This document shows, piece by piece, positions 1 to 64,000 of a stretch of DNA of 64,000 nt. Numbering within the stretch: the first letter of the stretch is position 1; each line of letters opens with the position of its first letter. The DNA comes from Spirochaetia bacterium. Lineage in GTDB: Bacteria > Spirochaetota > Spirochaetia > UBA9216. The notes beneath the pieces are model-generated. The model was not told the origin of the DNA. It ran no database searches and saw only the letters and a program-made list of their open reading frames with translations. The position numbers were made by a program, and so were the translations under genes. The DNA is taken from assembly GCA_963675665.1 (NCBI GenBank), contig OY776510.1:4320001-4384000 (forward strand), written 5' to 3'.

Positions 1-915
1 GATACAGGGGTTATCTTCAACATCCAGCGTTTCTCACTGCATGACGGCCCCGGAATGCGGACAGTCCTTTTTCTGAAAGGCTGTCCTCTTTCCTGCCTGT
101 GGTGTTCCAACCCCGAGTCTCAGAACCCGGATGAAGAACTGCTTTATTACAGGAACAAGTGCATCCTCTGCGGAAGTTGCGTCAAAGCCGCCGGAGGGAA
201 CGAACTGGCGGCAAGCGGAATCTCACTTTCCGAAGACGGGATTGTTTTTGACCGGGAAAAACTTGATGTAGCTGCAGCAGCTGAAACCTGTCCGACCGGA
301 GCGCTGGAGATAATTGGCCGAAAAACCAGCGCCGAAGAAATTATGCCGATGCTGATGCGCGACATTACATATTTCAGGCGCTCCGGCGGCGGAATTACGC
401 TTTCAGGAGGAGAGCCGACGATACAGACAGGGTTCTGCCGGGAGCTGCTGCTTCGGCTACGTGAACTGGGAGTGAATACAGCTGTCGAGACATGCGGGTA
501 CCGAAAGTGGGATCCTTTTCTGCGCGCGATAGAACCGGCAGATTTGATTTTATACGATCTTAAAGCAGCAGATTCTGAAGTGCACAAATCCGGCACAGGA
601 GTCGGCAACGAAATTATACTTGAAAATTTTCTGAAGCTTGTGCCTGTCAAGAATTTGACGGCCCGAATTCCGGTAATACCCGGATTTAATGCGACTGATG
701 AGAATTTCAAACAGACTGCCGCTTTTATTCTGAACAGCGGGTTCAAAGGCGAAGTCCATCTTCTACCCTATCACAGTTACGGTTCAGGAAAGTATAAAGC
801 GATGCAGCAGGAATACCAACTTGCGGGGACAGAACCTCCGACCGAAGAACAACTGAAAAAATGGGCCTATGAATTTGAATCAGGAGGTCTGACAGTTAAA
901 ATACACAAGCACTGA
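1..915 (+). CDS. Glycyl-radical enzyme activating enzyme (radical SAM), 5'-truncated by the window edge
   Basis: Frame 1 is open from base 1 (DTGVIFNIQRFSLHDGPGMRT). It has the CxxxCxxC motif GCPLSCLWC, a ferredoxin-like insert CILCGSC...CPTGA, and GGITLSGGEP. Confidence 0.93.
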   Translation, partial: DTGVIFNIQRFSLHDGPGMRTVLFLKGCPLSCLWCSNPESQNPDEELLYYRNKCILCGSCVKAAGGNELAASGISLSEDGIVFDREKLDVAAAAETCPTGALEIIGRKTSAEEIMPMLMRDITYFRRSGGGITLSGGEPTIQTGFCRELLLRLRELGVNTAVETCGYRKWDPFLRAIEPADLILYDLKAADSEVHKSGTGVGNEIILENFLKLVPVKNLTARIPVIPGFNATDENFKQTAAFILNSGFKGEVHLLPYHSYGSGKYKAMQQEYQLAGTEPPTEEQLKKWAYEFESGGLTVKIHKH

Positions 916-932
916 TATTAATCGCTGTCTTG

Positions 933-2576
933 TCAGAGGCCCTTTTCAAATACGATCTTGCCGTCAATCATGGTAAGGTCAACCTCTACCCTGTTCAGTT
1001 TGCCTGTCGGGATCGAGGTGATATCTTCAGAAAGAACAATCATATCCGCCAGTTTTCCTTTTTCAAGGCTCCCTTTGATATCTTCTTCAAAAGACAGATA
1101 TGCACCGTGCAGAGTAGCACAGCGAACAGCCTCGGCAACAGAAATACACTGCGTCTGATCCAGCTGAATTTCATTTGTCCTGTTATACCGGTTAACCGCT
1201 CCGTCTATAGTGTGAATCCCTATAGGTCCGGACGGGTAATCGCTTGCAATAGACACCTTGATTCCGGCATCAAGCATGCTCCTGAGGGCAATAAGATACT
1301 TCATCCGCTCGCCGTAAAAACGGGCGTAATTGGCGCCTATTGTGGTGAGCATCCCCGGATTCACAGTCGGGCATATATTCATCTTTGCCATTCGATCTAT
1401 AAGGTCCTGGTCGCATAGCGTGCAGTGCTCTATGCGGTGCCGCAAATCGGGTCTCGGGTTATCTTTAAAGGCTTTCTCATAACCTTCAACCATGAATTCC
1501 ACAGCCAGGTCTCCTATCGCATGCGCAGTTGCCTGGCATTCGGCGTCGTTGATCTCTTTTATATATTCTGTCACCTCTTCACGTTCCCAGCCTCGTTCTC
1601 GCGGAAGTTCAGGATTATGACTGTAAGGCTCACGGGTTGCGCATGACGGGCCGCCGGATCCGCCGTCTATCATAAATTTGCAGGAGCCTATCCTGAAATG
1701 TTCATCTCCGAGCCCGGTAGTAAAACCGAGCGATAAAAAGTGAGCATTGTCTTCCTTTGAGAAGGGTTTACCAAAGATACTGTGAAGAAGCATATATGAA
1801 CGAATTTTAAACTTGCGCTCGCGGCAAAGCTTCTGCATTATATGGTATGAAGGCCTGTCGCACTCGCCTGCGTCATGCACCGAAGTAATTCCTGCGCGCA
1901 GTGCAATATCATGTGATTTCATGGCGGCTTTAGCCTGCTGTTCCTCGGTGTAATCTACCATCCCCCACAGCTTGAAATGGGTATGCCCCCGAACCATTCC
2001 CGTCAGCTTTCCGTCTATAACCTCAACTTCGTCTTCAGGATATTTTGCGGCGTCTTCCGGTCCGTAAACGTCCAGGTATTCAAGGGCTTTGGTATTATAC
2101 ATGCAGATATGTCCGCCTCCGTGCATACAGTGGACCGGGTTGTCGGGCGCTATTGCATCAAGTTCTTCTATTGAAGGGTGTCTTTTTTCGGGAAGCAGCA
2201 GCGGTTCATAACCCATCATCGACACCCATTGCCCGGGTTGCTTCAGGGCAACCGCTTTTTTCAGCAGGTCAAGCATTTCGGCAAGACTCCTGCAATTTGA
2301 CGCTGAAGTATTAATCATTGCAGAATCAAGTTCGGTCCCGATAAATCCTGCAAGAATCGGATGAAAATGAGAATCGATTATGCCGGGCATCAGTGTCCGA
2401 CCTGCAAGATCTATCTGTTCGGTTTTATCGTCGATATATTCATCAAGACCGTCGTTTGTTCCGACATAAACAATCCTGTTGCCCTTCACGGCAAGAGCTT
2501 CCGCTATTACGTCACCGGCGTTAACAGTAAGAACTCTTCCGTTTCTGAAAACCGTATCAGCAAATCCAAGTCTCAT
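933..2576 (-). CDS. Amidohydrolase 3 family (YtcJ-like) metal-dependent hydrolase
   Basis: Motifs DSHFH, HAIGD, RIEH, ASDYP and C-terminal KGSLEKGKLADMIVL. Start moved to ATG 2576, which has an AAGGA RBS. Confidence 0.88.
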   Translation of the reverse strand: MRLGFADTVFRNGRVLTVNAGDVIAEALAVKGNRIVYVGTNDGLDEYIDDKTEQIDLAGRTLMPGIIDSHFHPILAGFIGTELDSAMINTSASNCRSLAEMLDLLKKAVALKQPGQWVSMMGYEPLLLPEKRHPSIEELDAIAPDNPVHCMHGGGHICMYNTKALEYLDVYGPEDAAKYPEDEVEVIDGKLTGMVRGHTHFKLWGMVDYTEEQQAKAAMKSHDIALRAGITSVHDAGECDRPSYHIMQKLCRERKFKIRSYMLLHSIFGKPFSKEDNAHFLSLGFTTGLGDEHFRIGSCKFMIDGGSGGPSCATREPYSHNPELPRERGWEREEVTEYIKEINDAECQATAHAIGDLAVEFMVEGYEKAFKDNPRPDLRHRIEHCTLCDQDLIDRMAKMNICPTVNPGMLTTIGANYARFYGERMKYLIALRSMLDAGIKVSIASDYPSGPIGIHTIDGAVNRYNRTNEIQLDQTQCISVAEAVRCATLHGAYLSFEEDIKGSLEKGKLADMIVLSEDITSIPTGKLNRVEVDLTMIDGKIVFEKGL

Positions 2577-2589
2577 TTCTATCCATCCT

Positions 2590-4443
2590 TTATTTAAAAT
2601 CAAGAGCCAGCGATCCGTCCCAGTTTTCCGGGGGTTCATCCCTGAATTTCCTGCAGCGCTCGCTGAACATCATGGACAGCCAGTCATCCTTTTTAACACC
2701 AAGAACCTTCCGGAAATAATCTTCAGCTGATTCCCAGTTGCCGAGTTTGTACTGCTTCAATCCTTTATTATACCAGTCTTTTGTTTCCGTAGTATCAGGG
2801 TCATTCGGCATTATAAGAGAAAAAAGCCTTGTAGCAGACAGTTTTCCTTTAACCTTGACGATATCGACCTCCCGCAATTCCATTGAATCATCTATATGCG
2901 CCGACATCTCTTCGGATATAAGAATCTTTCTTTTATAATGCTTTGTCAGACCTTCCAGTCTTGATGCAATATTGACTGTATCTCCTATTGCAGTGTAATC
3001 AAATTTCTCAGAAGATCCAATATTACCAACAATCGCATCGCCTTCATGAAGACCTATTCCGATATCATAACCTGTAGCGGGCAGATTCAATTCATCAAGC
3101 TGAACTTTCGACATGGCTCCAATCATCTCCGAAGCTGCTTTAACAGCCCTCATCGCATTATCTTCATAACTTATGGGAGCCCCGAAAATGGCGAAGATTG
3201 CATCTCCGATAAACTTGTCTATTGAGCCCCCGTATTTTTTTATAATATCAACCATTATGGTAAAATGGCTGTTCAGGAACCTGACTACAGCTTCAGCTGA
3301 ATTGTTCTCGCTGATGGATGTGAATGATCTGATATCCGAAAAAAGAACTACAATACTCCTTTTCTCTCCAACCAGAAGCGCTTCATCGCTCTGCTTCTCG
3401 ACAAGATCATTTATTATTTCACGCGGGACAAACTTTCCAAAAACATTCCTTATGCCCTCTTCCATTCTCCTCGCCTGATTATACAGAAGAGAATTTTCAA
3501 CCACAATTGCAGAACCTTCGGAAAAAACTTCAATATTGGAACTGATTTTTTCTGAAAAATAGTTATTTATGAAGCTGCCGGCATGAATGCTCCCTACAGG
3601 TTCACCGCCTTTTCCCGTAAGCAGAAATGTAACGTAAGAACTTATTTTTCTGTTATCAAGCCGGATCTTGTCAAAATCGGTCCTGCCGTCAACACCGAAA
3701 ATTTTAGTCCTGAGATCTTTAAAGCCGAGTTCCGGAAATTCTTCAGCAAAATCAGGGTAACATACTTTGATGAACTCATCGCAATCAACCTTCAAAACAG
3801 ATTCCGACGGCAAAATATATGCTTCAGGGATTCTGTTGTTTCTGATCATTATAACCCCGATATCCGCCTCACATACCATGGGTAAGAGGCTCAGTATATC
3901 TTCGCATGTTTTTTCCAGGGAACCTATGGATCGTCCTACATTCCCTATCATGTTAAGGATTGTAGATTTAAAAAGTTCGGAATCAAAAAGGGATCCTATA
4001 AGCTCAAAGACGCTGTCGCTGTTTATCGAAGCTCCGTCGACGGTTATTAACTCCCTGTCCGGGGCTTCATGCCCGACAAGCCCGGCAACCTCTGAAAGCA
4101 GGATTTCAATATTATCAAAATCCTTGTTTACAAAGGAATCTGCTCCTGAAGTAATAGCCCAGTACTTGTCCCTGTCGCCGGAGAGGCTTGTATGCATAAT
4201 AATCGGAATTTTACAGATTTCACGCCGACTTTTCAGTAACCTGCTTGCCTGGTAGCCCTGCATAAGCGGCATTTCCACATCCATTACAATCAGATCCGGT
4301 ATTTCTTTATAGGCAGCAATAATACCCTCTACACCGTCGGCGGCCCGCGACACTGTATAACCTTCATTTCGCAGTGTCTGTTCAAGAACGCCGGCAACCA
4401 GGTCGGAATCATCTATAACCAGTATTTTATATTTCCTCTCCAT
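2590..4443 (-). CDS. Response regulator with class III adenylate cyclase output (REC - GAF-like - CYC - TPR-like tail)
   Basis: REC VIDDS...VMDVEMP. Cyclase FSDIRSFT, IDKFIGDAI, DYTAIGDTVNIASRLE; Lys/Asp specificity residues indicate ATP. Confidence 0.9.
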   Translation of the reverse strand: MERKYKILVIDDSDLVAGVLEQTLRNEGYTVSRAADGVEGIIAAYKEIPDLIVMDVEMPLMQGYQASRLLKSRREICKIPIIMHTSLSGDRDKYWAITSGADSFVNKDFDNIEILLSEVAGLVGHEAPDRELITVDGASINSDSVFELIGSLFDSELFKSTILNMIGNVGRSIGSLEKTCEDILSLLPMVCEADIGVIMIRNNRIPEAYILPSESVLKVDCDEFIKVCYPDFAEEFPELGFKDLRTKIFGVDGRTDFDKIRLDNRKISSYVTFLLTGKGGEPVGSIHAGSFINNYFSEKISSNIEVFSEGSAIVVENSLLYNQARRMEEGIRNVFGKFVPREIINDLVEKQSDEALLVGEKRSIVVLFSDIRSFTSISENNSAEAVVRFLNSHFTIMVDIIKKYGGSIDKFIGDAIFAIFGAPISYEDNAMRAVKAASEMIGAMSKVQLDELNLPATGYDIGIGLHEGDAIVGNIGSSEKFDYTAIGDTVNIASRLEGLTKHYKRKILISEEMSAHIDDSMELREVDIVKVKGKLSATRLFSLIMPNDPDTTETKDWYNKGLKQYKLGNWESAEDYFRKVLGVKKDDWLSMMFSERCRKFRDEPPENWDGSLALDFK

Positions 4444-4447
4444 TTTA

Positions 4448-6613
4448 TTATCCGATAAGGTCTTTTACTTCTTTTACAAGATTCCCGCGGTCAAAATCAG
4501 ATTTTATTATAAACCGGTTTGCTCCGGCCTTACGGGATTCCCGGCGATTCTGCTCATTATCATCGGAAGAAACAACAATAACCGGAGCTGATGAATGTCT
4601 TTCGTCCTTTCTGAGGTTTTCTATAAACGTAAGACCATCCATTCTGGGCATATGTATATCGGTGATAATCAGATCAAACCGTTGTTCCTTAAGTTTCTCA
4701 AGTCCCTCAATCCCGTCGTTTGCCGTTGAGACACTGTAATGCTCCACCTCAAGAATGGATTTTTCAATTTCCCGGGTAGAAAATGAATCGTCAACCACAA
4801 GAACTTTTTTATAGGCCCTGTCCGCTGTTGAGAACTTCCGCCTGGACTCTATTCCCCTTATTCTCTTGAATCTGTTTATTATTTCAGGAATATACAGAAT
4901 ATTGATAATGTTGTAATTTTCATCAAATACTATTCCCTGTACCGATTTCATAGCAGAAAGATTTTTGGGAACAGGTTTGAAAATCAGCGAATTATACTGG
5001 ATTACCGAATCAACTGTTATTCCTATAATCTCGCCGAGGTTTTCAACAACCACAACAAAAGATTTTTCCGTGTTTACAGGTTCCAGGCTCGACTTGTCTA
5101 TTATTGCAGCCAGGGGATAAAGAGGAATAATTGAATTTCTCAGTTTATACCCCTTCCTGTTGAGAAGATCCAGCTCTTCATTTTTCGGTACTATCACTAT
5201 TTCCCTTACATAAGCGGAAGGAATCAAAAACCTTTCACCGGAAACTGCAATAAAAAATCCGTTTACGGTGGCAAGTGATAACGGAAGGGAAAGTTTGAAT
5301 TCAGTACCCTTGCCCTTTTCACTTGAGAGCGAAATCTTGCCTTTCATGCTTTCAATATTATGCTTAACTATATCCAGTCCTACTCCCCTGCCCGACAGTT
5401 CGCTTATTTCATCCTTGGTGGAAAAACCGGACATAAAAAGAAATGAATTAAGTGCGGCGTCATCCATCTCGTCAATTTCTTCTTTCTGGTTTGGAAACAT
5501 CTCGGCAGCCCGGAGCCTGACCTTTGTATAATCAAATCCTCTGCCGTCGTCGCTGATTCGGATTACTATATTCCCGCTTTCCGAAGTACAGAACACATTA
5601 AGAGAGCCTGATTCCTGCTTTCCCGCAGCTTTCCTTTCTTCCGGCTTTTCAATTCCGTGGTCGACGGCATTTCTTATTATATGAATTACAGGATCATGCA
5701 GTCTTTCAAGAATAAACTTGTCGAGCTTCAGTTCCGTGCCGTTGGTTGAGAAATCGATCTTCTTTCCCATTATCATTGCAGTTTCCTCAACCATCTTTCC
5801 AAGATTGCCCAGAATCAATTCAAGAGGTAGCATCCGAAGGGAGAGGATTTCTTCCTGAAGTTCAAATATGCTTCTTTCAATCTGGGGAAGCTCCTCAAGA
5901 AACCCTTTTTTCAGCGTTTTAAGATCCTCAAATGCTTCATTCATCTCGTCCTGCGAACCGGCGGAAAGGTGCTGAACTTTTTTTAGTCTCTGTTCAAGAT
6001 CTGCAAGCACTTCATTTTCTTTTCTGAGCTGAAACTGCCTGATAATCAGGTTGTTTAACAATTTTACAATCTTCTCAATTCTGTTTACATTAATCCGGAT
6101 AGTCTCGTATCTCTTCCCGCTATCCTCAATTTCTGATCCTGAAGCTCCGGACTTTCCGGATACAGGCGTATCAGATGTTTCTTTCTGTCCCGGAATAAGC
6201 GACCTCAGTTTTTGCACGTCATAAGGTTCATTGGAATAAGCATATTCAAAGGCCGCAACAAGTTCGGCGGCATCAATTACATCGTCAGATTCCGTTTTTA
6301 TATGCTCCGCGCATGCACGTATATAATCTGTTGTAATAAACACCAGTTGAATCAGATCAGATGCAATTCCATATCTTTCCTCTTTAACGCCCTTGAATAC
6401 ATTTTCAATTCCGTGAGTTATTTTCTCAATGGTCTTGAATTTCAGCATTCTGGATGAACCCTTCATTGTATGAAGAGCCCTCAGAAGTTTTGTCAGTTCG
6501 TCGGCATTATCCGGATCATTTTTCAGAACAAGAATGCAGTTATCAACAACAGAAAGGTTATCTTCAAGCTCTTCAAGGTAGTTTGCAATAAATGCATCTC
6601 TGTCAAGTCCCAT
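4448..6613 (-). CDS. cheA: Hybrid chemosensory histidine kinase CheA (HPT-HATPase-CheW-REC)
   Basis: HPT LHTMKGSSRM, IIRNAVDHGIE, DDGRG, SGRGVGLDIV, a CheW domain and C-terminal REC IITDIHMP. Start moved to ATG 6613. Confidence 0.93.
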   Translation of the reverse strand: MGLDRDAFIANYLEELEDNLSVVDNCILVLKNDPDNADELTKLLRALHTMKGSSRMLKFKTIEKITHGIENVFKGVKEERYGIASDLIQLVFITTDYIRACAEHIKTESDDVIDAAELVAAFEYAYSNEPYDVQKLRSLIPGQKETSDTPVSGKSGASGSEIEDSGKRYETIRINVNRIEKIVKLLNNLIIRQFQLRKENEVLADLEQRLKKVQHLSAGSQDEMNEAFEDLKTLKKGFLEELPQIERSIFELQEEILSLRMLPLELILGNLGKMVEETAMIMGKKIDFSTNGTELKLDKFILERLHDPVIHIIRNAVDHGIEKPEERKAAGKQESGSLNVFCTSESGNIVIRISDDGRGFDYTKVRLRAAEMFPNQKEEIDEMDDAALNSFLFMSGFSTKDEISELSGRGVGLDIVKHNIESMKGKISLSSEKGKGTEFKLSLPLSLATVNGFFIAVSGERFLIPSAYVREIVIVPKNEELDLLNRKGYKLRNSIIPLYPLAAIIDKSSLEPVNTEKSFVVVVENLGEIIGITVDSVIQYNSLIFKPVPKNLSAMKSVQGIVFDENYNIINILYIPEIINRFKRIRGIESRRKFSTADRAYKKVLVVDDSFSTREIEKSILEVEHYSVSTANDGIEGLEKLKEQRFDLIITDIHMPRMDGLTFIENLRKDERHSSAPVIVVSSDDNEQNRRESRKAGANRFIIKSDFDRGNLVKEVKDLIG

Positions 6614-6614
6614 A

Positions 6615-8030
6615 CTATGCTCCTTTCTTTTCCATCCTGGAAATCCAGCCCCTGCAAACTTCAGCAAAATATCGGGCGTTAAATCCCTCTAAAAGAAACT
6701 GATAACTGAAGTTACCACTTCTGATATATGCATCAATAGATCTGAGGCAGTCCTTGTAATCTCTCAATGCCTTCCCGGGATTTCTGTCCTTTTCTATTGA
6801 AGCCCTCTGATATATGGCCGGCCAGAAACCGGTGTTTTGTCTCAGAGCAGCACTGAACAGCTTTACGGCCCTGTCATAATCGCTGTTACGTAAAAACTTT
6901 ATACCCCTGAAATAATCAGTAATCTCATTCTCTCCCCACTTTTCAATGAGCTTTTCTTCCGCTTCGCCGGCCTTTTCCAGTTCCCCGGAATTAAGAAAAT
7001 ACATAGTCTTAAGATAATCTACAGCGGCGATAAAGGCGTCTGTTCCGGGCTGTTCATAAACCGGGTTGTTCAGTCTGCGGCTTATGTGTTTCAATATCTC
7101 GGAAAGCAGCACCCGGCGATTTTCATAAGAAGTTTTTGCTGTAACAGTATTCTTCGTCTGATAAGGCTGTATAATCATCTCCCTGTCCGGTATTATTCCG
7201 GCTTTTTTCTCCTGCGGCTGCTTTTTTCTGAAAAAATAACAATTGTCTGAGTTTTGCAGAACAAGCTCAACATGTCCAAGAAGCGGGATTTCTGATGAAG
7301 ACAGAAAAAGATAGCCGCCCGGCGTCATATGCGAAACAATCCTGTCGAGAATTCCTGATCGCATCCCGGTCCGAACATAGATAAGCATGTTGCGAAGGAA
7401 AACTATATCGATATTTTCCGGAACCGGATCATACGATTCATCAGCCAGATTCAGCTGAAGGGGGATTATCAGATCAAGATATTTTCCGGGAGTTCTGAAA
7501 ACATCAACAGAATCTGAGGCGTCTTTTCCAAGAAGCGAATGAAAGTCACTGCCGTCCTCCCTGAATGAATTTCTGCCGTATACACCCTTTTGCAGCATTC
7601 CAACGGCAAGAGGATTAATATCGCTTGCATATACCCTGAGGTCGGTCAGATTTCCGAGAAAGGATGCCGACAAAGCAGCAAGAGATATAGCCTCTTCACC
7701 GGTTGAACAGGCTGCACTCCATATTTTCAGCTGGCGGGGTGTATTTTTCCGTATTTCCGGAAAAATATTTTCGACAAGAACCCTGAAATGCTTCTGCTCA
7801 CGAAAAAAATATGTTTCATTTATGGTAACTGCGTCCAGAAACATATCTCTTTCAGCAGCATCAGACTTAACCAATGAAAGGTAATCTTCCGCTGAAATCT
7901 TTAAAGCTCCGGTTCGGTCTGCAATATAGGATTGTACAAACCGGTAATTGGTTTCCGGCAAAGTGATGCCTGTAAGCGTTTCGATAAACGATAAAACTTT
8001 TTCAAAGCAGTAAGCTTCCGCCGAAATCAT
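6615..8030 (-). CDS. cheR: CheR methyltransferase with C-terminal TPR region (WspC/FrzF-like)
   Basis: INETYFFRE, WSAACSTGEE, FLRNMLIY, and a helical TPR-like C-terminus. Confidence 0.9.
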   Translation of the reverse strand: MISAEAYCFEKVLSFIETLTGITLPETNYRFVQSYIADRTGALKISAEDYLSLVKSDAAERDMFLDAVTINETYFFREQKHFRVLVENIFPEIRKNTPRQLKIWSAACSTGEEAISLAALSASFLGNLTDLRVYASDINPLAVGMLQKGVYGRNSFREDGSDFHSLLGKDASDSVDVFRTPGKYLDLIIPLQLNLADESYDPVPENIDIVFLRNMLIYVRTGMRSGILDRIVSHMTPGGYLFLSSSEIPLLGHVELVLQNSDNCYFFRKKQPQEKKAGIIPDREMIIQPYQTKNTVTAKTSYENRRVLLSEILKHISRRLNNPVYEQPGTDAFIAAVDYLKTMYFLNSGELEKAGEAEEKLIEKWGENEITDYFRGIKFLRNSDYDRAVKLFSAALRQNTGFWPAIYQRASIEKDRNPGKALRDYKDCLRSIDAYIRSGNFSYQFLLEGFNARYFAEVCRGWISRMEKKGA

Positions 8031-9064
8031 CTCTTTAAAGCACCCTCCATCATCGAAATCATCCTTTCAGGAATCTCCTGGAGCGGCAGGATTTCCGACG
8101 CTGCGCCCGCATCTATAGCAGCCTTGGGCATACCGAAGATAGCGCTTGTCGACTGATCCTGAACAAGGGTATATCCGCCTTTATTAAGTATTTTCAGGCA
8201 TCCGTCCGCTCCGTCGCGCCCCATCCCCGTCAGCAGAACTCCCAAAAGATTTTTCCCGTAATTTTCTGCTGCTGTCGAAAACAGTACATCCACAGCCGGT
8301 TTCTGGTTGAGTACTGCAGGCGTATCCTCAAGACACAGCCTGTTTTGTCTCACTGCCAGATGCCGGTTTACAGGGGCTATCAATACTTCTCCGGGGGTAA
8401 AAACATCGTTATCAACCGCAAGCCTGACTTTTAATTCCACAAGCTCATCCAGCCATGCGGCATAACCATGATCAAAATGCTCTTCAAGATGCTGCACAAC
8501 CGCTATACCGACAGGAAACGAAGACGGAAGCCTCGACAGCAGCTCTTTGACGGCCAGGGGACCGCCTGTAGAAGCCCCTATTACTACAGCAGCCGTTTTT
8601 ACAGGCGGAACTTTCCCCAATATTATTCCTTTGCCGTTTTTGCTCCCGGGATAATTATACCTTGCAGATTGGGAAGCAAGCCTGATTTTTGAAGTAAGCT
8701 CATTCAGGAATACAGGAGAACTTATAACGTCAATATCGGGTTTCTCGATAATATCCAGAGCGCCGGACGATAACGCTTCGAAACTTACTCCGGCGTCTAC
8801 AGAATTTGAAAATATCACGATAGGCACGGGTTTTTCGGACATGATCCGGCTTGTCGCTTCAAGACCGTTCATCACCGGCATATTAATATCCATTATAATA
8901 ACATCCGGTTCAAGTTCATTATTCAGTTCACAGGCCTTCTGTCCGTTTGAGGCTTCGCCGATTACCGAGAAACCTTCGGCATCAGTCAGTACATGCCTGA
9001 GAATACTTCTAATCAGAGCGGAATCGTCCACAATCAGGACTCCAAGCCCTGCTTTACTGCTCAT
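8027..9064 (-). CDS. cheB: REC-CheB protein-glutamate methylesterase
   Basis: N-terminal REC; catalytic GASTGG, QH and GMGRDGA. Confidence 0.95.
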   Translation of the reverse strand: MSSKAGLGVLIVDDSALIRSILRHVLTDAEGFSVIGEASNGQKACELNNELEPDVIIMDINMPVMNGLEATSRIMSEKPVPIVIFSNSVDAGVSFEALSSGALDIIEKPDIDVISSPVFLNELTSKIRLASQSARYNYPGSKNGKGIILGKVPPVKTAAVVIGASTGGPLAVKELLSRLPSSFPVGIAVVQHLEEHFDHGYAAWLDELVELKVRLAVDNDVFTPGEVLIAPVNRHLAVRQNRLCLEDTPAVLNQKPAVDVLFSTAAENYGKNLLGVLLTGMGRDGADGCLKILNKGGYTLVQDQSTSAIFGMPKAAIDAGAASEILPLQEIPERMISMMEGALKR

Positions 9065-9606
9065 GCTGTCAAGCCTCCGTAAATGACGGTATCAATATCA
9101 ATAAAAAAGTAGGCGCCGAGATTCCCCCTGAATCTGCATCCGAGAATCCCTTTATCGTTCAGACGTTTCCTCAGCCGTCCCGGCAGCAGTTTGATTTCGC
9201 TGAAATCAACTTTTATGATTTCGGACTGGCTCCCTATTCTGAATGCCAGGTAATCTGTACTTGCTTCAGGATCCGTATTTGTTATAACTGTCCTTATTTT
9301 ATTTCCTGTAATTTTGTTAAACATTGAAACATCAGATACAAGCGCTATTTTCAAACCCTTCTGGGGTTCCGCCTGAAAGAGTTCACCCAGAAGGGTATCC
9401 AGTTCATAGACTACAAGCTTTTCATGCCTGAACATCATAGTGCCTGCGCAATATTCCGGACAGATCTCATTTCCCTGATAAGGAACAATATTATCAAGAT
9501 AAACGCTGGCAAAAAACTGGTCCCTGTTTATCAAAAATCCCACATTTTCATGCTCCACCGACAGGAAATCATGAGCATTTAGAGAAAAAGACTTTTCAGG
9601 CTCCAA
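9061..9606 (-). CDS. Divergent CheW-like coupling protein
   Basis: CheW-like beta-rich pattern, located between cheW and cheB. Likely TTG start at 9606 with a GGAG RBS, overlapping the upstream stop. Confidence 0.6.
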   Translation of the reverse strand: MEPEKSFSLNAHDFLSVEHENVGFLINRDQFFASVYLDNIVPYQGNEICPEYCAGTMMFRHEKLVVYELDTLLGELFQAEPQKGLKIALVSDVSMFNKITGNKIRTVITNTDPEASTDYLAFRIGSQSEIIKVDFSEIKLLPGRLRKRLNDKGILGCRFRGNLGAYFFIDIDTVIYGGLTA

Positions 9607-10102
9607 GATCCCGCTCCAGTCTTTCGAGTACTTTCTGCAAATCAACAATAAAAATCTCCTGTTCATGCAGGGAAATGGAACCCAGAAAAAAACCCTCCTC
9701 GCCCGTATCCTCGGTTATAAGATGGATATTCTTTTCAGTCAGCTTTGCGATTTCAAGAATCTCGGAAATAATAAATGCAAGCTGATCATTCTCACGGTTG
9801 ATTACCATAAAAACTGCCGATTCATTTCGCTCCTGCTCAAATAGCGCGTTAAGATCAAGCACAGTATACGGCTCTCCATGCCTGTTTATAAAACCCCTGA
9901 CATATGGGGGCACAAACGGTACATAAAATAAAGGATAATCCAGTATTATTTCTCTAATATCGTTTGCATAAAGAGCATATTTTTTTCCGGCCACCTGAAA
10001 AACTATAAATTTTTCTATTCTTTCATCTCTTACAATCCTGTCTTTTTTATCCAGTGACTGTTCTTTCTCAATACGCTCAAGCAATTCGTCATTATTCATC
10101 AT
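9596..10102 (-). CDS. cheW: CheW coupling protein
   Basis: FIVFQVAGKKYAL, VPFVPPYVRGFINRHGEPYTVLDL. Start moved to MMNND. Confidence 0.9.
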   Translation of the reverse strand: MMNNDELLERIEKEQSLDKKDRIVRDERIEKFIVFQVAGKKYALYANDIREIILDYPLFYVPFVPPYVRGFINRHGEPYTVLDLNALFEQERNESAVFMVINRENDQLAFIISEILEIAKLTEKNIHLITEDTGEEGFFLGSISLHEQEIFIVDLQKVLERLERDLGA

Positions 10103-12086
10103 TTCCAACCTGGTATCTGTCGACAATCTCTTTAAGACTTTCAGCCATTTCCTTCAGGCTGACCGAAGAGGATGCAGTTGATTTGGTGGATACAACAAAA
10201 TTATCAATTCCGTTTGATATCTGCCTGAGCGTGAGCAGGATTTGCTCGAATGCCGAAACCTGCTGATTAATGGAGGAAGCTATCTGTTCAGCCGATTCAG
10301 CCGATATTTCAGCTGAGCTGAGAACATCCTCAAAGATCCTCTGAAGTTCACCCGACAGTTCTCCGCCCTCCCTGATATGTTCGGTTCCCTCCTCGGAGGC
10401 TATGATAAGATTATCCGACGAGTGCTGAATCTCGTTTATTTTACCCTTTATCTCATTGGTTGAAGCCATGGTGCTGTCTGCGAGTCTTCTGATTTCAGTT
10501 GCAACTATCTGAAAGTTTTTACCCGCCTCACCGGCTGCAGAAGCTTCAAGTTCAGCGTTAAATGCAATTATTTTTGTCTGATCGGCAATACCGTTGATAA
10601 TATTTACTATTTCCCAAATGCTGTCTATTTTCTCCCCAAGCAACTTGATCCCTTCAATAGTGTCTGAATTTGAGTTTTTAATCTCATCCATCTTGCCGAG
10701 GCTGTCCTGGACAGTTGAAAAACCGGTCTGGACTACCTCGCGGGTTTTATTGGAAATCTTGGCGACCTCGCCAATCCTGTTGGCTATACTCTTTGAGAGG
10801 TTGTCGGAATCTTCCATTGTACTGACAATTTCCTTTACCGCCGCTGCCTGCTCGTTTGAAGTAGCGGTAATTTCCTGTGATGAGACTGACAGGCTCTGAA
10901 CAGATTCAAAAAGCTCGGATGACGTATTTTTGATTTTCTTAAGCATTTCTTCAACCGTATCTATCAGCGAATTGAAATGCACCGACATTACGCCTATTTC
11001 ATCGTCAGAAATATTCTCAACCCTTCCGGTGAGATCGCCGGCTGCAATATTTGTTGTCAGCTCCCTGACATACTTCAGCGGTTTCATTATCCTGGAAAGA
11101 ACAAAGGCGATAACAAGATTGGTAAGAATAAACGCCGCGCTTAATACTATTATGCTGATAATTTTTATTTTATTCAGCAGCCCGAACATATCCTCTACAT
11201 AAGCCTTTGTGACGATAATCAAATCAAGCTCCGGATAGGAGCGGAAGTATGCAATCGAATCCGTGCCTATCTCATCATTAACCATCCGGTAGGTAATTGA
11301 GCCGTTCTGCTTTTCAATAATCTCCCTTATAAAATAACGCCCGTCCGCCGCCTGGTTATCGTAAAGATTCTCTCCCTTTCTGGTAGGATGAATAAGAAGC
11401 TCCCCTTCGGAATTCATGATATAAGGGTAACCGTGCTCACCAACCTTGAGACTCAGAATCCTTTTTTCCAGTTCATTCAGGCTGACTAACGATCTGAATT
11501 CCGATTTATAGGATGATGCCCATATTATAAGGTCCCACGGTTTAAAATAGGCCATTCCTCCGGCTTTGGCACGCTCTTCAGCCTCATCCTTGTTTTTCCA
11601 CATATATTCGATATAGCCTTCCTTCATGGAAGTAGCCTGTTTCATAAAATCGTAGCCGCTGGCGTCCGCGCCTTCAGAAAGAGGATGTATGACTAAAATT
11701 CCCGTTCCGCTAACGCCGGCAAGATAACCGGTATCTCCAATCTTTCCTATATCGGGATCAAGAATAATAGCCTTCGCTTTCAGCCAGGCTTGCTGTTCGG
11801 TTTGTCTTCCGGCAAGATATTCGTTATATTCGTGCTCCACAAGTCTTTTTATGGCTTCAGCCAATCCAATCAGATAGTTTTGAACGCTTGTATCAACATA
11901 ACTGTCTGTAATCTGATATATCAGCTCGGTCGTATTTGACAATTCCATACGGTACTGTTTTTCAAGACCGGACGACAAACTCATGAAAATGCCCAGTCCC
12001 AGGCCGAACAATACAATTATATATATTACTCCGAATACAGCCTGTATCTTGAAATTAATACTTGAAACCAGTCCCTTGATCTTCAC
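10092..12086 (-). CDS. Methyl-accepting chemoreceptor (2 TM, Cache-type periplasmic domain, HAMP)
   Basis: Two TM helices flank repeated G-Y...IHP Cache motifs; HAMP DEIG; signalling tip QTKIIAFNAELEASAAGEAGKNF. GTG start. Confidence 0.92.
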   Translation of the reverse strand: MKIKGLVSSINFKIQAVFGVIYIIVLFGLGLGIFMSLSSGLEKQYRMELSNTTELIYQITDSYVDTSVQNYLIGLAEAIKRLVEHEYNEYLAGRQTEQQAWLKAKAIILDPDIGKIGDTGYLAGVSGTGILVIHPLSEGADASGYDFMKQATSMKEGYIEYMWKNKDEAEERAKAGGMAYFKPWDLIIWASSYKSEFRSLVSLNELEKRILSLKVGEHGYPYIMNSEGELLIHPTRKGENLYDNQAADGRYFIREIIEKQNGSITYRMVNDEIGTDSIAYFRSYPELDLIIVTKAYVEDMFGLLNKIKIISIIVLSAAFILTNLVIAFVLSRIMKPLKYVRELTTNIAAGDLTGRVENISDDEIGVMSVHFNSLIDTVEEMLKKIKNTSSELFESVQSLSVSSQEITATSNEQAAAVKEIVSTMEDSDNLSKSIANRIGEVAKISNKTREVVQTGFSTVQDSLGKMDEIKNSNSDTIEGIKLLGEKIDSIWEIVNIINGIADQTKIIAFNAELEASAAGEAGKNFQIVATEIRRLADSTMASTNEIKGKINEIQHSSDNLIIASEEGTEHIREGGELSGELQRIFEDVLSSAEISAESAEQIASSINQQVSAFEQILLTLRQISNGIDNFVVSTKSTASSSVSLKEMAESLKEIVDRYQVGNDE

Positions 12087-13840
12087 CCTTTTACCTCCTG
12101 TACGGAATCGGATTCCTTCTGATTAATTATAAGGAGTTTTAAAGATTCAGCCATTTCCTTCAGCTGCGCTGATGAAAAACTGCCTGCCTTTGCGGAAACA
12201 GCAAAATTCTCTATCCCGTCCGATATCATTCTCAAAGTCATCAGAATCTGTTCGAAAGACGCTACCTGCTGATTGACTGATCCCTCTATATTGCCAGCGG
12301 ATTCGGAAGAATTTGCCGCAGAGTCCTTAATCTGTCTAAAAACATCACTAAGCTCCCTGGATATTGTTCTTCCTTCATTGATTATATCAGTCCCCTTTTC
12401 TGAGGCTGTAATGACCTCTTCCGAAGATTTTTGAATCTCAATGATCTTTTTCCTGATTTCAGCAGTTGAGGCGACGGTATTATCAGCCAGACGCCTGATT
12501 TCGGTTGCAACAATCTGAAAATTCCTGCCTGCATCCCCGGCTGCCGAAGCCTCAAGTTCGGCATTAAAAGCAATAATCTTTATCTGGTTTGCAACACCGT
12601 TAATTATATTAAGGATGTCCCAGATACTGTTTATCTTGTCGCTCAGTAAACGGAGACCTTCTATGCTCCTGTCGTTTGCTTCGCCTATTTCTTCCATTTT
12701 GGCCAGGCTCATACCGACCTTTGTTTCGCCGGAATCAACTGTAGACTCAGTATCCTCAGCAACAGAAGCCACAAGTTTTATCTTTTCGGCGATATTTCTG
12801 GCCAGCTGGTCCGAATCTTCCATTGTCGATACAATTTCCTTGACTGCCGCAGCCTGCTGATTGGAGGTTGACGACAATTCATGCGAAGAAGACGAAAGGT
12901 CTCCTACTGCACCGGTAATCATTGATACCGCCCGATCTATTTCACTTATCATGTTTCTGAAATTCAATACCGCGATATTTATCAGATGACTGATATAGGC
13001 ATAATCATCCGAAAGGTCGGTGGGAATAATCTCATCAATATCTTCATTGCCGCCGCTCAACCGTGACAATGATTTCTTCAATAGATCGAGCGGCCGCCTC
13101 ATCATCAAAAGAGTCATCAGAATGGAAACAAGAAGGGTAAAAGTGTTTACAATTATTACTCCTCCGATTCTCTTCAGCAGCAAATCCGGGTTGAGACCTG
13201 AAATATATCCGGAGTAAAACGAAAAAAATACAGTGATATTTGTAAACACCATGGGAACTACAAGGAAAAGCATGCTGCGCTTAATCACTCCCAGGCCGAA
13301 AGTTTTTCTGCTTTCGATAAATTTCTCATCAAGAAATCCGCCTGCTGTTATCTGCTGCCCAACAGGCCTGACAAGAATTGAGGTCGCCATATAAGCTGCA
13401 ATAGCGGCAAGATACGAGCCGTAAAAGGCAAGAACAACAGACATCAGACATTTTATGCCTTCGATATTCAGGAAAAAATACATATATCCGATAACAACCA
13501 TGGCTCCTGCGAATATACGGATAAAAAGCAGAATAGAATGCTTCAGCGGGAGCCCCATACTTTCCAGGAAAAGCTTTTTTGCCAGTTTTATGTCGGAGGT
13601 TCCTCCGTTAAAGCTGTCAAGCATGGCAGAAATCTTTTTACCCATAAAAATATTAACAGGCATTGCCGCCCCGCCTACAACTGCAAGGGCAATTATTACA
13701 ACAAATTTCAGAATGCGCGTCACATGGTCCGGCGACATGTCAAGAAGAAGAAGAACATACGCCGAGGCTACCGGAACACCGAAACACAAACCAATTAATT
13801 CAGTCTGAAGAAAATTGAATAGAAATTTGGATCCCTTCAT
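12083..13840 (-). CDS. Methyl-accepting chemoreceptor with multi-TM (about 6) membrane sensor
   Basis: Hydrophobic N-terminal half; tip QIKIIAFNAELEASAAGDAGRNF. Confidence 0.9.
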   Translation of the reverse strand: MKGSKFLFNFLQTELIGLCFGVPVASAYVLLLLDMSPDHVTRILKFVVIIALAVVGGAAMPVNIFMGKKISAMLDSFNGGTSDIKLAKKLFLESMGLPLKHSILLFIRIFAGAMVVIGYMYFFLNIEGIKCLMSVVLAFYGSYLAAIAAYMATSILVRPVGQQITAGGFLDEKFIESRKTFGLGVIKRSMLFLVVPMVFTNITVFFSFYSGYISGLNPDLLLKRIGGVIIVNTFTLLVSILMTLLMMRRPLDLLKKSLSRLSGGNEDIDEIIPTDLSDDYAYISHLINIAVLNFRNMISEIDRAVSMITGAVGDLSSSSHELSSTSNQQAAAVKEIVSTMEDSDQLARNIAEKIKLVASVAEDTESTVDSGETKVGMSLAKMEEIGEANDRSIEGLRLLSDKINSIWDILNIINGVANQIKIIAFNAELEASAAGDAGRNFQIVATEIRRLADNTVASTAEIRKKIIEIQKSSEEVITASEKGTDIINEGRTISRELSDVFRQIKDSAANSSESAGNIEGSVNQQVASFEQILMTLRMISDGIENFAVSAKAGSFSSAQLKEMAESLKLLIINQKESDSVQEVKG

Positions 13841-14262
13841 CAGTTTTCCCCGGCATCATTGAACACATTATGTTCATCAACAAGATAGATTTTCCGCATT
13901 CCGTCGGAAAAACCGATACGCTTGATCAAAATATCAATGAAGGCCTTATCATCATTATTTATATCAGAAAAACTGCATCCGACTTCATACATGCCCGGAT
14001 TCTCGGCTTCACGGCACCATTTCACTTCAGCCTCAAGATCCAGCCTTGTCCTGTCAAGACTGAGCGATTCAGGAATAATTATCCCGAGACGTAGAGCTTT
14101 GCCCTGTTTAATTTCGGACTTCATGACTAAAAGTATCCCGGAAGAGTTGATATCTCCCAGCTTTGCTATCGGCTGATTCTTTTTCAGATCATTAACAGTC
14201 AGATAATATAAAAGATGCCTTCTGACCTCGGACCGGCTCTCATTGTTATTATATTTTTTCAT
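13840..14262 (-). CDS. Stand-alone PilZ domain protein (c-di-GMP receptor)
   Basis: RSEVR (RxxxR), DINSSG, and EVKWC...YEVGCSF. The stop overlaps the MCP start (TGATG). Confidence 0.85.
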   Translation of the reverse strand: MKKYNNNESRSEVRRHLLYYLTVNDLKKNQPIAKLGDINSSGILLVMKSEIKQGKALRLGIIIPESLSLDRTRLDLEAEVKWCREAENPGMYEVGCSFSDINNDDKAFIDILIKRIGFSDGMRKIYLVDEHNVFNDAGEN

Positions 14263-14332
14263 AGTATAAATTATTCATAATGATGTATAAAAAAGCAAAC
14301 CTTTTTACTGAAATAATTTTTATATTGCATAA

Positions 14333-15856
14333 TCAAAGCGGCTCCACCCTGACGACACCGTTTTTTTTATCAAGCTTGAACCTTACCGAGCCGAGTTCCC
14401 GGTTTACAACATATGAAATATGGCAAATCTCAATATAGACCCCCGGATACACTGTATTTCTTACGACGACTTCAGCGTTGTCGTTTTTATCGAGTTTATA
14501 AACAAGATTTGACGAGTTATTGTTCAATTGCCTGAGAGTCGACTGAAGTCTGTCGCGCAGCTCAATCAGTTTGGGATTTTGCTCACCGGATTTTGAAATT
14601 TGTTCTCTAACCTGATTAAGCTTTGTCGCTACCTGTATGGCATTATCCCTTAACCACTTAAGTTTATTCTCTATAACATAATCAACTCCGCAATATATCT
14701 CGGTTCTGGGGCCCATGGAAGAACCTATCTGGGTTGCAATCAATCCGTTCTGTGCATAAATACACCCCCCTACAATCACACCTTTTTTACCGAGAGTAAT
14801 CTTGTCGCTTGTAAAGATTTCCGAATTCATAATACCGGCTTCAAGGATAATAAGCCCGTGCGATTCAACAAAGCAGTTTTCAATAAACTTGGCCTTGATT
14901 TTACCGCCTGCTTTAACCCTGCCTTTCTTTCGTCCGATAATACCCATTCCTACATATAAATCATTTTCACAATTAATAACGGATGCATCCAAAGTTCCGG
15001 CAGTATACAACGATCCGCCCGCTTTTATTTTAAAACCGTCCTGTATTTGCCCCTTGATAATTATATCTCCGGGGAATTCAACGTTTCCGGTACTGTAATC
15101 GACATTCGAGGAAATCTGAAGCACTTCATTTACGTAAAAACCTTTGCTGTCCTGCTCGAATGTTCCATCACACTCGGAGATTACCTTATTCTCGGAAATT
15201 GCAGTGTTCTTGCCCGGCACTAAAACCGTGATATTCTTTGTTGAAAATTGTATTTCCTTGCCGAATACGGTATATCCATATTCGCCCTGTTGCTCAGGAA
15301 TAATCTGCGCAAGGACCTGGCCTTTTTTTACCAATTTAAAAGGACTTATTTCCTTGTAGTCTATTCGTGTTAATCCCTCGGTATTCTTTTTACCGGTTAA
15401 AACAAGTTCATCAGACAATACAAAGTGTTTCGGGATATGTTTAACAGGCGTTTTGCCCCTTGCTATAATGATATTTTTTAAAATCTTGAACTCTGTATTG
15501 CATGTTAATATTGATTCCTTTATAACGTCCGCTTCAATGCCGAAAACAACATTTTTAGCAGCAAGAGCCTGGGCAACATTTTCATAAACAACAGGTTTCA
15601 TACCTTCAGTGGGGGGATAAAAATCGGCAACAACATTCATCTCATCAGTTGAAATATTAATTTCAACTGTTCCGTCTGATTTATATTCCTGACCTTCATA
15701 CTCATTCTCCACAAAAACTTCATGGGCCTTATCCGAAATTTCATCTTCAATGTAATGATCAGTCCCTTCGTGATTTTCCAGATATTCAAGTTCATTAAGC
15801 AAATTCTCTGTCTGAGAAAGCAGATCTTCCAAAAAATAATTATTTTTTTCACTCAT
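14333..15856 (-). CDS. FapA / DUF342 family protein
   Basis: NVDYSTGNVEFPGDIIIKG, AKFIENC, GVIVGG, VYPGVYIEI; beta-helix pattern plus a coiled coil. Confidence 0.85.
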   Translation of the reverse strand: MSEKNNYFLEDLLSQTENLLNELEYLENHEGTDHYIEDEISDKAHEVFVENEYEGQEYKSDGTVEINISTDEMNVVADFYPPTEGMKPVVYENVAQALAAKNVVFGIEADVIKESILTCNTEFKILKNIIIARGKTPVKHIPKHFVLSDELVLTGKKNTEGLTRIDYKEISPFKLVKKGQVLAQIIPEQQGEYGYTVFGKEIQFSTKNITVLVPGKNTAISENKVISECDGTFEQDSKGFYVNEVLQISSNVDYSTGNVEFPGDIIIKGQIQDGFKIKAGGSLYTAGTLDASVINCENDLYVGMGIIGRKKGRVKAGGKIKAKFIENCFVESHGLIILEAGIMNSEIFTSDKITLGKKGVIVGGCIYAQNGLIATQIGSSMGPRTEIYCGVDYVIENKLKWLRDNAIQVATKLNQVREQISKSGEQNPKLIELRDRLQSTLRQLNNNSSNLVYKLDKNDNAEVVVRNTVYPGVYIEICHISYVVNRELGSVRFKLDKKNGVVRVEPL

Positions 15857-15859
15857 AAA

Positions 15860-16213
15860 TTACTTCTCTCTTAAAAAATCGAGAATCTTTCCAATCTCAA
15901 AAGGTTTTTTCAGAACGCCCTTCGCCCCGGCATCCAGAGCCTCTCTTACTATGGGATCTCCCGGAAAAGCAGTGATGATCATTATATTTGATTCGGGTTT
16001 CTCTCTCATGATAGTCTTTGTTACCAGTGCACCGTTCTTTTCCGGCATTCGCATATCAATCATAATAAGATCATAATCTTCAGCTAAAGCAGCCTTTTCA
16101 CCTTCAGAAGACCTTGAATAGGTTTCAACCTCATAACCCATATCATCAAGGATTGTTTTTACAGCCTCAAGAATAGGGATTTCATCGTCAATTACCAGCA
16201 ATCTTTTTTTCAT
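15860..16213 (-). CDS. Single-domain response regulator
   Basis: LVIDDE, MIDMRMP, ITAF, KPF. AAGGAGG RBS before ATG 16213. Confidence 0.9.
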   Translation of the reverse strand: MKKRLLVIDDEIPILEAVKTILDDMGYEVETYSRSSEGEKAALAEDYDLIMIDMRMPEKNGALVTKTIMREKPESNIMIITAFPGDPIVREALDAGAKGVLKKPFEIGKILDFLREK

Positions 16214-16270
16214 ACATCCTCCTTGATAATTAATTATTATCCATTTGAATATCAATTAAAATATACATCT

Positions 16271-18079
16271 TCAGTCAGAAACAGTAAGGTAGATAAAAAA
16301 TGAAGTTCCTTTATCCATTTCCGTTTCAAGACCAATAGCTCCTCCATGCTTCTGAACTATTCCATATACCCTGGAAAGCCCGATGCCGGCCCCGCTTCCA
16401 AAATCCTTGGAAGTAAAATACGGTTCAAAAATCCTTTCAATCAGTTCCTCTTCAATACCCCTTCCTTTGTCGATGATGCTGATGCAGGCAGTTACTGCCG
16501 AATCATCCTTCAAAAAGTTGTAGATTAGCTTTCCGGGTTTTTCAATTGCGGCTGTTATCAGGATCTCGCTTCCGCTTTCCGATGCATTAATACTGTTTGT
16601 AAGTAGTTCCGACATCATCTCTTTAAACAGGTTCTGATCAATGGAAACGCCGATATCATCATCCATACTGAAGAATCTTATACTGATGTTTTCTCTATTT
16701 TCTTCCCTGAATTCATTCAGGAAATCAGACAGGCAATTTACAATATTTATCTTCTCAAAATGAACATCATAAGAGCCTATCGAAGTCATTAACCCCTGGA
16801 GAATACTGTCGGCCTTTTCTACGCCGCTGGTAATCCGGTTTACGGAATTCTGCAATACCTTATCTTCTGATTTTAATTTAATGACCTGCGCATGACCGTG
16901 AATACCTGCAAGGATGTTATTAATATCATGGGCCATACCTGCCGCAAGTTTTGTAATGGAATCAAGATGTCTGCTTCTTGTTTCAAGAGACATCAGTTGT
17001 TTCTGTTTATCTTCCAATTCCAGCAAGGTTGTAATATCCATAAATGAGCCTTCGATTGCCTCATTTCCATCCAGATCCGATATAATGTGCGCAGTTATTA
17101 ATACTATTAACTTTTCTCCATTTTCATTTGTTAAATTTGTTTGCAGGTTTTTTATAACCTTATCTGTTTCAAGCTTGCTGAAAAAATATTCCAATTCAAT
17201 TTCATTCCTGAATACATCTCTAAGATTCTTTTTATGAAGTTCTCCGGTATTGTCTACACCAATTATCTTTTTCAGGGCAGAATTACTGGACTTGAAATTT
17301 CCCTGCGTATCGCAACTAAACATGGGAACAGGCAATTCTTCAAAAAGGTATCTGTACTTCTTTGTGCTTTTCGCCAGTTTCTGCTCGGTATCTCTGAGGA
17401 TTCGGATATCGCTGAAACTTTCTATCAGCAACGCTCTTTTGTCAATCTCGAATTTCCTGACGTTCTTTATTACAGGGACCACCTCATTCCTGTTGTTTAT
17501 GATAAACCGTTCAGAACTGTCAACTTCCTGATGCAAATCAGTAACAGGACATTCGCCCTTTTTTGTTGTACAGATATGGGAAAAGCATTCTGCTCCGATT
17601 AATTCATCTTTACTTTTTCCGATGAGCATTTCAGCCGAAGGATTAATATCAATAATCCTGTGTTCTTCCGGTTCAATAATTACCAGTCCGTCGGGAATGG
17701 CTTCAAAAAGGATTCTCCAGTTCGCCTCTTTTTGCGCAAGAAGATCTTTTGCTTTTTTTAATTTTTTATAATTTAAAAACACAATACCCAACATTACGCC
17801 GAAACATATAAGTACCGCACAGGGAAGAACCAGCGACTGTGTTAGCAGTTTCGGATCTCTGTACCATGTCAGGGACAGTATTGTAAAATTTGATAATAAC
17901 GCCGTAACCGTTCCGCCGGCAATCTGCCAGAAAAAAGCGCCGGCAAAAACAGGCAACATAAAAAAGGGAGCAGCTTTTCTGGGGTCAGCCAAAAAATCCA
18001 GCGAAAACAACAGCACTGCCGGGATAAAAGCGAAAATCATTATACCTGTTTTAAAGACTATCTTATTCCGTTGTCTCAT
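16271..18079 (-). CDS. Membrane-anchored PAS-PAS sensor histidine kinase
   Basis: N-terminal TMs, two PAS domains, H-box AHDINN, DKGRG, FTSK, GIGL. Confidence 0.9.
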   Translation of the reverse strand: MRQRNKIVFKTGIMIFAFIPAVLLFSLDFLADPRKAAPFFMLPVFAGAFFWQIAGGTVTALLSNFTILSLTWYRDPKLLTQSLVLPCAVLICFGVMLGIVFLNYKKLKKAKDLLAQKEANWRILFEAIPDGLVIIEPEEHRIIDINPSAEMLIGKSKDELIGAECFSHICTTKKGECPVTDLHQEVDSSERFIINNRNEVVPVIKNVRKFEIDKRALLIESFSDIRILRDTEQKLAKSTKKYRYLFEELPVPMFSCDTQGNFKSSNSALKKIIGVDNTGELHKKNLRDVFRNEIELEYFFSKLETDKVIKNLQTNLTNENGEKLIVLITAHIISDLDGNEAIEGSFMDITTLLELEDKQKQLMSLETRSRHLDSITKLAAGMAHDINNILAGIHGHAQVIKLKSEDKVLQNSVNRITSGVEKADSILQGLMTSIGSYDVHFEKINIVNCLSDFLNEFREENRENISIRFFSMDDDIGVSIDQNLFKEMMSELLTNSINASESGSEILITAAIEKPGKLIYNFLKDDSAVTACISIIDKGRGIEEELIERIFEPYFTSKDFGSGAGIGLSRVYGIVQKHGGAIGLETEMDKGTSFFIYLTVSD

Positions 18080-19811
18080 AATTTATCTCCACCGGCAGCT
18101 CAATAAAAAATGTTGTATATTCATCTTCAGCTGATCGACAATACAGATTGCCTTTATGCTCTTTAATGATGCTGTGACTTATCGAAAGGCCCAATCCTGT
18201 CCCCTTTGTCCTGTCTTTTGTCGTGAAAAACGGTTCAAAAATTTTCTGCCGGTTTTCCTCTTTTATTCCCGCACCAAAATCTTTTACCGTAATTCTGATA
18301 AATTCATTTTCATTAACTAATAATTCCGAAACATTTATCTCAATTATCTTTTCAGGATTATATTCACTGAACTTCTCATTTAATGCGTCACAGGCATTTG
18401 TTAAAAGATTCATAAGGACCTGTTCAACCTCTCCCCTTCTGCAGCATATTTCCGGAAGATTTTCGGGAATATCTTTTTTAATCACAACATGGCTGCGCTT
18501 CGCATAAGCTCCGATAATGGTGATAACATAATCAATCATTTCTATAACTTTTACTTTCTCCAACTTACTCTGCTGATCAGCCCTTGCAAACTGCAACAGG
18601 TTTCTGACTATAACTGCAATTCTCTCAGTTTCTTTGGTTATTGCATTGGAAAATTCCCTGATTTCTGCAGAACAACTTTCATCATCCCTGATCAGCTGGG
18701 CGTAATTCATTATGCCGTTTATGGGATTGTTGATTTCATGCGCAACTCCTCCGGCCAGAATTCCAATCGACTCCAGTTTTTGCTGCTGCATCATCTTTGC
18801 TTCAATTTGACGTCTTTCTTCAAGCAGTTTTTCTTTTTCTTCGATTTCATTCTTCAGTTCGCCGGTTCTCTCTTCCACCAGTTTTTCCAGCCTGCTTTGA
18901 TATTCCGCCAGTTTCTCCTCAGTCAGTTTTCTGATGCTTATGTCCCGTATTACTCCCACCGTGCCTATTAATACTTTTTTCTTTTGTGAATGGCCTGTTG
19001 TTATGCCTGAACTGTTTACCTCAGCCATAGTATATCCATTTCGCATAATGAATGACTTACTTAACGGCGCACTGTATTTATTATTTATGAGCAACCTGAT
19101 TTCCAGCTCTGTTGTTTTTCGATCTCCGGAACGTCTTTCATCAAACAGCTTCACAGTTTGATTTGCATTACTGTTATGATTTTTCAGTTTTTTAATAACA
19201 ATTTCACGGCTAACGTTGTCAACATCATCCGGATGAATTATTTTGCTAAAATGACTTCCGATAAGTTCTGCGGGGGTATATCCCAGATTTTCAATAGCCT
19301 CGTTGACATAAGTGAAATAACCTTCGTCATTAATCCGGTAAACGATGTCCGGTATCGTTCTGACCAAACTTCTGAAACGTTCTTCAGAGGCGGCTAACAT
19401 ATCCAATTTTTCCAATAACTCGGTATTAACCCTGTTTAATTCCAGAAAGATGTTAACCTTGCATCTAAGATGCTCCGGGTTATACGGTTTGACAATAAAA
19501 TCTACAGCACCGGCTTCATAACCCTTAAATACATGTGTTTCATCAGAATATACCGCAGACATAAAGATTATAGGCATATTTCTGGTTTTCAGATCACTGC
19601 GTAAGAGTTCTGCAAGCTCATAACCGTTAATCTCAGGCATTTGTACATCAAGAATCGCAAGAGCAAACTGATTATTAATTGCAGCCCGTAAAGCCTCTTC
19701 CCCGCTGCCGGCACTTATTATTTCAGCATCTATATGTTTCAGACTTTTAGTGAGCACAATGAGGTTTTCCCTCCTGTCGTCCACAATCAGGATTTTCTGC
19801 TTAGTCTTCAT
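18063..19811 (-). CDS. REC-PAS-histidine kinase hybrid
   Basis: [36 protein letters not shown]. Confidence 0.92.
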
Positions 19812-20382
19812 CAGTTCCCCCTGTCAGACGCACAAGCAAATCTGCAATTTCTCCGGATTTTGCAATATAATCAGCACCTGCAGTATTGACAGCAGCTTGC
19901 GGCATTACAGAACAATAAGCAGTTTCAGGATCCTGAATAACAGCAAGGCCGCCGAATGAGCGAATTTTCTTTAAACCCTGTGCGCCGTCCGAATTAGCCC
20001 CGGTTAAAATTACTCCGATTGCAGCTCTGCCGTATGCCATTGCAACGCTTTCAAACAGCACATCGATTGAGGGCCTTGAGTAATTTACTTTCTCTTCAAC
20101 AGATAATGAAAAGGTTGAGTCAGCATTTATCAACAAATGGTAGTTAGCCGGGGCAACATAAACTACACCCGAATGGAATTCCTGCTTGTCTTCAGCTTCT
20201 TTTACTTCAGCTGCAATTTTCTCATTCAATACATTAGCAAAACTGAAACCTGTATCGCTACTTATATGTTGGGCAATAACAATAGGGACTGTCAATGAAA
20301 CGTTGTATAGAATTTCCGACAGAACCTCTATTCCGCCGGCTGACGAACCCATAACAACCAATTTATAATTACCCTTTATCAT
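19801..20382 (-). CDS. cheB: CheB methylesterase, catalytic domain only
   Basis: GSSAGG, QH, RPSIDVLFES and GANSDGA; no REC domain. Confidence 0.92.
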   Translation of the reverse strand: MIKGNYKLVVMGSSAGGIEVLSEILYNVSLTVPIVIAQHISSDTGFSFANVLNEKIAAEVKEAEDKQEFHSGVVYVAPANYHLLINADSTFSLSVEEKVNYSRPSIDVLFESVAMAYGRAAIGVILTGANSDGAQGLKKIRSFGGLAVIQDPETAYCSVMPQAAVNTAGADYIAKSGEIADLLVRLTGGTDED

Positions 20383-21206
20383 AGTTTTTTCTTCTTATAG
20401 ATTCGTTTAGCGTGGTCCAGCATATCAAAATATTCATTTACGTTACTGTATGCCAGGCTCTCCTTTGTCCCGATACATAAATATCCGCTGCGGACAATAC
20501 TGTCGGTCAGCATTTTCAGCACCCTGTTTTGGAGCTCAGTATTGAAGTAAATCAACACATTTCTGCAAAGAACCAGGTTCATCTCACCGAAAGAGCTGTC
20601 GCAGACAAGGTTATGGTTTGTGAATATTATTTTCTTTTTAAGTTGCTCATTCATTATTACAGAATCATAGCCGGCATGATAGTAATTTGAAAAATCCTCT
20701 ATTCCGCCGGAATTTTGATAGTTTCGAATAAAGTCTTTAACCCTTTTTATATCATAAATACCTTTACTTGCAATATTGAGTGAAGAATCGTTAAAATCGG
20801 TAGCATATATTTTTACTCTTTCATAAAGCCCGGTCTCGCAGCATAAAATTGCAAGTGAATATGCTTCCTCACCCGTTGCGCATCCCGCCGTCCAGATTTT
20901 TACACTGGAGTAGGACTTAAGAAGCGGCAAAACCTCATCACGCAGATATTTAAAAACCCCGGGGTCACGAAACATCTCGGAGACAGGTATAGACAGATAC
21001 TGAACCAGCTCAGACATAAGATCAGGATTACGAAGAAGATCGGGAATAACAGATGAAATATGAATATAGTTCTTCTTTTCGCAGAATAAACTCAACCTAC
21101 GGTAGACTGAAGCCTTCGAATATGAGTAGAAATCATAACCGTATCTGTTGTTCAAGGCTTTTATTACGAGCTCCATTTCAATTTGCTCAAGTTCTCTGTC
21201 TTCCAA
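20379..21206 (-). CDS. cheR: CheR methyltransferase
   Basis: YGYDF, VSEMFRDP, WTAGCATGEE, CRNVLIYF. Likely TTG start at 21206. Confidence 0.92.
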   Translation of the reverse strand: MEDRELEQIEMELVIKALNNRYGYDFYSYSKASVYRRLSLFCEKKNYIHISSVIPDLLRNPDLMSELVQYLSIPVSEMFRDPGVFKYLRDEVLPLLKSYSSVKIWTAGCATGEEAYSLAILCCETGLYERVKIYATDFNDSSLNIASKGIYDIKRVKDFIRNYQNSGGIEDFSNYYHAGYDSVIMNEQLKKKIIFTNHNLVCDSSFGEMNLVLCRNVLIYFNTELQNRVLKMLTDSIVRSGYLCIGTKESLAYSNVNEYFDMLDHAKRIYKKKKL

Positions 21207-21207
21207 C

Positions 21208-24200
21208 CTATTCCTGCCTGTATAACCAAACCTTGATAAGTGATAGCAGCTTCTCACTGTCCACCGGCTTTGTCAGATAATCATTGGCACCCGCTTTAAG
21301 ACATTTTTCCCTGTCGCCCTTCATCGCCTTGGCAGTAAGCGCAATAACAGGTATATCTTTCATATCCTCATCTGCTTTCATTCTTCGTATAGCTTCATAG
21401 CCGTCCATTTCAGGCATCATTATATCCATCAGAACCAAATCAACATCATTATTTTCAGCAAGAAGCTTAAGCGCCTTTTCACCTGATTCAGCCTTTAATG
21501 TATCAAACCCCCTGGCGCCAAGAATTTTCGAGAGAGCAAACAGGGTCCGCATATCATCATCGACTATAAGTATTCGCCCTTCAACAAAAGCTACTCCCGA
21601 TTCTTTCATTACCGAATTGATTTGTTTCTTTGTGCTTACCCCCGATTCAACAACCTTGTGCAAAAAGAGCGAAACTTCATCTATAAGGCGGTTGTCGGAT
21701 CTTATATCCTTGATAATTATTGAACTGCTGTATTCATTAAGTATTATTTCTTCCTCTTCTGTAATATCTTTGCCGGTATAGATTATGACCGGAGGAAGAG
21801 GACTGTCGGTATCAAGCTTTCTTATCTTTTTAAGAAGTTCATTGCCGCTTATATCAGGCAGACCGAGATCAAGAATTAAACAATGGAAAGTATCGTTTTC
21901 AAGAAGCTTTAAAGCACCCTTGCCGGTCCGGACCTGTGTAACCTCTATGCTCTCGTCGGGAAATAATCCTGCAATATGCTTGCTCAAAACCTTGTCGTCT
22001 TCAATTATCAGAAGTTTTCTTACCCGGTCGGCACTCAATACCGATAATTTTCTAATTACATCATCTATCTGCTCTTTTGATACAGGTTTGTTCAGAAAAC
22101 CTATGGCACCTTCCTTGTAAACATCTATTGTCGGTGATTGCACGGAGATAATATGAACCGGAATATGCATAGTAAGTTTATTCTCCTTTAACCGCTTTAG
22201 AACCCCGTGACCGTCAATTCCGGGAAGCTGCATGTCAAGAATTATACCGTCGGGCAGGTATTTTGCTGCAAGAAAGACTCCTTTATACCCGTCAAGCGCG
22301 CTTATACACTTGTACCCTTCCTTTCTGCAATGTTTCATTACAATTTTCTGAAATTTGGCATCGTCTTCAATGATAAGGATTACCTTGTCATCATCAGTAA
22401 TAGAGGTGCGATCATCAGCAACCTCTTTTTCAGGCAAGAGTTCAGACTCAATTGTCTTCAGTTCTTCAGCAGGTACTTTATCCCCGATCTCTTTTTCATT
22501 CTTTACGTCTGTTACTATCAAATCGGTAGGTAGATACAGACTGAAACGGCTGCCCTCTCCGGGTTTGCTTTCCAGCTCTATTTCTCCCTGTAAAAGCGCG
22601 GCAAGTTCGCGGACAATCGATAGCCCGAGTCCCGTGCCTCCATACCGCCTGGAGGTGCTGCCGTCGGCCTGCTGGAAAGCTTCAAATATAATCTGTTGCT
22701 GTTCGCCGGATATACCTATCCCGGTATCAACAACATCAATTCGGATGCCTCCGACACTAATTCTATCCGATTTTGAAAAGACAACATTTACTTCTCCGAC
22801 CGAAGTAAATTTTATAGCATTACCTAAAAGGTTGCGAATTATCTGCTCCAGCCTCATATTGTCGGTTCGAATTGACTCCGGAGTTTCCTTATTTATAATT
22901 ACCGTAAAACCAATAGATTTTTCATTTGCCATCCTTAAGAAAGCTGTCTCAATGCTGTTTTTCAGATTGCTTAAATAAACCTGGTCAATATAAAGTTCGA
23001 GCCGTCCCGCTTCAATTCTTGAAAGGTCAAGAATCTGGTTTATAAGATTCAGCAGATCATTTCCGCCGTTATAAATAATTTCCGCAGATTCAACCTGATC
23101 ATCCGTTAAATTACCCTCTTCATTGCCTGCAAGCTCTTTGGCCAGCAGCAGCAGACTGTTCAGCGGAGTTCTTAATTCATGAGACATATTTGAAAGAAAC
23201 TCGGATTTATACTTGCTTGCAAGGATCAAATTCCTTGCCTTTTCTTCAAGTTTTTTTCTTGCTGCAGATATCTGATGCTGTTTTTCCTCAAGCAGATTGT
23301 TCTTTTCTTCCAGTTCAACATTAGATTCTTCAAGCTCTACCCTCTGCTCAAGAAGCTTTGATTCTGATATCCTCAGTTGCCGCGACTGCTCTTCCAGTTC
23401 CTCGTTTGATACACGAAGTTCTTCCTGCTGCGCCTGCAGCTCCTGCTTCTGTTCTTCGGTTTTTCGTAAAAGCGCCCTTTCCTGTTCCATACTTTGCAGA
23501 CTGCTCAACGCAATTGCTATGCTCTCGGAAATTTCTTCGAGGTAATTTTGAGTCAGCTTGCCAATCTCAGTGGTGAACGCAAGCTCTACAACACCTTTAA
23601 CATCTTTGGAATAAACCAGGGGTATTATTATTATCTTTTTCGGGACCGCCTTAACCATATCAGAACCGTAGTAGATATAATTTTCAGGCGGCTTATCTAC
23701 CACCCGGATTATTCTGTCTGCAGCAGCCTGACCGACAAACCCCTCATTGAGTGAAAAAGTATCCGGTACATCTTCATCCGTCAGATAGTTGTAAGCAGTT
23801 GTTCTTTTAAGCACTCCCTCTTTCATAATAAAGAATGCGCCTATATCGGCATGAGTATATTCACAAATTTCATTCAGTACATCGTTACAGAGTTTTTTAA
23901 TATCATCCCGACCCCTGATCGATTCCGCCATCCGGTTCTGGCCCGTCTGAAGCCAGTCCCTGATTTTCAGGTTTTCAGTCTGCTCTTCAAGCATATCCAT
24001 CATCTGATCATACGCCTGTGAGATAAGCCCGACTTCATCCTTTGTCTTGATATTCGTGCGCTCAGCAAGATTATCCGGACCAACGGCTTTTACTGCGGAA
24101 TTCAGCTTTGAAAGCGGGCCAGTTATAGATTTTGATATAAGAAACGATATGATAATCGCAACAGCAAGAATTATAAGCAATATAATATATGTCGTTGTTC

Positions 24201-25053
24201 TGAGTTTAAATACGCTCATAAGCACTTCTTCGGCTTTCTGCTCAATTATCAGCTTCCATGCTTCTTCATGACCTGGTATGGTTTCGGTTGCATATGCACA
24301 TAATGTATTTACGCCGTTTACTTTCTCCGCAAAAAATCCACGCGACTTCGAGGCTTTTAAATAAACCGGATCTTCCTTATGCTGTTCCAGCGGTCTGAAA
24401 GATCCGGTTGAATATAATAGCTGCCCCTGCCCGTTATACAGGCGAACCCTGGTTGTCTTATACACTTTGCCTTTAAGTTCCACTATATGGGTAAGTGTCG
24501 CCATATTTATATATGCCCTAAGTACTCCTGAAAAATTATTATCATCATCTTCAAGTTTAATTGAAACAGGAAAATACAATTCACCGGTTATTGCCGACTG
24601 CTCAATACCGTATTGGTGAAAACCTTCTTCAACAGTCGGAGCCCACCAGTGTTCATCCGAAAAAGTCCTTCCCACTTCATTTTCCACAGCCGTGTCGGCA
24701 ATACAGATACCTTCAGAATCCATCAGCTTTATCCTGTCGAAAATCTGGTACCCGTAGATGTAGAACATTTTTTTCATCAGATTTTCCTCGATGAATAATT
24801 CCACATTTTCAATTTCCCAGATTCTTGAAGCTGATGCGACCAGTAAAAGCTGTGATTGCTGTCTGTCAATTTCCATTTTTAAATCGGTAATATACCCATC
24901 TGCAAACTGCAGTGAATTCAACTGCACTTCTTCCGTCAAAGCTTTTACCGAAGCACCGGAAGAAAAGAACCCAAAGATTGCTATACATGCACAAAGGATA
25001 ATGAAACCTGACAACAATCTCGATTGTATACTGAACCCGATATTTTTATTCAT
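21208..25053 (-). CDS. Hybrid sensor kinase Cache-HAMP-GAF-coiled coil-HisKA-HATPase-3xREC (MAC2-type)
   Basis: 2 TM, HAMP DEVG, GAF, QQEELRVSNEELEEQ coiled coil, SHELRTPLNS, GGTGLGL, and three REC domains. Confidence 0.93.
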   Translation of the reverse strand: MNKNIGFSIQSRLLSGFIILCACIAIFGFFSSGASVKALTEEVQLNSLQFADGYITDLKMEIDRQQSQLLLVASASRIWEIENVELFIEENLMKKMFYIYGYQIFDRIKLMDSEGICIADTAVENEVGRTFSDEHWWAPTVEEGFHQYGIEQSAITGELYFPVSIKLEDDDNNFSGVLRAYINMATLTHIVELKGKVYKTTRVRLYNGQGQLLYSTGSFRPLEQHKEDPVYLKASKSRGFFAEKVNGVNTLCAYATETIPGHEEAWKLIIEQKAEEVLMSVFKLRTTTYIILLIILAVAIIISFLISKSITGPLSKLNSAVKAVGPDNLAERTNIKTKDEVGLISQAYDQMMDMLEEQTENLKIRDWLQTGQNRMAESIRGRDDIKKLCNDVLNEICEYTHADIGAFFIMKEGVLKRTTAYNYLTDEDVPDTFSLNEGFVGQAAADRIIRVVDKPPENYIYYGSDMVKAVPKKIIIIPLVYSKDVKGVVELAFTTEIGKLTQNYLEEISESIAIALSSLQSMEQERALLRKTEEQKQELQAQQEELRVSNEELEEQSRQLRISESKLLEQRVELEESNVELEEKNNLLEEKQHQISAARKKLEEKARNLILASKYKSEFLSNMSHELRTPLNSLLLLAKELAGNEEGNLTDDQVESAEIIYNGGNDLLNLINQILDLSRIEAGRLELYIDQVYLSNLKNSIETAFLRMANEKSIGFTVIINKETPESIRTDNMRLEQIIRNLLGNAIKFTSVGEVNVVFSKSDRISVGGIRIDVVDTGIGISGEQQQIIFEAFQQADGSTSRRYGGTGLGLSIVRELAALLQGEIELESKPGEGSRFSLYLPTDLIVTDVKNEKEIGDKVPAEELKTIESELLPEKEVADDRTSITDDDKVILIIEDDAKFQKIVMKHCRKEGYKCISALDGYKGVFLAAKYLPDGIILDMQLPGIDGHGVLKRLKENKLTMHIPVHIISVQSPTIDVYKEGAIGFLNKPVSKEQIDDVIRKLSVLSADRVRKLLIIEDDKVLSKHIAGLFPDESIEVTQVRTGKGALKLLENDTFHCLILDLGLPDISGNELLKKIRKLDTDSPLPPVIIYTGKDITEEEEIILNEYSSSIIIKDIRSDNRLIDEVSLFLHKVVESGVSTKKQINSVMKESGVAFVEGRILIVDDDMRTLFALSKILGARGFDTLKAESGEKALKLLAENNDVDLVLMDIMMPEMDGYEAIRRMKADEDMKDIPVIALTAKAMKGDREKCLKAGANDYLTKPVDSEKLLSLIKVWLYRQE

Positions 25054-26137
25054 AACTCAGATTCCCGTTTTTAATAACCGCAGGCATCAGTTCAAAATCG
25101 AAATCTCTGCTTCCCTCTTTTACAAAGATCTTCCCAAGAGAACCAGTGTTAACGAAACCTCCCGACAACTGCGTCCTGATTTCTTCGCGGTTTATTTCTT
25201 TACCTTCCATCAAGGAAGCGAATATCTTTACTGCCTCGTAACCGTTTGCTCCGTAATGGTTCAAAGGCGTGTTAAATTCAGATTCGAATTTATCTTTAAG
25301 TTCGGCAGCATATGAATAATTACTGTTGTAGATAATCGGTGCGGAACAGCAGATTCCATCTGCAGCGGCAAGCTCTCTCACCTGTGTCTGGCTCGCCGAA
25401 CTGTGCGCCAGAATTACTCCATTATAATCTGCATCATGCAGCTGAATAAGAATATCAGACATATCGGTTGCATAACCGACAACATATACGGATTGTGCTT
25501 TTAGAATATCATCCATATTTTTACCGATATCAGTATTTTCAGGTTCATAAGCAAAACTGCTTATACTGACAGTATTCTCTGCTTTTATTGCTTCCTCAAA
25601 TAAATTCATTATGAAAATACCTAAGGCGTCATTTCTGTATATAACGGCTACATTCTTCAGTCTTTTTTTATCGATGAAATACATAATAGGAGGTATTTCC
25701 TTTGCTGCAGAGACATAAAATCTAAAAATGCAGTCGCCGGTTTTCGTTATCTCTGTATTTGAGCTTACAAGACAAAGCAGGGGCACTTTATTCTGTTGTG
25801 CAAGCGGGGCTATGGCCAACGAGATTGAACTTAAAGCTGTAATGTATATTTCAGGATTATACTCCTGCTCAAGTTCATTAAAAAGCTCAACCGCTTTTTC
25901 CTGACTGGTTTCATTATCCCGGACAATCAGTTCGACAGGACGCTCATTAATACCGCCCCATTCATTCAGTTCTTCAGCAGCAAGCCTTATGCCGTCTGTG
26001 GTTTCAGACATATGGGAACCCGATCCGGTTGAGGATATTATTACAGCAATCCTTACGGGATCATTCTTTACACATGAGGACATAAATACTGCAACCACCA
26101 CCGAAAAGATTAAGAATAATTCAAATTTCTTTTTCAT
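25046..26137 (-). CDS. Periplasmic binding lipoprotein (LivK / branched-chain amino acid type), with no transporter genes adjacent
   Basis: Lipobox FMSSC and WGGINERPVELIVRD. The stop overlaps the kinase start. Confidence 0.8.
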   Translation of the reverse strand: MKKKFELFLIFSVVVAVFMSSCVKNDPVRIAVIISSTGSGSHMSETTDGIRLAAEELNEWGGINERPVELIVRDNETSQEKAVELFNELEQEYNPEIYITALSSISLAIAPLAQQNKVPLLCLVSSNTEITKTGDCIFRFYVSAAKEIPPIMYFIDKKRLKNVAVIYRNDALGIFIMNLFEEAIKAENTVSISSFAYEPENTDIGKNMDDILKAQSVYVVGYATDMSDILIQLHDADYNGVILAHSSASQTQVRELAAADGICCSAPIIYNSNYSYAAELKDKFESEFNTPLNHYGANGYEAVKIFASLMEGKEINREEIRTQLSGGFVNTGSLGKIFVKEGSRDFDFELMPAVIKNGNLSYE

Positions 26138-26157
26138 AATGTATATTCTCCCCATTT

Positions 26158-27330
26158 TTATTCTTTTTCCGAATTCACAGGAAAAGTCAGAATCACATCG
26201 GTTCCTGTTCCGGGTTCACTCTTAATCTCCAGACGGCCACTGTTTCTGCACACTACGCCGTATACCTTGCTTAAACCCAGACCGTTAAACTTCGGCCCCT
26301 TGGTTGTGTAATAAGGTTCACAGCAATGTTTGCTCAACTCTTCGGTCATTCCGCACCCTTTGTCGGAAATGATAATATCCGCAAACGAACCGTCAATCAC
26401 TGATGAAATCTTTATTGCGCTGCCGTTTTCCGAAGCTTCAATCGAATTAGCAACAACCTCTTTAAGAATCTCCGTCAACTCGGCGTCTTTACCTGATATC
26501 TTTGTCCCGTTTGTGTCGGAACTGATAATAATCTTTAATTTTTTATTGATTACCCTTTCATCCGATTTGAAATATTCACCAACGGATTTTAAAAGAACTG
26601 CGACCTCCACATCTCCTGTTATCGAATTCTGATCACTGCTTTTAATATGAAATTCATCCAGTTTCTTTATGCTTCTTTCAATCTGCTCAGCAGACTGGAT
26701 TATCTTCTGAATATAATTAATGGAACCGGAATCTTTGCCGTTTAACCTTTCCAGAAGGGCCTCGGCATATATCATGACGGGAGACAGGGAATTATTTATA
26801 TCATGAGAAATACCGCTTGAGATGAAATCGAGAACCTTCAAACGTTCATTATAAATCTGTTCGTTCTGCATCCGGCTTAATTCATTCAGGGCGTGTTCAA
26901 GTTCTTTTGTTCGTTCTTTTACAAGATCTTCCAGTTCTTCCTGATACCTTTTGTTCTCAGCTTCCAGGCATTTAAGCTTTAATGCATTTTTTACGGATTT
27001 TATAATGGAATTCTTGTCGACGGGTTTAAAAAGATAATCACAGGCTCCAAGCCGCAAGGCTTCAGTTGCAGTTGACACATTTGGTTCTCCGGTAATAACA
27101 ATAACCTTAACGCATGGGCAAACAGTAAGGATTTCTTTAATCAGTTCAACACCGTTAATTCCGGGAAGAAGAATATCGGTAACTATCACATCAAAACAGG
27201 CGGTCTTTATTCTATCAAGAGCGGATTCAGCCTCTCCGACGGTCTCTACGTCATACCCTTCCTTCTCAAGGAATTTTTGCAATGTGAACCTTATACTCTG
27301 CTCATCGTCTACAATCATTATACTATTCAT
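26158..27330 (-). CDS. REC-histidine kinase hybrid
   Basis: IVDDE, VTDILLP, SHDINN, DKGCGM, YYTTK, GLGL. Confidence 0.9.
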   Translation of the reverse strand: MNSIMIVDDEQSIRFTLQKFLEKEGYDVETVGEAESALDRIKTACFDVIVTDILLPGINGVELIKEILTVCPCVKVIVITGEPNVSTATEALRLGACDYLFKPVDKNSIIKSVKNALKLKCLEAENKRYQEELEDLVKERTKELEHALNELSRMQNEQIYNERLKVLDFISSGISHDINNSLSPVMIYAEALLERLNGKDSGSINYIQKIIQSAEQIERSIKKLDEFHIKSSDQNSITGDVEVAVLLKSVGEYFKSDERVINKKLKIIISSDTNGTKISGKDAELTEILKEVVANSIEASENGSAIKISSVIDGSFADIIISDKGCGMTEELSKHCCEPYYTTKGPKFNGLGLSKVYGVVCRNSGRLEIKSEPGTGTDVILTFPVNSEKE

Positions 27331-28430
27331 GATTCGGAACCTGTTCTGGAATTACAGTTAAGCTTGTTCATTATTTCTACCAGATCTTCAATGATATTGA
27401 AAAATGAGTCCGTCACATCCGGATCAAAATGAGAAGCCCTTCCGTTTTTTATTATCTCCGTCGCTTTCTCAACACTAAAAGCTTCTTTATAAGGTCTTTT
27501 GGTCGTCAAGGCATCAAAAACATCAGCAATGGCACATATTCTGCCTTCAACAGGTATTTCAGCTCCCTTAAGTCCTTCCGGATAACCCGAACCGTCCCAC
27601 TTTTCATGGTGCGTAAGGGCAATTACGCGGCCTTTTCTGATAAAGTCATTATTGGAACCCTGCAGTATTTCTGCCCCGATAAACGTGTGCATCTTCATCT
27701 GTTCCCATTCTTCTGAATTGAGCTTTCCTTTCTTCAGAAGGATGTTGTCGGGAATTCCGATCTTACCGATATCATGCATCGATGATGTGTACAGAATTAA
27801 TTCTACTTCGAAATCCGGAAGCCCCATTTCTGCAGCGACTGCAGCCGCATAGCTGCTCATACGCTGTATATGTGTTGCAGTATCCTCGTCCTTATATTCA
27901 GCAGCTCTTGACAGTCTGTGAATTGTATCGAGCGACGCGGTTTTTATTTTAGATAATGCCTGTTCCAGTTGCTGCGTTCTGTCTGCCACCTGCTTTTCCA
28001 GTTCTTTCTGGTAGTTCATCATATGATCGTTATATGCTTTAACTTTTAGTAATGATCTTACTCTTGCGGATAATTCAGCAAAATGGGGAGGTTTTACAAG
28101 AAAATCGTCGGCCCCTGCTTTCAGGGCTTCTATTCTGAGCTCCTGGTCATTCTGTCCCGTTACAATTATGATTGGAATATGCTTCAGTTTATTATTATTT
28201 TTAAGCTTCTTTGTTATTTCAAGACCATTAATGCCAGGCATGTTAATATCAAGAAGCACTACGTCAACTGACTCTGGTGTTATTTGGTCGAGAACCGACA
28301 GCCCGTCATATGCTTCAATAACATCATATCCTTCCAAATCAAGAATATCATGCAAAGATTTTCTTATCTTAGGTTCATCATCAGCTACCATAATTATTGC
28401 TGCTTTTTCAGACTTTTTTTCCCTATTCAT
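27327..28430 (-). CDS. REC-HD-GYP c-di-GMP phosphodiesterase (RpfG-like)
   Basis: REC; HDIGK, HHEKWDGSGYP, ADVFDAL, RPYK. Confidence 0.93.
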   Translation of the reverse strand: MNREKKSEKAAIIMVADDEPKIRKSLHDILDLEGYDVIEAYDGLSVLDQITPESVDVVLLDINMPGINGLEITKKLKNNNKLKHIPIIIVTGQNDQELRIEALKAGADDFLVKPPHFAELSARVRSLLKVKAYNDHMMNYQKELEKQVADRTQQLEQALSKIKTASLDTIHRLSRAAEYKDEDTATHIQRMSSYAAAVAAEMGLPDFEVELILYTSSMHDIGKIGIPDNILLKKGKLNSEEWEQMKMHTFIGAEILQGSNNDFIRKGRVIALTHHEKWDGSGYPEGLKGAEIPVEGRICAIADVFDALTTKRPYKEAFSVEKATEIIKNGRASHFDPDVTDSFFNIIEDLVEIMNKLNCNSRTGSES

Positions 28431-28433
28431 AAC

Positions 28434-31037
28434 TCACCGGCCTCTGTCCGAAACCCTGCCTAAAACTTCCCGCAGGGTTTTAATGCGCGGAGGTTTCGGA
28501 ATGACACAGAACAGTGCATCCGATTGCTGCTCCGCATTTTTCATTTGATGTCCCCATCCGGAAAGCATTACTATAGGGATGTCCGGGTATAATTGTTTTA
28601 TTTCACCGGCTAATTGGTATCCGTCCATTCCCGGCATACCCAGATCCGTAATAATTACATCCGGAAGCGAATTGATCTTGTACATTGATTTAAGCGTATA
28701 TAATGCTTCCAGTCCGCTTTCAACAACAGTTACAAAATGCCCATCTATTGAAAACATCTCTTTTAATCCCTCCAGGATTCTGTAATCGTCGTCAACGCAT
28801 AAAATTTTCATGGGACTGCTGCAGATTTTTTCATCCTCATTACAAAGTCTATTTCTTTCGGAATCAGCCGCAGTTTCTGAAGTGTTGAAAAATAAATTGA
28901 CTGAAGTGCCCTCTCCTGCAGTACTGTTCACCTGCATTTCCCCATTATGCCGCTGAACCATACCGTAAACTTCAGCCAGACCAAGGCCGGTTCCGGCAGC
29001 TCCCTTTGTAGTAAAAAAAGGTTCCATACATTGAGTTAACTGCTCTTTGCTCATTCCAAGTCCGTTATCTGTAACGCTTATCTGAATTTTGCCGCCATTA
29101 AGCTCTTCAGCAAGTATGATTTCTCCACCGTCAGGCATTGCGTCTACCGAATTGAATATACAGTTCATCAGTGATTCTCTGATATCGCTCCGAACTCCAT
29201 TGATTTCAACAGCGTCATCTTCCAAACTCTTTTTTAAAATTATGGAAACTCCCTTTTTATTCGGAATAGTTTTCCATTTCGGTCTTGTCAGTTCAATCAC
29301 ATCATCAAATAGCTCATCTATATTGAGCAACTCCATGTTTTCTTCTTTGTTCTGCTTATAAAAGGTTCTCAGTCTCTGAGTTACATTTTCAATATCTGCC
29401 ACAGCGTTCTGAATATTTCTTAAATATTTTTGTGCCCTGTCGCTGAGACCGATTTCAGTTTCAATCAATGCCTCTGTATACAGTGTAATTGGTGCGAGCG
29501 TATTATTAATATCATGTGTAATTCCACTTGCAATCTGGCCCATTGCCTTGATACGTTCCTGCTTTTTAATTGCCTCCTGGGCTTTTACCAGTTGCGCAAA
29601 GGAATCCTGCGCCTGATTCAGCAGGTTAATATTGGTATTTAGAAGAGATAAAAATTCTGATACTCCTTTTAAAAAGTAAAGATGATTATCATTCAGAAAT
29701 CCATTCTTAACCGCCATTATCAGATTACCTGTCAACCTGTCATTATTGATAATCGGAAGCAGAATTATTTCATTTTTACCTTTATCGATAAGGTTTTTGA
29801 CATAGATTGTAAAATCAGATTCCTCACTGTTCAGCCGCGGATCGGATTCCTGCAGGATAATAATCCTGTGGGTATCGCTGTTTAAAATATGAAAGTCCGA
29901 AGATTTTAATGCCAGATTATGAGTAATGAAATTGTTTTCTTTTAATATCTTAAATTTAAAATTACTGTTATCACTACCTATTGTACAGAATCCGACATAG
30001 CCCGGATTAAAATAATCGTTCAATTTCAGTAAAAAGCATTCATGAAGTTCATTCTCGTCTGCAATTCCTGCAATATCAATAAAGAAACTATTCAGCTTCT
30101 CCATCCATTCCGCTTTCAGATTAAGTTCCAGATGAGCTTTATCAAGCTTTAAATATGTGGTTAAAAAAGCTTCTTCTGATTTTTTCCTTGTTGTTATATC
30201 CTCAATTGAAACTTCACAATACTGCTGGCCGTCAAAACCTTCAATCAGGTTGGCGTTCTCTGAAATCCAGAGCATCTCTCCTTTTTTGCCTTTGAATCGG
30301 GTTTCCAGGTAATTGACTGCTCCGGTCCTCTCAAGCTGGTTCTGCCACTCAATTCTGTCTTCCGGGTTCTCATAATATTTCAGGATGTCTCCGCCCTTTA
30401 GTTCTTCAGGTTTTTTAATCCCCAGAAGCTCCAGCATCTTCCTGTTCATTTCAACAATTCGTTCCATTGAGTCGGTAACATAAAGACCTACCGGAAGATT
30501 GTTAAAAAGATTTTTATATTTGATTTCACTCTCTAAATGTTTTTCCCTGTCCCGCATATTGCAGAAAGTTATTGAAACATTCTTTGCAAAAATTGACGAT
30601 AATTCTATATCTTCATCAATAAATCCGCCCGGTTTATTAGCCAGTCCCATAATTCCAAGTAATTCTTCTTTATAAATAATTGGAGCGAACAGTACGTTAT
30701 CCAGTTTAACATGTCCTGACGGAAGCAGTTCTTTCCATTTGCTTGATTCATAATCATTATCGTAAACAGCGCTCCTCAGCCTGCAGCATTTCTCCCTTAA
30801 GCCCCTTATGGGCATCGGTAATCCCGGGTCGACACTACAGGGACGATTGCCGCTGTCCAGGAAAACAACTTCGTTTTCATTTTTATCGGCGTTGAGCAAG
30901 GCAATATATCCTGAATCGGCGCCGACTATATCTTTACAGGCTGTAAATATTATTTCTGCTGCTTCAGAAAAGGTTTTGCAATCATTAGCCTCCTGCGCAG
31001 CTGAGAAAAAGTTTATAAACTTTGATTGTTCAACCAT
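28434..31037 (-). CDS. Cytoplasmic GAF-PAS-GAF-HK-REC hybrid kinase
   Basis: GAF FLDSGNRPCSVDPGLPMPIRGLR, PAS, THDINN, GTGLGL, REC ITDLGMP. Confidence 0.9.
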   Translation of the reverse strand: MVEQSKFINFFSAAQEANDCKTFSEAAEIIFTACKDIVGADSGYIALLNADKNENEVVFLDSGNRPCSVDPGLPMPIRGLREKCCRLRSAVYDNDYESSKWKELLPSGHVKLDNVLFAPIIYKEELLGIMGLANKPGGFIDEDIELSSIFAKNVSITFCNMRDREKHLESEIKYKNLFNNLPVGLYVTDSMERIVEMNRKMLELLGIKKPEELKGGDILKYYENPEDRIEWQNQLERTGAVNYLETRFKGKKGEMLWISENANLIEGFDGQQYCEVSIEDITTRKKSEEAFLTTYLKLDKAHLELNLKAEWMEKLNSFFIDIAGIADENELHECFLLKLNDYFNPGYVGFCTIGSDNSNFKFKILKENNFITHNLALKSSDFHILNSDTHRIIILQESDPRLNSEESDFTIYVKNLIDKGKNEIILLPIINNDRLTGNLIMAVKNGFLNDNHLYFLKGVSEFLSLLNTNINLLNQAQDSFAQLVKAQEAIKKQERIKAMGQIASGITHDINNTLAPITLYTEALIETEIGLSDRAQKYLRNIQNAVADIENVTQRLRTFYKQNKEENMELLNIDELFDDVIELTRPKWKTIPNKKGVSIILKKSLEDDAVEINGVRSDIRESLMNCIFNSVDAMPDGGEIILAEELNGGKIQISVTDNGLGMSKEQLTQCMEPFFTTKGAAGTGLGLAEVYGMVQRHNGEMQVNSTAGEGTSVNLFFNTSETAADSERNRLCNEDEKICSSPMKILCVDDDYRILEGLKEMFSIDGHFVTVVESGLEALYTLKSMYKINSLPDVIITDLGMPGMDGYQLAGEIKQLYPDIPIVMLSGWGHQMKNAEQQSDALFCVIPKPPRIKTLREVLGRVSDRGR

Positions 31038-31046
31038 GGTAATACC

Positions 31047-31445
31047 TCAATAATCAACAGGAGCAGCTTTTGATTTATTCAAACCATTTACAAATTCCTT
31101 AACAAGCCTGACTGCATCTTTGTGTTCTTTGGCTTTATCAAAAAAATAATCACACCCGTCTTCAAAACATTTCTTTCGGCTCAAACCATCAGAACTGTTT
31201 GTTAAAACAATAATTACCGGTTTGATTGTTTTATCACGCAGATATTTCAGCACATCATATCCTGATCCTTCCGGCATTCTTAAATCAAGCAGAAGAATAT
31301 CCGGGTTGTATTCTTCAATCTTGTTTATTGTGGACTTTGCGGTTGTCGATTCAATTATTGATAGTGACGTGATGTTCTGAAGGAGTCTTTTAATATTTTT
31401 TCTAACCAGAGTTGAGTCGTCAGCTATTAAAAGTTTGATAATCAT
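31047..31445 (-). CDS. Single-domain response regulator
   Basis: LIADDS, LLDLRMP, VLTN, FFDK. Confidence 0.88.
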   Translation of the reverse strand: MIIKLLIADDSTLVRKNIKRLLQNITSLSIIESTTAKSTINKIEEYNPDILLLDLRMPEGSGYDVLKYLRDKTIKPVIIVLTNSSDGLSRKKCFEDGCDYFFDKAKEHKDAVRLVKEFVNGLNKSKAAPVDY

Positions 31446-31526
31446 AATCAGCCATTCCCAAAATGTTTCCAGTTAGAGTGTAAACAATAAAAATTCGGTT
31501 TGATATAATGAAAATGTTGATTTTTT

Positions 31527-31545
31527 TGTAGTCATTTTAACTACA
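31527..31545. promoter_or_regulatory. Inverted repeat TGTAGT-N7-ACTACA, candidate NarL/LuxR-family operator
   Basis: Perfect 6-bp arms, 3 bp after the NarL-type gene stop. It lies upstream of a candidate -10 (TACACT, minus strand, 31477-31482). Confidence 0.55.
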
Positions 31546-31548
31546 GTC

Positions 31549-32181
31549 TTAGATTAATTCATTTTTAATTGTGTAATAAATCAAATCTGCAGAAGACTTC
31601 ATCCGCATTTTGAACAATATTCTGCTGCGGTAAGTCCGCACGGTATTCTCGCTTATGAATAATTTTCTTCCTATCTCCCGGGTTTTTAATCCTTTTCCAA
31701 TAAGTAAAAGTATCTGAAATTCCCTCTCTGATAATTCCTCATGCGGCAAAATTCTTCCCGGGTTCTGCAAATCCCTGGCAAGTTTTTCACTTAATCCTTG
31801 AGAGATATAGACGCCGTCTCTATATATTTTTCTTATTGCATCCAGGATTTTTCTTGAATCGTTTCCCTTGGTTATATAACCGGAAGCTCCTGCTTTTAAA
31901 GCTCTGACTGCATATTGCTTCTCATCATGCATGCTGAGAATCAATACCGGTAAACTCTTGTCAATTTTCTTTACTTCCTTAAGCAAATCCAGACCGGAAT
32001 AGTCGGGAAGACTCAGATCGAGGATCACAACATCAGTGTTTTCAGGATTAAACGATTCCGTAAAATCACCTGCACACGAATAGCTTCCTGTCAGCTCAAT
32101 ATCTTTCTGATCTGAAATCAGCCTTGCAATACCTTCACGAATAAGCTGATGGTCATCAATTATTACAACTTTTATCATCAC
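31549..32181 (-). CDS. NarL/FixJ-family DNA-binding response regulator
   Basis: DDHQLIREG, LDLSLP, ILSMH, and LuxR HTH LSEREFQIL...ISENTVRTYR. Confidence 0.94.
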   Translation of the reverse strand: MMIKVVIIDDHQLIREGIARLISDQKDIELTGSYSCAGDFTESFNPENTDVVILDLSLPDYSGLDLLKEVKKIDKSLPVLILSMHDEKQYAVRALKAGASGYITKGNDSRKILDAIRKIYRDGVYISQGLSEKLARDLQNPGRILPHEELSEREFQILLLIGKGLKTREIGRKLFISENTVRTYRSRILFKMRMKSSADLIYYTIKNELI

Positions 32182-33404
32182 TCATAATATGGAAGACTGA
32201 AAATTATTTCAGTTCCGTTCCCCGGATTACTGATGATTTCAAAATCACCTTCACAGAATAATACTCTTTCCTGCATATTCATGATACCGAAAGAGATCCC
32301 TGATGACGAACCGTTTGTATCAAAACCGCATCCGTTATCTTTAATTGAAAAATTAAGAATATTTCCATTTTTCTCTATACTAATTTTAACATTATCGGCT
32401 TTGGAATATTTGGCAATATTATTAAGAGCTTCCTGAAAAACCCTGAATACTGCAACATTTCTGTCTGCACCCAAATTCAGGTCTTTAACCTTGATATCTT
32501 TGGATATAGAAATTTTAGTATTCTTCTCACACTGTTTAGCAAGCCAAATAACTGCTTCATCCAGATTATATGTATCAAGGATAACAGGCCTGAGATCAAG
32601 CGTCAGCTTTCTTGTTTTTTCCACTACAGAATCAAGCTGCCACCTGATTTCATTTTTCAGCGACTCTGTTTTTTCATTTACCGGAGTATCATTAGAAATG
32701 GAATCTTCCAAAAGCGTCAGCATCATTTCGAGAGCTGTTAACTCCTGCCCAAGATCATCATGGATTTCACGAGCTATGTATGCATTCTGTTCCTCCCTGG
32801 ATTTCTGCAGATGATGAGAAAGCTTTCTTAACTGTTTATGCGATTCTACCAAATCTGTTTGTATTTTTTTATTAATATCTATTTCAGCCCTGAGTTTTTT
32901 TGTAGTCTTGTTAAAATCATTCAGAATAACAAGATTGGCAATTCTCTGTTTTTCATTTTTATCCAATATATCCTGCAGCTCTGAAGTTTTTAATTTTAAA
33001 ATAGTTTCAGCCTCTTTAATTGAAGTAATATCAGTATGTGTTCCGATAATCCTGTGTATATTTTCTTCAGCACCCTTTAAAATCTTTCCCCTGATCAGGA
33101 TATTGATCCAATAACCGTTTTTATGTTCTACCTTTATATCAAACTCAAAAGAAGTTTTTAATTCTTCAAGTGCATGCTTCTGCATATTCATATATTTAAT
33201 TTTACTTTCATCATCCATTTTTTTAATAAATTCATCACTGTCATCAGGAAACTCAGTCTCAAGATATCCCAGCATTGTCTTGCAACCAAAAGAATAATAA
33301 ATCTTGCCGGTTTCAATAATCAATTCAAAAAAACCGATACCTGATGTCTCTTCAACAAGTTTAAGAAGTTCGTACTCTTTAATATTACAATCAGCATCTG
33401 TCAT
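32178..33404 (-). CDS. PAS-HisKA_3 sensor histidine kinase
   Basis: PAS/PAC, IAREIHDDLGQ, QEALNNIAKYS, DNGCGF, FGIMNMQER. Confidence 0.92.
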   Translation of the reverse strand: MTDADCNIKEYELLKLVEETSGIGFFELIIETGKIYYSFGCKTMLGYLETEFPDDSDEFIKKMDDESKIKYMNMQKHALEELKTSFEFDIKVEHKNGYWINILIRGKILKGAEENIHRIIGTHTDITSIKEAETILKLKTSELQDILDKNEKQRIANLVILNDFNKTTKKLRAEIDINKKIQTDLVESHKQLRKLSHHLQKSREEQNAYIAREIHDDLGQELTALEMMLTLLEDSISNDTPVNEKTESLKNEIRWQLDSVVEKTRKLTLDLRPVILDTYNLDEAVIWLAKQCEKNTKISISKDIKVKDLNLGADRNVAVFRVFQEALNNIAKYSKADNVKISIEKNGNILNFSIKDNGCGFDTNGSSSGISFGIMNMQERVLFCEGDFEIISNPGNGTEIIFSLPYYE

Positions 33405-33415
33405 TTTATTCCCGC

Positions 33416-35860
33416 TTATATGATCTCATATTTTGGAGGTTTGTCCATTTCAACAAGAAATTTATTCACCTCCTTTCTTAAATCATTTATAAGTAATTCC
33501 CTGTTAACCGAAGCCTCGTTAAAAATCTCCAACTCTCTCAATGTCTTTCTCATTCTATTTTCAACTTTTTCCTGGTAAACAATTTTTCCTATAATTTCGG
33601 CAGTTATCTTGAGACGTTTTTTTGACTGTTCAATAATAAACGGAGGTCTTGATTTATAAGTGACAGCTGCATCCATTAACCTGTTTTCAGAAACGTTGAA
33701 CAATTCCGAGATTTTTTCAATTTCAGCTTTACTTTCCGGCGGGTTTCCGTAGCCGATATTTATTGCACCGATTATTTCATCCCCGGCAAAAATGGGTTCC
33801 GCATACAGACGAATCCCGCCTGTGCATGTTGTATCAGTGCTTCTGCCGCTCTTTATGGCAGTTAAAGCCGAATCGTTCCAGCAACATTCATGGCATAACC
33901 ATTTTCCGCTGCGAAGCGCTTCTGTATTATCATCCGTGTGACACAATTTTCTGGAAGATTCATCCAGCAGAAGGCACCATTGTGAATAAGAAACACTATA
34001 CGCACTTTTTCCGTCCTTCTCAAAAACCTGAAGCGATGTATCAATAAGCTCCATAATATCATTAGCTAAAAGCTCCAGCATCTTCTTCCCTACACAACAT
34101 AGAATGCTTCCGTCTTTATTCAACTCTGTAATATCTCCGTAATAGGGCCGGCTCTTATTGCCGATTAACTTCTGTTTGTCTGATTTCTCCAGCAGCCATT
34201 CGAATTCCCTCATTTTTAATTCATTCTCTTTCCGTTCGAAGATCGGCCTTGTAGAACCCTGAAACCCTGAGGGCAATCCCATATCATTCAGAATCAATTT
34301 GCCCGAGATCTCAACTGGTACTTCACTTCCGTCTTTATGAAGCATCACAGCTTCAAATGTCGTTGACTTAAAGTTTTTATAGGTTTTTACTGCCTTTGCT
34401 GTTTCAGCAGTCATTTTTATAAATTCTTTTTTTGTTGCATGCTGAAAGAGGAACGTTCCTGTCCATTCTTCCGGCGTATATCCGAAAATTTCGGATATTG
34501 AAGGACTAACATATATGAATTTAAGTTCTAAATCCATCTGCCAGATTATATCTATTGAATTCTCGGCAATTAAACGAAATTTCTCCCTGCTTTCATTCAA
34601 CTCGGAACGATCAATTCCCAAAATAATCGCACCGATTATTTCGTCATTAATGTTTTTAAGAGGATAAAGACTCATTGCCAGATCTATCATTTTATTTTTT
34701 GGGTTTTCAACAATTCTGTTAAAATGAAGAACCTCGCCGGAAAGACACTTGTCAATTTGAGGTTTAAAGAAACTATTATATACGTCCTGTTCAATCACGT
34801 CGGAAACTTTGAGATGAAGAAAATCTGAAACATCCCTTTTATGATATGAAGCATAAAATTTATTGACTGCCAGATATCTATAATCCTTTGAAATAATAGC
34901 GACAGGCTCCGGGATTTTAATTAAAGATTCTCTAAATGAATTTTCCATATTTTCAGTATTGATTCGATGTATTGCCCTGCCTATACTCTTTGCCAAATCA
35001 ATTAGAATTCTTTCCATATCTTTAATGCTTACCAATGAATCATTCACACTTACTACGATTTTACCGTAATGTTCATCACGAAAGCCGATTGTTGAACAAA
35101 AAATACCAACTTCAGAATTATTTTTAACAAAAAAACATTTTTCGCTGCTTTTAACCTTTTCGTTTAAAATAAATCCCGGTTTTCGGCTTTCCGAACCATT
35201 AAAACATGATAAAAACCTGCAGTTATTAAAATCTTCATTCGAAAAATTACGACTTTCACCTTCTACAGCACAGAATCTTCTTTCCATACCTTCCGGGATT
35301 TTTAATATTATTATGGCGCTGTAGAAAACAGCATTTGCAGTAAGGCTGCAGACTAGTTTAGCCGGTAACTTCTCATATTCCAGGGAACCTGCCAGAATAC
35401 TGTTAATCTCATTCTTTGTCTGCAGAATACTGTTTAATTCCAGAAGTCTGTCATTTGCAGCTTTTCTTTCTTTTTCGCTGACAGACAGTTTAATATAGAT
35501 TTCAAAATTAAATTTAAAAGCTTCTTCATCAATAGATTTGCTGATATAACCGTCGGCGCCTGCAACTTTGCCCCTGTTTCTGTCCTCAAGCAAAAAGGAC
35601 TTTCCGGAATACAGCACAACAAGAACATCTGAAAACTCAGGAACAGCTTTAATTTCGCCGCATATGTCAAATCCGTTTTCATTATTCAACAGGATGTCAA
35701 GAATAATAATATCAGGTTTAACATTTGCCAGCAGAGCAAAACATTCGGCCCTTGAAGAGGCTTTATATACTTCATGGTCAAGCGATCTAATCATTCGTTC
35801 AAGCAACATCAGTGTTAATCTATCATCATCAACAACAAGAAACTTAATAGAGTTGTTCAT
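33416..35860 (-). CDS. REC-GAF-PAS-PAS-PocR sensory protein with no catalytic output domain
   Basis: REC ILDILL, two PAS domains, Cys-rich PocR-like region (WC...WLCHECCW...CTGG...PI), and a C-terminal coiled coil RELLINDLRKEVN. Confidence 0.8.
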   Translation of the reverse strand: MNNSIKFLVVDDDRLTLMLLERMIRSLDHEVYKASSRAECFALLANVKPDIIILDILLNNENGFDICGEIKAVPEFSDVLVVLYSGKSFLLEDRNRGKVAGADGYISKSIDEEAFKFNFEIYIKLSVSEKERKAANDRLLELNSILQTKNEINSILAGSLEYEKLPAKLVCSLTANAVFYSAIIILKIPEGMERRFCAVEGESRNFSNEDFNNCRFLSCFNGSESRKPGFILNEKVKSSEKCFFVKNNSEVGIFCSTIGFRDEHYGKIVVSVNDSLVSIKDMERILIDLAKSIGRAIHRINTENMENSFRESLIKIPEPVAIISKDYRYLAVNKFYASYHKRDVSDFLHLKVSDVIEQDVYNSFFKPQIDKCLSGEVLHFNRIVENPKNKMIDLAMSLYPLKNINDEIIGAIILGIDRSELNESREKFRLIAENSIDIIWQMDLELKFIYVSPSISEIFGYTPEEWTGTFLFQHATKKEFIKMTAETAKAVKTYKNFKSTTFEAVMLHKDGSEVPVEISGKLILNDMGLPSGFQGSTRPIFERKENELKMREFEWLLEKSDKQKLIGNKSRPYYGDITELNKDGSILCCVGKKMLELLANDIMELIDTSLQVFEKDGKSAYSVSYSQWCLLLDESSRKLCHTDDNTEALRSGKWLCHECCWNDSALTAIKSGRSTDTTCTGGIRLYAEPIFAGDEIIGAINIGYGNPPESKAEIEKISELFNVSENRLMDAAVTYKSRPPFIIEQSKKRLKITAEIIGKIVYQEKVENRMRKTLRELEIFNEASVNRELLINDLRKEVNKFLVEMDKPPKYEII

Positions 35861-35866
35861 ATTTTA

Positions 35867-35895
35867 ATTATCAGAAATGGCAATGTAATAATCAA
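35867..35895 (-). promoter_or_regulatory. Candidate sigma70 promoter for a leaderless transcript
   Basis: TTGATT-17 bp-GATAAT, 6 nt before ATG 35860; no SD. Confidence 0.5.
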
Positions 35896-35939
35896 GTTTT
35901 TACATTATTTTCTCAATAGTAAAGCGATTATTACATAGT

Positions 35940-37055
35940 TCAGGGCCGGGGTAATTCCGATAAAAGTTTGGTTTGATTCTCCCGGTTGAATTTAAGTTCG
36001 TAATGGAATTTCAGTTTCCGGTAGTAATCAAGCTCGATAAAATCGGTAGGTTTAATTTGTCCGTCCTCTTTCTCAAAATAATTAAGTTCGGAATATTCCA
36101 GTAATTTATACAGAAACTGCGAACAAAACAGGATGTTGGGTTTGACGGAAAGTTTTAAGACCAATCCAAGCATGTTATAGGCGTTTCCAGTCCTGTTTAT
36201 ATCGGCAACTTTTTCAATTAACAGGCGTTTCTGTTCCCTGGGAACTGCCAGCCTGTAAACAATTATAGAGGCATCGTCATTCTTGTTAAACCATTCAATC
36301 ATTTCGGGATTTAATCCAGGGGGATAAAGATTTTCACCGCCGTTGTAACTGATAATGGTTTCAAGATTTGAATCAAACGAGACGGAAACATGGTTATAAA
36401 TCTTTTTCGTAAATAACGATATTATCTTGCTGGCGGAGCTTCCCGTATTTGATAGTACAATATAAATATTTTCATCATTAATAGTATCATAGGCTTTTTC
36501 AAAATATTCAGGAGTCAAAGAGTTTTTATTTATATATCTGAATGAACTATGCCGGGGCAAGTCTTTCATTATCGAAATAATATCATCATAAGTGACTGTT
36601 TCCTTGATCTTCTTTAGATTGCTGATACTGTCTGCAATTGCTTTTCCGTATAAAAACGAATCAGAATAACTGATTGTATCTTTGTCAATAACTGAAGGGA
36701 CATCATAGGAATCATATTTGGTAACAACTACAACCTGTTCTATAATAAAGGGAATAAAAACCAGCACTGCGCCGATAATTTTGCTGAACATCAGGCTGGC
36801 GCCTGTATTTCCCGGTTCAAATATTATCAAAACATTAAAAACCAGTTCAATAACCATTATCCCGGCAAAAATGATAATGAGATAAATTTTGCTTTTTCGA
36901 CTTCCGCCCCGTAATAAGTTTTTAAAAACAATGAAAACAAAAGCAAATATATAAACAAGATTAAATAATATAAAATTGCTGAAAAAAATCAGTACAAACC
37001 CAATAAAAACAGCAGCTAACGGGTACAGTATGTTTTTCATTATTCTAAACTTCAT
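35940..37055 (-). CDS. Membrane protein with C-terminal permuted papain-like (NlpC/P60, YiiX-like) domain
   Basis: About 4 N-terminal TM segments, then YNHVSVSF (His) preceding LFCSQF (Cys). Confidence 0.6.
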   Translation of the reverse strand: MKFRIMKNILYPLAAVFIGFVLIFFSNFILFNLVYIFAFVFIVFKNLLRGGSRKSKIYLIIIFAGIMVIELVFNVLIIFEPGNTGASLMFSKIIGAVLVFIPFIIEQVVVVTKYDSYDVPSVIDKDTISYSDSFLYGKAIADSISNLKKIKETVTYDDIISIMKDLPRHSSFRYINKNSLTPEYFEKAYDTINDENIYIVLSNTGSSASKIISLFTKKIYNHVSVSFDSNLETIISYNGGENLYPPGLNPEMIEWFNKNDDASIIVYRLAVPREQKRLLIEKVADINRTGNAYNMLGLVLKLSVKPNILFCSQFLYKLLEYSELNYFEKEDGQIKPTDFIELDYYRKLKFHYELKFNRENQTKLLSELPRP

Positions 37056-37222
37056 TTTATTCCCTTGATTAATTCTGAACAACACAACCGGTTGATTATA
37101 TGCAACTCACATTACATATCCGATACTCTTTAAAGATTCTACTATCACTTATGACAACTTTCAATATTTTTCCATAGAATCATGATTGACAATATACTGA
37201 CATGTATTTCACCGCCAGTTTT

Positions 37223-37999
37223 CTATCTGCTGCCCATTGATATAATTTCATTCCGGGCCGACTCCTGTAAAATATTTATTTCAGGTTCTCCGTAATAATA
37301 CAGCTTTCCTTTCCCCGACAGCCCCGCCTCAAGATGATCAACAACCCACAAAACCGCGTCTCCTGAAGAACCCAGTTTTACCGACGATGAACAAGCTTTA
37401 AAACTTTCCCCGAAAAAACTTCCTGATGAAGAAACCTTCAGATTCAGATGTCCTGTTTCTCCGGATATGCAAAAATTGCCTGAACTTCTCATATTTACAT
37501 CCATTGTTGAAGAAATTCCGTCCGCAATAAATAAATCTCCCGAAGAATCTATCAGTATTTCAATATCGCCTGCATGAAGAGTACCGATTCTGATACTTCC
37601 CGATGAGGTTGTTTTAATTACCAACTTCTCTGCATTCAGAGATTCCGCTTCAATTGCTCCGGAACTGCTTGTTTCCAGAAAGTATATATCTTTTACATAT
37701 AGAGTAATAACCGGCTCGGCTGTCCTGCGTGTAAAAATGCCGCGATAACCAATATGAAGTGTTTTTCTTTTTACGAAGGATGTTACTCGTCTGACAATCC
37801 CCGGCGGGGCATCTATAGTCATATACTCTTTATTACCTTGCACCAGAATCAGCTTTCCAGCTGTTTCGAATGATACATTATTGAATCCGCTTACATCACG
37901 TTCGCTTTTTTCCCGGGAACCTGAAGCCTGAACTGATACGGTAACAAAAAAAAACAGGCAGAATATTATTATACAGAGCGCTGCAGACGGTAATTTCAT
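37223..37999 (-). CDS. Exported DUF2807 / GIN-domain beta-repeat protein
   Basis: Signal peptide, ERDVSGFNNV, repeated xSSGx motifs, YYGEP. Confidence 0.8.
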   Translation of the reverse strand: MKLPSAALCIIIFCLFFFVTVSVQASGSREKSERDVSGFNNVSFETAGKLILVQGNKEYMTIDAPPGIVRRVTSFVKRKTLHIGYRGIFTRRTAEPVITLYVKDIYFLETSSSGAIEAESLNAEKLVIKTTSSGSIRIGTLHAGDIEILIDSSGDLFIADGISSTMDVNMRSSGNFCISGETGHLNLKVSSSGSFFGESFKACSSSVKLGSSGDAVLWVVDHLEAGLSGKGKLYYYGEPEINILQESARNEIISMGSR

Positions 38000-38090
38000 T
38001 TTTTCAATTCCTTTATTTCAATTCCTGATACTCGAAATCTTCAATATTTATTTTTAATTTGGATTATAGCAGATAGTATCACTTGAAAAA

Positions 38091-38104
38091 TTAACATAAG
38101 TTTA
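38091..38104. promoter_or_regulatory. Candidate Crp/Fnr-type site TTAAC-N4-GTTTA
   Basis: One mismatch from the palindrome TTAAC-N4-GTTAA. It sits just after the crp-family stop and upstream of the DUF2807 gene. Confidence 0.4.
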
Positions 38105-38107
38105 TTT

Positions 38108-38707
38108 TCAGTTCTTTTTTAATCCTCTCCTGATCCGGCTTAAAGTGACTGGACTTATACCCAGGAATGAAGCGATATGATATTGTCGGATGCGTTTTTC
38201 AATATCAGGGTATCTTTCAAGCAGATTTCTGTATCGCGTTTCTGCATTTTCAGACAGCAATTCTTTTTCCCTTTTTTCCTTTTCATTATAAATTTCCTCC
38301 ATATACTTTGTGTTTATAATCTGCCAGCAGATATTACCCTGTAACATTTTCTTATAGTCATTCAAGGAGATATATAATAAAACCGCTTCCTCCATTGCCT
38401 GAATGCTGAACCATGAACGCTGATTCTCAAGCGATGAATTAAACGCCGACAGGAACCGGCCTTCTTCCCGAAAAGCAAGGGTTTTATCCTCGGCCGATTC
38501 TGAAATGAAAAAAACCCGGAAAATTCCTGAAGCAATAAAGGCAACCTTATCCGGAATATCGCCTGCCTTTAAAAAAAAATCATTTTTACCAAGATACATC
38601 AATTTATGTAAGCCTAAAACTTTTTCCCATTCTTCGGATGGAACATCGGTAAAATTGCTTACAACCGAATTAAAACGTTCATACCAGATTTTTTTGCCAT
38701 TTTGCAT
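38108..38707 (-). CDS. Crp/Fnr family transcriptional regulator
   Basis: cNMP-binding-like domain and HTH QYHIASFLGISPVTLSRIR. Start uncertain (38707 or 38716). Confidence 0.88.
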   Translation of the reverse strand: MQNGKKIWYERFNSVVSNFTDVPSEEWEKVLGLHKLMYLGKNDFFLKAGDIPDKVAFIASGIFRVFFISESAEDKTLAFREEGRFLSAFNSSLENQRSWFSIQAMEEAVLLYISLNDYKKMLQGNICWQIINTKYMEEIYNEKEKREKELLSENAETRYRNLLERYPDIEKRIRQYHIASFLGISPVTLSRIRRGLKKN

Positions 38708-38800
38708 AGAAAACATATTATATAATTTTTTTTTACGGAGCAATATAAATAACCTTCCATTCCACGCTGTGCACGTGACCGGTTTATTTTTAGTTTTGGG

Positions 38801-38830
38801 GATATTTAAAAACTGCAGTTTTTAGATATC
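38801..38830. repeat. 30-bp near-perfect palindrome GATATTTAAAAACTGCAGTTTTTAGATATC (REP-like or terminator)
   Basis: 15-bp arms with one mismatch, downstream of lacI. Confidence 0.6.
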
Positions 38831-38893
38831 TTCCTTGAATGTAATGCAATGAATAATCGAAATTAATGTAATTATCCATTATATAACACAGTA

Positions 38894-39907
38894 CTAATTC
38901 AGTTTTTTTACAGAGCCCCTGATGATTAATTTTACAGGCAAACAGATTCCCTGTGGAATCGAATGGGACTCTTTATTATTGATTTTTTCAAGTAAAAGCG
39001 AAGCTCCGATTTTACCCATCTCATTTGTGGCCCGGCTGATTACCGTTACTTTAGGATTTGAGAATTTAGCCAGCTCATTATCGTCAAACCCGACAAGAGA
39101 TATATCTTTACCCAGTTCTATGTCTAAGTTATGTATGGCTTTTAATATGCCGCGGCAAATATTTTCATTGGCGGCAAAAATAGCAGTTGGCGGATCCTCC
39201 ATATTTAGAAGGTCTTTTGTGTTGTTATATCCGTCAGATTCAGTCCAGTCGCAAATGCGTATATATTTATCGTCCGGTTTTATATCATATTCTCTCATAG
39301 CCTGGTCAAATCCCCAATACCGCTCCTGACCTACATTCAGTTCTTTAGGGCCGGTAATAATTGCAATTTTTTTATGTCCCATTTTTATCATATGCTCAAC
39401 AGCAATATAAGATCCCCGGAAATTATCAACTGAGACAGAATCAAAGGAATAATCATTATTAAAACGATCAACGAAAACAATTGGTTTTGAATAATCAGTG
39501 TAGAATGACAGATCCGGAGTAGATGGAATAACTATGGCGCCGTCTACAGACCTGCCCATTGTTCCATTAATAAAAGCATGTTCTTCCAGGCTGCTTCCGT
39601 TGCTCGAAAAAACCATGGTAAAAAATCCCTGGCTTTTAGCAATTTCTTCAATACCCTGGACAACACTTAGAAAGAACGGTGTATTCAAATCCGGAACAAG
39701 TGCAACAATCACCTTTGACTGCTTTTTCACTATGGATACCGCAGCATAATTTGGCACGTAGTTCATTTTTTTTACGGCATCAAGAACTTTTTTTCTTGTC
39801 TCATCGCTTACCCTGTCTCTTCCGTTCATAACCCGTGAAACAGTCGATACAGAGAGATTAAGCATTCTGGCAACATCTGTTATGGTCGGCGCTTTTTTCA
39901 TTTCCAC
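38894..39907 (-). CDS. LacI family transcriptional regulator
   Basis: TITDVARMLNLSVSTVSRVMN, YVPN, SLVGFDD. Confidence 0.95.
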   Translation of the reverse strand: MEMKKAPTITDVARMLNLSVSTVSRVMNGRDRVSDETRKKVLDAVKKMNYVPNYAAVSIVKKQSKVIVALVPDLNTPFFLSVVQGIEEIAKSQGFFTMVFSSNGSSLEEHAFINGTMGRSVDGAIVIPSTPDLSFYTDYSKPIVFVDRFNNDYSFDSVSVDNFRGSYIAVEHMIKMGHKKIAIITGPKELNVGQERYWGFDQAMREYDIKPDDKYIRICDWTESDGYNNTKDLLNMEDPPTAIFAANENICRGILKAIHNLDIELGKDISLVGFDDNELAKFSNPKVTVISRATNEMGKIGASLLLEKINNKESHSIPQGICLPVKLIIRGSVKKLN

Positions 39908-39929
39908 TCTTGTTTTATCAGATGATCAA

Positions 39930-39958
39930 ATTATATAAATATTGATACCCAATGTCAA
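39930..39958 (-). promoter_or_regulatory. sigma70 promoter of the lacI-family gene
   Basis: Perfect TTGACA-17 bp-TATAAT on the minus strand. Confidence 0.85.
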
Positions 39959-39974
39959 GTGGAAACGTTTTTAT
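39959..39974. promoter_or_regulatory. LacI-type operator (secondary) GTGGAAACGTTTTTAT
   Basis: 13/16 match to the primary operator, with a central CG; abuts the lacI -35. Confidence 0.7.
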
Positions 39975-40052
39975 ACTAAAAACAGCAAAAAAAAGAAAAT
40001 ATTGGCAAATATTAGGCTAATAACAGGCTGTAAACAATAAAAATATTTGTTA

Positions 40053-40081
40053 TTGACAAATATCAGGGCCTACCCTATAAT
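40053..40081 (+). promoter_or_regulatory. sigma70 promoter of the sugar ABC/GH172 operon
   Basis: Perfect TTGACA-17 bp-TATAAT. Confidence 0.88.
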
Positions 40082-40087
40082 ATTCCA

Positions 40088-40103
40088 GTAAAAACGTTTT
40101 TAC
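40088..40103. promoter_or_regulatory. LacI-type operator GTAAAAACGTTTTTAC
   Basis: Perfect 16-bp palindrome with a central CG, overlapping the predicted +1. Confidence 0.85.
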
Positions 40104-40192
40104 AAGATTCCTGTTTTACAATGGTTATATCTAAAATCACTGTAAATTTCAGACACAAAAGATTTCTATCAGGCCTTACAGAGGATTAAAAC

Positions 40193-41701
40193 ATGAAAAA
40201 GAATGATGAAGTTATTTTAAAAATTAACGGAATAAGCAAATCTTTCGGGCCGACAAAGGCGGTCGTTGATGCGAAAATCGATATCTTCAAGGGAGAAGTC
40301 AGGGGCCTGATTGGTGAAAACGGTTCCGGAAAATCGACTTTGTCAGCAATTATTGCGGGAGTTTTAAGGCCAGATAATGGTCAAATGTACTTTGATAACG
40401 AAGAATTCAGCCCGTTAAACGTTATTGAGGCCCGTAAAAAAGGTGTAAGCATCATTTCGCAGGAAGTTGGAACTATAAATGACCTGACTGTTGCCGAGAA
40501 TATCTTCCTCGGCAAGGAAGATCATTTCTCAACATCAGGCCATGTTCATGTAAAAAAAATGATTGCGGCTTCAAGAGAGATTTTAATAAAAATCGGAGCT
40601 CCGCATATTGCTCCGGAAGAATCTATTAATAATGTATCGTTCGAAAACAGGAAACTTATTGAGGTTGCAATGGCGATGTACAACAATCCCCGTTTGCTGA
40701 TTCTTGATGAAACCGTTACCGCACTAACGCATAAAGGACGAGAAATAATATATAAATTGATAGAAGAGCTAAAAAAAGACGGAAACACAGTCATTTTCAT
40801 TTCACATGATCTTTCCGAGCTTGAAACGGTAAGCGACAGAATTACGGTGCTGCGCGACGGGGAAGTTGTCAGAACCCTGTCCAGGGAAGAGATCAATGTG
40901 GACCTTATGAGACAGCTTATGATTGGGCGTGACCTGGAAGGACATTACTACAGGGCCGATAATGAACCCACATATGAAAAAGAAGTTGTTTTAGATATTA
41001 AAAACATTTCACTGGGACAAAAACTGCTGAATGTTTCACTTGAACTACATAAAGGGGAAATCCTGGGAATAGGAGGACTTACAGACTGCGGAATGCATGA
41101 ATTCGGGAAGATCATGTTCGGAGCGGAGAAAGCGGATTCCGGTACCGTTAAGATAATGCCTCAAGGCAGAGAAATAAAAAAAGCAAGCCACGCAGTTAAA
41201 TATAAAATTGGATATTTACCCAAGAACAGAGAACATGAAGCAATGATGACAGCGGCAAGCGTCAAGGAGAATATTGTTTTGATGTCTCTTGACAAACTTA
41301 AAAAATTCTCACTGATAACAAGAAAAAGCGAAAAACATCTTGCGGAAAAAATGGCCGACATCCTGAACATAAAGATGACTTCAGTAAACCAGCAGTGTTC
41401 GAATTTAAGCGGAGGGAATAAACAGAAAGTAATAATTGCCAAATGGCTGGCAAACGATTCCCGTATATTGATTATGGACTGTCCGACAAGAGGTATAGAT
41501 GTCGGAGTCAAGGCGGCCATTTATCAATTGATGTCCGATTTCAAAAAGGCCGGAAAATCCATAATCATGATTTCAGAAGAGCTGCCCGAGCTTCTTGGCA
41601 TGGCTGACAGGATCATGGTTCTCAAGAACGGCGAAGTGTCGGGAAACTTTTCAAGATCGCCCGACTGGGATGAATCCATGATTATACAGAAAATAATATA
41701 A
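40193..41701 (+). CDS. Sugar ABC transporter ATP-binding protein (CUT2, two NBDs)
   Basis: GENGSGKST, LSGGNKQK, DCPTRGIDVG. Confidence 0.93.
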   Translation: MKKNDEVILKINGISKSFGPTKAVVDAKIDIFKGEVRGLIGENGSGKSTLSAIIAGVLRPDNGQMYFDNEEFSPLNVIEARKKGVSIISQEVGTINDLTVAENIFLGKEDHFSTSGHVHVKKMIAASREILIKIGAPHIAPEESINNVSFENRKLIEVAMAMYNNPRLLILDETVTALTHKGREIIYKLIEELKKDGNTVIFISHDLSELETVSDRITVLRDGEVVRTLSREEINVDLMRQLMIGRDLEGHYYRADNEPTYEKEVVLDIKNISLGQKLLNVSLELHKGEILGIGGLTDCGMHEFGKIMFGAEKADSGTVKIMPQGREIKKASHAVKYKIGYLPKNREHEAMMTAASVKENIVLMSLDKLKKFSLITRKSEKHLAEKMADILNIKMTSVNQQCSNLSGGNKQKVIIAKWLANDSRILIMDCPTRGIDVGVKAAIYQLMSDFKKAGKSIIMISEELPELLGMADRIMVLKNGEVSGNFSRSPDWDESMIIQKII

Positions 41702-41709
41702 GGCGGAGG

Positions 41710-42681
41710 ATGAGACTTGTGAAACTGAATAACCTTAAAAATATGACGAGATTATCTTCATCAGGAAGAAAATCTTTTATCCATAAACTTATACCCTTTA
41801 TAGGATTAGTACTTATTGTAATATTCTTTTCAATTCTTACGGAAGGAAGAACGCTAAGTTTCAGAAATTTAAAACTGATTCTCCTGCAGTCGGTAATCAT
41901 GATGATTGCAGGAATAGGACTCACCTTCACGATATCCCACGGAAGCCTGGATTTTTCACTCGGCGGGGTTATGATTTTAAGCGGCGCCCTGGGAGTACGC
42001 GCAGGTGAGATTTCCCCAGGATTTACTCTGCCCACCTGCATAATAATAGGCCTTACATGCAGTCTTATTGTCGTTGGGCTGCACCTGCTGTTAAAAGTTC
42101 CGGTATTTTTATCGGGAATATCAATGATGTTTTTAACCCAGGGTATTACCGGCACTCTGGCCGCACAAAGACCGCTGGCATGTCATTATTCACTGATGAC
42201 ATTTGACGAACCCATTGTTTATTACGGAACCTTGATTGTGATATTTTTCATTACATATATAATTTTTGAATTCACCAAGGTGGGTAAATATAACAAGGCA
42301 ATTGGTTCAAACCATATCGCTGCCGCTACAAGCGGAATAAAAGTAAATAAATACAAAGTTCTTGCGTTTGTTATATCGGGAATTCTGATCGGCATATGCG
42401 GCTTTCTGAGCCTTCTCCGTTCGGGAGGTGTTTCGTCATCCTCCTCCGGACTGGGTTTTGAGGTATTGATTTCGCTGGTTCTCGGAGGTGTATCAATTAC
42501 CGGAGGAGCCGGCACCAGACTCAGAGCGACAATAACAGGATGTTTGATTCTGACCATACTTTCAAACGGACTCGGTTTTTTAAGTGTGGAACCCGCTTAT
42601 ATAGGCAGTATAAAAGGTGTCATATTCCTTGCTGCAATAGCTTTAACATATGAAAGAAAAGCGGGTGAAATAGTTTTGTAA
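41710..42681 (+). CDS. Sugar ABC transporter permease
   Basis: RbsC-like (LDFSLG, AIGSN...SGI, VLGGVSITGG). The true start may be GTG 41719. Confidence 0.9.
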   Translation: MRLVKLNNLKNMTRLSSSGRKSFIHKLIPFIGLVLIVIFFSILTEGRTLSFRNLKLILLQSVIMMIAGIGLTFTISHGSLDFSLGGVMILSGALGVRAGEISPGFTLPTCIIIGLTCSLIVVGLHLLLKVPVFLSGISMMFLTQGITGTLAAQRPLACHYSLMTFDEPIVYYGTLIVIFFITYIIFEFTKVGKYNKAIGSNHIAAATSGIKVNKYKVLAFVISGILIGICGFLSLLRSGGVSSSSSGLGFEVLISLVLGGVSITGGAGTRLRATITGCLILTILSNGLGFLSVEPAYIGSIKGVIFLAAIALTYERKAGEIVL

Positions 42682-42733
42682 AACGTATGTTTCGTATGCG
42701 GAATATATGATTTATATACACAGGAGGAGAGAA

Positions 42734-43912
42734 ATGAAAAAAACAAAAAGGATTATCATTGCATTTGCAGCAGTCATTCTGTTGATTGGCCTGCTGGCAG
42801 GATGCATGGATAACAAGGATTCGAAAAACACAGCCGCATCATCAACCGGTGAAGCAAAGACAGTACAGTCTTCGGATCCTCCGGTCAAAAAAATTGCGGT
42901 AATCATAATGGAAACCGATGATTCCGTGATGTCGTCTGTCAAGCGTCTTCTTGATTCAGCGGCCGATGTGCTGAATGTAGAGATCACCTGGAAAACAGGC
43001 GATACCGACGGTGAAACACAGGTCAAAGCGGTAGAAAACGCTGTGGCGGCCGGTATGGACGGCATAATGATTTGGCCGCTTTCAACAGCTGTTATTCCGA
43101 AGATTCATAAAATATGCGATGACGCTGAAATCCCGATTGTGCAGTTTTTCAGGGGAATAGCTGATAAAGAATATGCAGCCCGCGCTGTAAACGAGCCTTT
43201 TTATCTTGGATATACTACCGAAGACGAAGCTCTGGCCGCGCAACTGCTTATTAAACAGCTGGCCGCAAACGGCAGCAGGAATGTATGTATTATAACAATG
43301 TTTCCCGGAGATGCCACATGTGACATCAGAAAAGCGAATTTTCTTTCAACAATGGAAGAAGAAGGCATGACCCTTCTTTCCGAATCGGTTATAACTTCAG
43401 TAGATAAAATCGATACACAAGTTATGGAAATAACAAACAATTTCCTGAGCACCTATCCTGAAATGGACGGCCTTGTGCTCTCTATCGGCAATATCGGTGT
43501 TATCGAAGCCGCCAGAAGCGTAGTCGAGAGCAGAGAAAGCGATATAAAAATAGTATCTTTCGATCATCCCGACAAAAATATCGTGGAAATGTGTGAAGGC
43601 AATTTTGTCGGTTTTGCATCAGGAGCTTACCCCGATCCGCTGTATTCGTTTATAGTAATGTATAACTTTCTGCACGGAACGCCGCTGTCGGACAAGCCCG
43701 TTGAACTTCTTACAAATTACCTTATAGTTAAAAATGCCGCTGACGCAGCAGGGTTTACCAAGTATATAAATTCTGAAACCCTTGTTTTTTCACAGGATGA
43801 AATTAAAATGATGACAAAATTCTATAACCCTGATTTCACCCTTGCTGAGTTAAAAAGGATTATAAACGATTACTCTCTCAAAGATATCGCGGCCAGAGTG
43901 AATACCAAATAG
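42734..43912 (+). CDS. Sugar ABC transporter substrate-binding lipoprotein
   Basis: Lipobox LLAGC, RbsB-like fold pattern, AGGAGG RBS. Confidence 0.88.
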   Translation: MKKTKRIIIAFAAVILLIGLLAGCMDNKDSKNTAASSTGEAKTVQSSDPPVKKIAVIIMETDDSVMSSVKRLLDSAADVLNVEITWKTGDTDGETQVKAVENAVAAGMDGIMIWPLSTAVIPKIHKICDDAEIPIVQFFRGIADKEYAARAVNEPFYLGYTTEDEALAAQLLIKQLAANGSRNVCIITMFPGDATCDIRKANFLSTMEEEGMTLLSESVITSVDKIDTQVMEITNNFLSTYPEMDGLVLSIGNIGVIEAARSVVESRESDIKIVSFDHPDKNIVEMCEGNFVGFASGAYPDPLYSFIVMYNFLHGTPLSDKPVELLTNYLIVKNAADAAGFTKYINSETLVFSQDEIKMMTKFYNPDFTLAELKRIINDYSLKDIAARVNTK

Positions 43913-43931
43913 TATAGGCATTAAAAGATAC

Positions 43932-43957
43932 ATAGGGGACGCAAATCCGTCCCCTAT
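43932..43957 (+). terminator. Intercistronic 10-bp stem-loop (mRNA stabiliser or partial terminator)
   Basis: ATAGGGGACG-N6-CGTCCCCTAT just after the SBP gene, with no U-tract on the plus strand. Confidence 0.55.
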
Positions 43958-43985
43958 AAAAATAATAACCGGCAAAGGTGATAAA

Positions 43986-44963
43986 ATGAACAAAGTACTT
44001 AGAGGCGCCAAAAAGATTCTGATTGCTATATCGATTCCGTGCATCCTTTTCATTCTGATTATGATAATTGTGCCTGAAAGAATTGGATTTCATGTACTGC
44101 CCAGTCTATTGCAGCAGGCTATCATTCCTGCAATACTTGCTCTCGGCGTCTGTTTCGAGATAAAGGTGGGCGTTTGGGATTTTTCCATAGGCGCAAACGT
44201 TATGGTGGCCGGAATAATCGGCGGAAATCTGTCCATGATGTTCGGGCTTGGTATTCCCGGGATGATTATAATATGCACGCTCACCGGGCTGATAATCGGC
44301 ACGCTTACCGGAGCGGTTTATACAGTATTAAAAGTTCCTTCGTTAATCGTATCAATTGGTATGATGCTGGTTCTTGAGAGTATAAGCGCTATCATTTTCA
44401 ACGGTCAGGGCGCCAACATGTCGAAGGAATTCCTGGCGGTGGGTGAATTCCCCATTAACCTGATTGTGGGCATAGCGGCATTTGTAATTGCCTATTATTT
44501 TTATAACGTCAGGAAATTCGGATACCAGCTTCGGGCTACGGGAAACGGGATAGCCGAGGCAAAGCTTAACGGAATAAATGTACATGTTGTCAGGCTGCTT
44601 GCATTCTCCACAGCCGGACTTCTGGCTGGCATCTATTCATTTATGACATTGGGAAGTTCAGGCGTTGTAAGAATTGTAACAAACATGGGCAGCATGGGAG
44701 TGGTTTTCGGCGCCATTATGTGCGTATTGATTGCTTTCGCTATCGAAAAATCCGTTAATCTTATTGTCGGAATCGTTATAGGCAGTATTACTGTTCAGAT
44801 AATCAAAATCGGAATACTGACCATAGGATTGCCGAGCGCTTTTCAACAGGTAATCATCGTAATACTGTTGCTGATATTCCTGGCAATTAATACAAAGGTT
44901 GATGATTTTAAAGGCATGATGAGAAGGTTTAAACGAAAACAGGAATTAAGCAGGCAGGCGTGA
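43986..44963 (+). CDS. Sugar ABC transporter permease
   Basis: WDFSIGA, KVPSLIVSIG, ATGNG...NGIN; highly hydrophobic. Confidence 0.9.
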   Translation: MNKVLRGAKKILIAISIPCILFILIMIIVPERIGFHVLPSLLQQAIIPAILALGVCFEIKVGVWDFSIGANVMVAGIIGGNLSMMFGLGIPGMIIICTLTGLIIGTLTGAVYTVLKVPSLIVSIGMMLVLESISAIIFNGQGANMSKEFLAVGEFPINLIVGIAAFVIAYYFYNVRKFGYQLRATGNGIAEAKLNGINVHVVRLLAFSTAGLLAGIYSFMTLGSSGVVRIVTNMGSMGVVFGAIMCVLIAFAIEKSVNLIVGIVIGSITVQIIKIGILTIGLPSAFQQVIIVILLLIFLAINTKVDDFKGMMRRFKRKQELSRQA

Positions 44964-45014
44964 AATCAAAATCCTGAATTTTTATTGATGCTTTAATACA
45001 TAAGGAAATAGATT

Positions 45015-46127
45015 ATGAGTTTTTTGGGAACCTCAATGAGGGATATATACCGGGAAAGAAAAGGCCGCAGAATGCGGGAATCAAGTTACGACAGATCCGG
45101 AGGCAACGCGGACTTTTATCTGATAAAACCTGTGTCCAAAGCTACTGTCTTCGATGCGGCTTCAACGGGATGCATTACGCATATCTGGGTTACAATCGGA
45201 GTGCCGGGCGGGAATCCCGTATGGGGAGCTTTTATGATGGAGCGAAAGGTTGTCATAAGAATGTTCTGGGACAATGAAACATCTCCCTCGGTTGAAGCCC
45301 CGATAGGCGACTTTTTTGGAATGGGTCACGGTATTTCCAGAAACTTTGTCTCGGCTCCGCTGACCATGTGCCCTCAGGATGGAAAAGGTTACAACTGCTA
45401 TTTCCCGATGCCATATCAAAAAGGGGCAAGAATAGAAATAGAAAATGAATCGGAAAACTCTTTAATGTTCTATTTCTATATTGATTATGAACAATATGAA
45501 GAGCCCGTCGACAGCGACCTGCGTTTTCATGCCAGATGGAAAAGAGAAATAACAAAGGGTATTGATGACAAGACAATGTCGGGAGTACAGTACCAGATGG
45601 GCGGCCGGAATCTGGATGGAGCAGCAAACTATGTAATTATGGAAGCCGAAGGTAAAGGGCATTATGTCGGATGCAATATGAATATCCACAACCTCCGTTA
45701 TACAAACCAGTTTAACTGGCCCGGAGAAGGAGACGACATGATATTCATCGACGGAGAACCCTGGCCTCCAAGACTTCATGGTACCGGAACGGAAGATTAC
45801 TTTAACACTGCTTATTGTCCCCAGCAGGAATTCAATACGCCTTACAGCGGCATAATTCTTCCGGGCGGACCGAACTGGAGCGGGAAAATTACATATTACA
45901 GGTACCACATCCAGGATCCGATAATGTTCGATAAATCAATAAAGGTGACAATTGAACATGGACATAACAATCACAGGTCAGATGACTATTCATCAACAGC
46001 CTATTGGTATCAGACCGAACCTCACATGAAATATGAACCAATAATACCGGCAGACAAAAGGTTGCCGCTTGACGATATAGTATTCGACTCTAACGAATTA
46101 GCCGATGTTTTGGGTTTGAAGGAATAA
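45015..46127 (+). CDS. Glycoside hydrolase family 172 (DUF2961)
   Basis: SSYDRSGGNAD, PSVEAPIGDFFG, WPGEGDD, GTGTEDYF, DPIMF, SSTAYWYQ. Confidence 0.9.
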   Translation: MSFLGTSMRDIYRERKGRRMRESSYDRSGGNADFYLIKPVSKATVFDAASTGCITHIWVTIGVPGGNPVWGAFMMERKVVIRMFWDNETSPSVEAPIGDFFGMGHGISRNFVSAPLTMCPQDGKGYNCYFPMPYQKGARIEIENESENSLMFYFYIDYEQYEEPVDSDLRFHARWKREITKGIDDKTMSGVQYQMGGRNLDGAANYVIMEAEGKGHYVGCNMNIHNLRYTNQFNWPGEGDDMIFIDGEPWPPRLHGTGTEDYFNTAYCPQQEFNTPYSGIILPGGPNWSGKITYYRYHIQDPIMFDKSIKVTIEHGHNNHRSDDYSSTAYWYQTEPHMKYEPIIPADKRLPLDDIVFDSNELADVLGLKE

Positions 46128-46154
46128 ACGCTCATTTAATGATTAAAATAAATC

Positions 46155-46535
46155 TTAATGGCCCCGCTTCCTGCGCTTCTTTTTCTGCCGGTTCAGCTGA
46201 TATCGTTCATCAGCTCTGATTCTGTGTGTTTCGGATTTCTGCTTTTTTAATAATTTCATCTGTTGTTCAAGTGCAGCCTTGTAAACAGCCTGCGATTTAT
46301 TCCCCATTCTTTTCTCTTCTTTCGGAGAATACTGCCGTTTCAGTCTGAAATCATGAGAACCTTTCAGGAACCGCAGGTTATCATAATCCGTTAAATAAAA
46401 CCGGAGCAATTCGGCATTTCCCGGTTCGGGTCCGAATACATATCTTGCCGTCATTATTGAATCTGAGGAAATTTTTTCTACAAGCGCAATCCAGAACTGT
46501 CCGTCATACATGACAGTTGTTTTTACCGTTTCCAT
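46155..46535 (-). CDS. yjdF: YjdF family protein (DUF2992)
   Basis: TVMYDGQFWIALVE, YVFGPEP, KSQAVYK, and basic C-terminus KKKRRKRGH. Confidence 0.9.
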   Translation of the reverse strand: METVKTTVMYDGQFWIALVEKISSDSIMTARYVFGPEPGNAELLRFYLTDYDNLRFLKGSHDFRLKRQYSPKEEKRMGNKSQAVYKAALEQQMKLLKKQKSETHRIRADERYQLNRQKKKRRKRGH

Positions 46536-46561
46536 ATAAGCCTCCGAACGTAACTATACGG

Positions 46562-46670
46562 AGGCAAAAACGGACATCTGGCGTGATGGATACTGAATCT
46601 ATAAGTCCGGGTTTTTCCCGAAACCTTCGATCGCCCGGACTACCTGCGGGGCCGTGTTTTTTCTTTGCCT
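46562..46670 (-). ncRNA. yjdF (azaaromatic) riboswitch, variant form
   Basis: In the 5' UTR of yjdF: closing stem AGGCAAA/TTTGCCT and conserved blocks AAAAACAC, GGTAGTCCGG, TCAGTA and GATGTCC in the expected order. An anti-SD hairpin follows. Confidence 0.82.
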
Positions 46671-46692
46671 GAAATTAGAGTTATATAAAATA

Positions 46693-46716
46693 TGAATAAA
46701 AACCGGTTTTTATTCA
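46693..46716. repeat. Perfect 24-bp palindrome TGAATAAAAACCGGTTTTTATTCA (terminator, REP-like or operator)
   Basis: 15 bp downstream of the AOR stop and upstream of the riboswitch. Confidence 0.6.
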
Positions 46717-46731
46717 AGGGGCCACGGTCTT

Positions 46732-48567
46732 CTACGCAACGACTTCTTCAAGCCCAAGTTCTTTAATCTTGTCCGCAGAAACAAGTCCGTTTTCATTCCA
46801 GCCGCGGAATCTGTAGTAATCCTCAAGCATCGTACCGAAAGGCGGCAGCTCATTGGTTCCGCCGCCGCGGCGGTGAGTCAGTATTCTTTCAGGCAGGGTA
46901 TCATCCTTGCGCGAAAGTCCGATCCGCTGGTTGTAAAGGCGTTTCAGATTGAAAATACGTTCGCCTGTTTTAAGAAATTCTTCAACGGTCATACTCCACC
47001 CGGTAGAGGCATTCATATAATCAAGTGTGTGCTGAACCATCAGGCCGCCGTAACGGGCGAATTTGCATATGCAGAGGGAATCAAACAGGCACGACCAGTC
47101 CTGCATGCGCGCAACTATTGCCGCTTTCTTTGGTGAAAATCGGCCTTCCGACGCTTCTACACCCAGGTTTTCTACGTACGCTTCTTCATAATCCTGGGTA
47201 AAAGACAGATGACATGCTCCCCGGTTTGAAGTGGCGTATGCAAGCGCAAGAGAGAAATTCGCCCTCGGATCATGAGCCGGTAATTCAAGGCCTTTAACCT
47301 GCTGTGTGAAGGCTTCAGCTTCAGGACCTATCTTTTGTGAAAAACTGCGTGCGCCGTCGGCCATCATCTCACCGAGTTTTCCCTCGCGCCTGCACATCTT
47401 CTCAAGCGCCTGCAGAGCCGCCGCGCCGTTTCCGAAACAAAGTTCAATTCCATCCGTGTCGTCAAGCGTAAGAAGTCCCTTTTCAAACGATTCCATCGCA
47501 ACGGCAAGCGTGTTGCCTGCAGATATGGTATCTATACCGTAACGGTTGCATATTTCATTCTCTTTCAGAATAACATCATAATCATCTATAAGAAGGTTCG
47601 AACCCATAAGCCCCACGGTTTCGTATTCAGGCGCGGCAATCTGTTCGCCGTCGTAGGGCCCGCCCTTTGCCGTTCCCGTCTTTCCGCATGCTATCGGGCA
47701 TTTTCCACAGGCATAATTTCCGAGATTATGGGTTTTGATTGTCGTATAACCTTTAATCCTCTCTGCGCCTTCCGGCCAGTTTCCCTGATACCAGTTTTTT
47801 ATAGGCAGGTTTCCTACCTCTTCAAAGAAATCCAGGGCACATGTAGTTCCGGCTTCATGCATACCGGCAGCGTCCTCTTTCATTGATTTGTTAAGCGACT
47901 TGTTTATCTGCTTGACCCGGTCAGCATCCGCTATTTCGGGAACGGTATTCCCGGCTACAACAACAGCCTTCAGGTTTTTCGAACCCATTACCGCTCCGAG
48001 CCCGCAGCGTCCGGCCGCCCTGCCGTGTGCGCCGTCGGCGATTATTGCGGCCACCTTTATCAGGTTCTCCCCGGAGGGCCCGATACATGCAACCTCGCAG
48101 CCCTTTCCTTCGGCGACCTTCAGTTCGCGCTGGGTCATGAATGTATCTTTGCCCCAGTAAGTTCCGGCCGGTTTGATTGAGACTTCTTCGTCGCTGACTT
48201 TCAGGTAAACGGGGGCATCAGCCTTTCCGCGCACAATGATTGCATCATAACCGGTTTTCTTGAACCGGCTTCCCCATTTCCCGCCGCAGGAAGCCTCGCC
48301 GTAAATTCCGGATTGGGGCGATTTACCGACAATTTCAAAACGATCCGAATTAAACCCTGCAGTGGCCGATACTGGTCCGGTTGCCCAGATCATCACATTG
48401 TCCGGCCCCAGCGGATCGGTATCCGGACCGGTAAGATCATAAAGCATTTTAGCCCCGAATCCGCTGCCGCCTATCCAGGTCCTGGCAAATTCTTCAGTAA
48501 TATCAACTGTATCTACAGTTCCTTTCGTCAGGTCAATATCCAGATACTTTCCATGATAACCCTTCAT
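46732..48567 (-). CDS. aor: Aldehyde:ferredoxin oxidoreductase (tungstopterin AOR family)
   Basis: GRCGLGAVMGSKNLKAV, CGKCPIAC, PEYET, DTIS, HDPR, RGACH, DSLCICKF. Confidence 0.93.
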   Translation of the reverse strand: MKGYHGKYLDIDLTKGTVDTVDITEEFARTWIGGSGFGAKMLYDLTGPDTDPLGPDNVMIWATGPVSATAGFNSDRFEIVGKSPQSGIYGEASCGGKWGSRFKKTGYDAIIVRGKADAPVYLKVSDEEVSIKPAGTYWGKDTFMTQRELKVAEGKGCEVACIGPSGENLIKVAAIIADGAHGRAAGRCGLGAVMGSKNLKAVVVAGNTVPEIADADRVKQINKSLNKSMKEDAAGMHEAGTTCALDFFEEVGNLPIKNWYQGNWPEGAERIKGYTTIKTHNLGNYACGKCPIACGKTGTAKGGPYDGEQIAAPEYETVGLMGSNLLIDDYDVILKENEICNRYGIDTISAGNTLAVAMESFEKGLLTLDDTDGIELCFGNGAAALQALEKMCRREGKLGEMMADGARSFSQKIGPEAEAFTQQVKGLELPAHDPRANFSLALAYATSNRGACHLSFTQDYEEAYVENLGVEASEGRFSPKKAAIVARMQDWSCLFDSLCICKFARYGGLMVQHTLDYMNASTGWSMTVEEFLKTGERIFNLKRLYNQRIGLSRKDDTLPERILTHRRGGGTNELPPFGTMLEDYYRFRGWNENGLVSADKIKELGLEEVVA

Positions 48568-48580
48568 ATCTTTCTATCCC

Positions 48581-49510
48581 CTATTTTAAGTTTGCAGCCA
48601 GTTCGGCAATAGCTTCGGCGGTGAAACCGAACCGCTCCTTAAGATACGGAAGCGCTCCGACCTCTCCGAATTCTTCCTTTATACCGTGCGTTACAACTTT
48701 TACCGGATAATTAGCCGCAAGAAATGTTGCTACTGCCGACCCCATCCCTGTTGCCGCCTGGTGATTTTCGCAGGTCAGAATCGCTCCCGTTTTTTTCGCA
48801 TATTCAAGGACAAGATCTTCATCAATCGGTTTAACTGTGTGCATGTCGATTACAGCAGCATTAATTCCCTTTTCAGCGAGAAGCCCGGCCGCCTTCAGGG
48901 CCTCCGGAACAAGTATAAAACCCGTTGCTATAATGGTCAGATCGGTTCCGTCGCGCAGGACCTTGCCCTTTCCGAGTTCAAATGTCTCGCCGTCGTTGTA
49001 AATCCGGTTTGAATCCTTTCGGTGCAGACGAAGATATGTACAATTAGGCGATGCGGCAGCCTGCATGACAAGCGCCTTAAGCGAAATAATGTCAGAAGGT
49101 TCATAGATGATCAGATTCGGCGTATTTCTCATAATACCGAAATCTTCAAAGGTCATATGGGTTCCGCCGTTATACTGGCAGCTTATTCCGGGGTCGGTTC
49201 CGGTCAGGTTAACATTCAATCCGGAATAATTGGATGATATAAAGAACTGATCATAAATACGTCTTGACGCAAAACAGGCAAAGGTATTTGCAAAAGGAAT
49301 CTTCCCCATTGAGGAAAGCCCGGAAGCAATTCCTATCATATTGGCCTCGGCCACTCCTGTATTAATTGACTGTTCAGGAAATTCCCTGAAAAAGGCAGTC
49401 AGGCCGTCTGCTCCCATGAGATCCGCATCAAGGGCAACAATATCCCGGTTTTCTCTCGCAAGCTCCATCAGTGTTTCACAGTATACATCACGCATATCCT
49501 TGTCAGGCAT
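48581..49510 (-). CDS. Split transketolase, C-terminal subunit
   Basis: GVAEANMIG, GGTHMTFED, YLRL, DMHTVKPID, ENH. Confidence 0.92.
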   Translation of the reverse strand: MPDKDMRDVYCETLMELARENRDIVALDADLMGADGLTAFFREFPEQSINTGVAEANMIGIASGLSSMGKIPFANTFACFASRRIYDQFFISSNYSGLNVNLTGTDPGISCQYNGGTHMTFEDFGIMRNTPNLIIYEPSDIISLKALVMQAAASPNCTYLRLHRKDSNRIYNDGETFELGKGKVLRDGTDLTIIATGFILVPEALKAAGLLAEKGINAAVIDMHTVKPIDEDLVLEYAKKTGAILTCENHQAATGMGSAVATFLAANYPVKVVTHGIKEEFGEVGALPYLKERFGFTAEAIAELAANLK

Positions 49511-50345
49511 AAGTCTTCTCCTTTTCCGTTAAAGCTGCAATAGCGGAGTCCCTGTCATCAGGGCTGAATGCCATGTTGTGACTCGCAAGTTTTTCTTCTG
49601 CAAAGGCAGCGCCCTTGCCCTTGATTGTATCCAGAATAATCATCGAAGGTCGTCCGGCAGCTTTTTGGGCCCGTCCGACTGCATCAACTATCAAATCTGT
49701 TCTGTGACCGTCCACTCTCTGAACATGCCAGTTGAATGCGGACCATTTTGCGCCCAGATCATCAAGATTCATTATATCTCTTGTATACCCGTCGATATTC
49801 ATCTTGTTGTAATCGGTAAATGCTATCAGGTTATCAAGACCGTAGTGGGATGCGGCCATAGCTGCTTCCCATATCTGGCCTTCATCACTTTCACCGTCTC
49901 CGATAATTGCGTAAACGTAATTATTGAATTTATTCATTCTGCAACCCAGGGCTATCCCGATAGCTGCGGAAAGCCCCTGGCCCAGGGAACCGGTGCTCAT
50001 GTCTATTCCCGGCGTCCGTTTTCTGTCGCAATGACTGGGCAGATTGGTCCCGCCCTGGTTTAATGTTGCAAGCCATTCAACCGGGAAAAAACCCTTATCG
50101 GCCAGAACAGCGTAAAGAGCAGGACCGGCATGTCCCTTTGAAAGTACAAGCCTGTCGCGATCTTCCTTTCCCGGGTTTTCCGGATCCACATTCATGCATT
50201 CATAGTACAATGCAGTAAGCACCTCAACTATCGACAATGAACCGCCTATATGGCCGATGCCGATATCTCCGATGGCCTTGATAATCATCTTCCTTATCTT
50301 CAGGGCTTTCAGTTCCATTTCCCCTGATCCTTTTTTCAGACTCAT
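49503..50345 (-). CDS. Split transketolase, N-terminal (ThDP-binding) subunit
   Basis: GHIGGSLS, RDRLVLSKGH, STGSLGQG, GDGESDEGQIWEA, TIKGKG. Confidence 0.93.
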   Translation of the reverse strand: MSLKKGSGEMELKALKIRKMIIKAIGDIGIGHIGGSLSIVEVLTALYYECMNVDPENPGKEDRDRLVLSKGHAGPALYAVLADKGFFPVEWLATLNQGGTNLPSHCDRKRTPGIDMSTGSLGQGLSAAIGIALGCRMNKFNNYVYAIIGDGESDEGQIWEAAMAASHYGLDNLIAFTDYNKMNIDGYTRDIMNLDDLGAKWSAFNWHVQRVDGHRTDLIVDAVGRAQKAAGRPSMIILDTIKGKGAAFAEEKLASHNMAFSPDDRDSAIAALTEKEKTYA

Positions 50346-50501
50346 AAAATTCTCCTCAACCGGATAAATTCCCGGAGTATTTTTAACAAGCTGCCGAAAT
50401 GTTAAGTAACGTGATTCCGTTATGCATAACTCATCCGGAAGTTTATTAAAGACCTCCTGAAATATCTGTCCGAAAAATATAATTCATGATATATTTTAAA
50501 T

Positions 50502-50630
50502 GGAGCCCGTTCCCGGGTCTAATCCGGTTTGCCGGGCTCCGTACAACATCGGCTGTTTCCCCGCCGCCTTTCGGCGACGTTCCGTATGGAGTAACTCCAT
50601 CAGGAGTGTTTGGGGAAACAGCTTTTTTTT
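50502..50630. other. Compound intercistronic RNA structure (hairpin plus branched stem)
   Basis: GGAGCCCG/CGGGCTCC stem; GCTGTTTCCCC/GGGGAAACAGC stem enclosing two hairpins; T8 run on the plus strand. Confidence 0.55.
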
Positions 50631-51582
50631 AAAAAGCTGGTTTCTGTCCGGCTACATTGTCTTTTGTTATCTTTCTTGATGCCGGAATAACCTCAGGATC
50701 AACCTTTTCGCCGTTGAGAATCTTCATTGCAAGTTCAAATCCCTGGGTTCCGCATGGTTCATATGTCCAGGTTGCGGACATTTCACCGGCTGCAATCGCG
50801 TCAAGTTCTTCCTGCTGACCGTCAAGACCAATTATAATTACTTCATCAAGTCTGCCTGCATCTTTTACAGCCTGAACGGCACCGAGGGCCATTTCGCCGT
50901 TTGCAGCAAAAATAACATCAAGAGTTCCTGCAGGATTTGCCTGAAGGACATTCTGCATTACAGAAACAGCCTGTGGTCTTCTGTAATCAGCCGGCTGCTG
51001 TGCAACAACCTTTATGCCGCTCTGTTTGTCAATTACTTCATGAAAACCGCCTACTCTGTTAACAGAGGTTTCATCACCGGGAATACCTTCAATTACTACA
51101 ACATTTCCCTTTACAGAACCGTATTTTCCTTTCAGATGATCTACAACATAGTCTCCAATTTCAGTACCGATAAGGTAATTGTCCATTGAGACCATTGTAA
51201 TCGCATCGGTGCCGTGGATAGGTTTTCCTACAAACATGAAGGGAATACCCTTTTCATGAACTTTATTCAGTTCCTGCTTCAGGCCCTCTGCCTTTGCTGC
51301 CTGAACAAGAAGAATATCGATGCCCTTTGTGAGCATATCTTCAATACCTGCAACCTGCTTTACAACAGAGCCCTGTCCGTCGGTGGCAATAACCTTTACA
51401 TTCGGATAAGCTTCAGCTGCATCGAGAATCTGATCTCTCTGGGTTATCATGAACGGATGGTCCAGACTTTCCTGTGAAAGTCCGATTACGATCATGTCAT
51501 CTCCGCCTTCCTGCTGTCCTCCAGCAAAAGCCATTCCCGTAATACTGATTAACAACAGCATTACTACCAGAATTTTCTTCAT
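50629..51582 (-). CDS. Sugar/polyol ABC transporter substrate-binding protein (RbsB-like)
   Basis: MAFAGGQQE signal, DHPF, IEGIPG, ANGEMALGA, IGLDG; AAGGAGG RBS. Confidence 0.92.
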   Translation of the reverse strand: MKKILVVMLLLISITGMAFAGGQQEGGDDMIVIGLSQESLDHPFMITQRDQILDAAEAYPNVKVIATDGQGSVVKQVAGIEDMLTKGIDILLVQAAKAEGLKQELNKVHEKGIPFMFVGKPIHGTDAITMVSMDNYLIGTEIGDYVVDHLKGKYGSVKGNVVVIEGIPGDETSVNRVGGFHEVIDKQSGIKVVAQQPADYRRPQAVSVMQNVLQANPAGTLDVIFAANGEMALGAVQAVKDAGRLDEVIIIGLDGQQEELDAIAAGEMSATWTYEPCGTQGFELAMKILNGEKVDPEVIPASRKITKDNVAGQKPAF

Positions 51583-51756
51583 CCAATTCCTCCTTGAAAA
51601 GAAAAACAAAAGCCGACAGCTTAAGTTCTCCTCTTTGAAGTTTTATATCAGCTACGCTGACAAAACTTCTTTAAAATCTATGGTGATCAATTAAAGAATA
51701 CGAGATCCTTTAATTGCCAATGCACAATTGCTCCTATCAGCCTGAATAAATACAGT

Positions 51757-52713
51757 TTATTTCTTTCTGTTGGACTGCATGCTCTGAGCCAGAACAGCAA
51801 TGATGATGATTGCCCCCTTTACAATTTTCTGGGTGTATCCCGGGACATTGATCAGGTTAAGAAAGTTATTAAGAATTCCTATTATTATTACGCCTATTAC
51901 GGTACCGACAACTCCGCCCCGTCCCCCGGCAAGAGAGGTCCCTCCGACAGCTACCGACGCAATTGCATCAAGTTCCATTCCGGATCCGAGATTGGCCTCG
52001 CCGACATTAAGATGATTAGCCATGATAATGCCTGCAAAGCCTGAAAGACCGGAACTGATTACATAGGCCGCCATCTTTACCCTGTCTACCCTGATTCCGG
52101 AAAGCCGGCTGCCTTCCTCGTTTCCGCCTACAGCGTAAATATAGCGGCCGAGTCTTGTCCGGTTTAATACTATGCTTGCTGCAACTGCCGTAATTGCAAA
52201 CAGAATCGTCTGAACGGGGATGGTATCAAACAGTTTGCCCTGGCCAATGAAAGAAAGTCCTTCCGGCGTACCGATAATCGGGTGGCCGTGAGAATAAGTC
52301 AGCCCTATTCCGACAACAGCGGTCATCATACCGAGCGTTGCGATAAATGCCTGGAGTTTCCCTTTTGTAACAAGTATTCCCGTTACCAGGCCGAAAATCA
52401 TGCTCAACGCCATAGCCAGAAGAAAAGCGGGAAGAGCGCCGTAGTCCTTGAACCCGGCGACAATCAGGGTTGAAAAAGCCAGTACCGAACCAACCGAAAG
52501 GTCTATTCCGCCCGTAATAATAACAAAAGTCATGCCGATGCTGATTATGCCTATTTCCGAAACCTGTCTTGTTATATTTAAAAGGTTTTCAGCTTTTAAA
52601 AAATACGGCGATACAATTGCACAAACTATAAATAAAATCACCAGAACAGCAAGCATTCCGTAGTTTTCCACGAAATGAACCCTGTTAAATTTCCCTGTTT
52701 TAATATCCGACAT
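51757..52713 (-). CDS. Sugar ABC transporter permease (RbsC-like)
   Basis: GGIDLSVGS, FIATLG, AVGGNEEGSRLSGI, ELDAIA. Confidence 0.93.
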   Translation of the reverse strand: MSDIKTGKFNRVHFVENYGMLAVLVILFIVCAIVSPYFLKAENLLNITRQVSEIGIISIGMTFVIITGGIDLSVGSVLAFSTLIVAGFKDYGALPAFLLAMALSMIFGLVTGILVTKGKLQAFIATLGMMTAVVGIGLTYSHGHPIIGTPEGLSFIGQGKLFDTIPVQTILFAITAVAASIVLNRTRLGRYIYAVGGNEEGSRLSGIRVDRVKMAAYVISSGLSGFAGIIMANHLNVGEANLGSGMELDAIASVAVGGTSLAGGRGGVVGTVIGVIIIGILNNFLNLINVPGYTQKIVKGAIIIIAVLAQSMQSNRKK

Positions 52714-54212
52714 TACGCCACCTCCCCTGTTGCACACTTCATAATTTTCTCCTCCGTAGCTTCGTCCGCCGTAAACTCTCCCGTAATACGGCCTGAGTGC
52801 ATTACCAGAATACGATCGCTTACCCCTATAATTTCCGGAAGCTCCGAAGAAATCATAATTATTACCTTGCCCTGATCGGCCAGTTTTCTCATCAGATTGT
52901 AAATTTCAGCCTTCGCCCCTACATCTATTCCCCTTGTAGGTTCATCCAGAATGATAACATTGCAGTCTTTGGCCAGCCATTTGGCAAGAACCACTTTCTG
53001 CTGATTTCCGCCTGATAATCCGCTGACCGGCAGATCGATGCCTGCGGAAGCAATTTTCAGAATTTTGATATACCTGTCGGCTATTTCTTTTTCCTTTTTG
53101 GGCTGAATCAGTCCGCCTTTTAAAATCGTATCAAGCACAGCCAGAGAAATATTCTTTTTTACAGACATACCCAGGATAAGCCCCTGCTGTTTACGATCTT
53201 CAGTTGCAAAACCGATACTCTTCTGAATGGCCTTCAGCGGTTCGGTAATCCTGACTTCCTTACCGTAAAGGGAAATCCGGCCGCTGTCAAAGCGGTCCGC
53301 ACCGAATACCGCGCGGGCAAGCTCAGTACGCCCGGCGCCTACCAGTCCCGAAATTCCGAGAATCTCTCCTGCATACGCCTCGAACGAAACATCTTTCAGA
53401 ACACCTTCACGCTTGATATTTCTTACGTCAAGAACCTTCGCTCCCCGTTTTGCGCTTGCGCGGGAGGGATAATACTCACCGAGGGTTCTGCCGACCATCA
53501 TTTTTATCATCCGGTCCTTATCAAGGCTGGCTACATCTTCCGTTCCAACGGTTTTTCCGTCCTTAAGAATTGTAACCCTGTCGCACACCTCAAAAATTTC
53601 TTCAAGTCTGTGCGAAATATATATTATTGTTTTTCCGTTTGCCCTGAGCTTTCGGATTGTTCCAAAAAGAAAATCTATTTCATGATCGGTAAGCGTTGCT
53701 GTCGGTTCATCCATAACAATCAGCTCGGCATTCATGGACAGGGCCTTTGCTATCTCCACCATCTGCTGCTGTGCGACACTCAGGTTTTTCACTTTTTGAC
53801 TGACATCTATATTGAGGCCCAATCCGTTCAGAAGTTTCCGGGCTTCATTCTTCATCGTTTTATAATCAATAAATTTACCGCTTACAAGCGGTTCACGACC
53901 AAGAAAAATATTCTCAACAACACTCATATAAGGAATTAGATTGAACTCCTGATAAATTATTCCGATACCGGCCTTCTGGGCGGCTATCGGATCCGGATGA
54001 TTGAATAATTGTCCCTTAAACCATATTTCACCGGAATTCGGCTGATGCGCTGCACTGAGAACTTTCATTAGTGTTGATTTTCCGGCCCCGTTTTCACCGA
54101 GCAATGCATGAACTTCACCCTGGAAACAGGAAAAAGTTACATTATCCAGAGCTTTTACACCCGGAAACGATTTTTCTATATTTTTCATCTGCAATATGAT
54201 TTGATCACTCAT
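52713..54212 (-). CDS. Sugar ABC transporter ATP-binding protein (RbsA-like)
   Basis: GENGAGKST, MDEPT, LSGGNQQK, DEPTRGIDVGAK. Confidence 0.95.
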   Translation of the reverse strand: MSDQIILQMKNIEKSFPGVKALDNVTFSCFQGEVHALLGENGAGKSTLMKVLSAAHQPNSGEIWFKGQLFNHPDPIAAQKAGIGIIYQEFNLIPYMSVVENIFLGREPLVSGKFIDYKTMKNEARKLLNGLGLNIDVSQKVKNLSVAQQQMVEIAKALSMNAELIVMDEPTATLTDHEIDFLFGTIRKLRANGKTIIYISHRLEEIFEVCDRVTILKDGKTVGTEDVASLDKDRMIKMMVGRTLGEYYPSRASAKRGAKVLDVRNIKREGVLKDVSFEAYAGEILGISGLVGAGRTELARAVFGADRFDSGRISLYGKEVRITEPLKAIQKSIGFATEDRKQQGLILGMSVKKNISLAVLDTILKGGLIQPKKEKEIADRYIKILKIASAGIDLPVSGLSGGNQQKVVLAKWLAKDCNVIILDEPTRGIDVGAKAEIYNLMRKLADQGKVIIMISSELPEIIGVSDRILVMHSGRITGEFTADEATEEKIMKCATGEVA

Positions 54213-54239
54213 TTGTAGTTTCTCTCCGGTTAACTATAC

Positions 54240-54255
54240 TGCAATAAACATGCCA
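54240..54255 (-). promoter_or_regulatory. sigma54 (-24/-12) promoter TGGCAT-GTTTA-TTGCA
   Basis: Matches TGGCAY-N5-TTGCW with exact spacing, 27 nt before the ATPase start codon. Confidence 0.8.
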
Positions 54256-54486
54256 GTTTAATTTATCAAAAGGATCACTGATTTAGACACACTCTAATTT
54301 CTTACACATTAACTATTTAGCATGTTTAATGAATAAACTGCAGTACTAAATCTATTAACCTTTGTTTACTCTCGTTTATTTTTTCTACACATCCCGCTGC
54401 AGATTGTGTAAAATTTAACCACAGAGATTTTTTCTGAAAATATTCCAGGACAACAGTAGACAAATTTCCGCTTTTTCTATTAATAT

Positions 54487-55374
54487 ATGACTGTCATGGA
54501 TGTTAGAACATATTTGGCGCGGATAGGAATCAATGAAATTCCCGAGGCAACTCTGGAAAATCTTAAACTGCTGCAAAGCAGACATCTTCTGACTGTACCG
54601 TTTGAAAACCTTAATATACATATGTATAATAAACTCTCTTCGGATCCCGACGAGCTTTTCGAAAAGATCGTTCTTCAGCGCCGCGGCGGCGTCTGCTACG
54701 AATTAAATTATCTGTATATGCTCCTGCTTGACGAACTGGGATACAGGACATCATTTTACGGCGGACGGGCCGGCGAGAACGGCACTTTTTTCGATCACAG
54801 TTTTCCGATAGTGGAAATAGACGGAATTCGCTATATAACCGATGTCGGATTCGGAGACAACTTTCTCTATCCCCTTGAGTTTAAACCCGATGTCCCCCAG
54901 CTGGATCCGAAAGGCATCTTTACAATAGAATATGAAGGCGGCGGATACTACACGGTATACAAGGAACTTGAAGACAAACGCTTTACCGAGTACACCTTCA
55001 CCCTTAATAAAAGAAAACTAAGTGATTTTAACGATAGAAAAATCTTCTATACGACAAATCCCGAATCTCATTTTTTCAGAAACCTAATAGTCTCAATTGA
55101 ACTCGAAAACGGCCGCATTTCCCTGAAACAATCCAAGATTCTTTTTACCGAAGGAAACGAACGGCGCTGGATCAAGGTTGAGTCGTTTTATCATTATGTC
55201 TATTTACTGTTCGAATATTTCGGAATAGTACTTACTCCGCAGGAGCGCAGAAAACTGAAAAACTCAAAATTCTGGAATAAACGCTATAACAGGAAAAAAA
55301 CCCGCGCGCTATTAATGGCAAGTTCAATTCAGCAGAATTTTTACAACCGTTTCGGGACCTTCCTGGGCGGATAA
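54487..55374 (+). CDS. Arylamine N-acetyltransferase family protein
   Basis: VPFENL, RRGGVCYELN (Cys), DH (His), TDVGFG (Asp). Confidence 0.92.
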   Translation: MTVMDVRTYLARIGINEIPEATLENLKLLQSRHLLTVPFENLNIHMYNKLSSDPDELFEKIVLQRRGGVCYELNYLYMLLLDELGYRTSFYGGRAGENGTFFDHSFPIVEIDGIRYITDVGFGDNFLYPLEFKPDVPQLDPKGIFTIEYEGGGYYTVYKELEDKRFTEYTFTLNKRKLSDFNDRKIFYTTNPESHFFRNLIVSIELENGRISLKQSKILFTEGNERRWIKVESFYHYVYLLFEYFGIVLTPQERRKLKNSKFWNKRYNRKKTRALLMASSIQQNFYNRFGTFLGG

Positions 55375-55398
55375 AAAATCTGAACACTCCAGGCTGTT

Positions 55399-56160
55399 TT
55401 AACCATTTACCCAGTCAACAACCTTTTCAGTCACAGGATCGCATTCCGGTCCTTCAAAAAAAACATGCGGGCTGTTTTTCAGTATCAATTTTTCCGCCAG
55501 GTAATCTTTTACGCCGGCTTCTATTATCTCTCCCGCCGACAGGGGGACCGTACTGTCCTTTTCCGACAGCATGATATATACAGGACAATTGATATCTTTC
55601 AGCTTTCGCCGGGCCATTCTCATTATCTTTATAAATCCCGCAAGCTGCGCCGTATAATGCCTGCTCCAGTACTCACGTTCCATGAAAATCCTGTCTTCAT
55701 CTATAACCTCTGCCCGGGGACGGTCGCGCTTTATGTATGGAATAAGAAATCTCAATACCGGTGTAAAATATACCAGTTTCTGTTTTACAGCTATTGCCGG
55801 GGCAAGGAGGATGATCTTTTCCGGTTGAAACTCGGCCGCCGCCAGAATCGCAAGCAGGCTTCCCATTGATAACCCTACTATTGTTACAGATTCGAACCTG
55901 CTCTGAAGATTCAGATACTCATTCCTAAGATGGTCCAGCCATAATTTCCAGTTGCTATTTTGAAAATCCTTACGGTTTGTCGCATGCCCGGGCAGACGCG
56001 GAACTGCAACAGTATATCCTTCCGCATGCAACCTGCGGGCCACTTTATAGACTTCAGCCGGATAACCGTTATAACCGTGCTGTACCAGTACGGCCCTGCC
56101 GTTTGTACCTTCAAGGTATAACGGAAGAGCCGACTTTAAAACTTTAATATTGCTTTTCAT
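55399..56160 (-). CDS. Alpha/beta hydrolase (carboxylesterase)
   Basis: HGY, LPGH, GLSMG nucleophile elbow, D..V and SPH. Confidence 0.9.
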   Translation of the reverse strand: MKSNIKVLKSALPLYLEGTNGRAVLVQHGYNGYPAEVYKVARRLHAEGYTVAVPRLPGHATNRKDFQNSNWKLWLDHLRNEYLNLQSRFESVTIVGLSMGSLLAILAAAEFQPEKIILLAPAIAVKQKLVYFTPVLRFLIPYIKRDRPRAEVIDEDRIFMEREYWSRHYTAQLAGFIKIMRMARRKLKDINCPVYIMLSEKDSTVPLSAGEIIEAGVKDYLAEKLILKNSPHVFFEGPECDPVTEKVVDWVNG

Positions 56161-56223
56161 TCTACAGTCCTGACTTTTATTTTCATCAAATCCGCTGGTC
56201 TTGTCAATTTCTCCGGAGAAAAC

Positions 56224-56252
56224 TTGCGATCCGGCGAATGATTTCTTACAAT
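56224..56252 (+). promoter_or_regulatory. Candidate sigma70 promoter of the MCP gene
   Basis: TTGCGA-17 bp-TACAAT. Confidence 0.45.
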
Positions 56253-56289
56253 AATATCAAAACTATTAATTAATTCAGAGGAAAATTTA

Positions 56290-58074
56290 ATGAAAGTTTC
56301 AATTAAAAGCAGTTTGATAATATCGTTTGTGCTGATTATTTTTATTATTATTTTTCTTTCAATAACAAGTATACAAGCCAACCTTGATTCAGGAAAAATG
56401 ATAAGCGAAGTTAATGAGGAAGTTTTGCCTCATACCCTTGATTACCTTGAACTTGAGAAAAATGTCATGCAGATTCAGCAGCATCTTACCACAATATCCG
56501 CATCACGGGCGGCTTTCGGCCTTGATGAGGGTTTCATTGGAGCAGCTGCAGCTTTTGAAAGAGCAGAAGAAATTTTCGCAAGACTTATTGATGAACACCG
56601 GAATGAACCCGAAATTCTGGAGGCTTTGACAACACTTCAGGTGAAGTTTAAAGATTTTTATTCACTTGGCAGAGAAACTGCAAAGATCTATATTGCGGAA
56701 GGTTCTGAAAAAGGCAATCTGATGATGGAAAAATTCAACCCCGCAGCCGAGGGCCTCAGCAGGGAATTGTCTGAAATGGTTGAGACGCACAGGGCTGAGT
56801 TAAGCAGCAGCTTCAGAACGATTGGCAATACAAACTCAAGGCTGATTTATCTTTCTATTATTTCCGGAATAGTTGCGGTACTTGTCGGAATAATACTTTC
56901 AATTGTCTCGGTTAAAAGAATCTCAAGCGGAGTCAATTTGATTTATAAATTCTCAAAACTTCTTGCTGAAGGAAATCTGGCTGAACGCATAGACATCAAA
57001 CGAAAAGACGAGTTTGGAACGCTGGCAGAAAATTTCAACCAGAGTATCGAAAAGTTAAATGAACTAGTGAGCAACATGAACGTTTCAGCCGATCAGAATT
57101 TCAGCGTTTGCAGCAATCTGTCGTCATCAAGCGATTCTGTTTCCGGTGCAGCAGAGGTTATGGAGTCAAGCATTTCGAGCATGAATGCCCAACTGGAAAA
57201 TCAGGACAATGAAATAGCCGAGGCTGTTACGGCTGTCAACGAAATTTCGGCAAATATAGCTTCGCTTACCAGGCAAATAGAAAACCAGTCCAAAGCAGTA
57301 ACCTCATCCTCCGCTTCTGTCGAGGAGATGGGAGCATCGATAAATAATATTGCCAAACTGAGCCGCGACAGGAATCACAAGATAGAGGAACTTATAAGTA
57401 CTATAGTTCAAACCAGGAGCAATGCGGAAAAGACTGAATCAATAATTTCCGAAGTTCACAGCCTGACTGAAAGCATGCAGGAAATAACCGGAGTTATTAA
57501 TAACATCTCTTCACAGACCAATCTCCTTGCAATGAATGCCGCAATAGAGGCGGCACATGCTGGTGAAGCCGGGCGGGGATTCGCAGTAGTAGCAGAAGAA
57601 ATCCGTAAACTTGCAGAAGACACGGGAGCCAATGCAGACCAGATATCCAATACGCTGAACAAGATTACCGCAATCGTTCAGCAAGCCCTGAACGCATCAG
57701 TTGAGAACCGTGAATCTTTCAACAGGGTTGAGTCTGAAGTCAGCGGATTTACAGAAACCTTTCAGGAGATCAATTCGACCATGTCGGAACTGTCTGAAGG
57801 TACTGCGGATGTGATAGGCTCAGTTTCAGCGCTGTCGGATATAACCAGCGAGATTAAGATTGCATCAAGTGAAATTAATGCGGGAACCGAAAATATTAAC
57901 AGCGCAATGGGTAATATAAAGCAGCTGTCCGATTCCGTCCTGCAGGAGATAAGAGAAATAGGTACAGGAGTAGAAAATATTACAGACTCGATTGAGAACC
58001 TTCATGCTATATCCGTCGAATCAAGGAATGCAAACGAGCTGGTCAGAAAAAGTATTTCACTGTTCAGAATATAA
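56290..58074 (+). CDS. Methyl-accepting chemotaxis protein (4-helix periplasmic sensor, HAMP)
   Basis: 2 TM, DEFG HAMP, canonical tip [35 protein letters not shown]. Confidence 0.94.
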
Positions 58075-58092
58075 AACTGCTAGTAATTGTGC

Positions 58093-59256
58093 TTATCTCC
58101 AAGGTACAGGCCTCAGCTCATAAGCTCCGATATCCGGGCGCATATCTCTCAATACCCCGCGTTGATCTGTTTCAGGACCTGTTCCGGAAATTACTGCATT
58201 TCTGAGCGGCGAAAACCATTTTATCCTCACAACCGGAAGTTTTCCGGGATAATACACAGGCTTCCGGATTCGGGGATTCCCTTCCGCTGCACCGGGAAGG
58301 CTTCCGTCGGCAACAAAGTTATCCGCCTGCTGCTCAATAAAACCTTCTCCGTAAAACCCGTGGGCCTTTATATTTACAAAATCGCCGTAACTGTTGCCGG
58401 TTATCAGGCTACGAAAAATGGAAAGCCTGCCCATATTGCATAGACCGCTTCCGCGCTGGATGGATTTATTGAACGCCAGCGTTACATGGTTCAGCAGAAG
58501 GTCTCCCTTGTTGCAGATGCCCCCTCCGCGTTTTCTGCACTTGTTCTCGATTATTGTTGTATTAATGATCTCGGCGCGGCTTTCGCATGCAACAAAAATA
58601 CCTCCGCCCCGGCTGATTGATGAGTTACCGTAGATTGCCGAATTTTCAATATACAGATCAGCCCCGTTTTCGGTTTTTATTCCCCCGCCGCTGCCTACGC
58701 ATCCTGTACCCGAGTTTCTTACTGCCGGCGGGGCCGGGAAAATATCATTACTGAAAACAGCGCAATTGTACAATTCGGTACGGCCGCGGGTAAAGATTCC
58801 TGCACCGTAAACCGCATCATTCATGGCAACCGCACAGTCATACATGATTAGCCGGCCTTCGTTATCAATACCGCCGCCGCGGTAAGGCACTTCGGAAGGT
58901 CTGCCGTAACGGATAGTCAGACCGCGCAGCTCCAGTGAGCCGCCCTTTTTTACAGTGAAAACCCTGTCTGAAGCCTCGCCTCTTGAACCGGAAGCCTGAA
59001 TCACTGAAACCCCGCGGCTTTCCCCGATTATTGAAACATCACCTTCGATAACTACCCCGGCTTCCGTATGAACATTATCTGAAAGCCTGATGACAAGTTG
59101 CCCTGCTTCCCCGGCATGAGCATCAAGCGCAGACTGCAGGGTAATAAACATCCCGGACCTTCCTACAGTAACAACGCCATTCCCCGGCAAAGCAGATACC
59201 GCGCTGCAGGAGAATATTAAAAAAACGGACAGGACAACTGTTTTCATTTTTTTCAT
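58093..59256 (-). CDS. Exported right-handed beta-helix protein with choice-of-anchor Q-like C-terminus
   Basis: Signal peptide, repeated GGGI/N-x-S motifs, DQRG...PDIGAYE. Confidence 0.75.
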   Translation of the reverse strand: MKKMKTVVLSVFLIFSCSAVSALPGNGVVTVGRSGMFITLQSALDAHAGEAGQLVIRLSDNVHTEAGVVIEGDVSIIGESRGVSVIQASGSRGEASDRVFTVKKGGSLELRGLTIRYGRPSEVPYRGGGIDNEGRLIMYDCAVAMNDAVYGAGIFTRGRTELYNCAVFSNDIFPAPPAVRNSGTGCVGSGGGIKTENGADLYIENSAIYGNSSISRGGGIFVACESRAEIINTTIIENKCRKRGGGICNKGDLLLNHVTLAFNKSIQRGSGLCNMGRLSIFRSLITGNSYGDFVNIKAHGFYGEGFIEQQADNFVADGSLPGAAEGNPRIRKPVYYPGKLPVVRIKWFSPLRNAVISGTGPETDQRGVLRDMRPDIGAYELRPVPWR

Positions 59257-59273
59257 TCCATATATAATAACCT

Positions 59274-60206
59274 ATGAACAGAATAAAATCAGCAGCAATA
59301 ATCGGCGCAGGGGCCCTCGGCCTCCTTTACGCTGAACAAATGAAATCCTGTCTCGGAAGAAACTGTTTTTTTCTTGCCGGAGGCGACAGATATAATCGTA
59401 TCAAAGACGGCAAGTTTAGAATAAACAACCGCTCAGAACAATTTTCAGTCGAATCCGCAGAAACGTTTCGCAATGGCAAGCGCACAAAACCTGAATTAAT
59501 CCTTGTTGCAGTAAAAAATCACCACCTTACCGATATTATCCCCCTGCTGGAATCAGCCGTTACCAACGACTCTATAATTATCCCGGTACTTAACGGAATA
59601 GACAGCGAAAATATTATCGAACGGCATTTCCCACGGGCACAGGTAATCCGAACTGTAGCAGTCGGCATGGACGCAGTAAAGGAAGGAAGAAAACTGGATT
59701 ATACTGTTTCGGGAAAGCTTCTTATTGGAATGAAGGACAATGACAAATCAAATCCCCACCTGCTCAGGCTTTCAGAGTTTCTCGATTCATGCGGAATGGC
59801 ATATGAAATTCCGGACGACATCGAGCGCTCTATGTGGTGGAAATGGATGATAAATATCGGAGTCAACCAGGCGTCCGCCGTGACCGGAGCCAACTACGGC
59901 GTTTTTCATAACGATAATACCGCCCAATCACTGATGAACGCCGCCATGCAGGAAACAATAAATGTCGCCAAAGCAGCCGGAGTCGACCTTCGTGATGAAG
60001 ATATTCCGAACTGGTATCCGATACTAAACAGCCTGGGAGCCGCCAATAAAACATCGATGCTGCAGGACATCGAAGCCGGCCGGAAAACCGAGGTTGAAGC
60101 ATTCAGCGGGAAACTGATTGAACTCAGCGAAGAACTGGACATCGATGTCCCGGTTAACCGCACTTTATTTCAGATCATTAAAACAAAGGAACTGGTTTAC
60201 AGTTAA
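59274..60206 (+). CDS. panE: 2-dehydropantoate 2-reductase (ketopantoate reductase family)
   Basis: GAGALG, VAVK, LNGI, WWKWMIN, TSMLQD...RKTE. Confidence 0.88.
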   Translation: MNRIKSAAIIGAGALGLLYAEQMKSCLGRNCFFLAGGDRYNRIKDGKFRINNRSEQFSVESAETFRNGKRTKPELILVAVKNHHLTDIIPLLESAVTNDSIIIPVLNGIDSENIIERHFPRAQVIRTVAVGMDAVKEGRKLDYTVSGKLLIGMKDNDKSNPHLLRLSEFLDSCGMAYEIPDDIERSMWWKWMINIGVNQASAVTGANYGVFHNDNTAQSLMNAAMQETINVAKAAGVDLRDEDIPNWYPILNSLGAANKTSMLQDIEAGRKTEVEAFSGKLIELSEELDIDVPVNRTLFQIIKTKELVYS

Positions 60207-60213
60207 AGAATGA

Positions 60214-60247
60214 GCTGCTTTCTAAACTGCGGTAGTTTCGAAAGAGC
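60214..60247. terminator. Imperfect hairpin after panE (REP-like or terminator)
   Basis: GCTGCTTTCTAAACTGCGGTAGTTTCGAAAGAGC. Confidence 0.45.
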
Positions 60248-60302
60248 CTTAATAAATATTTTTTTTGTATTATCATACATAATAAGTTAAAATAAACATG
60301 TT

Positions 60303-61736
60303 ATGAAAAGAAATACCGATTTTGCCATGACAAAAATTATCGGCACTATCGGACCGGCTGTTGATACTCCGGAGATGATGTCAAAAATGATTCTTGCCGG
60401 TCTTGATGTTGTCCGTTTGAATTTCAGTCATGGAAGCCATGATCAGCATGCTGAAAATATACGCATTATCAAGGAAGGCGCCAGAATAGCCGACAGCCCG
60501 GTAGCAATTCTTGCCGACCTTTGCGGGCCCAAGATTCGTTTGGGCTTGATTAAACAGGAATTCAATATCAATTCGGGAGAGACAATAGTAATTTCGACCG
60601 ATCCTGAGAGTTACAGCGGAAATCACAAAATGATCCCTGCCGAATACGAACCTCTGGCGGGCGACGTTAAACCTGGCGACAGGATACTTATTGACGACGG
60701 TCTGCTTCAGCTCACGGTTATCGAGAGTTCGGGCCAAAATGTTGTCTGTGAGGTGATCGACGGAGGAACCGTAAAATCACGAAAGGGAATGAACCTTCCG
60801 AATGTTGAAATCAGCGAACCGGCAATAACTGCCAAAGACAGAAAAGATCTCGATTTTATATTGGCAAATGATATTGATTTAATAGCCCTGTCGTTTGTAA
60901 GAAACCACAACGATATCCGCGAACTCCGCTGGCTTATGAAGGAGCGTAACAGGATGCTGCCTGTCATCGCAAAGATAGAAAAGCCCGAAGCAATTCGTGA
61001 TCTGGACGCAATTATAAATGAAACCGATATGATAATGGTGGCCCGGGGCGACCTCGGGGTGGAACTGCCGCCGCAGGAGGTTCCGACGCTTCAGAAGCAG
61101 ATTATCCGTAAATGCATATCGGCAAATAAACCGGTCATTACCGCTACACAGATGCTCGAGTCAATGATACAAAACCCCCGCCCCACCCGGGCCGAAGCAA
61201 GCGACGTGGCCAATGCTGTCTATGACGGTACCGACGCAGTCATGCTGAGCGGAGAAACATCCGTCGGACTGCATCCGCTTGCGGCAGTTAGAATAATGGA
61301 ACAGATTGTACGTTCTTCCGAACATCACGCTATGTCTGATGAATTCGTGAAAATAAGACGAAGCAGCGAAAAACTGACCAATGAAGAAAATATCTGCAGA
61401 TCGGCCTGCATCATGGCCCAGGAAGCAGGCGCAAAAGCTATTATTGCAATCACGCGATCCGGCAAAACAGCAAGACTGCTGTCGAAGTATCGTTCCGATG
61501 TACCGATACTGGCCTTTTCTCAAAGCGAACGGACAATACGCGAACTTAATATAGTATGGGGAGTACAGGGAGAAATTCTCGACGAAGTCGGAGATACCGA
61601 TGAAACGCTTAAACGGACAAAACTGGCGGCGATTGAACGGGGATACCTCCGTCCTGGAGACAAGGTTGTTTATACAACCGGCATTCCGTTGTTGAAAAGC
61701 AAAGCTGCAAACATGGTCAAGATAGATACTGTCTGA
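60303..61736 (+). CDS. pyk: Pyruvate kinase
   Basis: TKIIGTIGP, RLNFSHG, AKIE, MVARGDLG, TATQMLESM, DAVMLSGET. Confidence 0.97.
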   Translation: MKRNTDFAMTKIIGTIGPAVDTPEMMSKMILAGLDVVRLNFSHGSHDQHAENIRIIKEGARIADSPVAILADLCGPKIRLGLIKQEFNINSGETIVISTDPESYSGNHKMIPAEYEPLAGDVKPGDRILIDDGLLQLTVIESSGQNVVCEVIDGGTVKSRKGMNLPNVEISEPAITAKDRKDLDFILANDIDLIALSFVRNHNDIRELRWLMKERNRMLPVIAKIEKPEAIRDLDAIINETDMIMVARGDLGVELPPQEVPTLQKQIIRKCISANKPVITATQMLESMIQNPRPTRAEASDVANAVYDGTDAVMLSGETSVGLHPLAAVRIMEQIVRSSEHHAMSDEFVKIRRSSEKLTNEENICRSACIMAQEAGAKAIIAITRSGKTARLLSKYRSDVPILAFSQSERTIRELNIVWGVQGEILDEVGDTDETLKRTKLAAIERGYLRPGDKVVYTTGIPLLKSKAANMVKIDTV

Positions 61737-61825
61737 TACTTTTATAGTAAAACTCAATGAATTGTTGAGTCTGATCCCGTTGTTCAAAGCGGGATAGTGT
61801 TTCTACAAATAATAACATTTTTCTC

Positions 61826-61893
61826 TTGACCCTGAAACTATTGTATTGTAGTCTGAATAACCGACTAATCGGTCTATATAGCGACCGGTCAGT
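61826..61893 (+). promoter_or_regulatory. Promoter (TTGACC-17-TAGTCT) followed by two TetR-like operators
   Basis: ACCGACTAATCGGT (61860-61873) and AGCGACCGGTCAGT (61880-61893), just downstream of the -10. Confidence 0.6.
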
Positions 61894-61912
61894 CGTATTT
61901 CGGAGGAGAAAA

Positions 61913-63061
61913 ATGAAGAAATTTTCAGTATTGAGCCTTATCCTGATATTGACCGTATCCGCTCTTTTCGCAGGCGGAAATCAGGAAGCGGAAACAGTAA
62001 AAATCGGCGCCCTGTTTGCCGTAACAGGCGGCGCATCATTTCTGGGAGCGCCTGAGGCAAGAACAGCCGAGATGGTTGTAGAAAACATAAATGCCGCAGG
62101 AGGCGTAGACGGCAAAATGTTTGAGCTCATTATCAAGGATACTGCGGGTAATCCTGAAAAAGCAATATCATTTGCCAAACAGCTTATTGAAGAAGATCGG
62201 GTAACAGCCATTATCGGCCCCAGCACCAGCGGAGAAACTATGCAGATTAAGGATTTATGCGAATCGTATAAAACACCGCTGCTGTCATGTGCCGCTGCCG
62301 AAGCAATTGTTGATCCTGTAGCATCCTACGTTTTTAAAACTCCGCAGAAAGACAGCTACGTAGCAAAATGGATTTTTGAAACTATGAATAATATGGGCAT
62401 CAACCGAGTGGGAATTGTCGGAGCCAATACCGGTTTCGGAAACGCCGGCCTGGGCCAGCTTGAGAAATACGCGCCTGAATTCGGAATCGAAATAGTTGCA
62501 AAGGAAACTTACGACAGCGCCGCAACGGACCTTACAGCAGTTCTTACAAAAATTAAGGCCAAAAACGTTGAAGCCGTTGTCAACTGGTCAATTGTTCCGG
62601 CCCAGTCAATCGTACCGAAAAACATGAAACAACTCGGTATGGGGGTTCCGCTTTTTCAAAGCCACGGCTTTGGAAACATCAAATACGCCGAAGCGGCAGG
62701 AGCAGCGGCAGAAGGAATTATCTTCCCCGCCGGCCAGCTTCTTGTTGCTGAAAAGCTCCCGGCTGATCATCCCCAGAAAAAAGCGGTGACAGCTTATAAA
62801 TCTGAATACGAAGGTAAATTCAACGAACCGGTTTCCGGTTTCGGCGGATATTCCTATGACGCAGTAATGCTTATAGCCAAAGCAATCGAAATTGCCGGAA
62901 GCGCCGACCGTGCCGCTGTACGGGATGCGCTCGAATCAATTACGGGATTTGCAGGTGCCAGCGGAGTATTCAACATGTCTCCTGAAGATCATAACGGGCT
63001 CGATATGAGTTCAATAGAAATACTGACCGTTAAAAACGGACAGTTCGATCTTTATAAATAA
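61913..63061 (+). CDS. Branched-chain amino acid / aromatic acid ABC transporter substrate-binding protein
   Basis: LFAGGNQE signal, KIGALFAVTG, IIGPSTSG, FQSHG; GGAGG RBS. Confidence 0.9.
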   Translation: MKKFSVLSLILILTVSALFAGGNQEAETVKIGALFAVTGGASFLGAPEARTAEMVVENINAAGGVDGKMFELIIKDTAGNPEKAISFAKQLIEEDRVTAIIGPSTSGETMQIKDLCESYKTPLLSCAAAEAIVDPVASYVFKTPQKDSYVAKWIFETMNNMGINRVGIVGANTGFGNAGLGQLEKYAPEFGIEIVAKETYDSAATDLTAVLTKIKAKNVEAVVNWSIVPAQSIVPKNMKQLGMGVPLFQSHGFGNIKYAEAAGAAAEGIIFPAGQLLVAEKLPADHPQKKAVTAYKSEYEGKFNEPVSGFGGYSYDAVMLIAKAIEIAGSADRAAVRDALESITGFAGASGVFNMSPEDHNGLDMSSIEILTVKNGQFDLYK

Positions 63062-63078
63062 ACTGCTGTATCAGAACC

Positions 63079-63966
63079 GTGTTCGAACAGATTTTACAGT
63101 ATATTTTTTCAGGTATAACCGTCGGCAGCATCTACGCATTCGTTGCGATAGGATATAACATCATCTATAACACTACCGGCATTATAAATTTCGCCCAGGG
63201 CGAATTTGTAATGCTCGGAGGGATGATTGCATATACTTTTTCGGGCTTTATGCCCCTGCTGCCGGCGATTGCCTGCGCGGTTCTGATAACGGCGGCAGTC
63301 GGGGGGATCATTGAAAATGTGTTCATCCGGCGAATGAGAAAGGCATCTGTTATAGGAATGATCGTCATCACAATCGGGCTGTCAATCCTTATCCGTGAAT
63401 TTTCGCTCTACATCTGGGACGAACAGATACGGGCCCTGGCTTTTTTCACCGGCAGCGAAATATCGTCGGTTAAAATCTTCGGAGCAAGAATATCTCCCCA
63501 GGTATTATGGGTACTCGGAACAACACTTGTTTTGACAATATGTTTGTATATCTTTCTGAAATTCACGCTTACAGGTCAGGCCATGCGGGCCTGCTCAGAA
63601 AATCCGAAGGCCGCCCTGCTTTGCGGAATCCGTACCGACAGAATGATAAGCCTGTCGTTTATGATTTCGGCGGGCATAGGCGCTCTCGGCGGAACTGTAG
63701 TCTCTCCGTTGACCCAGACCCATTATGCAATGGGTACGGATCTTGCAGTAAAAGGTTTTACTGTTGCAATCCTGGGAGGATTGGGAAACCCGCTTTCTGC
63801 GGTTGCCGCAGGCCTTTTGCTTGGACTGATTGAATCTTTCAGTATCAGCATACTTCCCATGGCATATAAAGATGTTATCTCAATTATAATTCTTTTGATC
63901 ATACTTGTTGCAAGGCCTTCCGGGCTGTTCGGCTCCAGCGCTGCAGCAGCATTGAAGGATTACTGA
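63079..63966 (+). CDS. livH: Branched-chain amino acid ABC transporter permease
   Basis: GSIYAFVAIG, INFAQGEFVMLG, GQAMRACSEN, ILGGLG. Confidence 0.9.
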   Translation: MFEQILQYIFSGITVGSIYAFVAIGYNIIYNTTGIINFAQGEFVMLGGMIAYTFSGFMPLLPAIACAVLITAAVGGIIENVFIRRMRKASVIGMIVITIGLSILIREFSLYIWDEQIRALAFFTGSEISSVKIFGARISPQVLWVLGTTLVLTICLYIFLKFTLTGQAMRACSENPKAALLCGIRTDRMISLSFMISAGIGALGGTVVSPLTQTHYAMGTDLAVKGFTVAILGGLGNPLSAVAAGLLLGLIESFSISILPMAYKDVISIIILLIILVARPSGLFGSSAAAALKDY

Positions 63967-64000
63967 TGCAGGAGCACTCCATTCTTAAACATTTCGGTAA
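63966..64000 (+). CDS. Start of the next ORF, probably a LivM-type permease (truncated)
   Basis: ATG overlaps the livH stop (TGATG) and the frame is open to the window end; identity inferred from context only. Confidence 0.45.
   Translation, partial: MQEHSILKHFG

Follow-up and report, generated by a model that had tools for sequence, protein, structure and literature searches.

The add adenine riboswitch of Vibrio vulnificus turns translation ON by a helix swap: while the RNA is in its apo state, part of the 3′ strand of P1 is paired with the region around the Shine–Dalgarno (SD) sequence or start codon, and once the ligand stabilises P1 the ribosome-binding site (RBS) is freed. For the yjdF riboswitches of B. 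subtilis and R. gauvreauii, the published model assigns the role of anti-RBS to the loop L4 and that of transducer to the helix P4a (PMC12641257, PMC10987639). Replacing L4 with GAAA makes the B. subtilis element constitutive, and the U54A mutation raises its basal expression (PMC12641257). The L4 anti-RBS is part of this described mechanism and not of the definition of the aptamer. The family is characterised by binding planar azaaromatic compounds with activation of translation. According to the 2025 structural study, the natural yjdF ligand is unknown and what the conserved P4a pairs do is unexplained (PMC12641257); the idea that these pairs make a direct contact also comes from this work (Spradlin et al. 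2025). One review files yjdF under 'interdomain docking' (PMC10907184). The first-pass annotation of the locus studied here had presented a yjdF RNA in another phylum as a novelty, which it is not: Li et al. 2016 already name Spirochaetes as one of the phyla in which yjdF RNAs occur (PMC4793209), and the Rfam set of 507 sequences used by Spradlin et al. 2025 includes Sediminispirochaeta smaragdinae CP002116.1/457714-457809 (PMC12641257).

The aptamer, its gene and the P3 arm

We analysed a 64,000-nt stretch of spirochaete DNA, referred to as the window, in which the RF01764 covariance model matched one site on the minus strand over model positions 1–101 (46.5 bits, E 9e-6, cmscan; Table 1). 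This was the sole Rfam match within the whole window, and the 5.15-Mb genome contains a single RF01764 copy. With a gathering score of 45, the window copy lies only 1.5 bits above the threshold, a small margin that is due to an insertion in L3 and a divergent P4. The open reading frame downstream begins 18 nt past the match, with its ATG at 46535-46533 (-). The element thereby lies in the leader 5′ of yjdF (DUF2992), the position that goes with membership of RF01764, and genuinely belongs to the yjdF (azaaromatic) riboswitch family, ahead of its usual gene. The first-pass annotation had made the same assignment, which is borne out by the full-length RF01764 match and by PF11208 in the gene downstream; the motifs it quoted were also found to be exact on the minus strand (GCCTCCG at 46559-46565, CGGAGGC at 46540-46546, CCCGGACT at 46604-46611 and AGTCCGGG at 46634-46641). 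Upstream, on the same strand as the aptamer, lies a gene for an aldehyde:ferredoxin oxidoreductase (AFOR). A scan for sigma-70-type promoters between this gene and the aptamer returned none, and by eye only a weak candidate, TTGAAT...CATATT, can be made out there.

Table 1. Features of the yjdF leader and gene, listed in the direction of transcription
Feature	Position	Strand	Basis
yjdF / azaaromatic riboswitch aptamer	46554..46673	-	RF01764 covariance match
P1 5′ strand AGGCAAAG; ninth pair possible via A46662	46663..46670	-	cmscan alignment
J1/2 AAAAAACACG, with conserved A8/A9/A10 and C12, A13, C14	46653..46662	-	model upper-case consensus
P2 hairpin and L2, the T-loop-like loop of the ligand pocket, CAGGUAGU	46633..46652	-	cmscan alignment
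P3 arm, 37 nt, with insertion in L3 and inner CGGG-AAAAA-CCCG hairpin	46596..46632	-	cmscan alignment
CCCGGACU in the arm, perfect complement of AGUCCGGG at 46634-46641 (L2/P2 3′ side)	46604..46611	-	exact match
J3/4 CAGUAUCCA, C46-A54 in B. subtilis numbering	46587..46595	-	cmscan alignment
P4a/P4 hairpin, loop ACGCCA, no CCUCC anti-RBS	46574..46589	-	sequence
P1 3′ strand UUUUUGCCU	46562..46570	-	cmscan alignment and folds
Anti-SD GCCUCCG, 5′ arm of the sequestor, overlapping the last 4 nt of the P1 3′ strand	46559..46565	-	fold and sequence
CGGAGGC, 3′ arm of the sequestor, containing the Shine–Dalgarno GGAGG (46541-46545)	46540..46546	-	fold
yjdF gene, 126 aa, DUF2992, C-terminus Lys/Arg-rich	46155..46535	-	PF11208, E 4e-20, 72.7 bits

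The anatomy was read from the cmscan alignment laid against the B. subtilis crystal structure, the numbering of which is used throughout (PMC12641257). The P1 helix, AGGCAAAG(A)/(U)UUUUGCCU, has 8–9 bp, formed by 46663-46670 with 46562-46569/70. P2 is GCCCCG/CCGGGC, with a C-C mismatch as its fifth pair (marked 'v' by cmscan), and L2 reads CAGGUAGU against the model consensus UUGGUAGU, C22 and A23 replacing U22 and U23. The P4a/P4 pairs are C52-U71, C53-G70, A54-U69, U-A and C-G, and J4/1 is UGUCC; J4/1 (C72 and C73, which form PK2 with L2) stands immediately 5′ of the P1 3′ strand. The four-stem junction is present, and the pocket (A10-U26, A27, U49), PK1 (A13-U29, C14-G28), PK2 (G24-C73, G25-C72) and P3b are all at consensus, which is kept at A8-A10, C12, A13, C14, G24, G25, U26, A27, G28, U29, G48, U49, A50, C52, C53, G70, U71, C72 and C73. 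C12, A13 and C14 of J1/2 are the partners in PK1/P3b (PMC12641257). Among the pocket, pseudoknot and joining nucleotides, only C22, A23, U51 and A54 depart from the consensus. Positions 54-69, a pyrimidine–pyrimidine pair in about 98% of the family (PMC12641257), form a Watson–Crick A54-U69 pair in the window copy and in all 13 leaders of the spirochaete subclass described below.

The P3 loop carries an insertion of 25 nt versus 4 in the RF01764 model; the P3 of B. subtilis measures 16 nt (PMC12641257, Table S1). Folded in isolation, the arm reaches -10.4 kcal/mol. P3/L3 points away from the core and makes no contacts, the L3 sequence and P3 length are strongly variable, and a swap of L3 for GAAA leaves binding by the B. 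subtilis RNA intact (PMC12641257). Long inserts are found elsewhere too: L3 inserts of ~31 and ~38 nt occur in two of the 22 complete rows in the surveyed part of the Rfam alignment, and a 59-nt arm occurs in one leader (L038) of the 14 parsed from a Clostridia sample (RF01764 in 17 of 151 genomes; 15 leaders retrieved; L027 and L028 among those parsed). These inserts in the Rfam alignment and the Clostridia sample dispose of the novelty that had been attached to the enlarged arm. The remark that the arm lacks a T-loop was misplaced, because the T-loop-like element of the yjdF RNA is L2 and not P3 (PMC12641257). Among the 13 spirochaete subclass leaders, long arms are present in the window copy (37 nt) and in G002 (56 nt, AT-rich), the other 11 having no insertion. 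Shared ancestry of these two arms was rejected, their sequences being unrelated, as was a repeat or mobile element, since the arm has one genome copy at up to 3 mismatches. Nor does the long arm qualify as a new structural feature, the insertion lying in an L3 documented as variable and dispensable. The arm is a lineage-specific insertion in dispensable P3/L3, that is, real but ordinary variation.

A hairpin around the Shine–Dalgarno sequence in spirochaete leaders

Past the aptamer of the window copy, GCCUCCG and CGGAGGC form a 7-bp hairpin of about -13.3 kcal/mol (z -3.46), a stability equalled by 0 of 200 shuffles. All five SD bases are paired in the minimum free energy (MFE) fold, with a pair probability of 0.97, and the SD ends 5 nt ahead of the AUG. 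GCCU is common to P1 and the sequestor, so the two helices are mutually exclusive, as a helix swap demands; when the P1 strand is removed, the hairpin weakens from about -13.2 to -3.2 kcal/mol. Among the states of the window leader, the MFE structure (anti-aptamer and sequestor) has -41.1 kcal/mol, P2-P4 with the sequestor -37.3 kcal/mol and the full aptamer with P1 -35.3 kcal/mol, and mean pair probabilities are 0.97 for the sequestor and 0.02 for P1. With P1 forced, three of the five SD bases are still weakly paired in the MFE fold. The sequestor of the window copy has only 7 bp and overlaps P1 by only 4 nt. The best duplex between L4 and the SD in the window comprises 3 bp (-5.5 kcal/mol), which does not amount to an anti-RBS. 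An intrinsic terminator was also considered for the post-P1 hairpin and rejected, there being no terminator-like site in 46100-46800 and no U-tract past the stem.

Of 61 relatives searched, 8 had an RF01764 match, as did 11 of 151 genomes drawn from the class (both figures include G000); genome searches at the family and the order level gave the same 11 genomes. The carriers are Spirochaetaceae, Spirochaetales and Spirochaetia bacteria of the same genus or family, as well as Marispirochaeta and Sediminispirochaeta of the same class. Thirteen distinct spirochaete leaders were compared (window, G002, G004, G008, G009, G010, G018, G054, G101, an Oceanispirochaeta MAG, L066, L090 and L101), which are not independent, since they are kin and include several near-identical pairs. 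G078 is nearly identical to G101; L037, L042 and L043 (motif pattern unmatched), L031 (no start codon found) and G264 were left out.

All 13 leaders have CCAUC...GAUGUCC in common, so that A54 pairs with U69, and their L4 loops are short and devoid of CCUCC. Four of them have a GNRA L4, namely GCAA (G018, G054, Oceanispirochaeta) or GAAA (L101). The median duplex of L4 (P4/L4) with the SD was -2.8 kcal/mol in the 13 subclass leaders versus -12.95 in 18 classical leaders, whereas that of the P1 3′ tail with the SD was -16.1 kcal/mol versus -7.25. Individually, the L4:SD duplex was -6.4 kcal/mol or weaker in 12 of the 13, the exception being L002 with a CCUUCCC loop (-11.8 kcal/mol); the L4:SD value of L007 is unreliable because its start codon/SD region was mis-picked. 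Bifidobacterium subtile looks like a further family member whose L4 has no anti-RBS. The pyrimidine-rich P1 3′ strands of the classical Clostridia leaders L029, L038 and L041 can also pair with the SD, and such complementarity is therefore not unique to the subclass.

When the segment from UGUCC to the AUG was folded, the SD was buried in a hairpin in every subclass leader. Ten subclass tails gave z values from -1.71 to -6.70, and eight of these ten were more stable than each of 200 shuffles; the tail of L024, a spirochaete leader of the classical type, had a z of -0.24. The partner of the SD lies at positions 13-17 after UGUCC in all 13 leaders (L066: positions 11 and 13-15), taking in the final 2-3 nt of the P1 3′ strand together with the bases that follow. 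As the P1 5′ strand is repeated past the SD in most leaders, their sequestor spans the whole P1 3′ strand (8-9 nt). SD and anti-SD change jointly, from CCUCC/GGAGG to CCCCC/GGGGG in L090 and CCCCU/AGGGG in L101. Whole-leader MFE folds had 4-5 of the five SD nucleotides paired in all 13. With P1 forced, at a cost of between +2.5 and +5.6 kcal/mol across the 13 leaders, the SD had a mean probability of being unpaired of 0.41-0.80 instead of 0.00-0.21. The SD-sequestering hairpin overlapping P1 and the two-state platform, both already proposed in the first-pass annotation, are thus upheld by the same arrangement in 13 of 13 related leaders and by a stability tested against shuffles.

Since the MAFFT alignments of the tails were not structure-consistent, a model-fitted alignment and per-sequence folds were used as well. 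The MAFFT alignment (11 rows) had 79.2% paired cells against 77.3% in shuffles (reached by 63 of 500), 7 double-sided cells against 4.0 (25 of 500) and a covariation score of 0.264 against 0.246 (100 of 500), where these shuffle counts from the covariation tool, like those that follow, are not probabilities and the sequences are mutually related. Sliding the partners left 36-58% paired cells, and RNAalifold returned only 5 pairs on a MAFFT alignment. The corresponding values for the model-fitted alignment (13 rows), which leans towards structure, were 78.6% against 75.5% (7 of 500), 10 against 5.6 (12 of 500) and 0.284 against 0.241 (10 of 500), with 47-58% paired cells after sliding. Here double-sided changes affect 5 of the 16 sequestor pairs; the core pairs, which consist of the SD itself, show hardly any variation. 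Formal covariation in these alignments thus appears to lend the sequestor modest support.

A predicted helix swap at P1 and its rivals

We consider it likely that the element controls the translation of yjdF as a helix-swap ON switch, with an L4 that does not act as anti-RBS and an arm that is a dispensable insertion. This reading starts from the family membership, the gene context, the conservation and stability of the sequestor and the loss of L4 complementarity. As long as no ligand is bound, GCCUCCG, made up of the end of the P1 3′ strand and the next bases, would pair with CGGAGGC and bury the Shine–Dalgarno sequence. A ligand, by stabilising the aptamer core, would turn the switch in the predicted ON direction: PK2 (L2-J4/1) and the J1/2 A-minor contacts would hold P1 closed, as we propose because both adjoin P1, and the anti-SD segment would be kept in P1 and the RBS freed. 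P1 is fixed to PK2 by A8/A9, which are protected in a ligand-dependent manner (PMC12641257), and a coupling of ligand binding to P1 is, we infer, plausible. The spirochaete lineage naturally has A54 and no L4 anti-RBS; it would be unregulated under the published model and must therefore regulate through another element.

It is very improbable that the classical mechanism persists here, with L4/P4 pairing to the RBS in the apo state and the post-P1 hairpin being incidental. L4/P4 is the mechanism described in the yjdF papers covered here, the window L4 contains a GCC that is complementary to the GGC on the 3′ edge of the SD (-5.5 kcal/mol), and L002 as a subclass member keeps a CCUUCCC loop (-11.8 kcal/mol). 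However, the weakness of the L4:SD duplex in 12 of the 13 leaders and the GCAA/GAAA tetraloops in four of them argue against it, as does A54-U69, which would stabilise P4a, a change that raises basal expression in B. subtilis (PMC12641257); moreover, the post-P1 hairpin is conserved and far more stable than shuffles. Such a hairpin could in principle be a constitutive attenuator or stabiliser uncoupled from the aptamer, with the ligand acting via a translation-stimulating tRNA-like fold (Trachman et al. 2022). The overlap with P1 of only 4 nt in the window copy would fit, but most relatives engage the whole P1 3′ strand (8-9 nt) in the sequestor and have a sequence past the SD that copies the P1 5′ strand. 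The gap between the P1-forced and the sequestor state is also narrow in all 13 (2.5-5.6 kcal/mol), as for a tuned switch, and later crystal structures gave no support for an L2-L4 tRNA elbow (PMC10987639), so that we give an uncoupled hairpin little credence.

Two further proposals concern the P3 arm and L2. The arm segment CCCGGACU might create a third state by pairing with AGUCCGGG, which would unfold L2/P2 and either deepen the OFF state or set a kinetic window. This perfect 8-bp helix is part of the unconstrained MFE structure (-41.1 versus -37.3 kcal/mol for P2-P4 with the sequestor), with a mean pair probability of 0.41 versus 0.44 for P2, and dinucleotide shuffles of the arm yielded a complement of at least 8 nt in 126 of 5000 cases (P 0.025, in a post hoc test on a single sequence). 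A third state is unlikely all the same: no arm/core complement of >5 nt occurs in G002, the one other relative with a long arm (56 nt, AT-rich), 11 of the 13 subclass members have no insertion, P2 forms co-transcriptionally before the 3′ strand of the arm exists, and L3 is dispensable in B. subtilis (PMC12641257). The built-in anti-aptamer that had been claimed is thus exact as an 8-nt complement and is not conserved, being absent from G002; we regard it as an unproven peculiarity of the window copy. As for L2, U22-A27-U49 is the floor triple of the pocket, C-A-U triples (C22, 4.5%) and A23 (26.6%) are known minority states of the family, and A23 normally accompanies an optional P2a helix (PMC12641257), which the window copy lacks although A23 is present. 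The change noted in L2 is accordingly real as C22/A23 and, both states being known, not new. C22 replaces the U of the floor triple, and C22 and a Y20-C31 mismatch co-occur in 7 of 7 C22 leaders and in 0 of 6 U22 subclass leaders, although the C22 variant may be a single event because its seven leaders are kin. The exact C22 pattern had 14 matching stretches in 185,579 species genomes, of which 6 were true riboswitches, all from spirochaetes, and 8 had no downstream yjdF motifs and were false positives (by the same token, 22 of 34 in the A54 scan and 12 of 22 in the P4 scan). A metagenome scan for C22-type leaders gave two identical matches only, from a leader that is built differently and has this L2 and mismatch. 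It nonetheless seems doubtful that the C22/A23 loop and the Y-C mismatch beside the loop-closing pair mark a subclass with a different ligand specificity: C22 and A23 are known minority states, the pocket and the pseudoknots otherwise follow the consensus, the regulated gene is unchanged (yjdF), U22 subclass members have the same platform, and ligands stack in the pocket with little contact to specific bases (PMC12641257).

Comparison with known riboswitches

The spirochaete relatives seem to hide the RBS differently from the published model. Family, phylum and arm variation are already known; what appears to be new is the P1-swap platform together with A54 and the lost L4 anti-RBS. We found no description of this combination in the available text of PMC12641257, PMC4793209, PMC10987639, PMC9142559 and PMC10907184, and full-text literature searches on the yjdF riboswitch in spirochaetes, SD sequestration and the P1 helix gave nothing more specific. 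The lineage naturally carries the two key mutations of the 2025 study (an L4 without anti-RBS, and U54A) and keeps C52-U71 and C53-G70 while it appears to regulate through P1, and is thus a ready-made comparative test of the P4a-transducer against the direct-contact model. If the switch has moved to P1, the conservation of these two pairs cannot be explained by L4-RBS transduction. We tentatively suggest that the spirochaete yjdF RNAs could form a distinct functional subclass, its switch relocated from L4/P4a to P1; the retained C52-U71/C53-G70 would then point to direct recognition of the natural ligand, and C22/Y-C could tune sensing. A platform based on a simple helix swap should, in addition, lend itself more easily to reporters; phylum and arm length add little by themselves. 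The surprise is moderate, because riboswitches of one class commonly differ in their expression platforms.

Compared with the published yjdF RNAs (RF01764; PMC12641257, PMC10987639, PMC4793209), the window copy is alike in its P1-P4 four-helix junction, J1/2 AAAAACAC, L2 GGUAGU, J3/4 CAGUA-CC, J4/1 UGUCC, C52-U71 and C53-G70, its position directly 5′ of DUF2992 and its predicted translational ON logic. It differs in having no L4 anti-RBS, a Watson–Crick A54-U69 instead of a pyrimidine–pyrimidine pair, a P1 of 8-9 bp against the 5-7 bp reported for the family, a P3 of 37 nt, an SD sequestered by a hairpin overlapping the P1 3′ strand, C22/A23 without P2a and a C-C mismatch in P2. The yjdF RNA of Sediminispirochaeta smaragdinae, from the same phylum, is closer: it has CCAUCC..GGAUGUCC with A54, and its P1 3′ strand is followed by CUCUGGAG...CCGGAGG, whereas it departs from the window copy in its P3 of normal length, U22, the absence of a P2 mismatch and a longer sequestor (13 bp, -21.8 kcal/mol). 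With the add riboswitch, the window copy would share the logic of the platform, as predicted here, while the aptamer fold and the ligand are unrelated.

Platform types in Spirochaetia, Clostridia and an actinobacterium

One Spirochaetia genome carries a yjdF leader of the classical type (L024; G086:C14:34449-34555 and downstream), with U at position 54 and an L4 loop, UCCCCCA, that is complementary to the GGGGG RBS. Its post-P1 hairpin was not significant in the shuffle comparison (z -0.24). The class Spirochaetia therefore has both platform types.

Pairing of the SD with the P1 3′ tail was also possible outside the spirochaete subclass. In the actinobacterial leader L056 (Bifidobacterium subtile, NZ_JGZR01000008.1), position 54 is A and the L4, of the UUCG type, lacks an anti-RBS; its L4:SD duplex reaches -5.1 kcal/mol, and its GAGGAGG can pair with the P1 3′ tail CCCUUCUC at -11.3 kcal/mol. 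The P1-tail platform may have arisen independently in this leader. Three classical leaders from the Clostridia sample (L029, L038 and L041) retain the CCUCC anti-RBS in L4, and their SD can also pair with a pyrimidine-rich P1 3′ strand, with tail hairpins of -9.7 to -12.6 kcal/mol. Both elements might be in use in some classical members.

P3/L3 insertions and the gene neighbourhood

Another genome of the window's genus, G002, has a 56-nt AT-rich hairpin (-14.8 kcal/mol) inserted in P3 (leaders L005 and L013), and a third, G004, has an L3 of normal length (4 nt). Because the G002 insertion is a second one, unrelated to that of the window, the comparison suggests that L3 insertions in this genus were repeated and independent.

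In the window, the spacer upstream of the aptamer contains a palindrome, AAAAACCGGTTTTT, and its promoter-like hexamers are only weak. The riboswitch may be transcribed from a promoter of its own or by read-through from the AFOR gene. No PadR gene adjoining yjdF was seen among the ORFs listed for window positions 44500-48500.

Upstream spacer and neighbouring genes of the yjdF locus
Feature	Window position	Strand	Length	Arrangement
Spacer, AFOR stop codon to aptamer	46674-46731	-	58 nt	
DUF2961 protein gene	45015-46127	+		convergent with yjdF
Branched-chain-type ABC permease gene	43986-44963	+		precedes DUF2961 protein gene

Loop variants compared with the window and with B. subtilis

A yjdF leader found on metagenome contigs as two identical sequences (L044 and L045) resembles the window in its C22/A23 loop and in the C-C mismatch of its P2. 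Unlike the window, it has a long P4 (CCCCG...CGGGG), UCGUCC as J4/1 and an SD, GGAGAGA, that is complementary to the P1 3′ strand. In four further leaders (L007, L008, L014 and L101), L4 is a GNRA tetraloop, either GCAA or GAAA. These loops are the natural equivalents of L4(GAAA), an engineered mutant that is constitutive in B. subtilis.

Follow-up and report, generated by a model that had tools for sequence, protein, structure and literature searches.

Which metabolic task could bring together a sugar importer, a split transketolase (TK) and an aldehyde:ferredoxin oxidoreductase (AOR) behind a sigma-54 promoter? The question is raised by a six-gene minus-strand operon (54212-46732) of a free-living spirochaete, located in the 64,000-nt stretch of DNA that was analysed here (the window). 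Our preferred answer, held with a probability of roughly 0.55, is that the operon is an accessory catabolic module under sigma-54 control, serving a sugar or polyol left unphosphorylated before its cleavage.

Layout and control of the operon

The genes are ordered as CUT2 ABC ATPase, permease, binding protein, tktN, tktC and aor. The features of the locus are as follows (positions in the window, basis in brackets):

54381..54413, minus strand: upstream element TTTTACACA-N14-16-TGT(A/G)(A/G)AAAAA, then AAAC (conserved across genomes)
54240..54255, minus strand: sigma-54 (-24/-12) promoter TGGCATGTTTATTGCA (pattern match, conserved position)
52713..54212, minus strand: CUT2-type ABC ATPase with two fused nucleotide-binding domains, 499 aa (Pfam ABC_tran, two stretches)
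51757..52737, minus strand: CUT2 permease, 326 aa (BPD_transp_2)
50629..51609, minus strand: periplasmic sugar-binding protein, ribose-binding-protein-like with a changed pocket (Peripla_BP_4)
50346..50628, minus strand: structured spacer of 283 nt with two conserved stem-loops (folding and comparison)
~50622-50552, minus strand: spacer hairpin 1, GCUGUUUCCCC...GGGGAAACAGC
50540-50502, minus strand: spacer hairpin 2, GGAGCCCG...CGGGCUCC, then AUUUAAAAUAU
49503..50345, minus strand: tktN, transketolase N-terminal (ThDP-binding) subunit, 280 aa (PF00456, Transketolase_N)
48581..49510, minus strand: tktC, C-terminal (Pyr + C) subunit, 309 aa (PF02779 + PF02780; Transket_pyr, Transketolase_C)
46732..48567, minus strand: aor, single-subunit AOR of the AOR/WOR family, 611 aa (PF02730 + PF01314; AFOR_N, AFOR_C)
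46694..46715, minus strand: terminator-like A+T-rich hairpin, then a T-rich run (read from the sequence)

The promoter, the gene order, the tktN/tktC overlap and the short gap before aor had all been described in an earlier, sequence-only reading of this DNA and were confirmed: the overlap measures 8 nt (ATGCCTGA), and 13 nt separate the tktC stop from the aor ATG. Translation of the permease probably begins with the ATG at 52713, and the binding protein probably starts ~27 nt inside its ORF, at an ATG with a better ribosome-binding site. The operon probably ends at the hairpin after aor, for which a terminator consensus scan gave no call. Between the promoter and this hairpin no kinase, isomerase or dehydrogenase gene was found. 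The absence of a dehydrogenase gene, as claimed earlier, holds inside the operon but not beyond it, as a pair of Zn-dehydrogenase genes is present in a co-inherited sigma-54 operon.

The ATG of the ATPase lies 28 nt downstream of the promoter, which is the sole zero-mismatch match to TGGCAYN5TTGCW in the window. The 5.15-Mb genome has 17 such matches; by a rough estimate from information content, fewer than 2 matches to such a pattern would be expected genome-wide by chance. Its position is kept in all three orthologous loci examined (L015, L016, L019; congeners). The genome contains an intact RpoN and 29 matches to Sigma54_activat (26 with E <= 5.5e-55). About 130-190 nt 5' of the promoter, the upstream element is a candidate site for an activator (or architectural protein). 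It precedes the operon in 4/4 genomes and recurs in 3/3 genomes ahead of a two-domain DJ-1/PfpI gene, 5' of its sigma-54 promoter. These are the only two sites of the strict pattern in the genome, compared with 0-2 (mean 0.3) in 10 Markov simulations; the element owes its weight to conservation across species and not to this count (one extra site against ~0.3 expected).

The spacer between the binding-protein gene and tktN folds with an MFE of -100.7 kcal/mol (z -7.24). Both stems are present in 4/4 genomes, with two pairs altered on both sides. The element occurs once in the genome, and a comparison with Rfam returned nothing at E <= 1. It terminates in a hairpin and a short U-run, a structure that could stop transcription ahead of tktN. 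Because of these conserved hairpins in the 283-nt gap, a single six-gene transcript is only putative.

The transketolase and its pairing with the AOR

In tktN, the equivalents of human TK His37, His77, His110, Lys244 and His258 are retained, as is the GDG...N ThDP motif. When tktC is aligned to the human enzyme, R318, E366, R474 and Q428 (here R7, E55, R164 and H118) are found to be kept or conservatively replaced. The substrate-tail pocket, by the same alignment, carries the substitutions S345->A34, H416->D106 and D424->N114; the human residues Ser345, His416 and Asp424 are given as active-site residues in PMC8016368. From these residues, the TK is predicted to be catalytically intact but specialised. 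Both phosphate-binding (anion-binding) arginines are retained, so that the donor may instead be phosphorylated, a point against the preferred reading. The canonical H...ED...H pattern is found in one of the ten split TK pairs of the genome.

The TK belongs to a large clade whose substrate-tail pocket is altered and whose recognisable members are found in sulfo-TK (SqwGH) clusters. The motif DPG...NGGTHM occurs in 33/33 rows from spirochaete genomes (some loci being entered twice) and in 78/80 metagenome relatives, the exceptions in DPG being L088 (EPG) and L059 (FPG). At least two sulfo-TK markers (RpiB-family SqwI, Fe-ADH SqwF, TauE, DUF4867 SqvB, GH31, acylating ALDH/CoA-ligase variant) are present in 15 of the 66 metagenome loci having at least one neighbouring ORF, and these marker genes agree with the sulfo-TK cluster as presented in PMC9594981. 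An alcohol/aldehyde oxidoreductase of some kind lies within 4.5 kb in 28 of the 66 loci. A dedicated, non-housekeeping TK had been proposed before, together with a neighbourhood comparison to SqwGH; this comparison places the enzyme with the sulfo-TK clade and not with housekeeping enzymes, and the altered pocket supports the proposal as well.

The same six-gene operon is found in three congeners (G001, G004, G005), so that the pairing occurs in four species of the genus. A paralogous locus B of the same genome has the order AOR-tktN-tktC-SDR, as does the metagenome contig L048. An independent case is provided by G213 from another spirochaete family, where AOR-tktN-tktC involves a different TK subclade. 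The six window-type TKs are monophyletic and so are their AORs; the two trees match, and the pairing is repeated and co-evolving. Moreover, three of the genome's four TKs of the clade lie close to its three nearest AOR paralogs (100, 79 and 59% identity; next 36%), at distances of 0, 0 and 13.7 kb.

The conserved tkt-aor linkage that had been anticipated is thus borne out in the congeners, one paralogous locus, one metagenome contig and one independent subclade, but it is rare outside the genus: an AOR accompanies 1/80 metagenome TK loci (the best 80 of at least 581) and 1/20 TK places in other spirochaete genomes (+/-1.5 kb; some at contig ends). This rarity counts against the module, and conservation in one genus plus a single paralogous duplication offers little independent support. 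As in the sequence-only reading, which knew of no described TK-plus-AOR route, none was found in the searched literature.

The tungsten-type AOR resembles the P. furiosus AOR, an enzyme of broad specificity and its best solved relative (1AOR, 405 bits), and all cofactor ligands are kept (the CxxCxxxC...C cluster ligands and the Glu313/His448 equivalents). AORs with 46-62% identity also occur without TK, some in clusters of Fe-ADH, AOR and SDR genes and others next to genes for 2-oxoacid:ferredoxin oxidoreductase, so that the AOR clade has no fixed tie to transketolases. For the importer, the ATPase fails to reach the cut-off of any NCBIfam equivalog (AraG, RbsA, XylG, AlsA). The binding protein, whose best solved relative is 2IOY (172 bits), has 5/10 ribose-contact residues altered. 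Among 400 further genomes of the phylum, no orthologue of it was found at E <= 1e-70 (top five candidates per genome scored), which also counts against the module.

The proposed route and the partner operon

In the preferred route, the compound would be taken up by the CUT2 importer. It would be a 2-ketose, or be turned into one by a dehydrogenase encoded in trans. The SqwGH-like split TK would then pass the C1-C2 ketol unit to an acceptor, e.g. glyceraldehyde 3-phosphate, yielding xylulose 5-phosphate with no ATP spent. Subsequently, the AOR would oxidise the residual aldehyde to an acid with reduction of ferredoxin; it would act on this aldehyde itself, or on what is left of it once it has been reduced to a 1,2-diol and dehydrated by a radical enzyme. 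The co-regulated DJ-1/PfpI protein may guard against reactive short hydroxy- or oxo-aldehydes. The imported ketose of the earlier proposal is thereby relaxed: since an SDR gene is present in the paralogous AOR-TK locus, the compound need not be a ketose, and the co-inherited Zn-ADH operon suggests that dehydrogenases are probably supplied in trans.

This partner operon (Zn-ADH, Zn-ADH, a dehydratase of the glycyl-radical enzyme (GRE) type, activase) begins just left of the window, which holds its last gene:

55..915, plus strand: glycyl-radical-enzyme activase (Pfam Radical_SAM/Fer4_12)

The activase is 71% identical to the one adjoining the operon in G001. In G001 and G004 the GRE operon lies next to the TK-AOR operon in convergent orientation, and these copies are orthologues of the operon in the present genome (85-87% identity). 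Both operons have an identical presence/absence over the six genomes of the genus.

It is possible, although we consider it unlikely, that the true AOR substrate is the aldehyde made by this GRE and not the one released by TK. The TK would release glycolaldehyde, glyceraldehyde or lactaldehyde, which a Zn-dehydrogenase would first reduce to a 1,2-diol; the GRE would then dehydrate this diol, leaving the AOR to oxidise acetaldehyde, 3-hydroxypropanal or propanal only. Such a scheme would be redox-balanced and use every part of the island, and it is favoured by the adjacency and co-inheritance of the operons. Classical AOR substrates are, indeed, simple aliphatic aldehydes. The GRE operon has its own sigma-54 promoter, next to an activator/kinase pair; the GRE carries the Cys-x-Glu motif of eliminases and passes the PFL2-3/glycerol-dehydratase subfamily cut-off. 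A GRE and activase also adjoin AOR-TK-SDR in L048 and TK-SDR in the genome's own locus D. Against this, the conserved upstream elements of the two operon promoters differ, locus B combines AOR-TK-SDR without a GRE, and the modules are 46 kb apart in this genome. Nor does the GRE come near the cut-off of any of its best-matching equivalogs, among them sulfopropanediol dehydratase and hydroxyproline dehydratase.

Less likely readings: sulfonated substrates, chance neighbours and reverse flux

A variant of sulfoglycolysis is improbable. Here, an imported sulfonated ketose (sulfofructose or a relative) would be cleaved as in the sulfo-TK pathway, and the AOR would oxidise sulfoacetaldehyde or 4-deoxy-4-sulfoerythrose to a sulfonated acid. 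The TK is nested among those of recognisable sulfo-TK clusters in the tree, with 57-62% (tktC) and up to 71% (tktN) identity, and the retained anion-binding arginines would fit as well. According to PMC12890257, the sulfo-TK pathway is present in Spirochaetes, and its variants dispose of sulfoacetaldehyde differently, by SqwF or SqwD/SqwKL. The genome, however, has no DUF4867/SqvB above cut-off; tblastn with GH31, SqvB and TauE from metagenome sulfo-TK clusters gave no genome match, and with putative SqvD only matches of 25-29%. The operon contains neither SqwI nor an exporter, and its importer is of the CUT2 type, in contrast to the SBP_bac_1 systems of the sulfo-TK loci examined. Position 33 differs too, being Arg/Lys in 20 and Asn in 3 of 23 sulfo-TK-like loci (labelled by hand) but Gly in all AOR-linked window-type TKs. 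Sulfoquinovose as substrate was rejected, as the accessory sulfo-TK genes are absent from the genome.

There is a similarly small chance that the adjacent genes share no pathway, i.e. a ribose-like sugar importer, an extra pentose-phosphate TK and an AOR acting as general aldehyde detoxifier or acid reducer. The conserved hairpins could split two transcripts, and the 16 AOR paralogs, 10 split TKs and more than 40 CUT2 binding proteins of the genome make chance adjacency easier than in most genomes; the AOR relatives without TK fit in here as well. Yet the pairing recurs in a different gene order, another family and a metagenome contig with matching trees, the TK pocket is non-canonical while a canonical TK is encoded elsewhere, and half of the residues expected to contact ribose are altered. 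A separate promoter would also have little space in G004 and G005, where hairpin 2 lies just ~40-50 nt ahead of the tktN start.

Reverse flux is very improbable: the AOR would use reduced ferredoxin to turn an acid into an aldehyde, which the TK, whose reactions are reversible, would take as acceptor to build a ketose (low-potential reduction of unactivated acids by AORs is described in PMC9295118). The catabolic contexts across the TK clade favour cleavage, and no downstream kinase or isomerase would process the ketose. In addition, the CUT2 systems matched are sugar or polyol importers, and sugar acids usually enter via other transporter families.

If the catabolic module is correct, this spirochaete would probably possess an undescribed route in which an unphosphorylated sugar is cleaved and the residual aldehyde oxidised.

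Layout of the operon and its importer

The six genes of the operon lie head to tail on the minus strand of a closed 5.15-Mb genome, downstream of a sigma-54 promoter:

54255-54240, minus strand: sigma-54 promoter TGGCATGTTTATTGCA, an exact consensus match
54212-52713, minus strand: double-domain ABC ATPase (fused double NBD)
52737-51757, minus strand: permease (BPD_transp_2)
51609-50629, minus strand: binding protein (Peripla_BP_4)
50345-49503, minus strand: tktN, transketolase N subunit (PF00456)
49510-48581, minus strand: tktC, transketolase C subunit (PF02779 and PF02780)
48567-46732, minus strand: aor, aldehyde:ferredoxin oxidoreductase (AOR; AFOR_N/AFOR_C)

The tktN and tktC genes overlap by 8 nt, and 13 nt separate the tktC stop from the aor start. 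The sequence-only reading had described the operon correctly on all points (gene order, overlap, 13-nt gap and promoter were re-checked). Three further genomes of the genus, each at species level (G001, G004 and G005), have the same six genes in the same order, with protein identities of 75-91%. The promoter is the sole exact sigma-54 consensus match in the window and one of 17 in the genome. It shows the GG-N10-GC core, matches TGGCAC-N5-TTGCW, is accompanied by a candidate upstream activator site and occupies the identical position in three orthologous loci. The rpoN product, RpoN, is intact in the genome. The 26 strong ones among the 29 Sigma54_activat matches of the genome belong to a set of family expansions, along with 16 AOR-family genes, ten split transketolase (TK) pairs and more than 40 CUT2 binding proteins.

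On the 3' side of aor an A+T-rich hairpin is followed by an azaaromatic (yjdF) riboswitch (46554-46673, minus strand; 46.5 bits against a gathering score of 45), directly 5' of its own DUF2992 gene (46155-46535, minus strand), and aor is therefore taken as the end of the operon. At 54487-56160 the operon is adjoined by an arylamine N-acetyltransferase-family gene, divergent from it, and an alpha/beta hydrolase; both are present in G001 and the hydrolase alone in G004. A separate sugar locus occupies 38894-46127 on the plus strand. Behind its LacI regulator lie the ATPase, two permeases and binding protein of a second CUT2-like ABC system, as well as a protein of DUF2961, which we take to be glycoside hydrolase family 172.

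The first three genes encode a CUT2 sugar ABC importer, and the fused double ATPase, the one permease and the Peripla_BP_4 binding protein recall RbsABC. The closest solved relatives of the binding protein are ribose-binding proteins (2IOY from Thermoanaerobacter, 172 bits). Two results nevertheless argue against its being a ribose-binding protein, an NCBIfam RbsB score of 144.7 bits versus a cut-off of 337 and changes at five of the ten positions that we take to be the ribose contacts of E. coli RBP (N13H, F16M, D89G, R90K and Q235Y). The operon also differs from the Rbs system in carrying no rbsK or rbsD. All scores against NCBIfam equivalogs for the importer fell far below the cut-offs, and NCBIfam gave no specific equivalog for any of the six operon proteins. 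No orthologue of the binding protein was found at E <= 1e-70 among the top five candidates scored in each of the 400 other genomes of the phylum.

The 283-nt spacer between the binding-protein gene and tktN folds far better than its shuffles (-100.7 kcal/mol, z -7.24). Two stems are kept in each of the four genomes, and in two of their base pairs both partners have changed. After the second stem comes AUUUAAAAUAU. As a partial terminator or stabiliser, the spacer may set how much binding protein is made relative to the enzymes; alternatively, it may act as a regulatory RNA. In G004 and G005 this structure ends no more than ~40-50 nt short of the tktN start, so that read-through past the spacer would be favoured over a separate tktN promoter. 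A TPP or Moco riboswitch was dropped as a candidate because Rfam gave no spacer match, either at the gathering threshold (whole window) or at E <= 1 (50300-50700). A genome-wide repeat was likewise rejected, the spacer being unique in the genome.

A transketolase of the SqwGH clade with a modified pocket

Both subunits carry the domains of a split transketolase. An alignment with human TK and the solved Carboxydothermus split TK shows the catalytic His/Lys and the ThDP motif to be conserved in the N subunit: H32, the SKGH-motif His, H105 and H256 are the equivalents of human His37, His77, His110 and His258, and the ThDP/Mg motif reads GDGESDEG...N. In the C subunit, E55 is the equivalent of the cofactor-activating Glu366. 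The canonical pentose-phosphate pocket consists of Arg318, Ser345, His416, Asp424 and Arg474, positions that presumably serve phosphate binding and stereoselection. The window TK keeps both Arg but has Ala34, Asp106 and Asn114 in place of Ser345, His416 and Asp424. PMC8016368 places these positions in the active site, around the xylulose-5-phosphate adduct. Among the ten TK paralogs of the genome, the canonical pocket THGG...GEDG...SHQ is retained in one, and G[ST]DPG...NGGTHM is common to four, one in the window and three elsewhere, at 2.00, 4.82 and 4.86 Mb. A third pocket type, NGAYGG...GKAGATH, was observed in two further split pairs (1057244-1059635 and 1704340-1706449 of the same genome), each of which adjoins a LacAB/RpiB-family gene.

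A TK match at E <= 1e-90 was obtained in 20 of the 401 genomes of the phylum that were searched. The metagenome scan matched at least 589 stretches, at least 581 of which were confirmed relatives, and the best 80 of these formed the metagenome set. The DPG...NGGTHM pocket is present in all 33 rows from spirochaete genomes, in which some loci occur twice, and in 78 of the 80 metagenome relatives, the two exceptions (L088 and L059) differing in the DPG part. A tktC tree of 109 sequences was built with FastTree (LG+gamma), leaving out HSPs below 280 aa or with stops and the duplicate loci L005, L006, L014, L024, L044, L046, L047 and L102. The window TK is nested among sequences from sulfo-TK contexts, in the same clade as the TKs of sulfo-TK clusters, while the canonical paralog of its own genome falls outside. 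A grouping with housekeeping enzymes, named in the sequence-only reading as an outcome that would speak against its proposal, was thus not seen, and the window TK is not a housekeeping enzyme.

For the analysis of neighbourhoods, ORFs within 4.5 kb of the TK were called and clustered, and Pfam was used to assign one sequence per cluster for the 31 largest clusters. The commonest neighbours in the metagenome loci are RpiB/LacAB-family proteins (14), Fe-ADH (11), ROK (11), TauE (10), DUF4867 (6) and GH31 (4). An acylating ALDH, an ADP-forming CoA ligase and a Na/sulfate-type symporter lie beside the TK in 4-5 loci. Together these neighbours make up the sulfo-TK genes known from the literature, including the variant that forms sulfoacetate. 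PMC9594981 and PMC12890257 give SqvB as DUF4867, SqwI as PF02502, SqwF as PF00465 and SqwD/SqwKL for the sulfoacetate variant, with SqvD being FucI-like and distinct from DUF4867. At least two sulfo-TK markers were counted in 15 of the 66 metagenome loci with at least one neighbour ORF; this count is stricter than the hand labelling of 23 loci as sulfo-TK-like, some of which have an RpiB-family neighbour alone. Further recurring contexts of the TK comprise alcohol dehydrogenases, a GAPDH-like protein with phosphoglycerate kinase (flanking the TK in another subclade with L077, L078, L084, L086, L092, L098, L105 and others, sometimes with IolD/IolE/IolG-like genes or LarA too) and, in another group, a placement between Pro-tRNA synthetase and LarB/LarC.

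The sulfo-TK pathway shares several features with the operon. The tktC product is 57-62% identical to TKs in such clusters and has the same DPG...NGGTHM pocket, the gene of an aldehyde-processing enzyme adjoins the TK in both cases, and both occur in anaerobes, spirochaetes included. By analogy, cleavage of an unphosphorylated ketose with transfer of the C2 unit to GAP is proposed for the window TK. A sulfosugar would then be one conceivable substrate of the operon. This was rated unlikely because the accessory genes are absent from the genome and the pocket is without a basic residue. The operon holds no SqvB/SqvD, SqwI, SqwF/SqwE or SqwD/SqwKL. In the genome there is no DUF4867 above the cut-off, and sulfo-TK cluster proteins used as queries gave no close match. 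A sulfoquinovosidase or TauE exporter is absent from the operon, and the genome has no convincing one. At tktC position 33 the window TK has Gly, whereas the sulfo-TK type has Arg/Lys. The importer is of the CUT2 type, in contrast to the CUT1 importer of the sulfo-TK pathway, and the aldehyde partner is a ferredoxin-linked tungsten-type AOR. Such a partner is not mentioned in the searched portions of two sulfoquinovose reviews (PMC12890257 and PMC9594981); the words ferredoxin and tungsten have 0 occurrences each in the former, from 2026.

The window-type TKs are monophyletic in the tktC tree. They comprise the TKs of the window, of G001, G004 and G005, of a paralogous locus in the window's own genome (locus B) and of the metagenome locus L048, and their local signature is DADLxGA[DN]G[LIVM]. 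In the 23 hand-labelled sulfo-TK-like loci, the position of the signature Gly is occupied by Arg/Lys (20) or Asn (3). Among the best 120 clusters of a 5.8-billion-protein collection, a basic residue is found at this position in 87, and the signature in 15, which are all but two of the clusters at >= 65% identity. Since its signature is concentrated in this way, the window-type subclade is considered small but real.

Another split TK that serves a dedicated catabolic pathway is AptAB, the apulose-4-phosphate TK of D-apiose catabolism. The AptAB pathway is reached through a binding-protein-dependent importer and uses a kinase and a phosphorylated donor, whereas no kinase is encoded in the operon. 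No NCBIfam model named AptAB was matched by the operon proteins.

The aldehyde oxidoreductase and its linkage to the transketolase

The window AOR belongs to the AOR/WOR family. It contains AFOR_N and AFOR_C, all four [4Fe-4S]-cluster Cys and counterparts of Glu313 and His448 near the metal, and its best solved relative is the P. furiosus AOR (1AOR, 405 bits, full length). The enzyme is called tungsten-type by family, W and Mo not being distinguishable from sequence, nor from the candidate molybdate/tungstate binding proteins encoded in the genome. With no partner-subunit genes adjoining aor, it resembles the P. furiosus AOR and the single-subunit (Class I) WORs. Archaeal AOR has been linked to amino-acid-derived aldehydes. 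The window gene differs in being embedded in a sugar-type operon with a transketolase, in a mesophilic spirochaete. Two other identities were rejected: formaldehyde oxidoreductase (FOR) scores 304 bits versus 405 for the broad-specificity AOR, and GAPOR was set aside because the latter is the best solved relative, in a partial comparison with no GAPOR structure among the matches.

A scan of genome contigs with the AOR returned 9 loci. Within the window's own genome, the closest relative is at locus B, which consists of a divergent GntR gene, an AOR (79%), tktN (73%), tktC (66%) and an SDR. A third TK of the clade has the third-closest AOR (59%; the next has 36%) at a distance of 13.7 kb. That region also encodes a sigma-54 activator, three alcohol dehydrogenases and two ABC importers. 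A fourth TK of the clade (L004, at 4808001-4826000) has the order ABC importer, glycyl radical enzyme (GRE, 783 aa), activase, tktN, tktC, SDR and GntR, and is another undescribed TK context of the same clade.

Outside the genus the TK-AOR linkage is rare. An AOR lies beside the TK in one of the 80 metagenome loci (best 80 of at least 581), L048, which is also the closest match (70%). It has the order AOR-tktN-tktC-SDR, with GntR, GRE and activase genes convergent on it. In the other spirochaete genomes, where the +/-1.5 kb around the TK was covered and some places lie at contig ends, one of 20 TK places has an AOR, on a 2.8-kb contig from another family (G213). The G213 TK belongs to the other main subclade of the tktC tree, which indicates that the pairing arose at least twice. 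The AORs of the window-type TK loci are also monophyletic, in a tree of 32 sequences from which duplicates and HSPs below 560 aa were left out. The interpretation in the sequence-only reading, which saw a candidate new catabolic pathway in sugar importer, split TK and AOR, is supported in part: the TK is not a housekeeping enzyme, and the pairing recurs; its rarity outside the genus counts against the reading.

AOR relatives with 46-62% identity in other genomes occur without a TK. In five of seven loci they form Fe-ADH/AOR/SDR groups beside sugar ABC importers, and in one of the seven a 2-oxoacid:ferredoxin oxidoreductase is the neighbour. Such groups suggest a broader involvement of AORs in the breakdown of sugars or polyols. 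From this placing of the relatives, anaerobes seem to use the wider AOR clade in sugar or polyol clusters, the TK link being one version. The groups at L008-L011, L017 and L018, from other spirochaetes and an Atribacteria-labelled MAG, include in places DUF4867, a gluconolactonase-like protein, URO-D-like proteins or tagaturonate epimerase.

The wider module and the proposed pathway

Just left of the window there are a histidine kinase whose N-terminal domain is an ABC ATPase of the CUT2 type, an NtrC-type sigma-54 activator, and a divergent sigma-54 promoter that precedes two Zn-dependent dehydrogenases and an 803-aa GRE. The GRE passes the cut-off of the PFL2-3/glycerol-dehydratase subfamily and has the Cys-x-Glu motif; NCBIfam gave no specific equivalog for the GRE, the Zn-ADHs or the SDRs. 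On the other side of this module a two-domain DJ-1/PfpI gene has its own sigma-54 promoter. Two further features belong here:

55-915: GRE activase, the window's first gene
two sigma-54 promoters, 110-230 nt upstream of each: conserved element TTTTACACA-N14-16-TGT(A/G)(A/G)AAAAA...AAAC

In G001 and G004 the GRE operon directly adjoins the ABC-TK-AOR operon and is convergent with it. The module proteins are orthologous to those of the window genome (GRE 85-87%, Zn-ADHs 74-79%, activator 78%). In the window genome ~46 kb of lower-G+C DNA separates the two operons. This stretch (933-46535), part of which is low in G+C (0.355-0.43; operon 0.45-0.49), encodes many signalling proteins and resembles an insertion or a rearrangement. 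The window genome, G001, G004 and G005 have both the GRE orthologue and the TK-AOR operon, and neither was detected in the remaining genus members G002 (81% complete) and G003 (100% complete), these six related genomes not being independent trials.

The TTTTACACA element was found at the operon promoter in four of four genomes and at the DJ-1 gene promoter in three of three. Because the same element lies upstream of both sigma-54 promoters, the TK-AOR operon and the DJ-1 gene are very likely co-regulated. The GRE promoter has a different conserved element, and the GRE-adjacent activator was therefore dropped as candidate regulator of the TK-AOR operon. Two histidine kinases with an N-terminal CUT2-type ABC ATPase half were observed (L128:10120-11949, which is 4312120-4313949 of the window's genome, and L002:15923-17740). 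Both have matches to YtfR, LsrA, AlsA and MglA. The gene of an NtrC-type sigma-54 activator adjoins each of them, and CUT2 importers with TK genes are close by. Docking on a permease may allow these kinases to sense transport.

The following scheme is proposed. A compound would enter via the CUT2 system, either as a 2-ketose or to be converted into one by an island-encoded dehydrogenase or by the SDR from locus B. The SqwGH-like TK would then pass C1-C2 on to an acceptor, which by analogy with SqwGH would be GAP, giving xylulose 5-phosphate with no ATP spent. The leftover aldehyde would be oxidised by the AOR, and ferredoxin reduced. A redox-balanced extension would use all parts: the hydroxy-aldehyde would first be reduced to a 1,2-diol, the diol dehydrated by the GRE and the resulting simple aldehyde oxidised by the AOR, with DJ-1/PfpI guarding against glycating aldehydes. 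Erythritol or erythrulose (yielding glycolaldehyde) and pentitols or xylulose (yielding glyceraldehyde) are examples that would fit, not findings. A comparable logic is known from the non-phosphorylative Entner-Doudoroff branch of archaea, where glyceraldehyde is oxidised to the acid by a molybdo- or tungstopterin oxidoreductase. There, too, C-C cleavage gives an unphosphorylated aldehyde that a pterin enzyme turns into an acid; the cleaving enzyme is an aldolase there and a transketolase here, and the organisms and enzyme lineages differ.

In sum, the genus and a few uncultured relatives possibly possess an ATP-independent, ferredoxin-yielding breakdown of a sugar or polyol. The SqwGH-like TK would cut an unphosphorylated ketose and pass C2 to GAP, and the hydroxy-aldehyde would be handled by the tungsten AOR with the GRE diol dehydratase, two Zn-dehydrogenases and the DJ-1-type aldehyde-damage enzyme, all under sigma-54 control. 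The probability of this reading is put at about 0.4, somewhat below even odds.

The claim that no route of TK plus AOR had been described agrees with the literature searched (for the WOR classification, the main text): a full-text search found nothing on a transketolase and aldehyde ferredoxin oxidoreductase gene cluster as a route, and one on transketolase-dependent catabolism found nothing relevant. To our knowledge, transketolase cleavage of unphosphorylated sugars has so far been established for sulfoquinovose alone. According to the abstract of the 2026 WOR classification (PMC13328260), only five of 92 WOR clades have a defined physiological role; in its main text, transketolase, sugar and ABC transporter have 0 mentions.

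The locus is a variant of the transketolase-dependent, non-phosphorylative cleavage principle with a narrow taxonomic range. It suggests that this principle is used for compounds beyond sulfoquinovose, and that, in addition to the reductive and CoA-dependent aldehyde sinks already published, a third one exists that is ferredoxin-linked and H2-yielding. The hypothesis is directly testable, as it involves few, soluble parts and an organism with a closed genome that is apparently an isolate. Tungsten-type oxidoreductases are widespread, and a clade fixed beside a catabolic TK and a sugar importer offers a concrete, testable role. If the proposed pathway is true, the sulfo-TK principle would be extended to neutral sugars, and one WOR clade would be given a defined role in the central carbohydrate catabolism of mesophilic bacteria.
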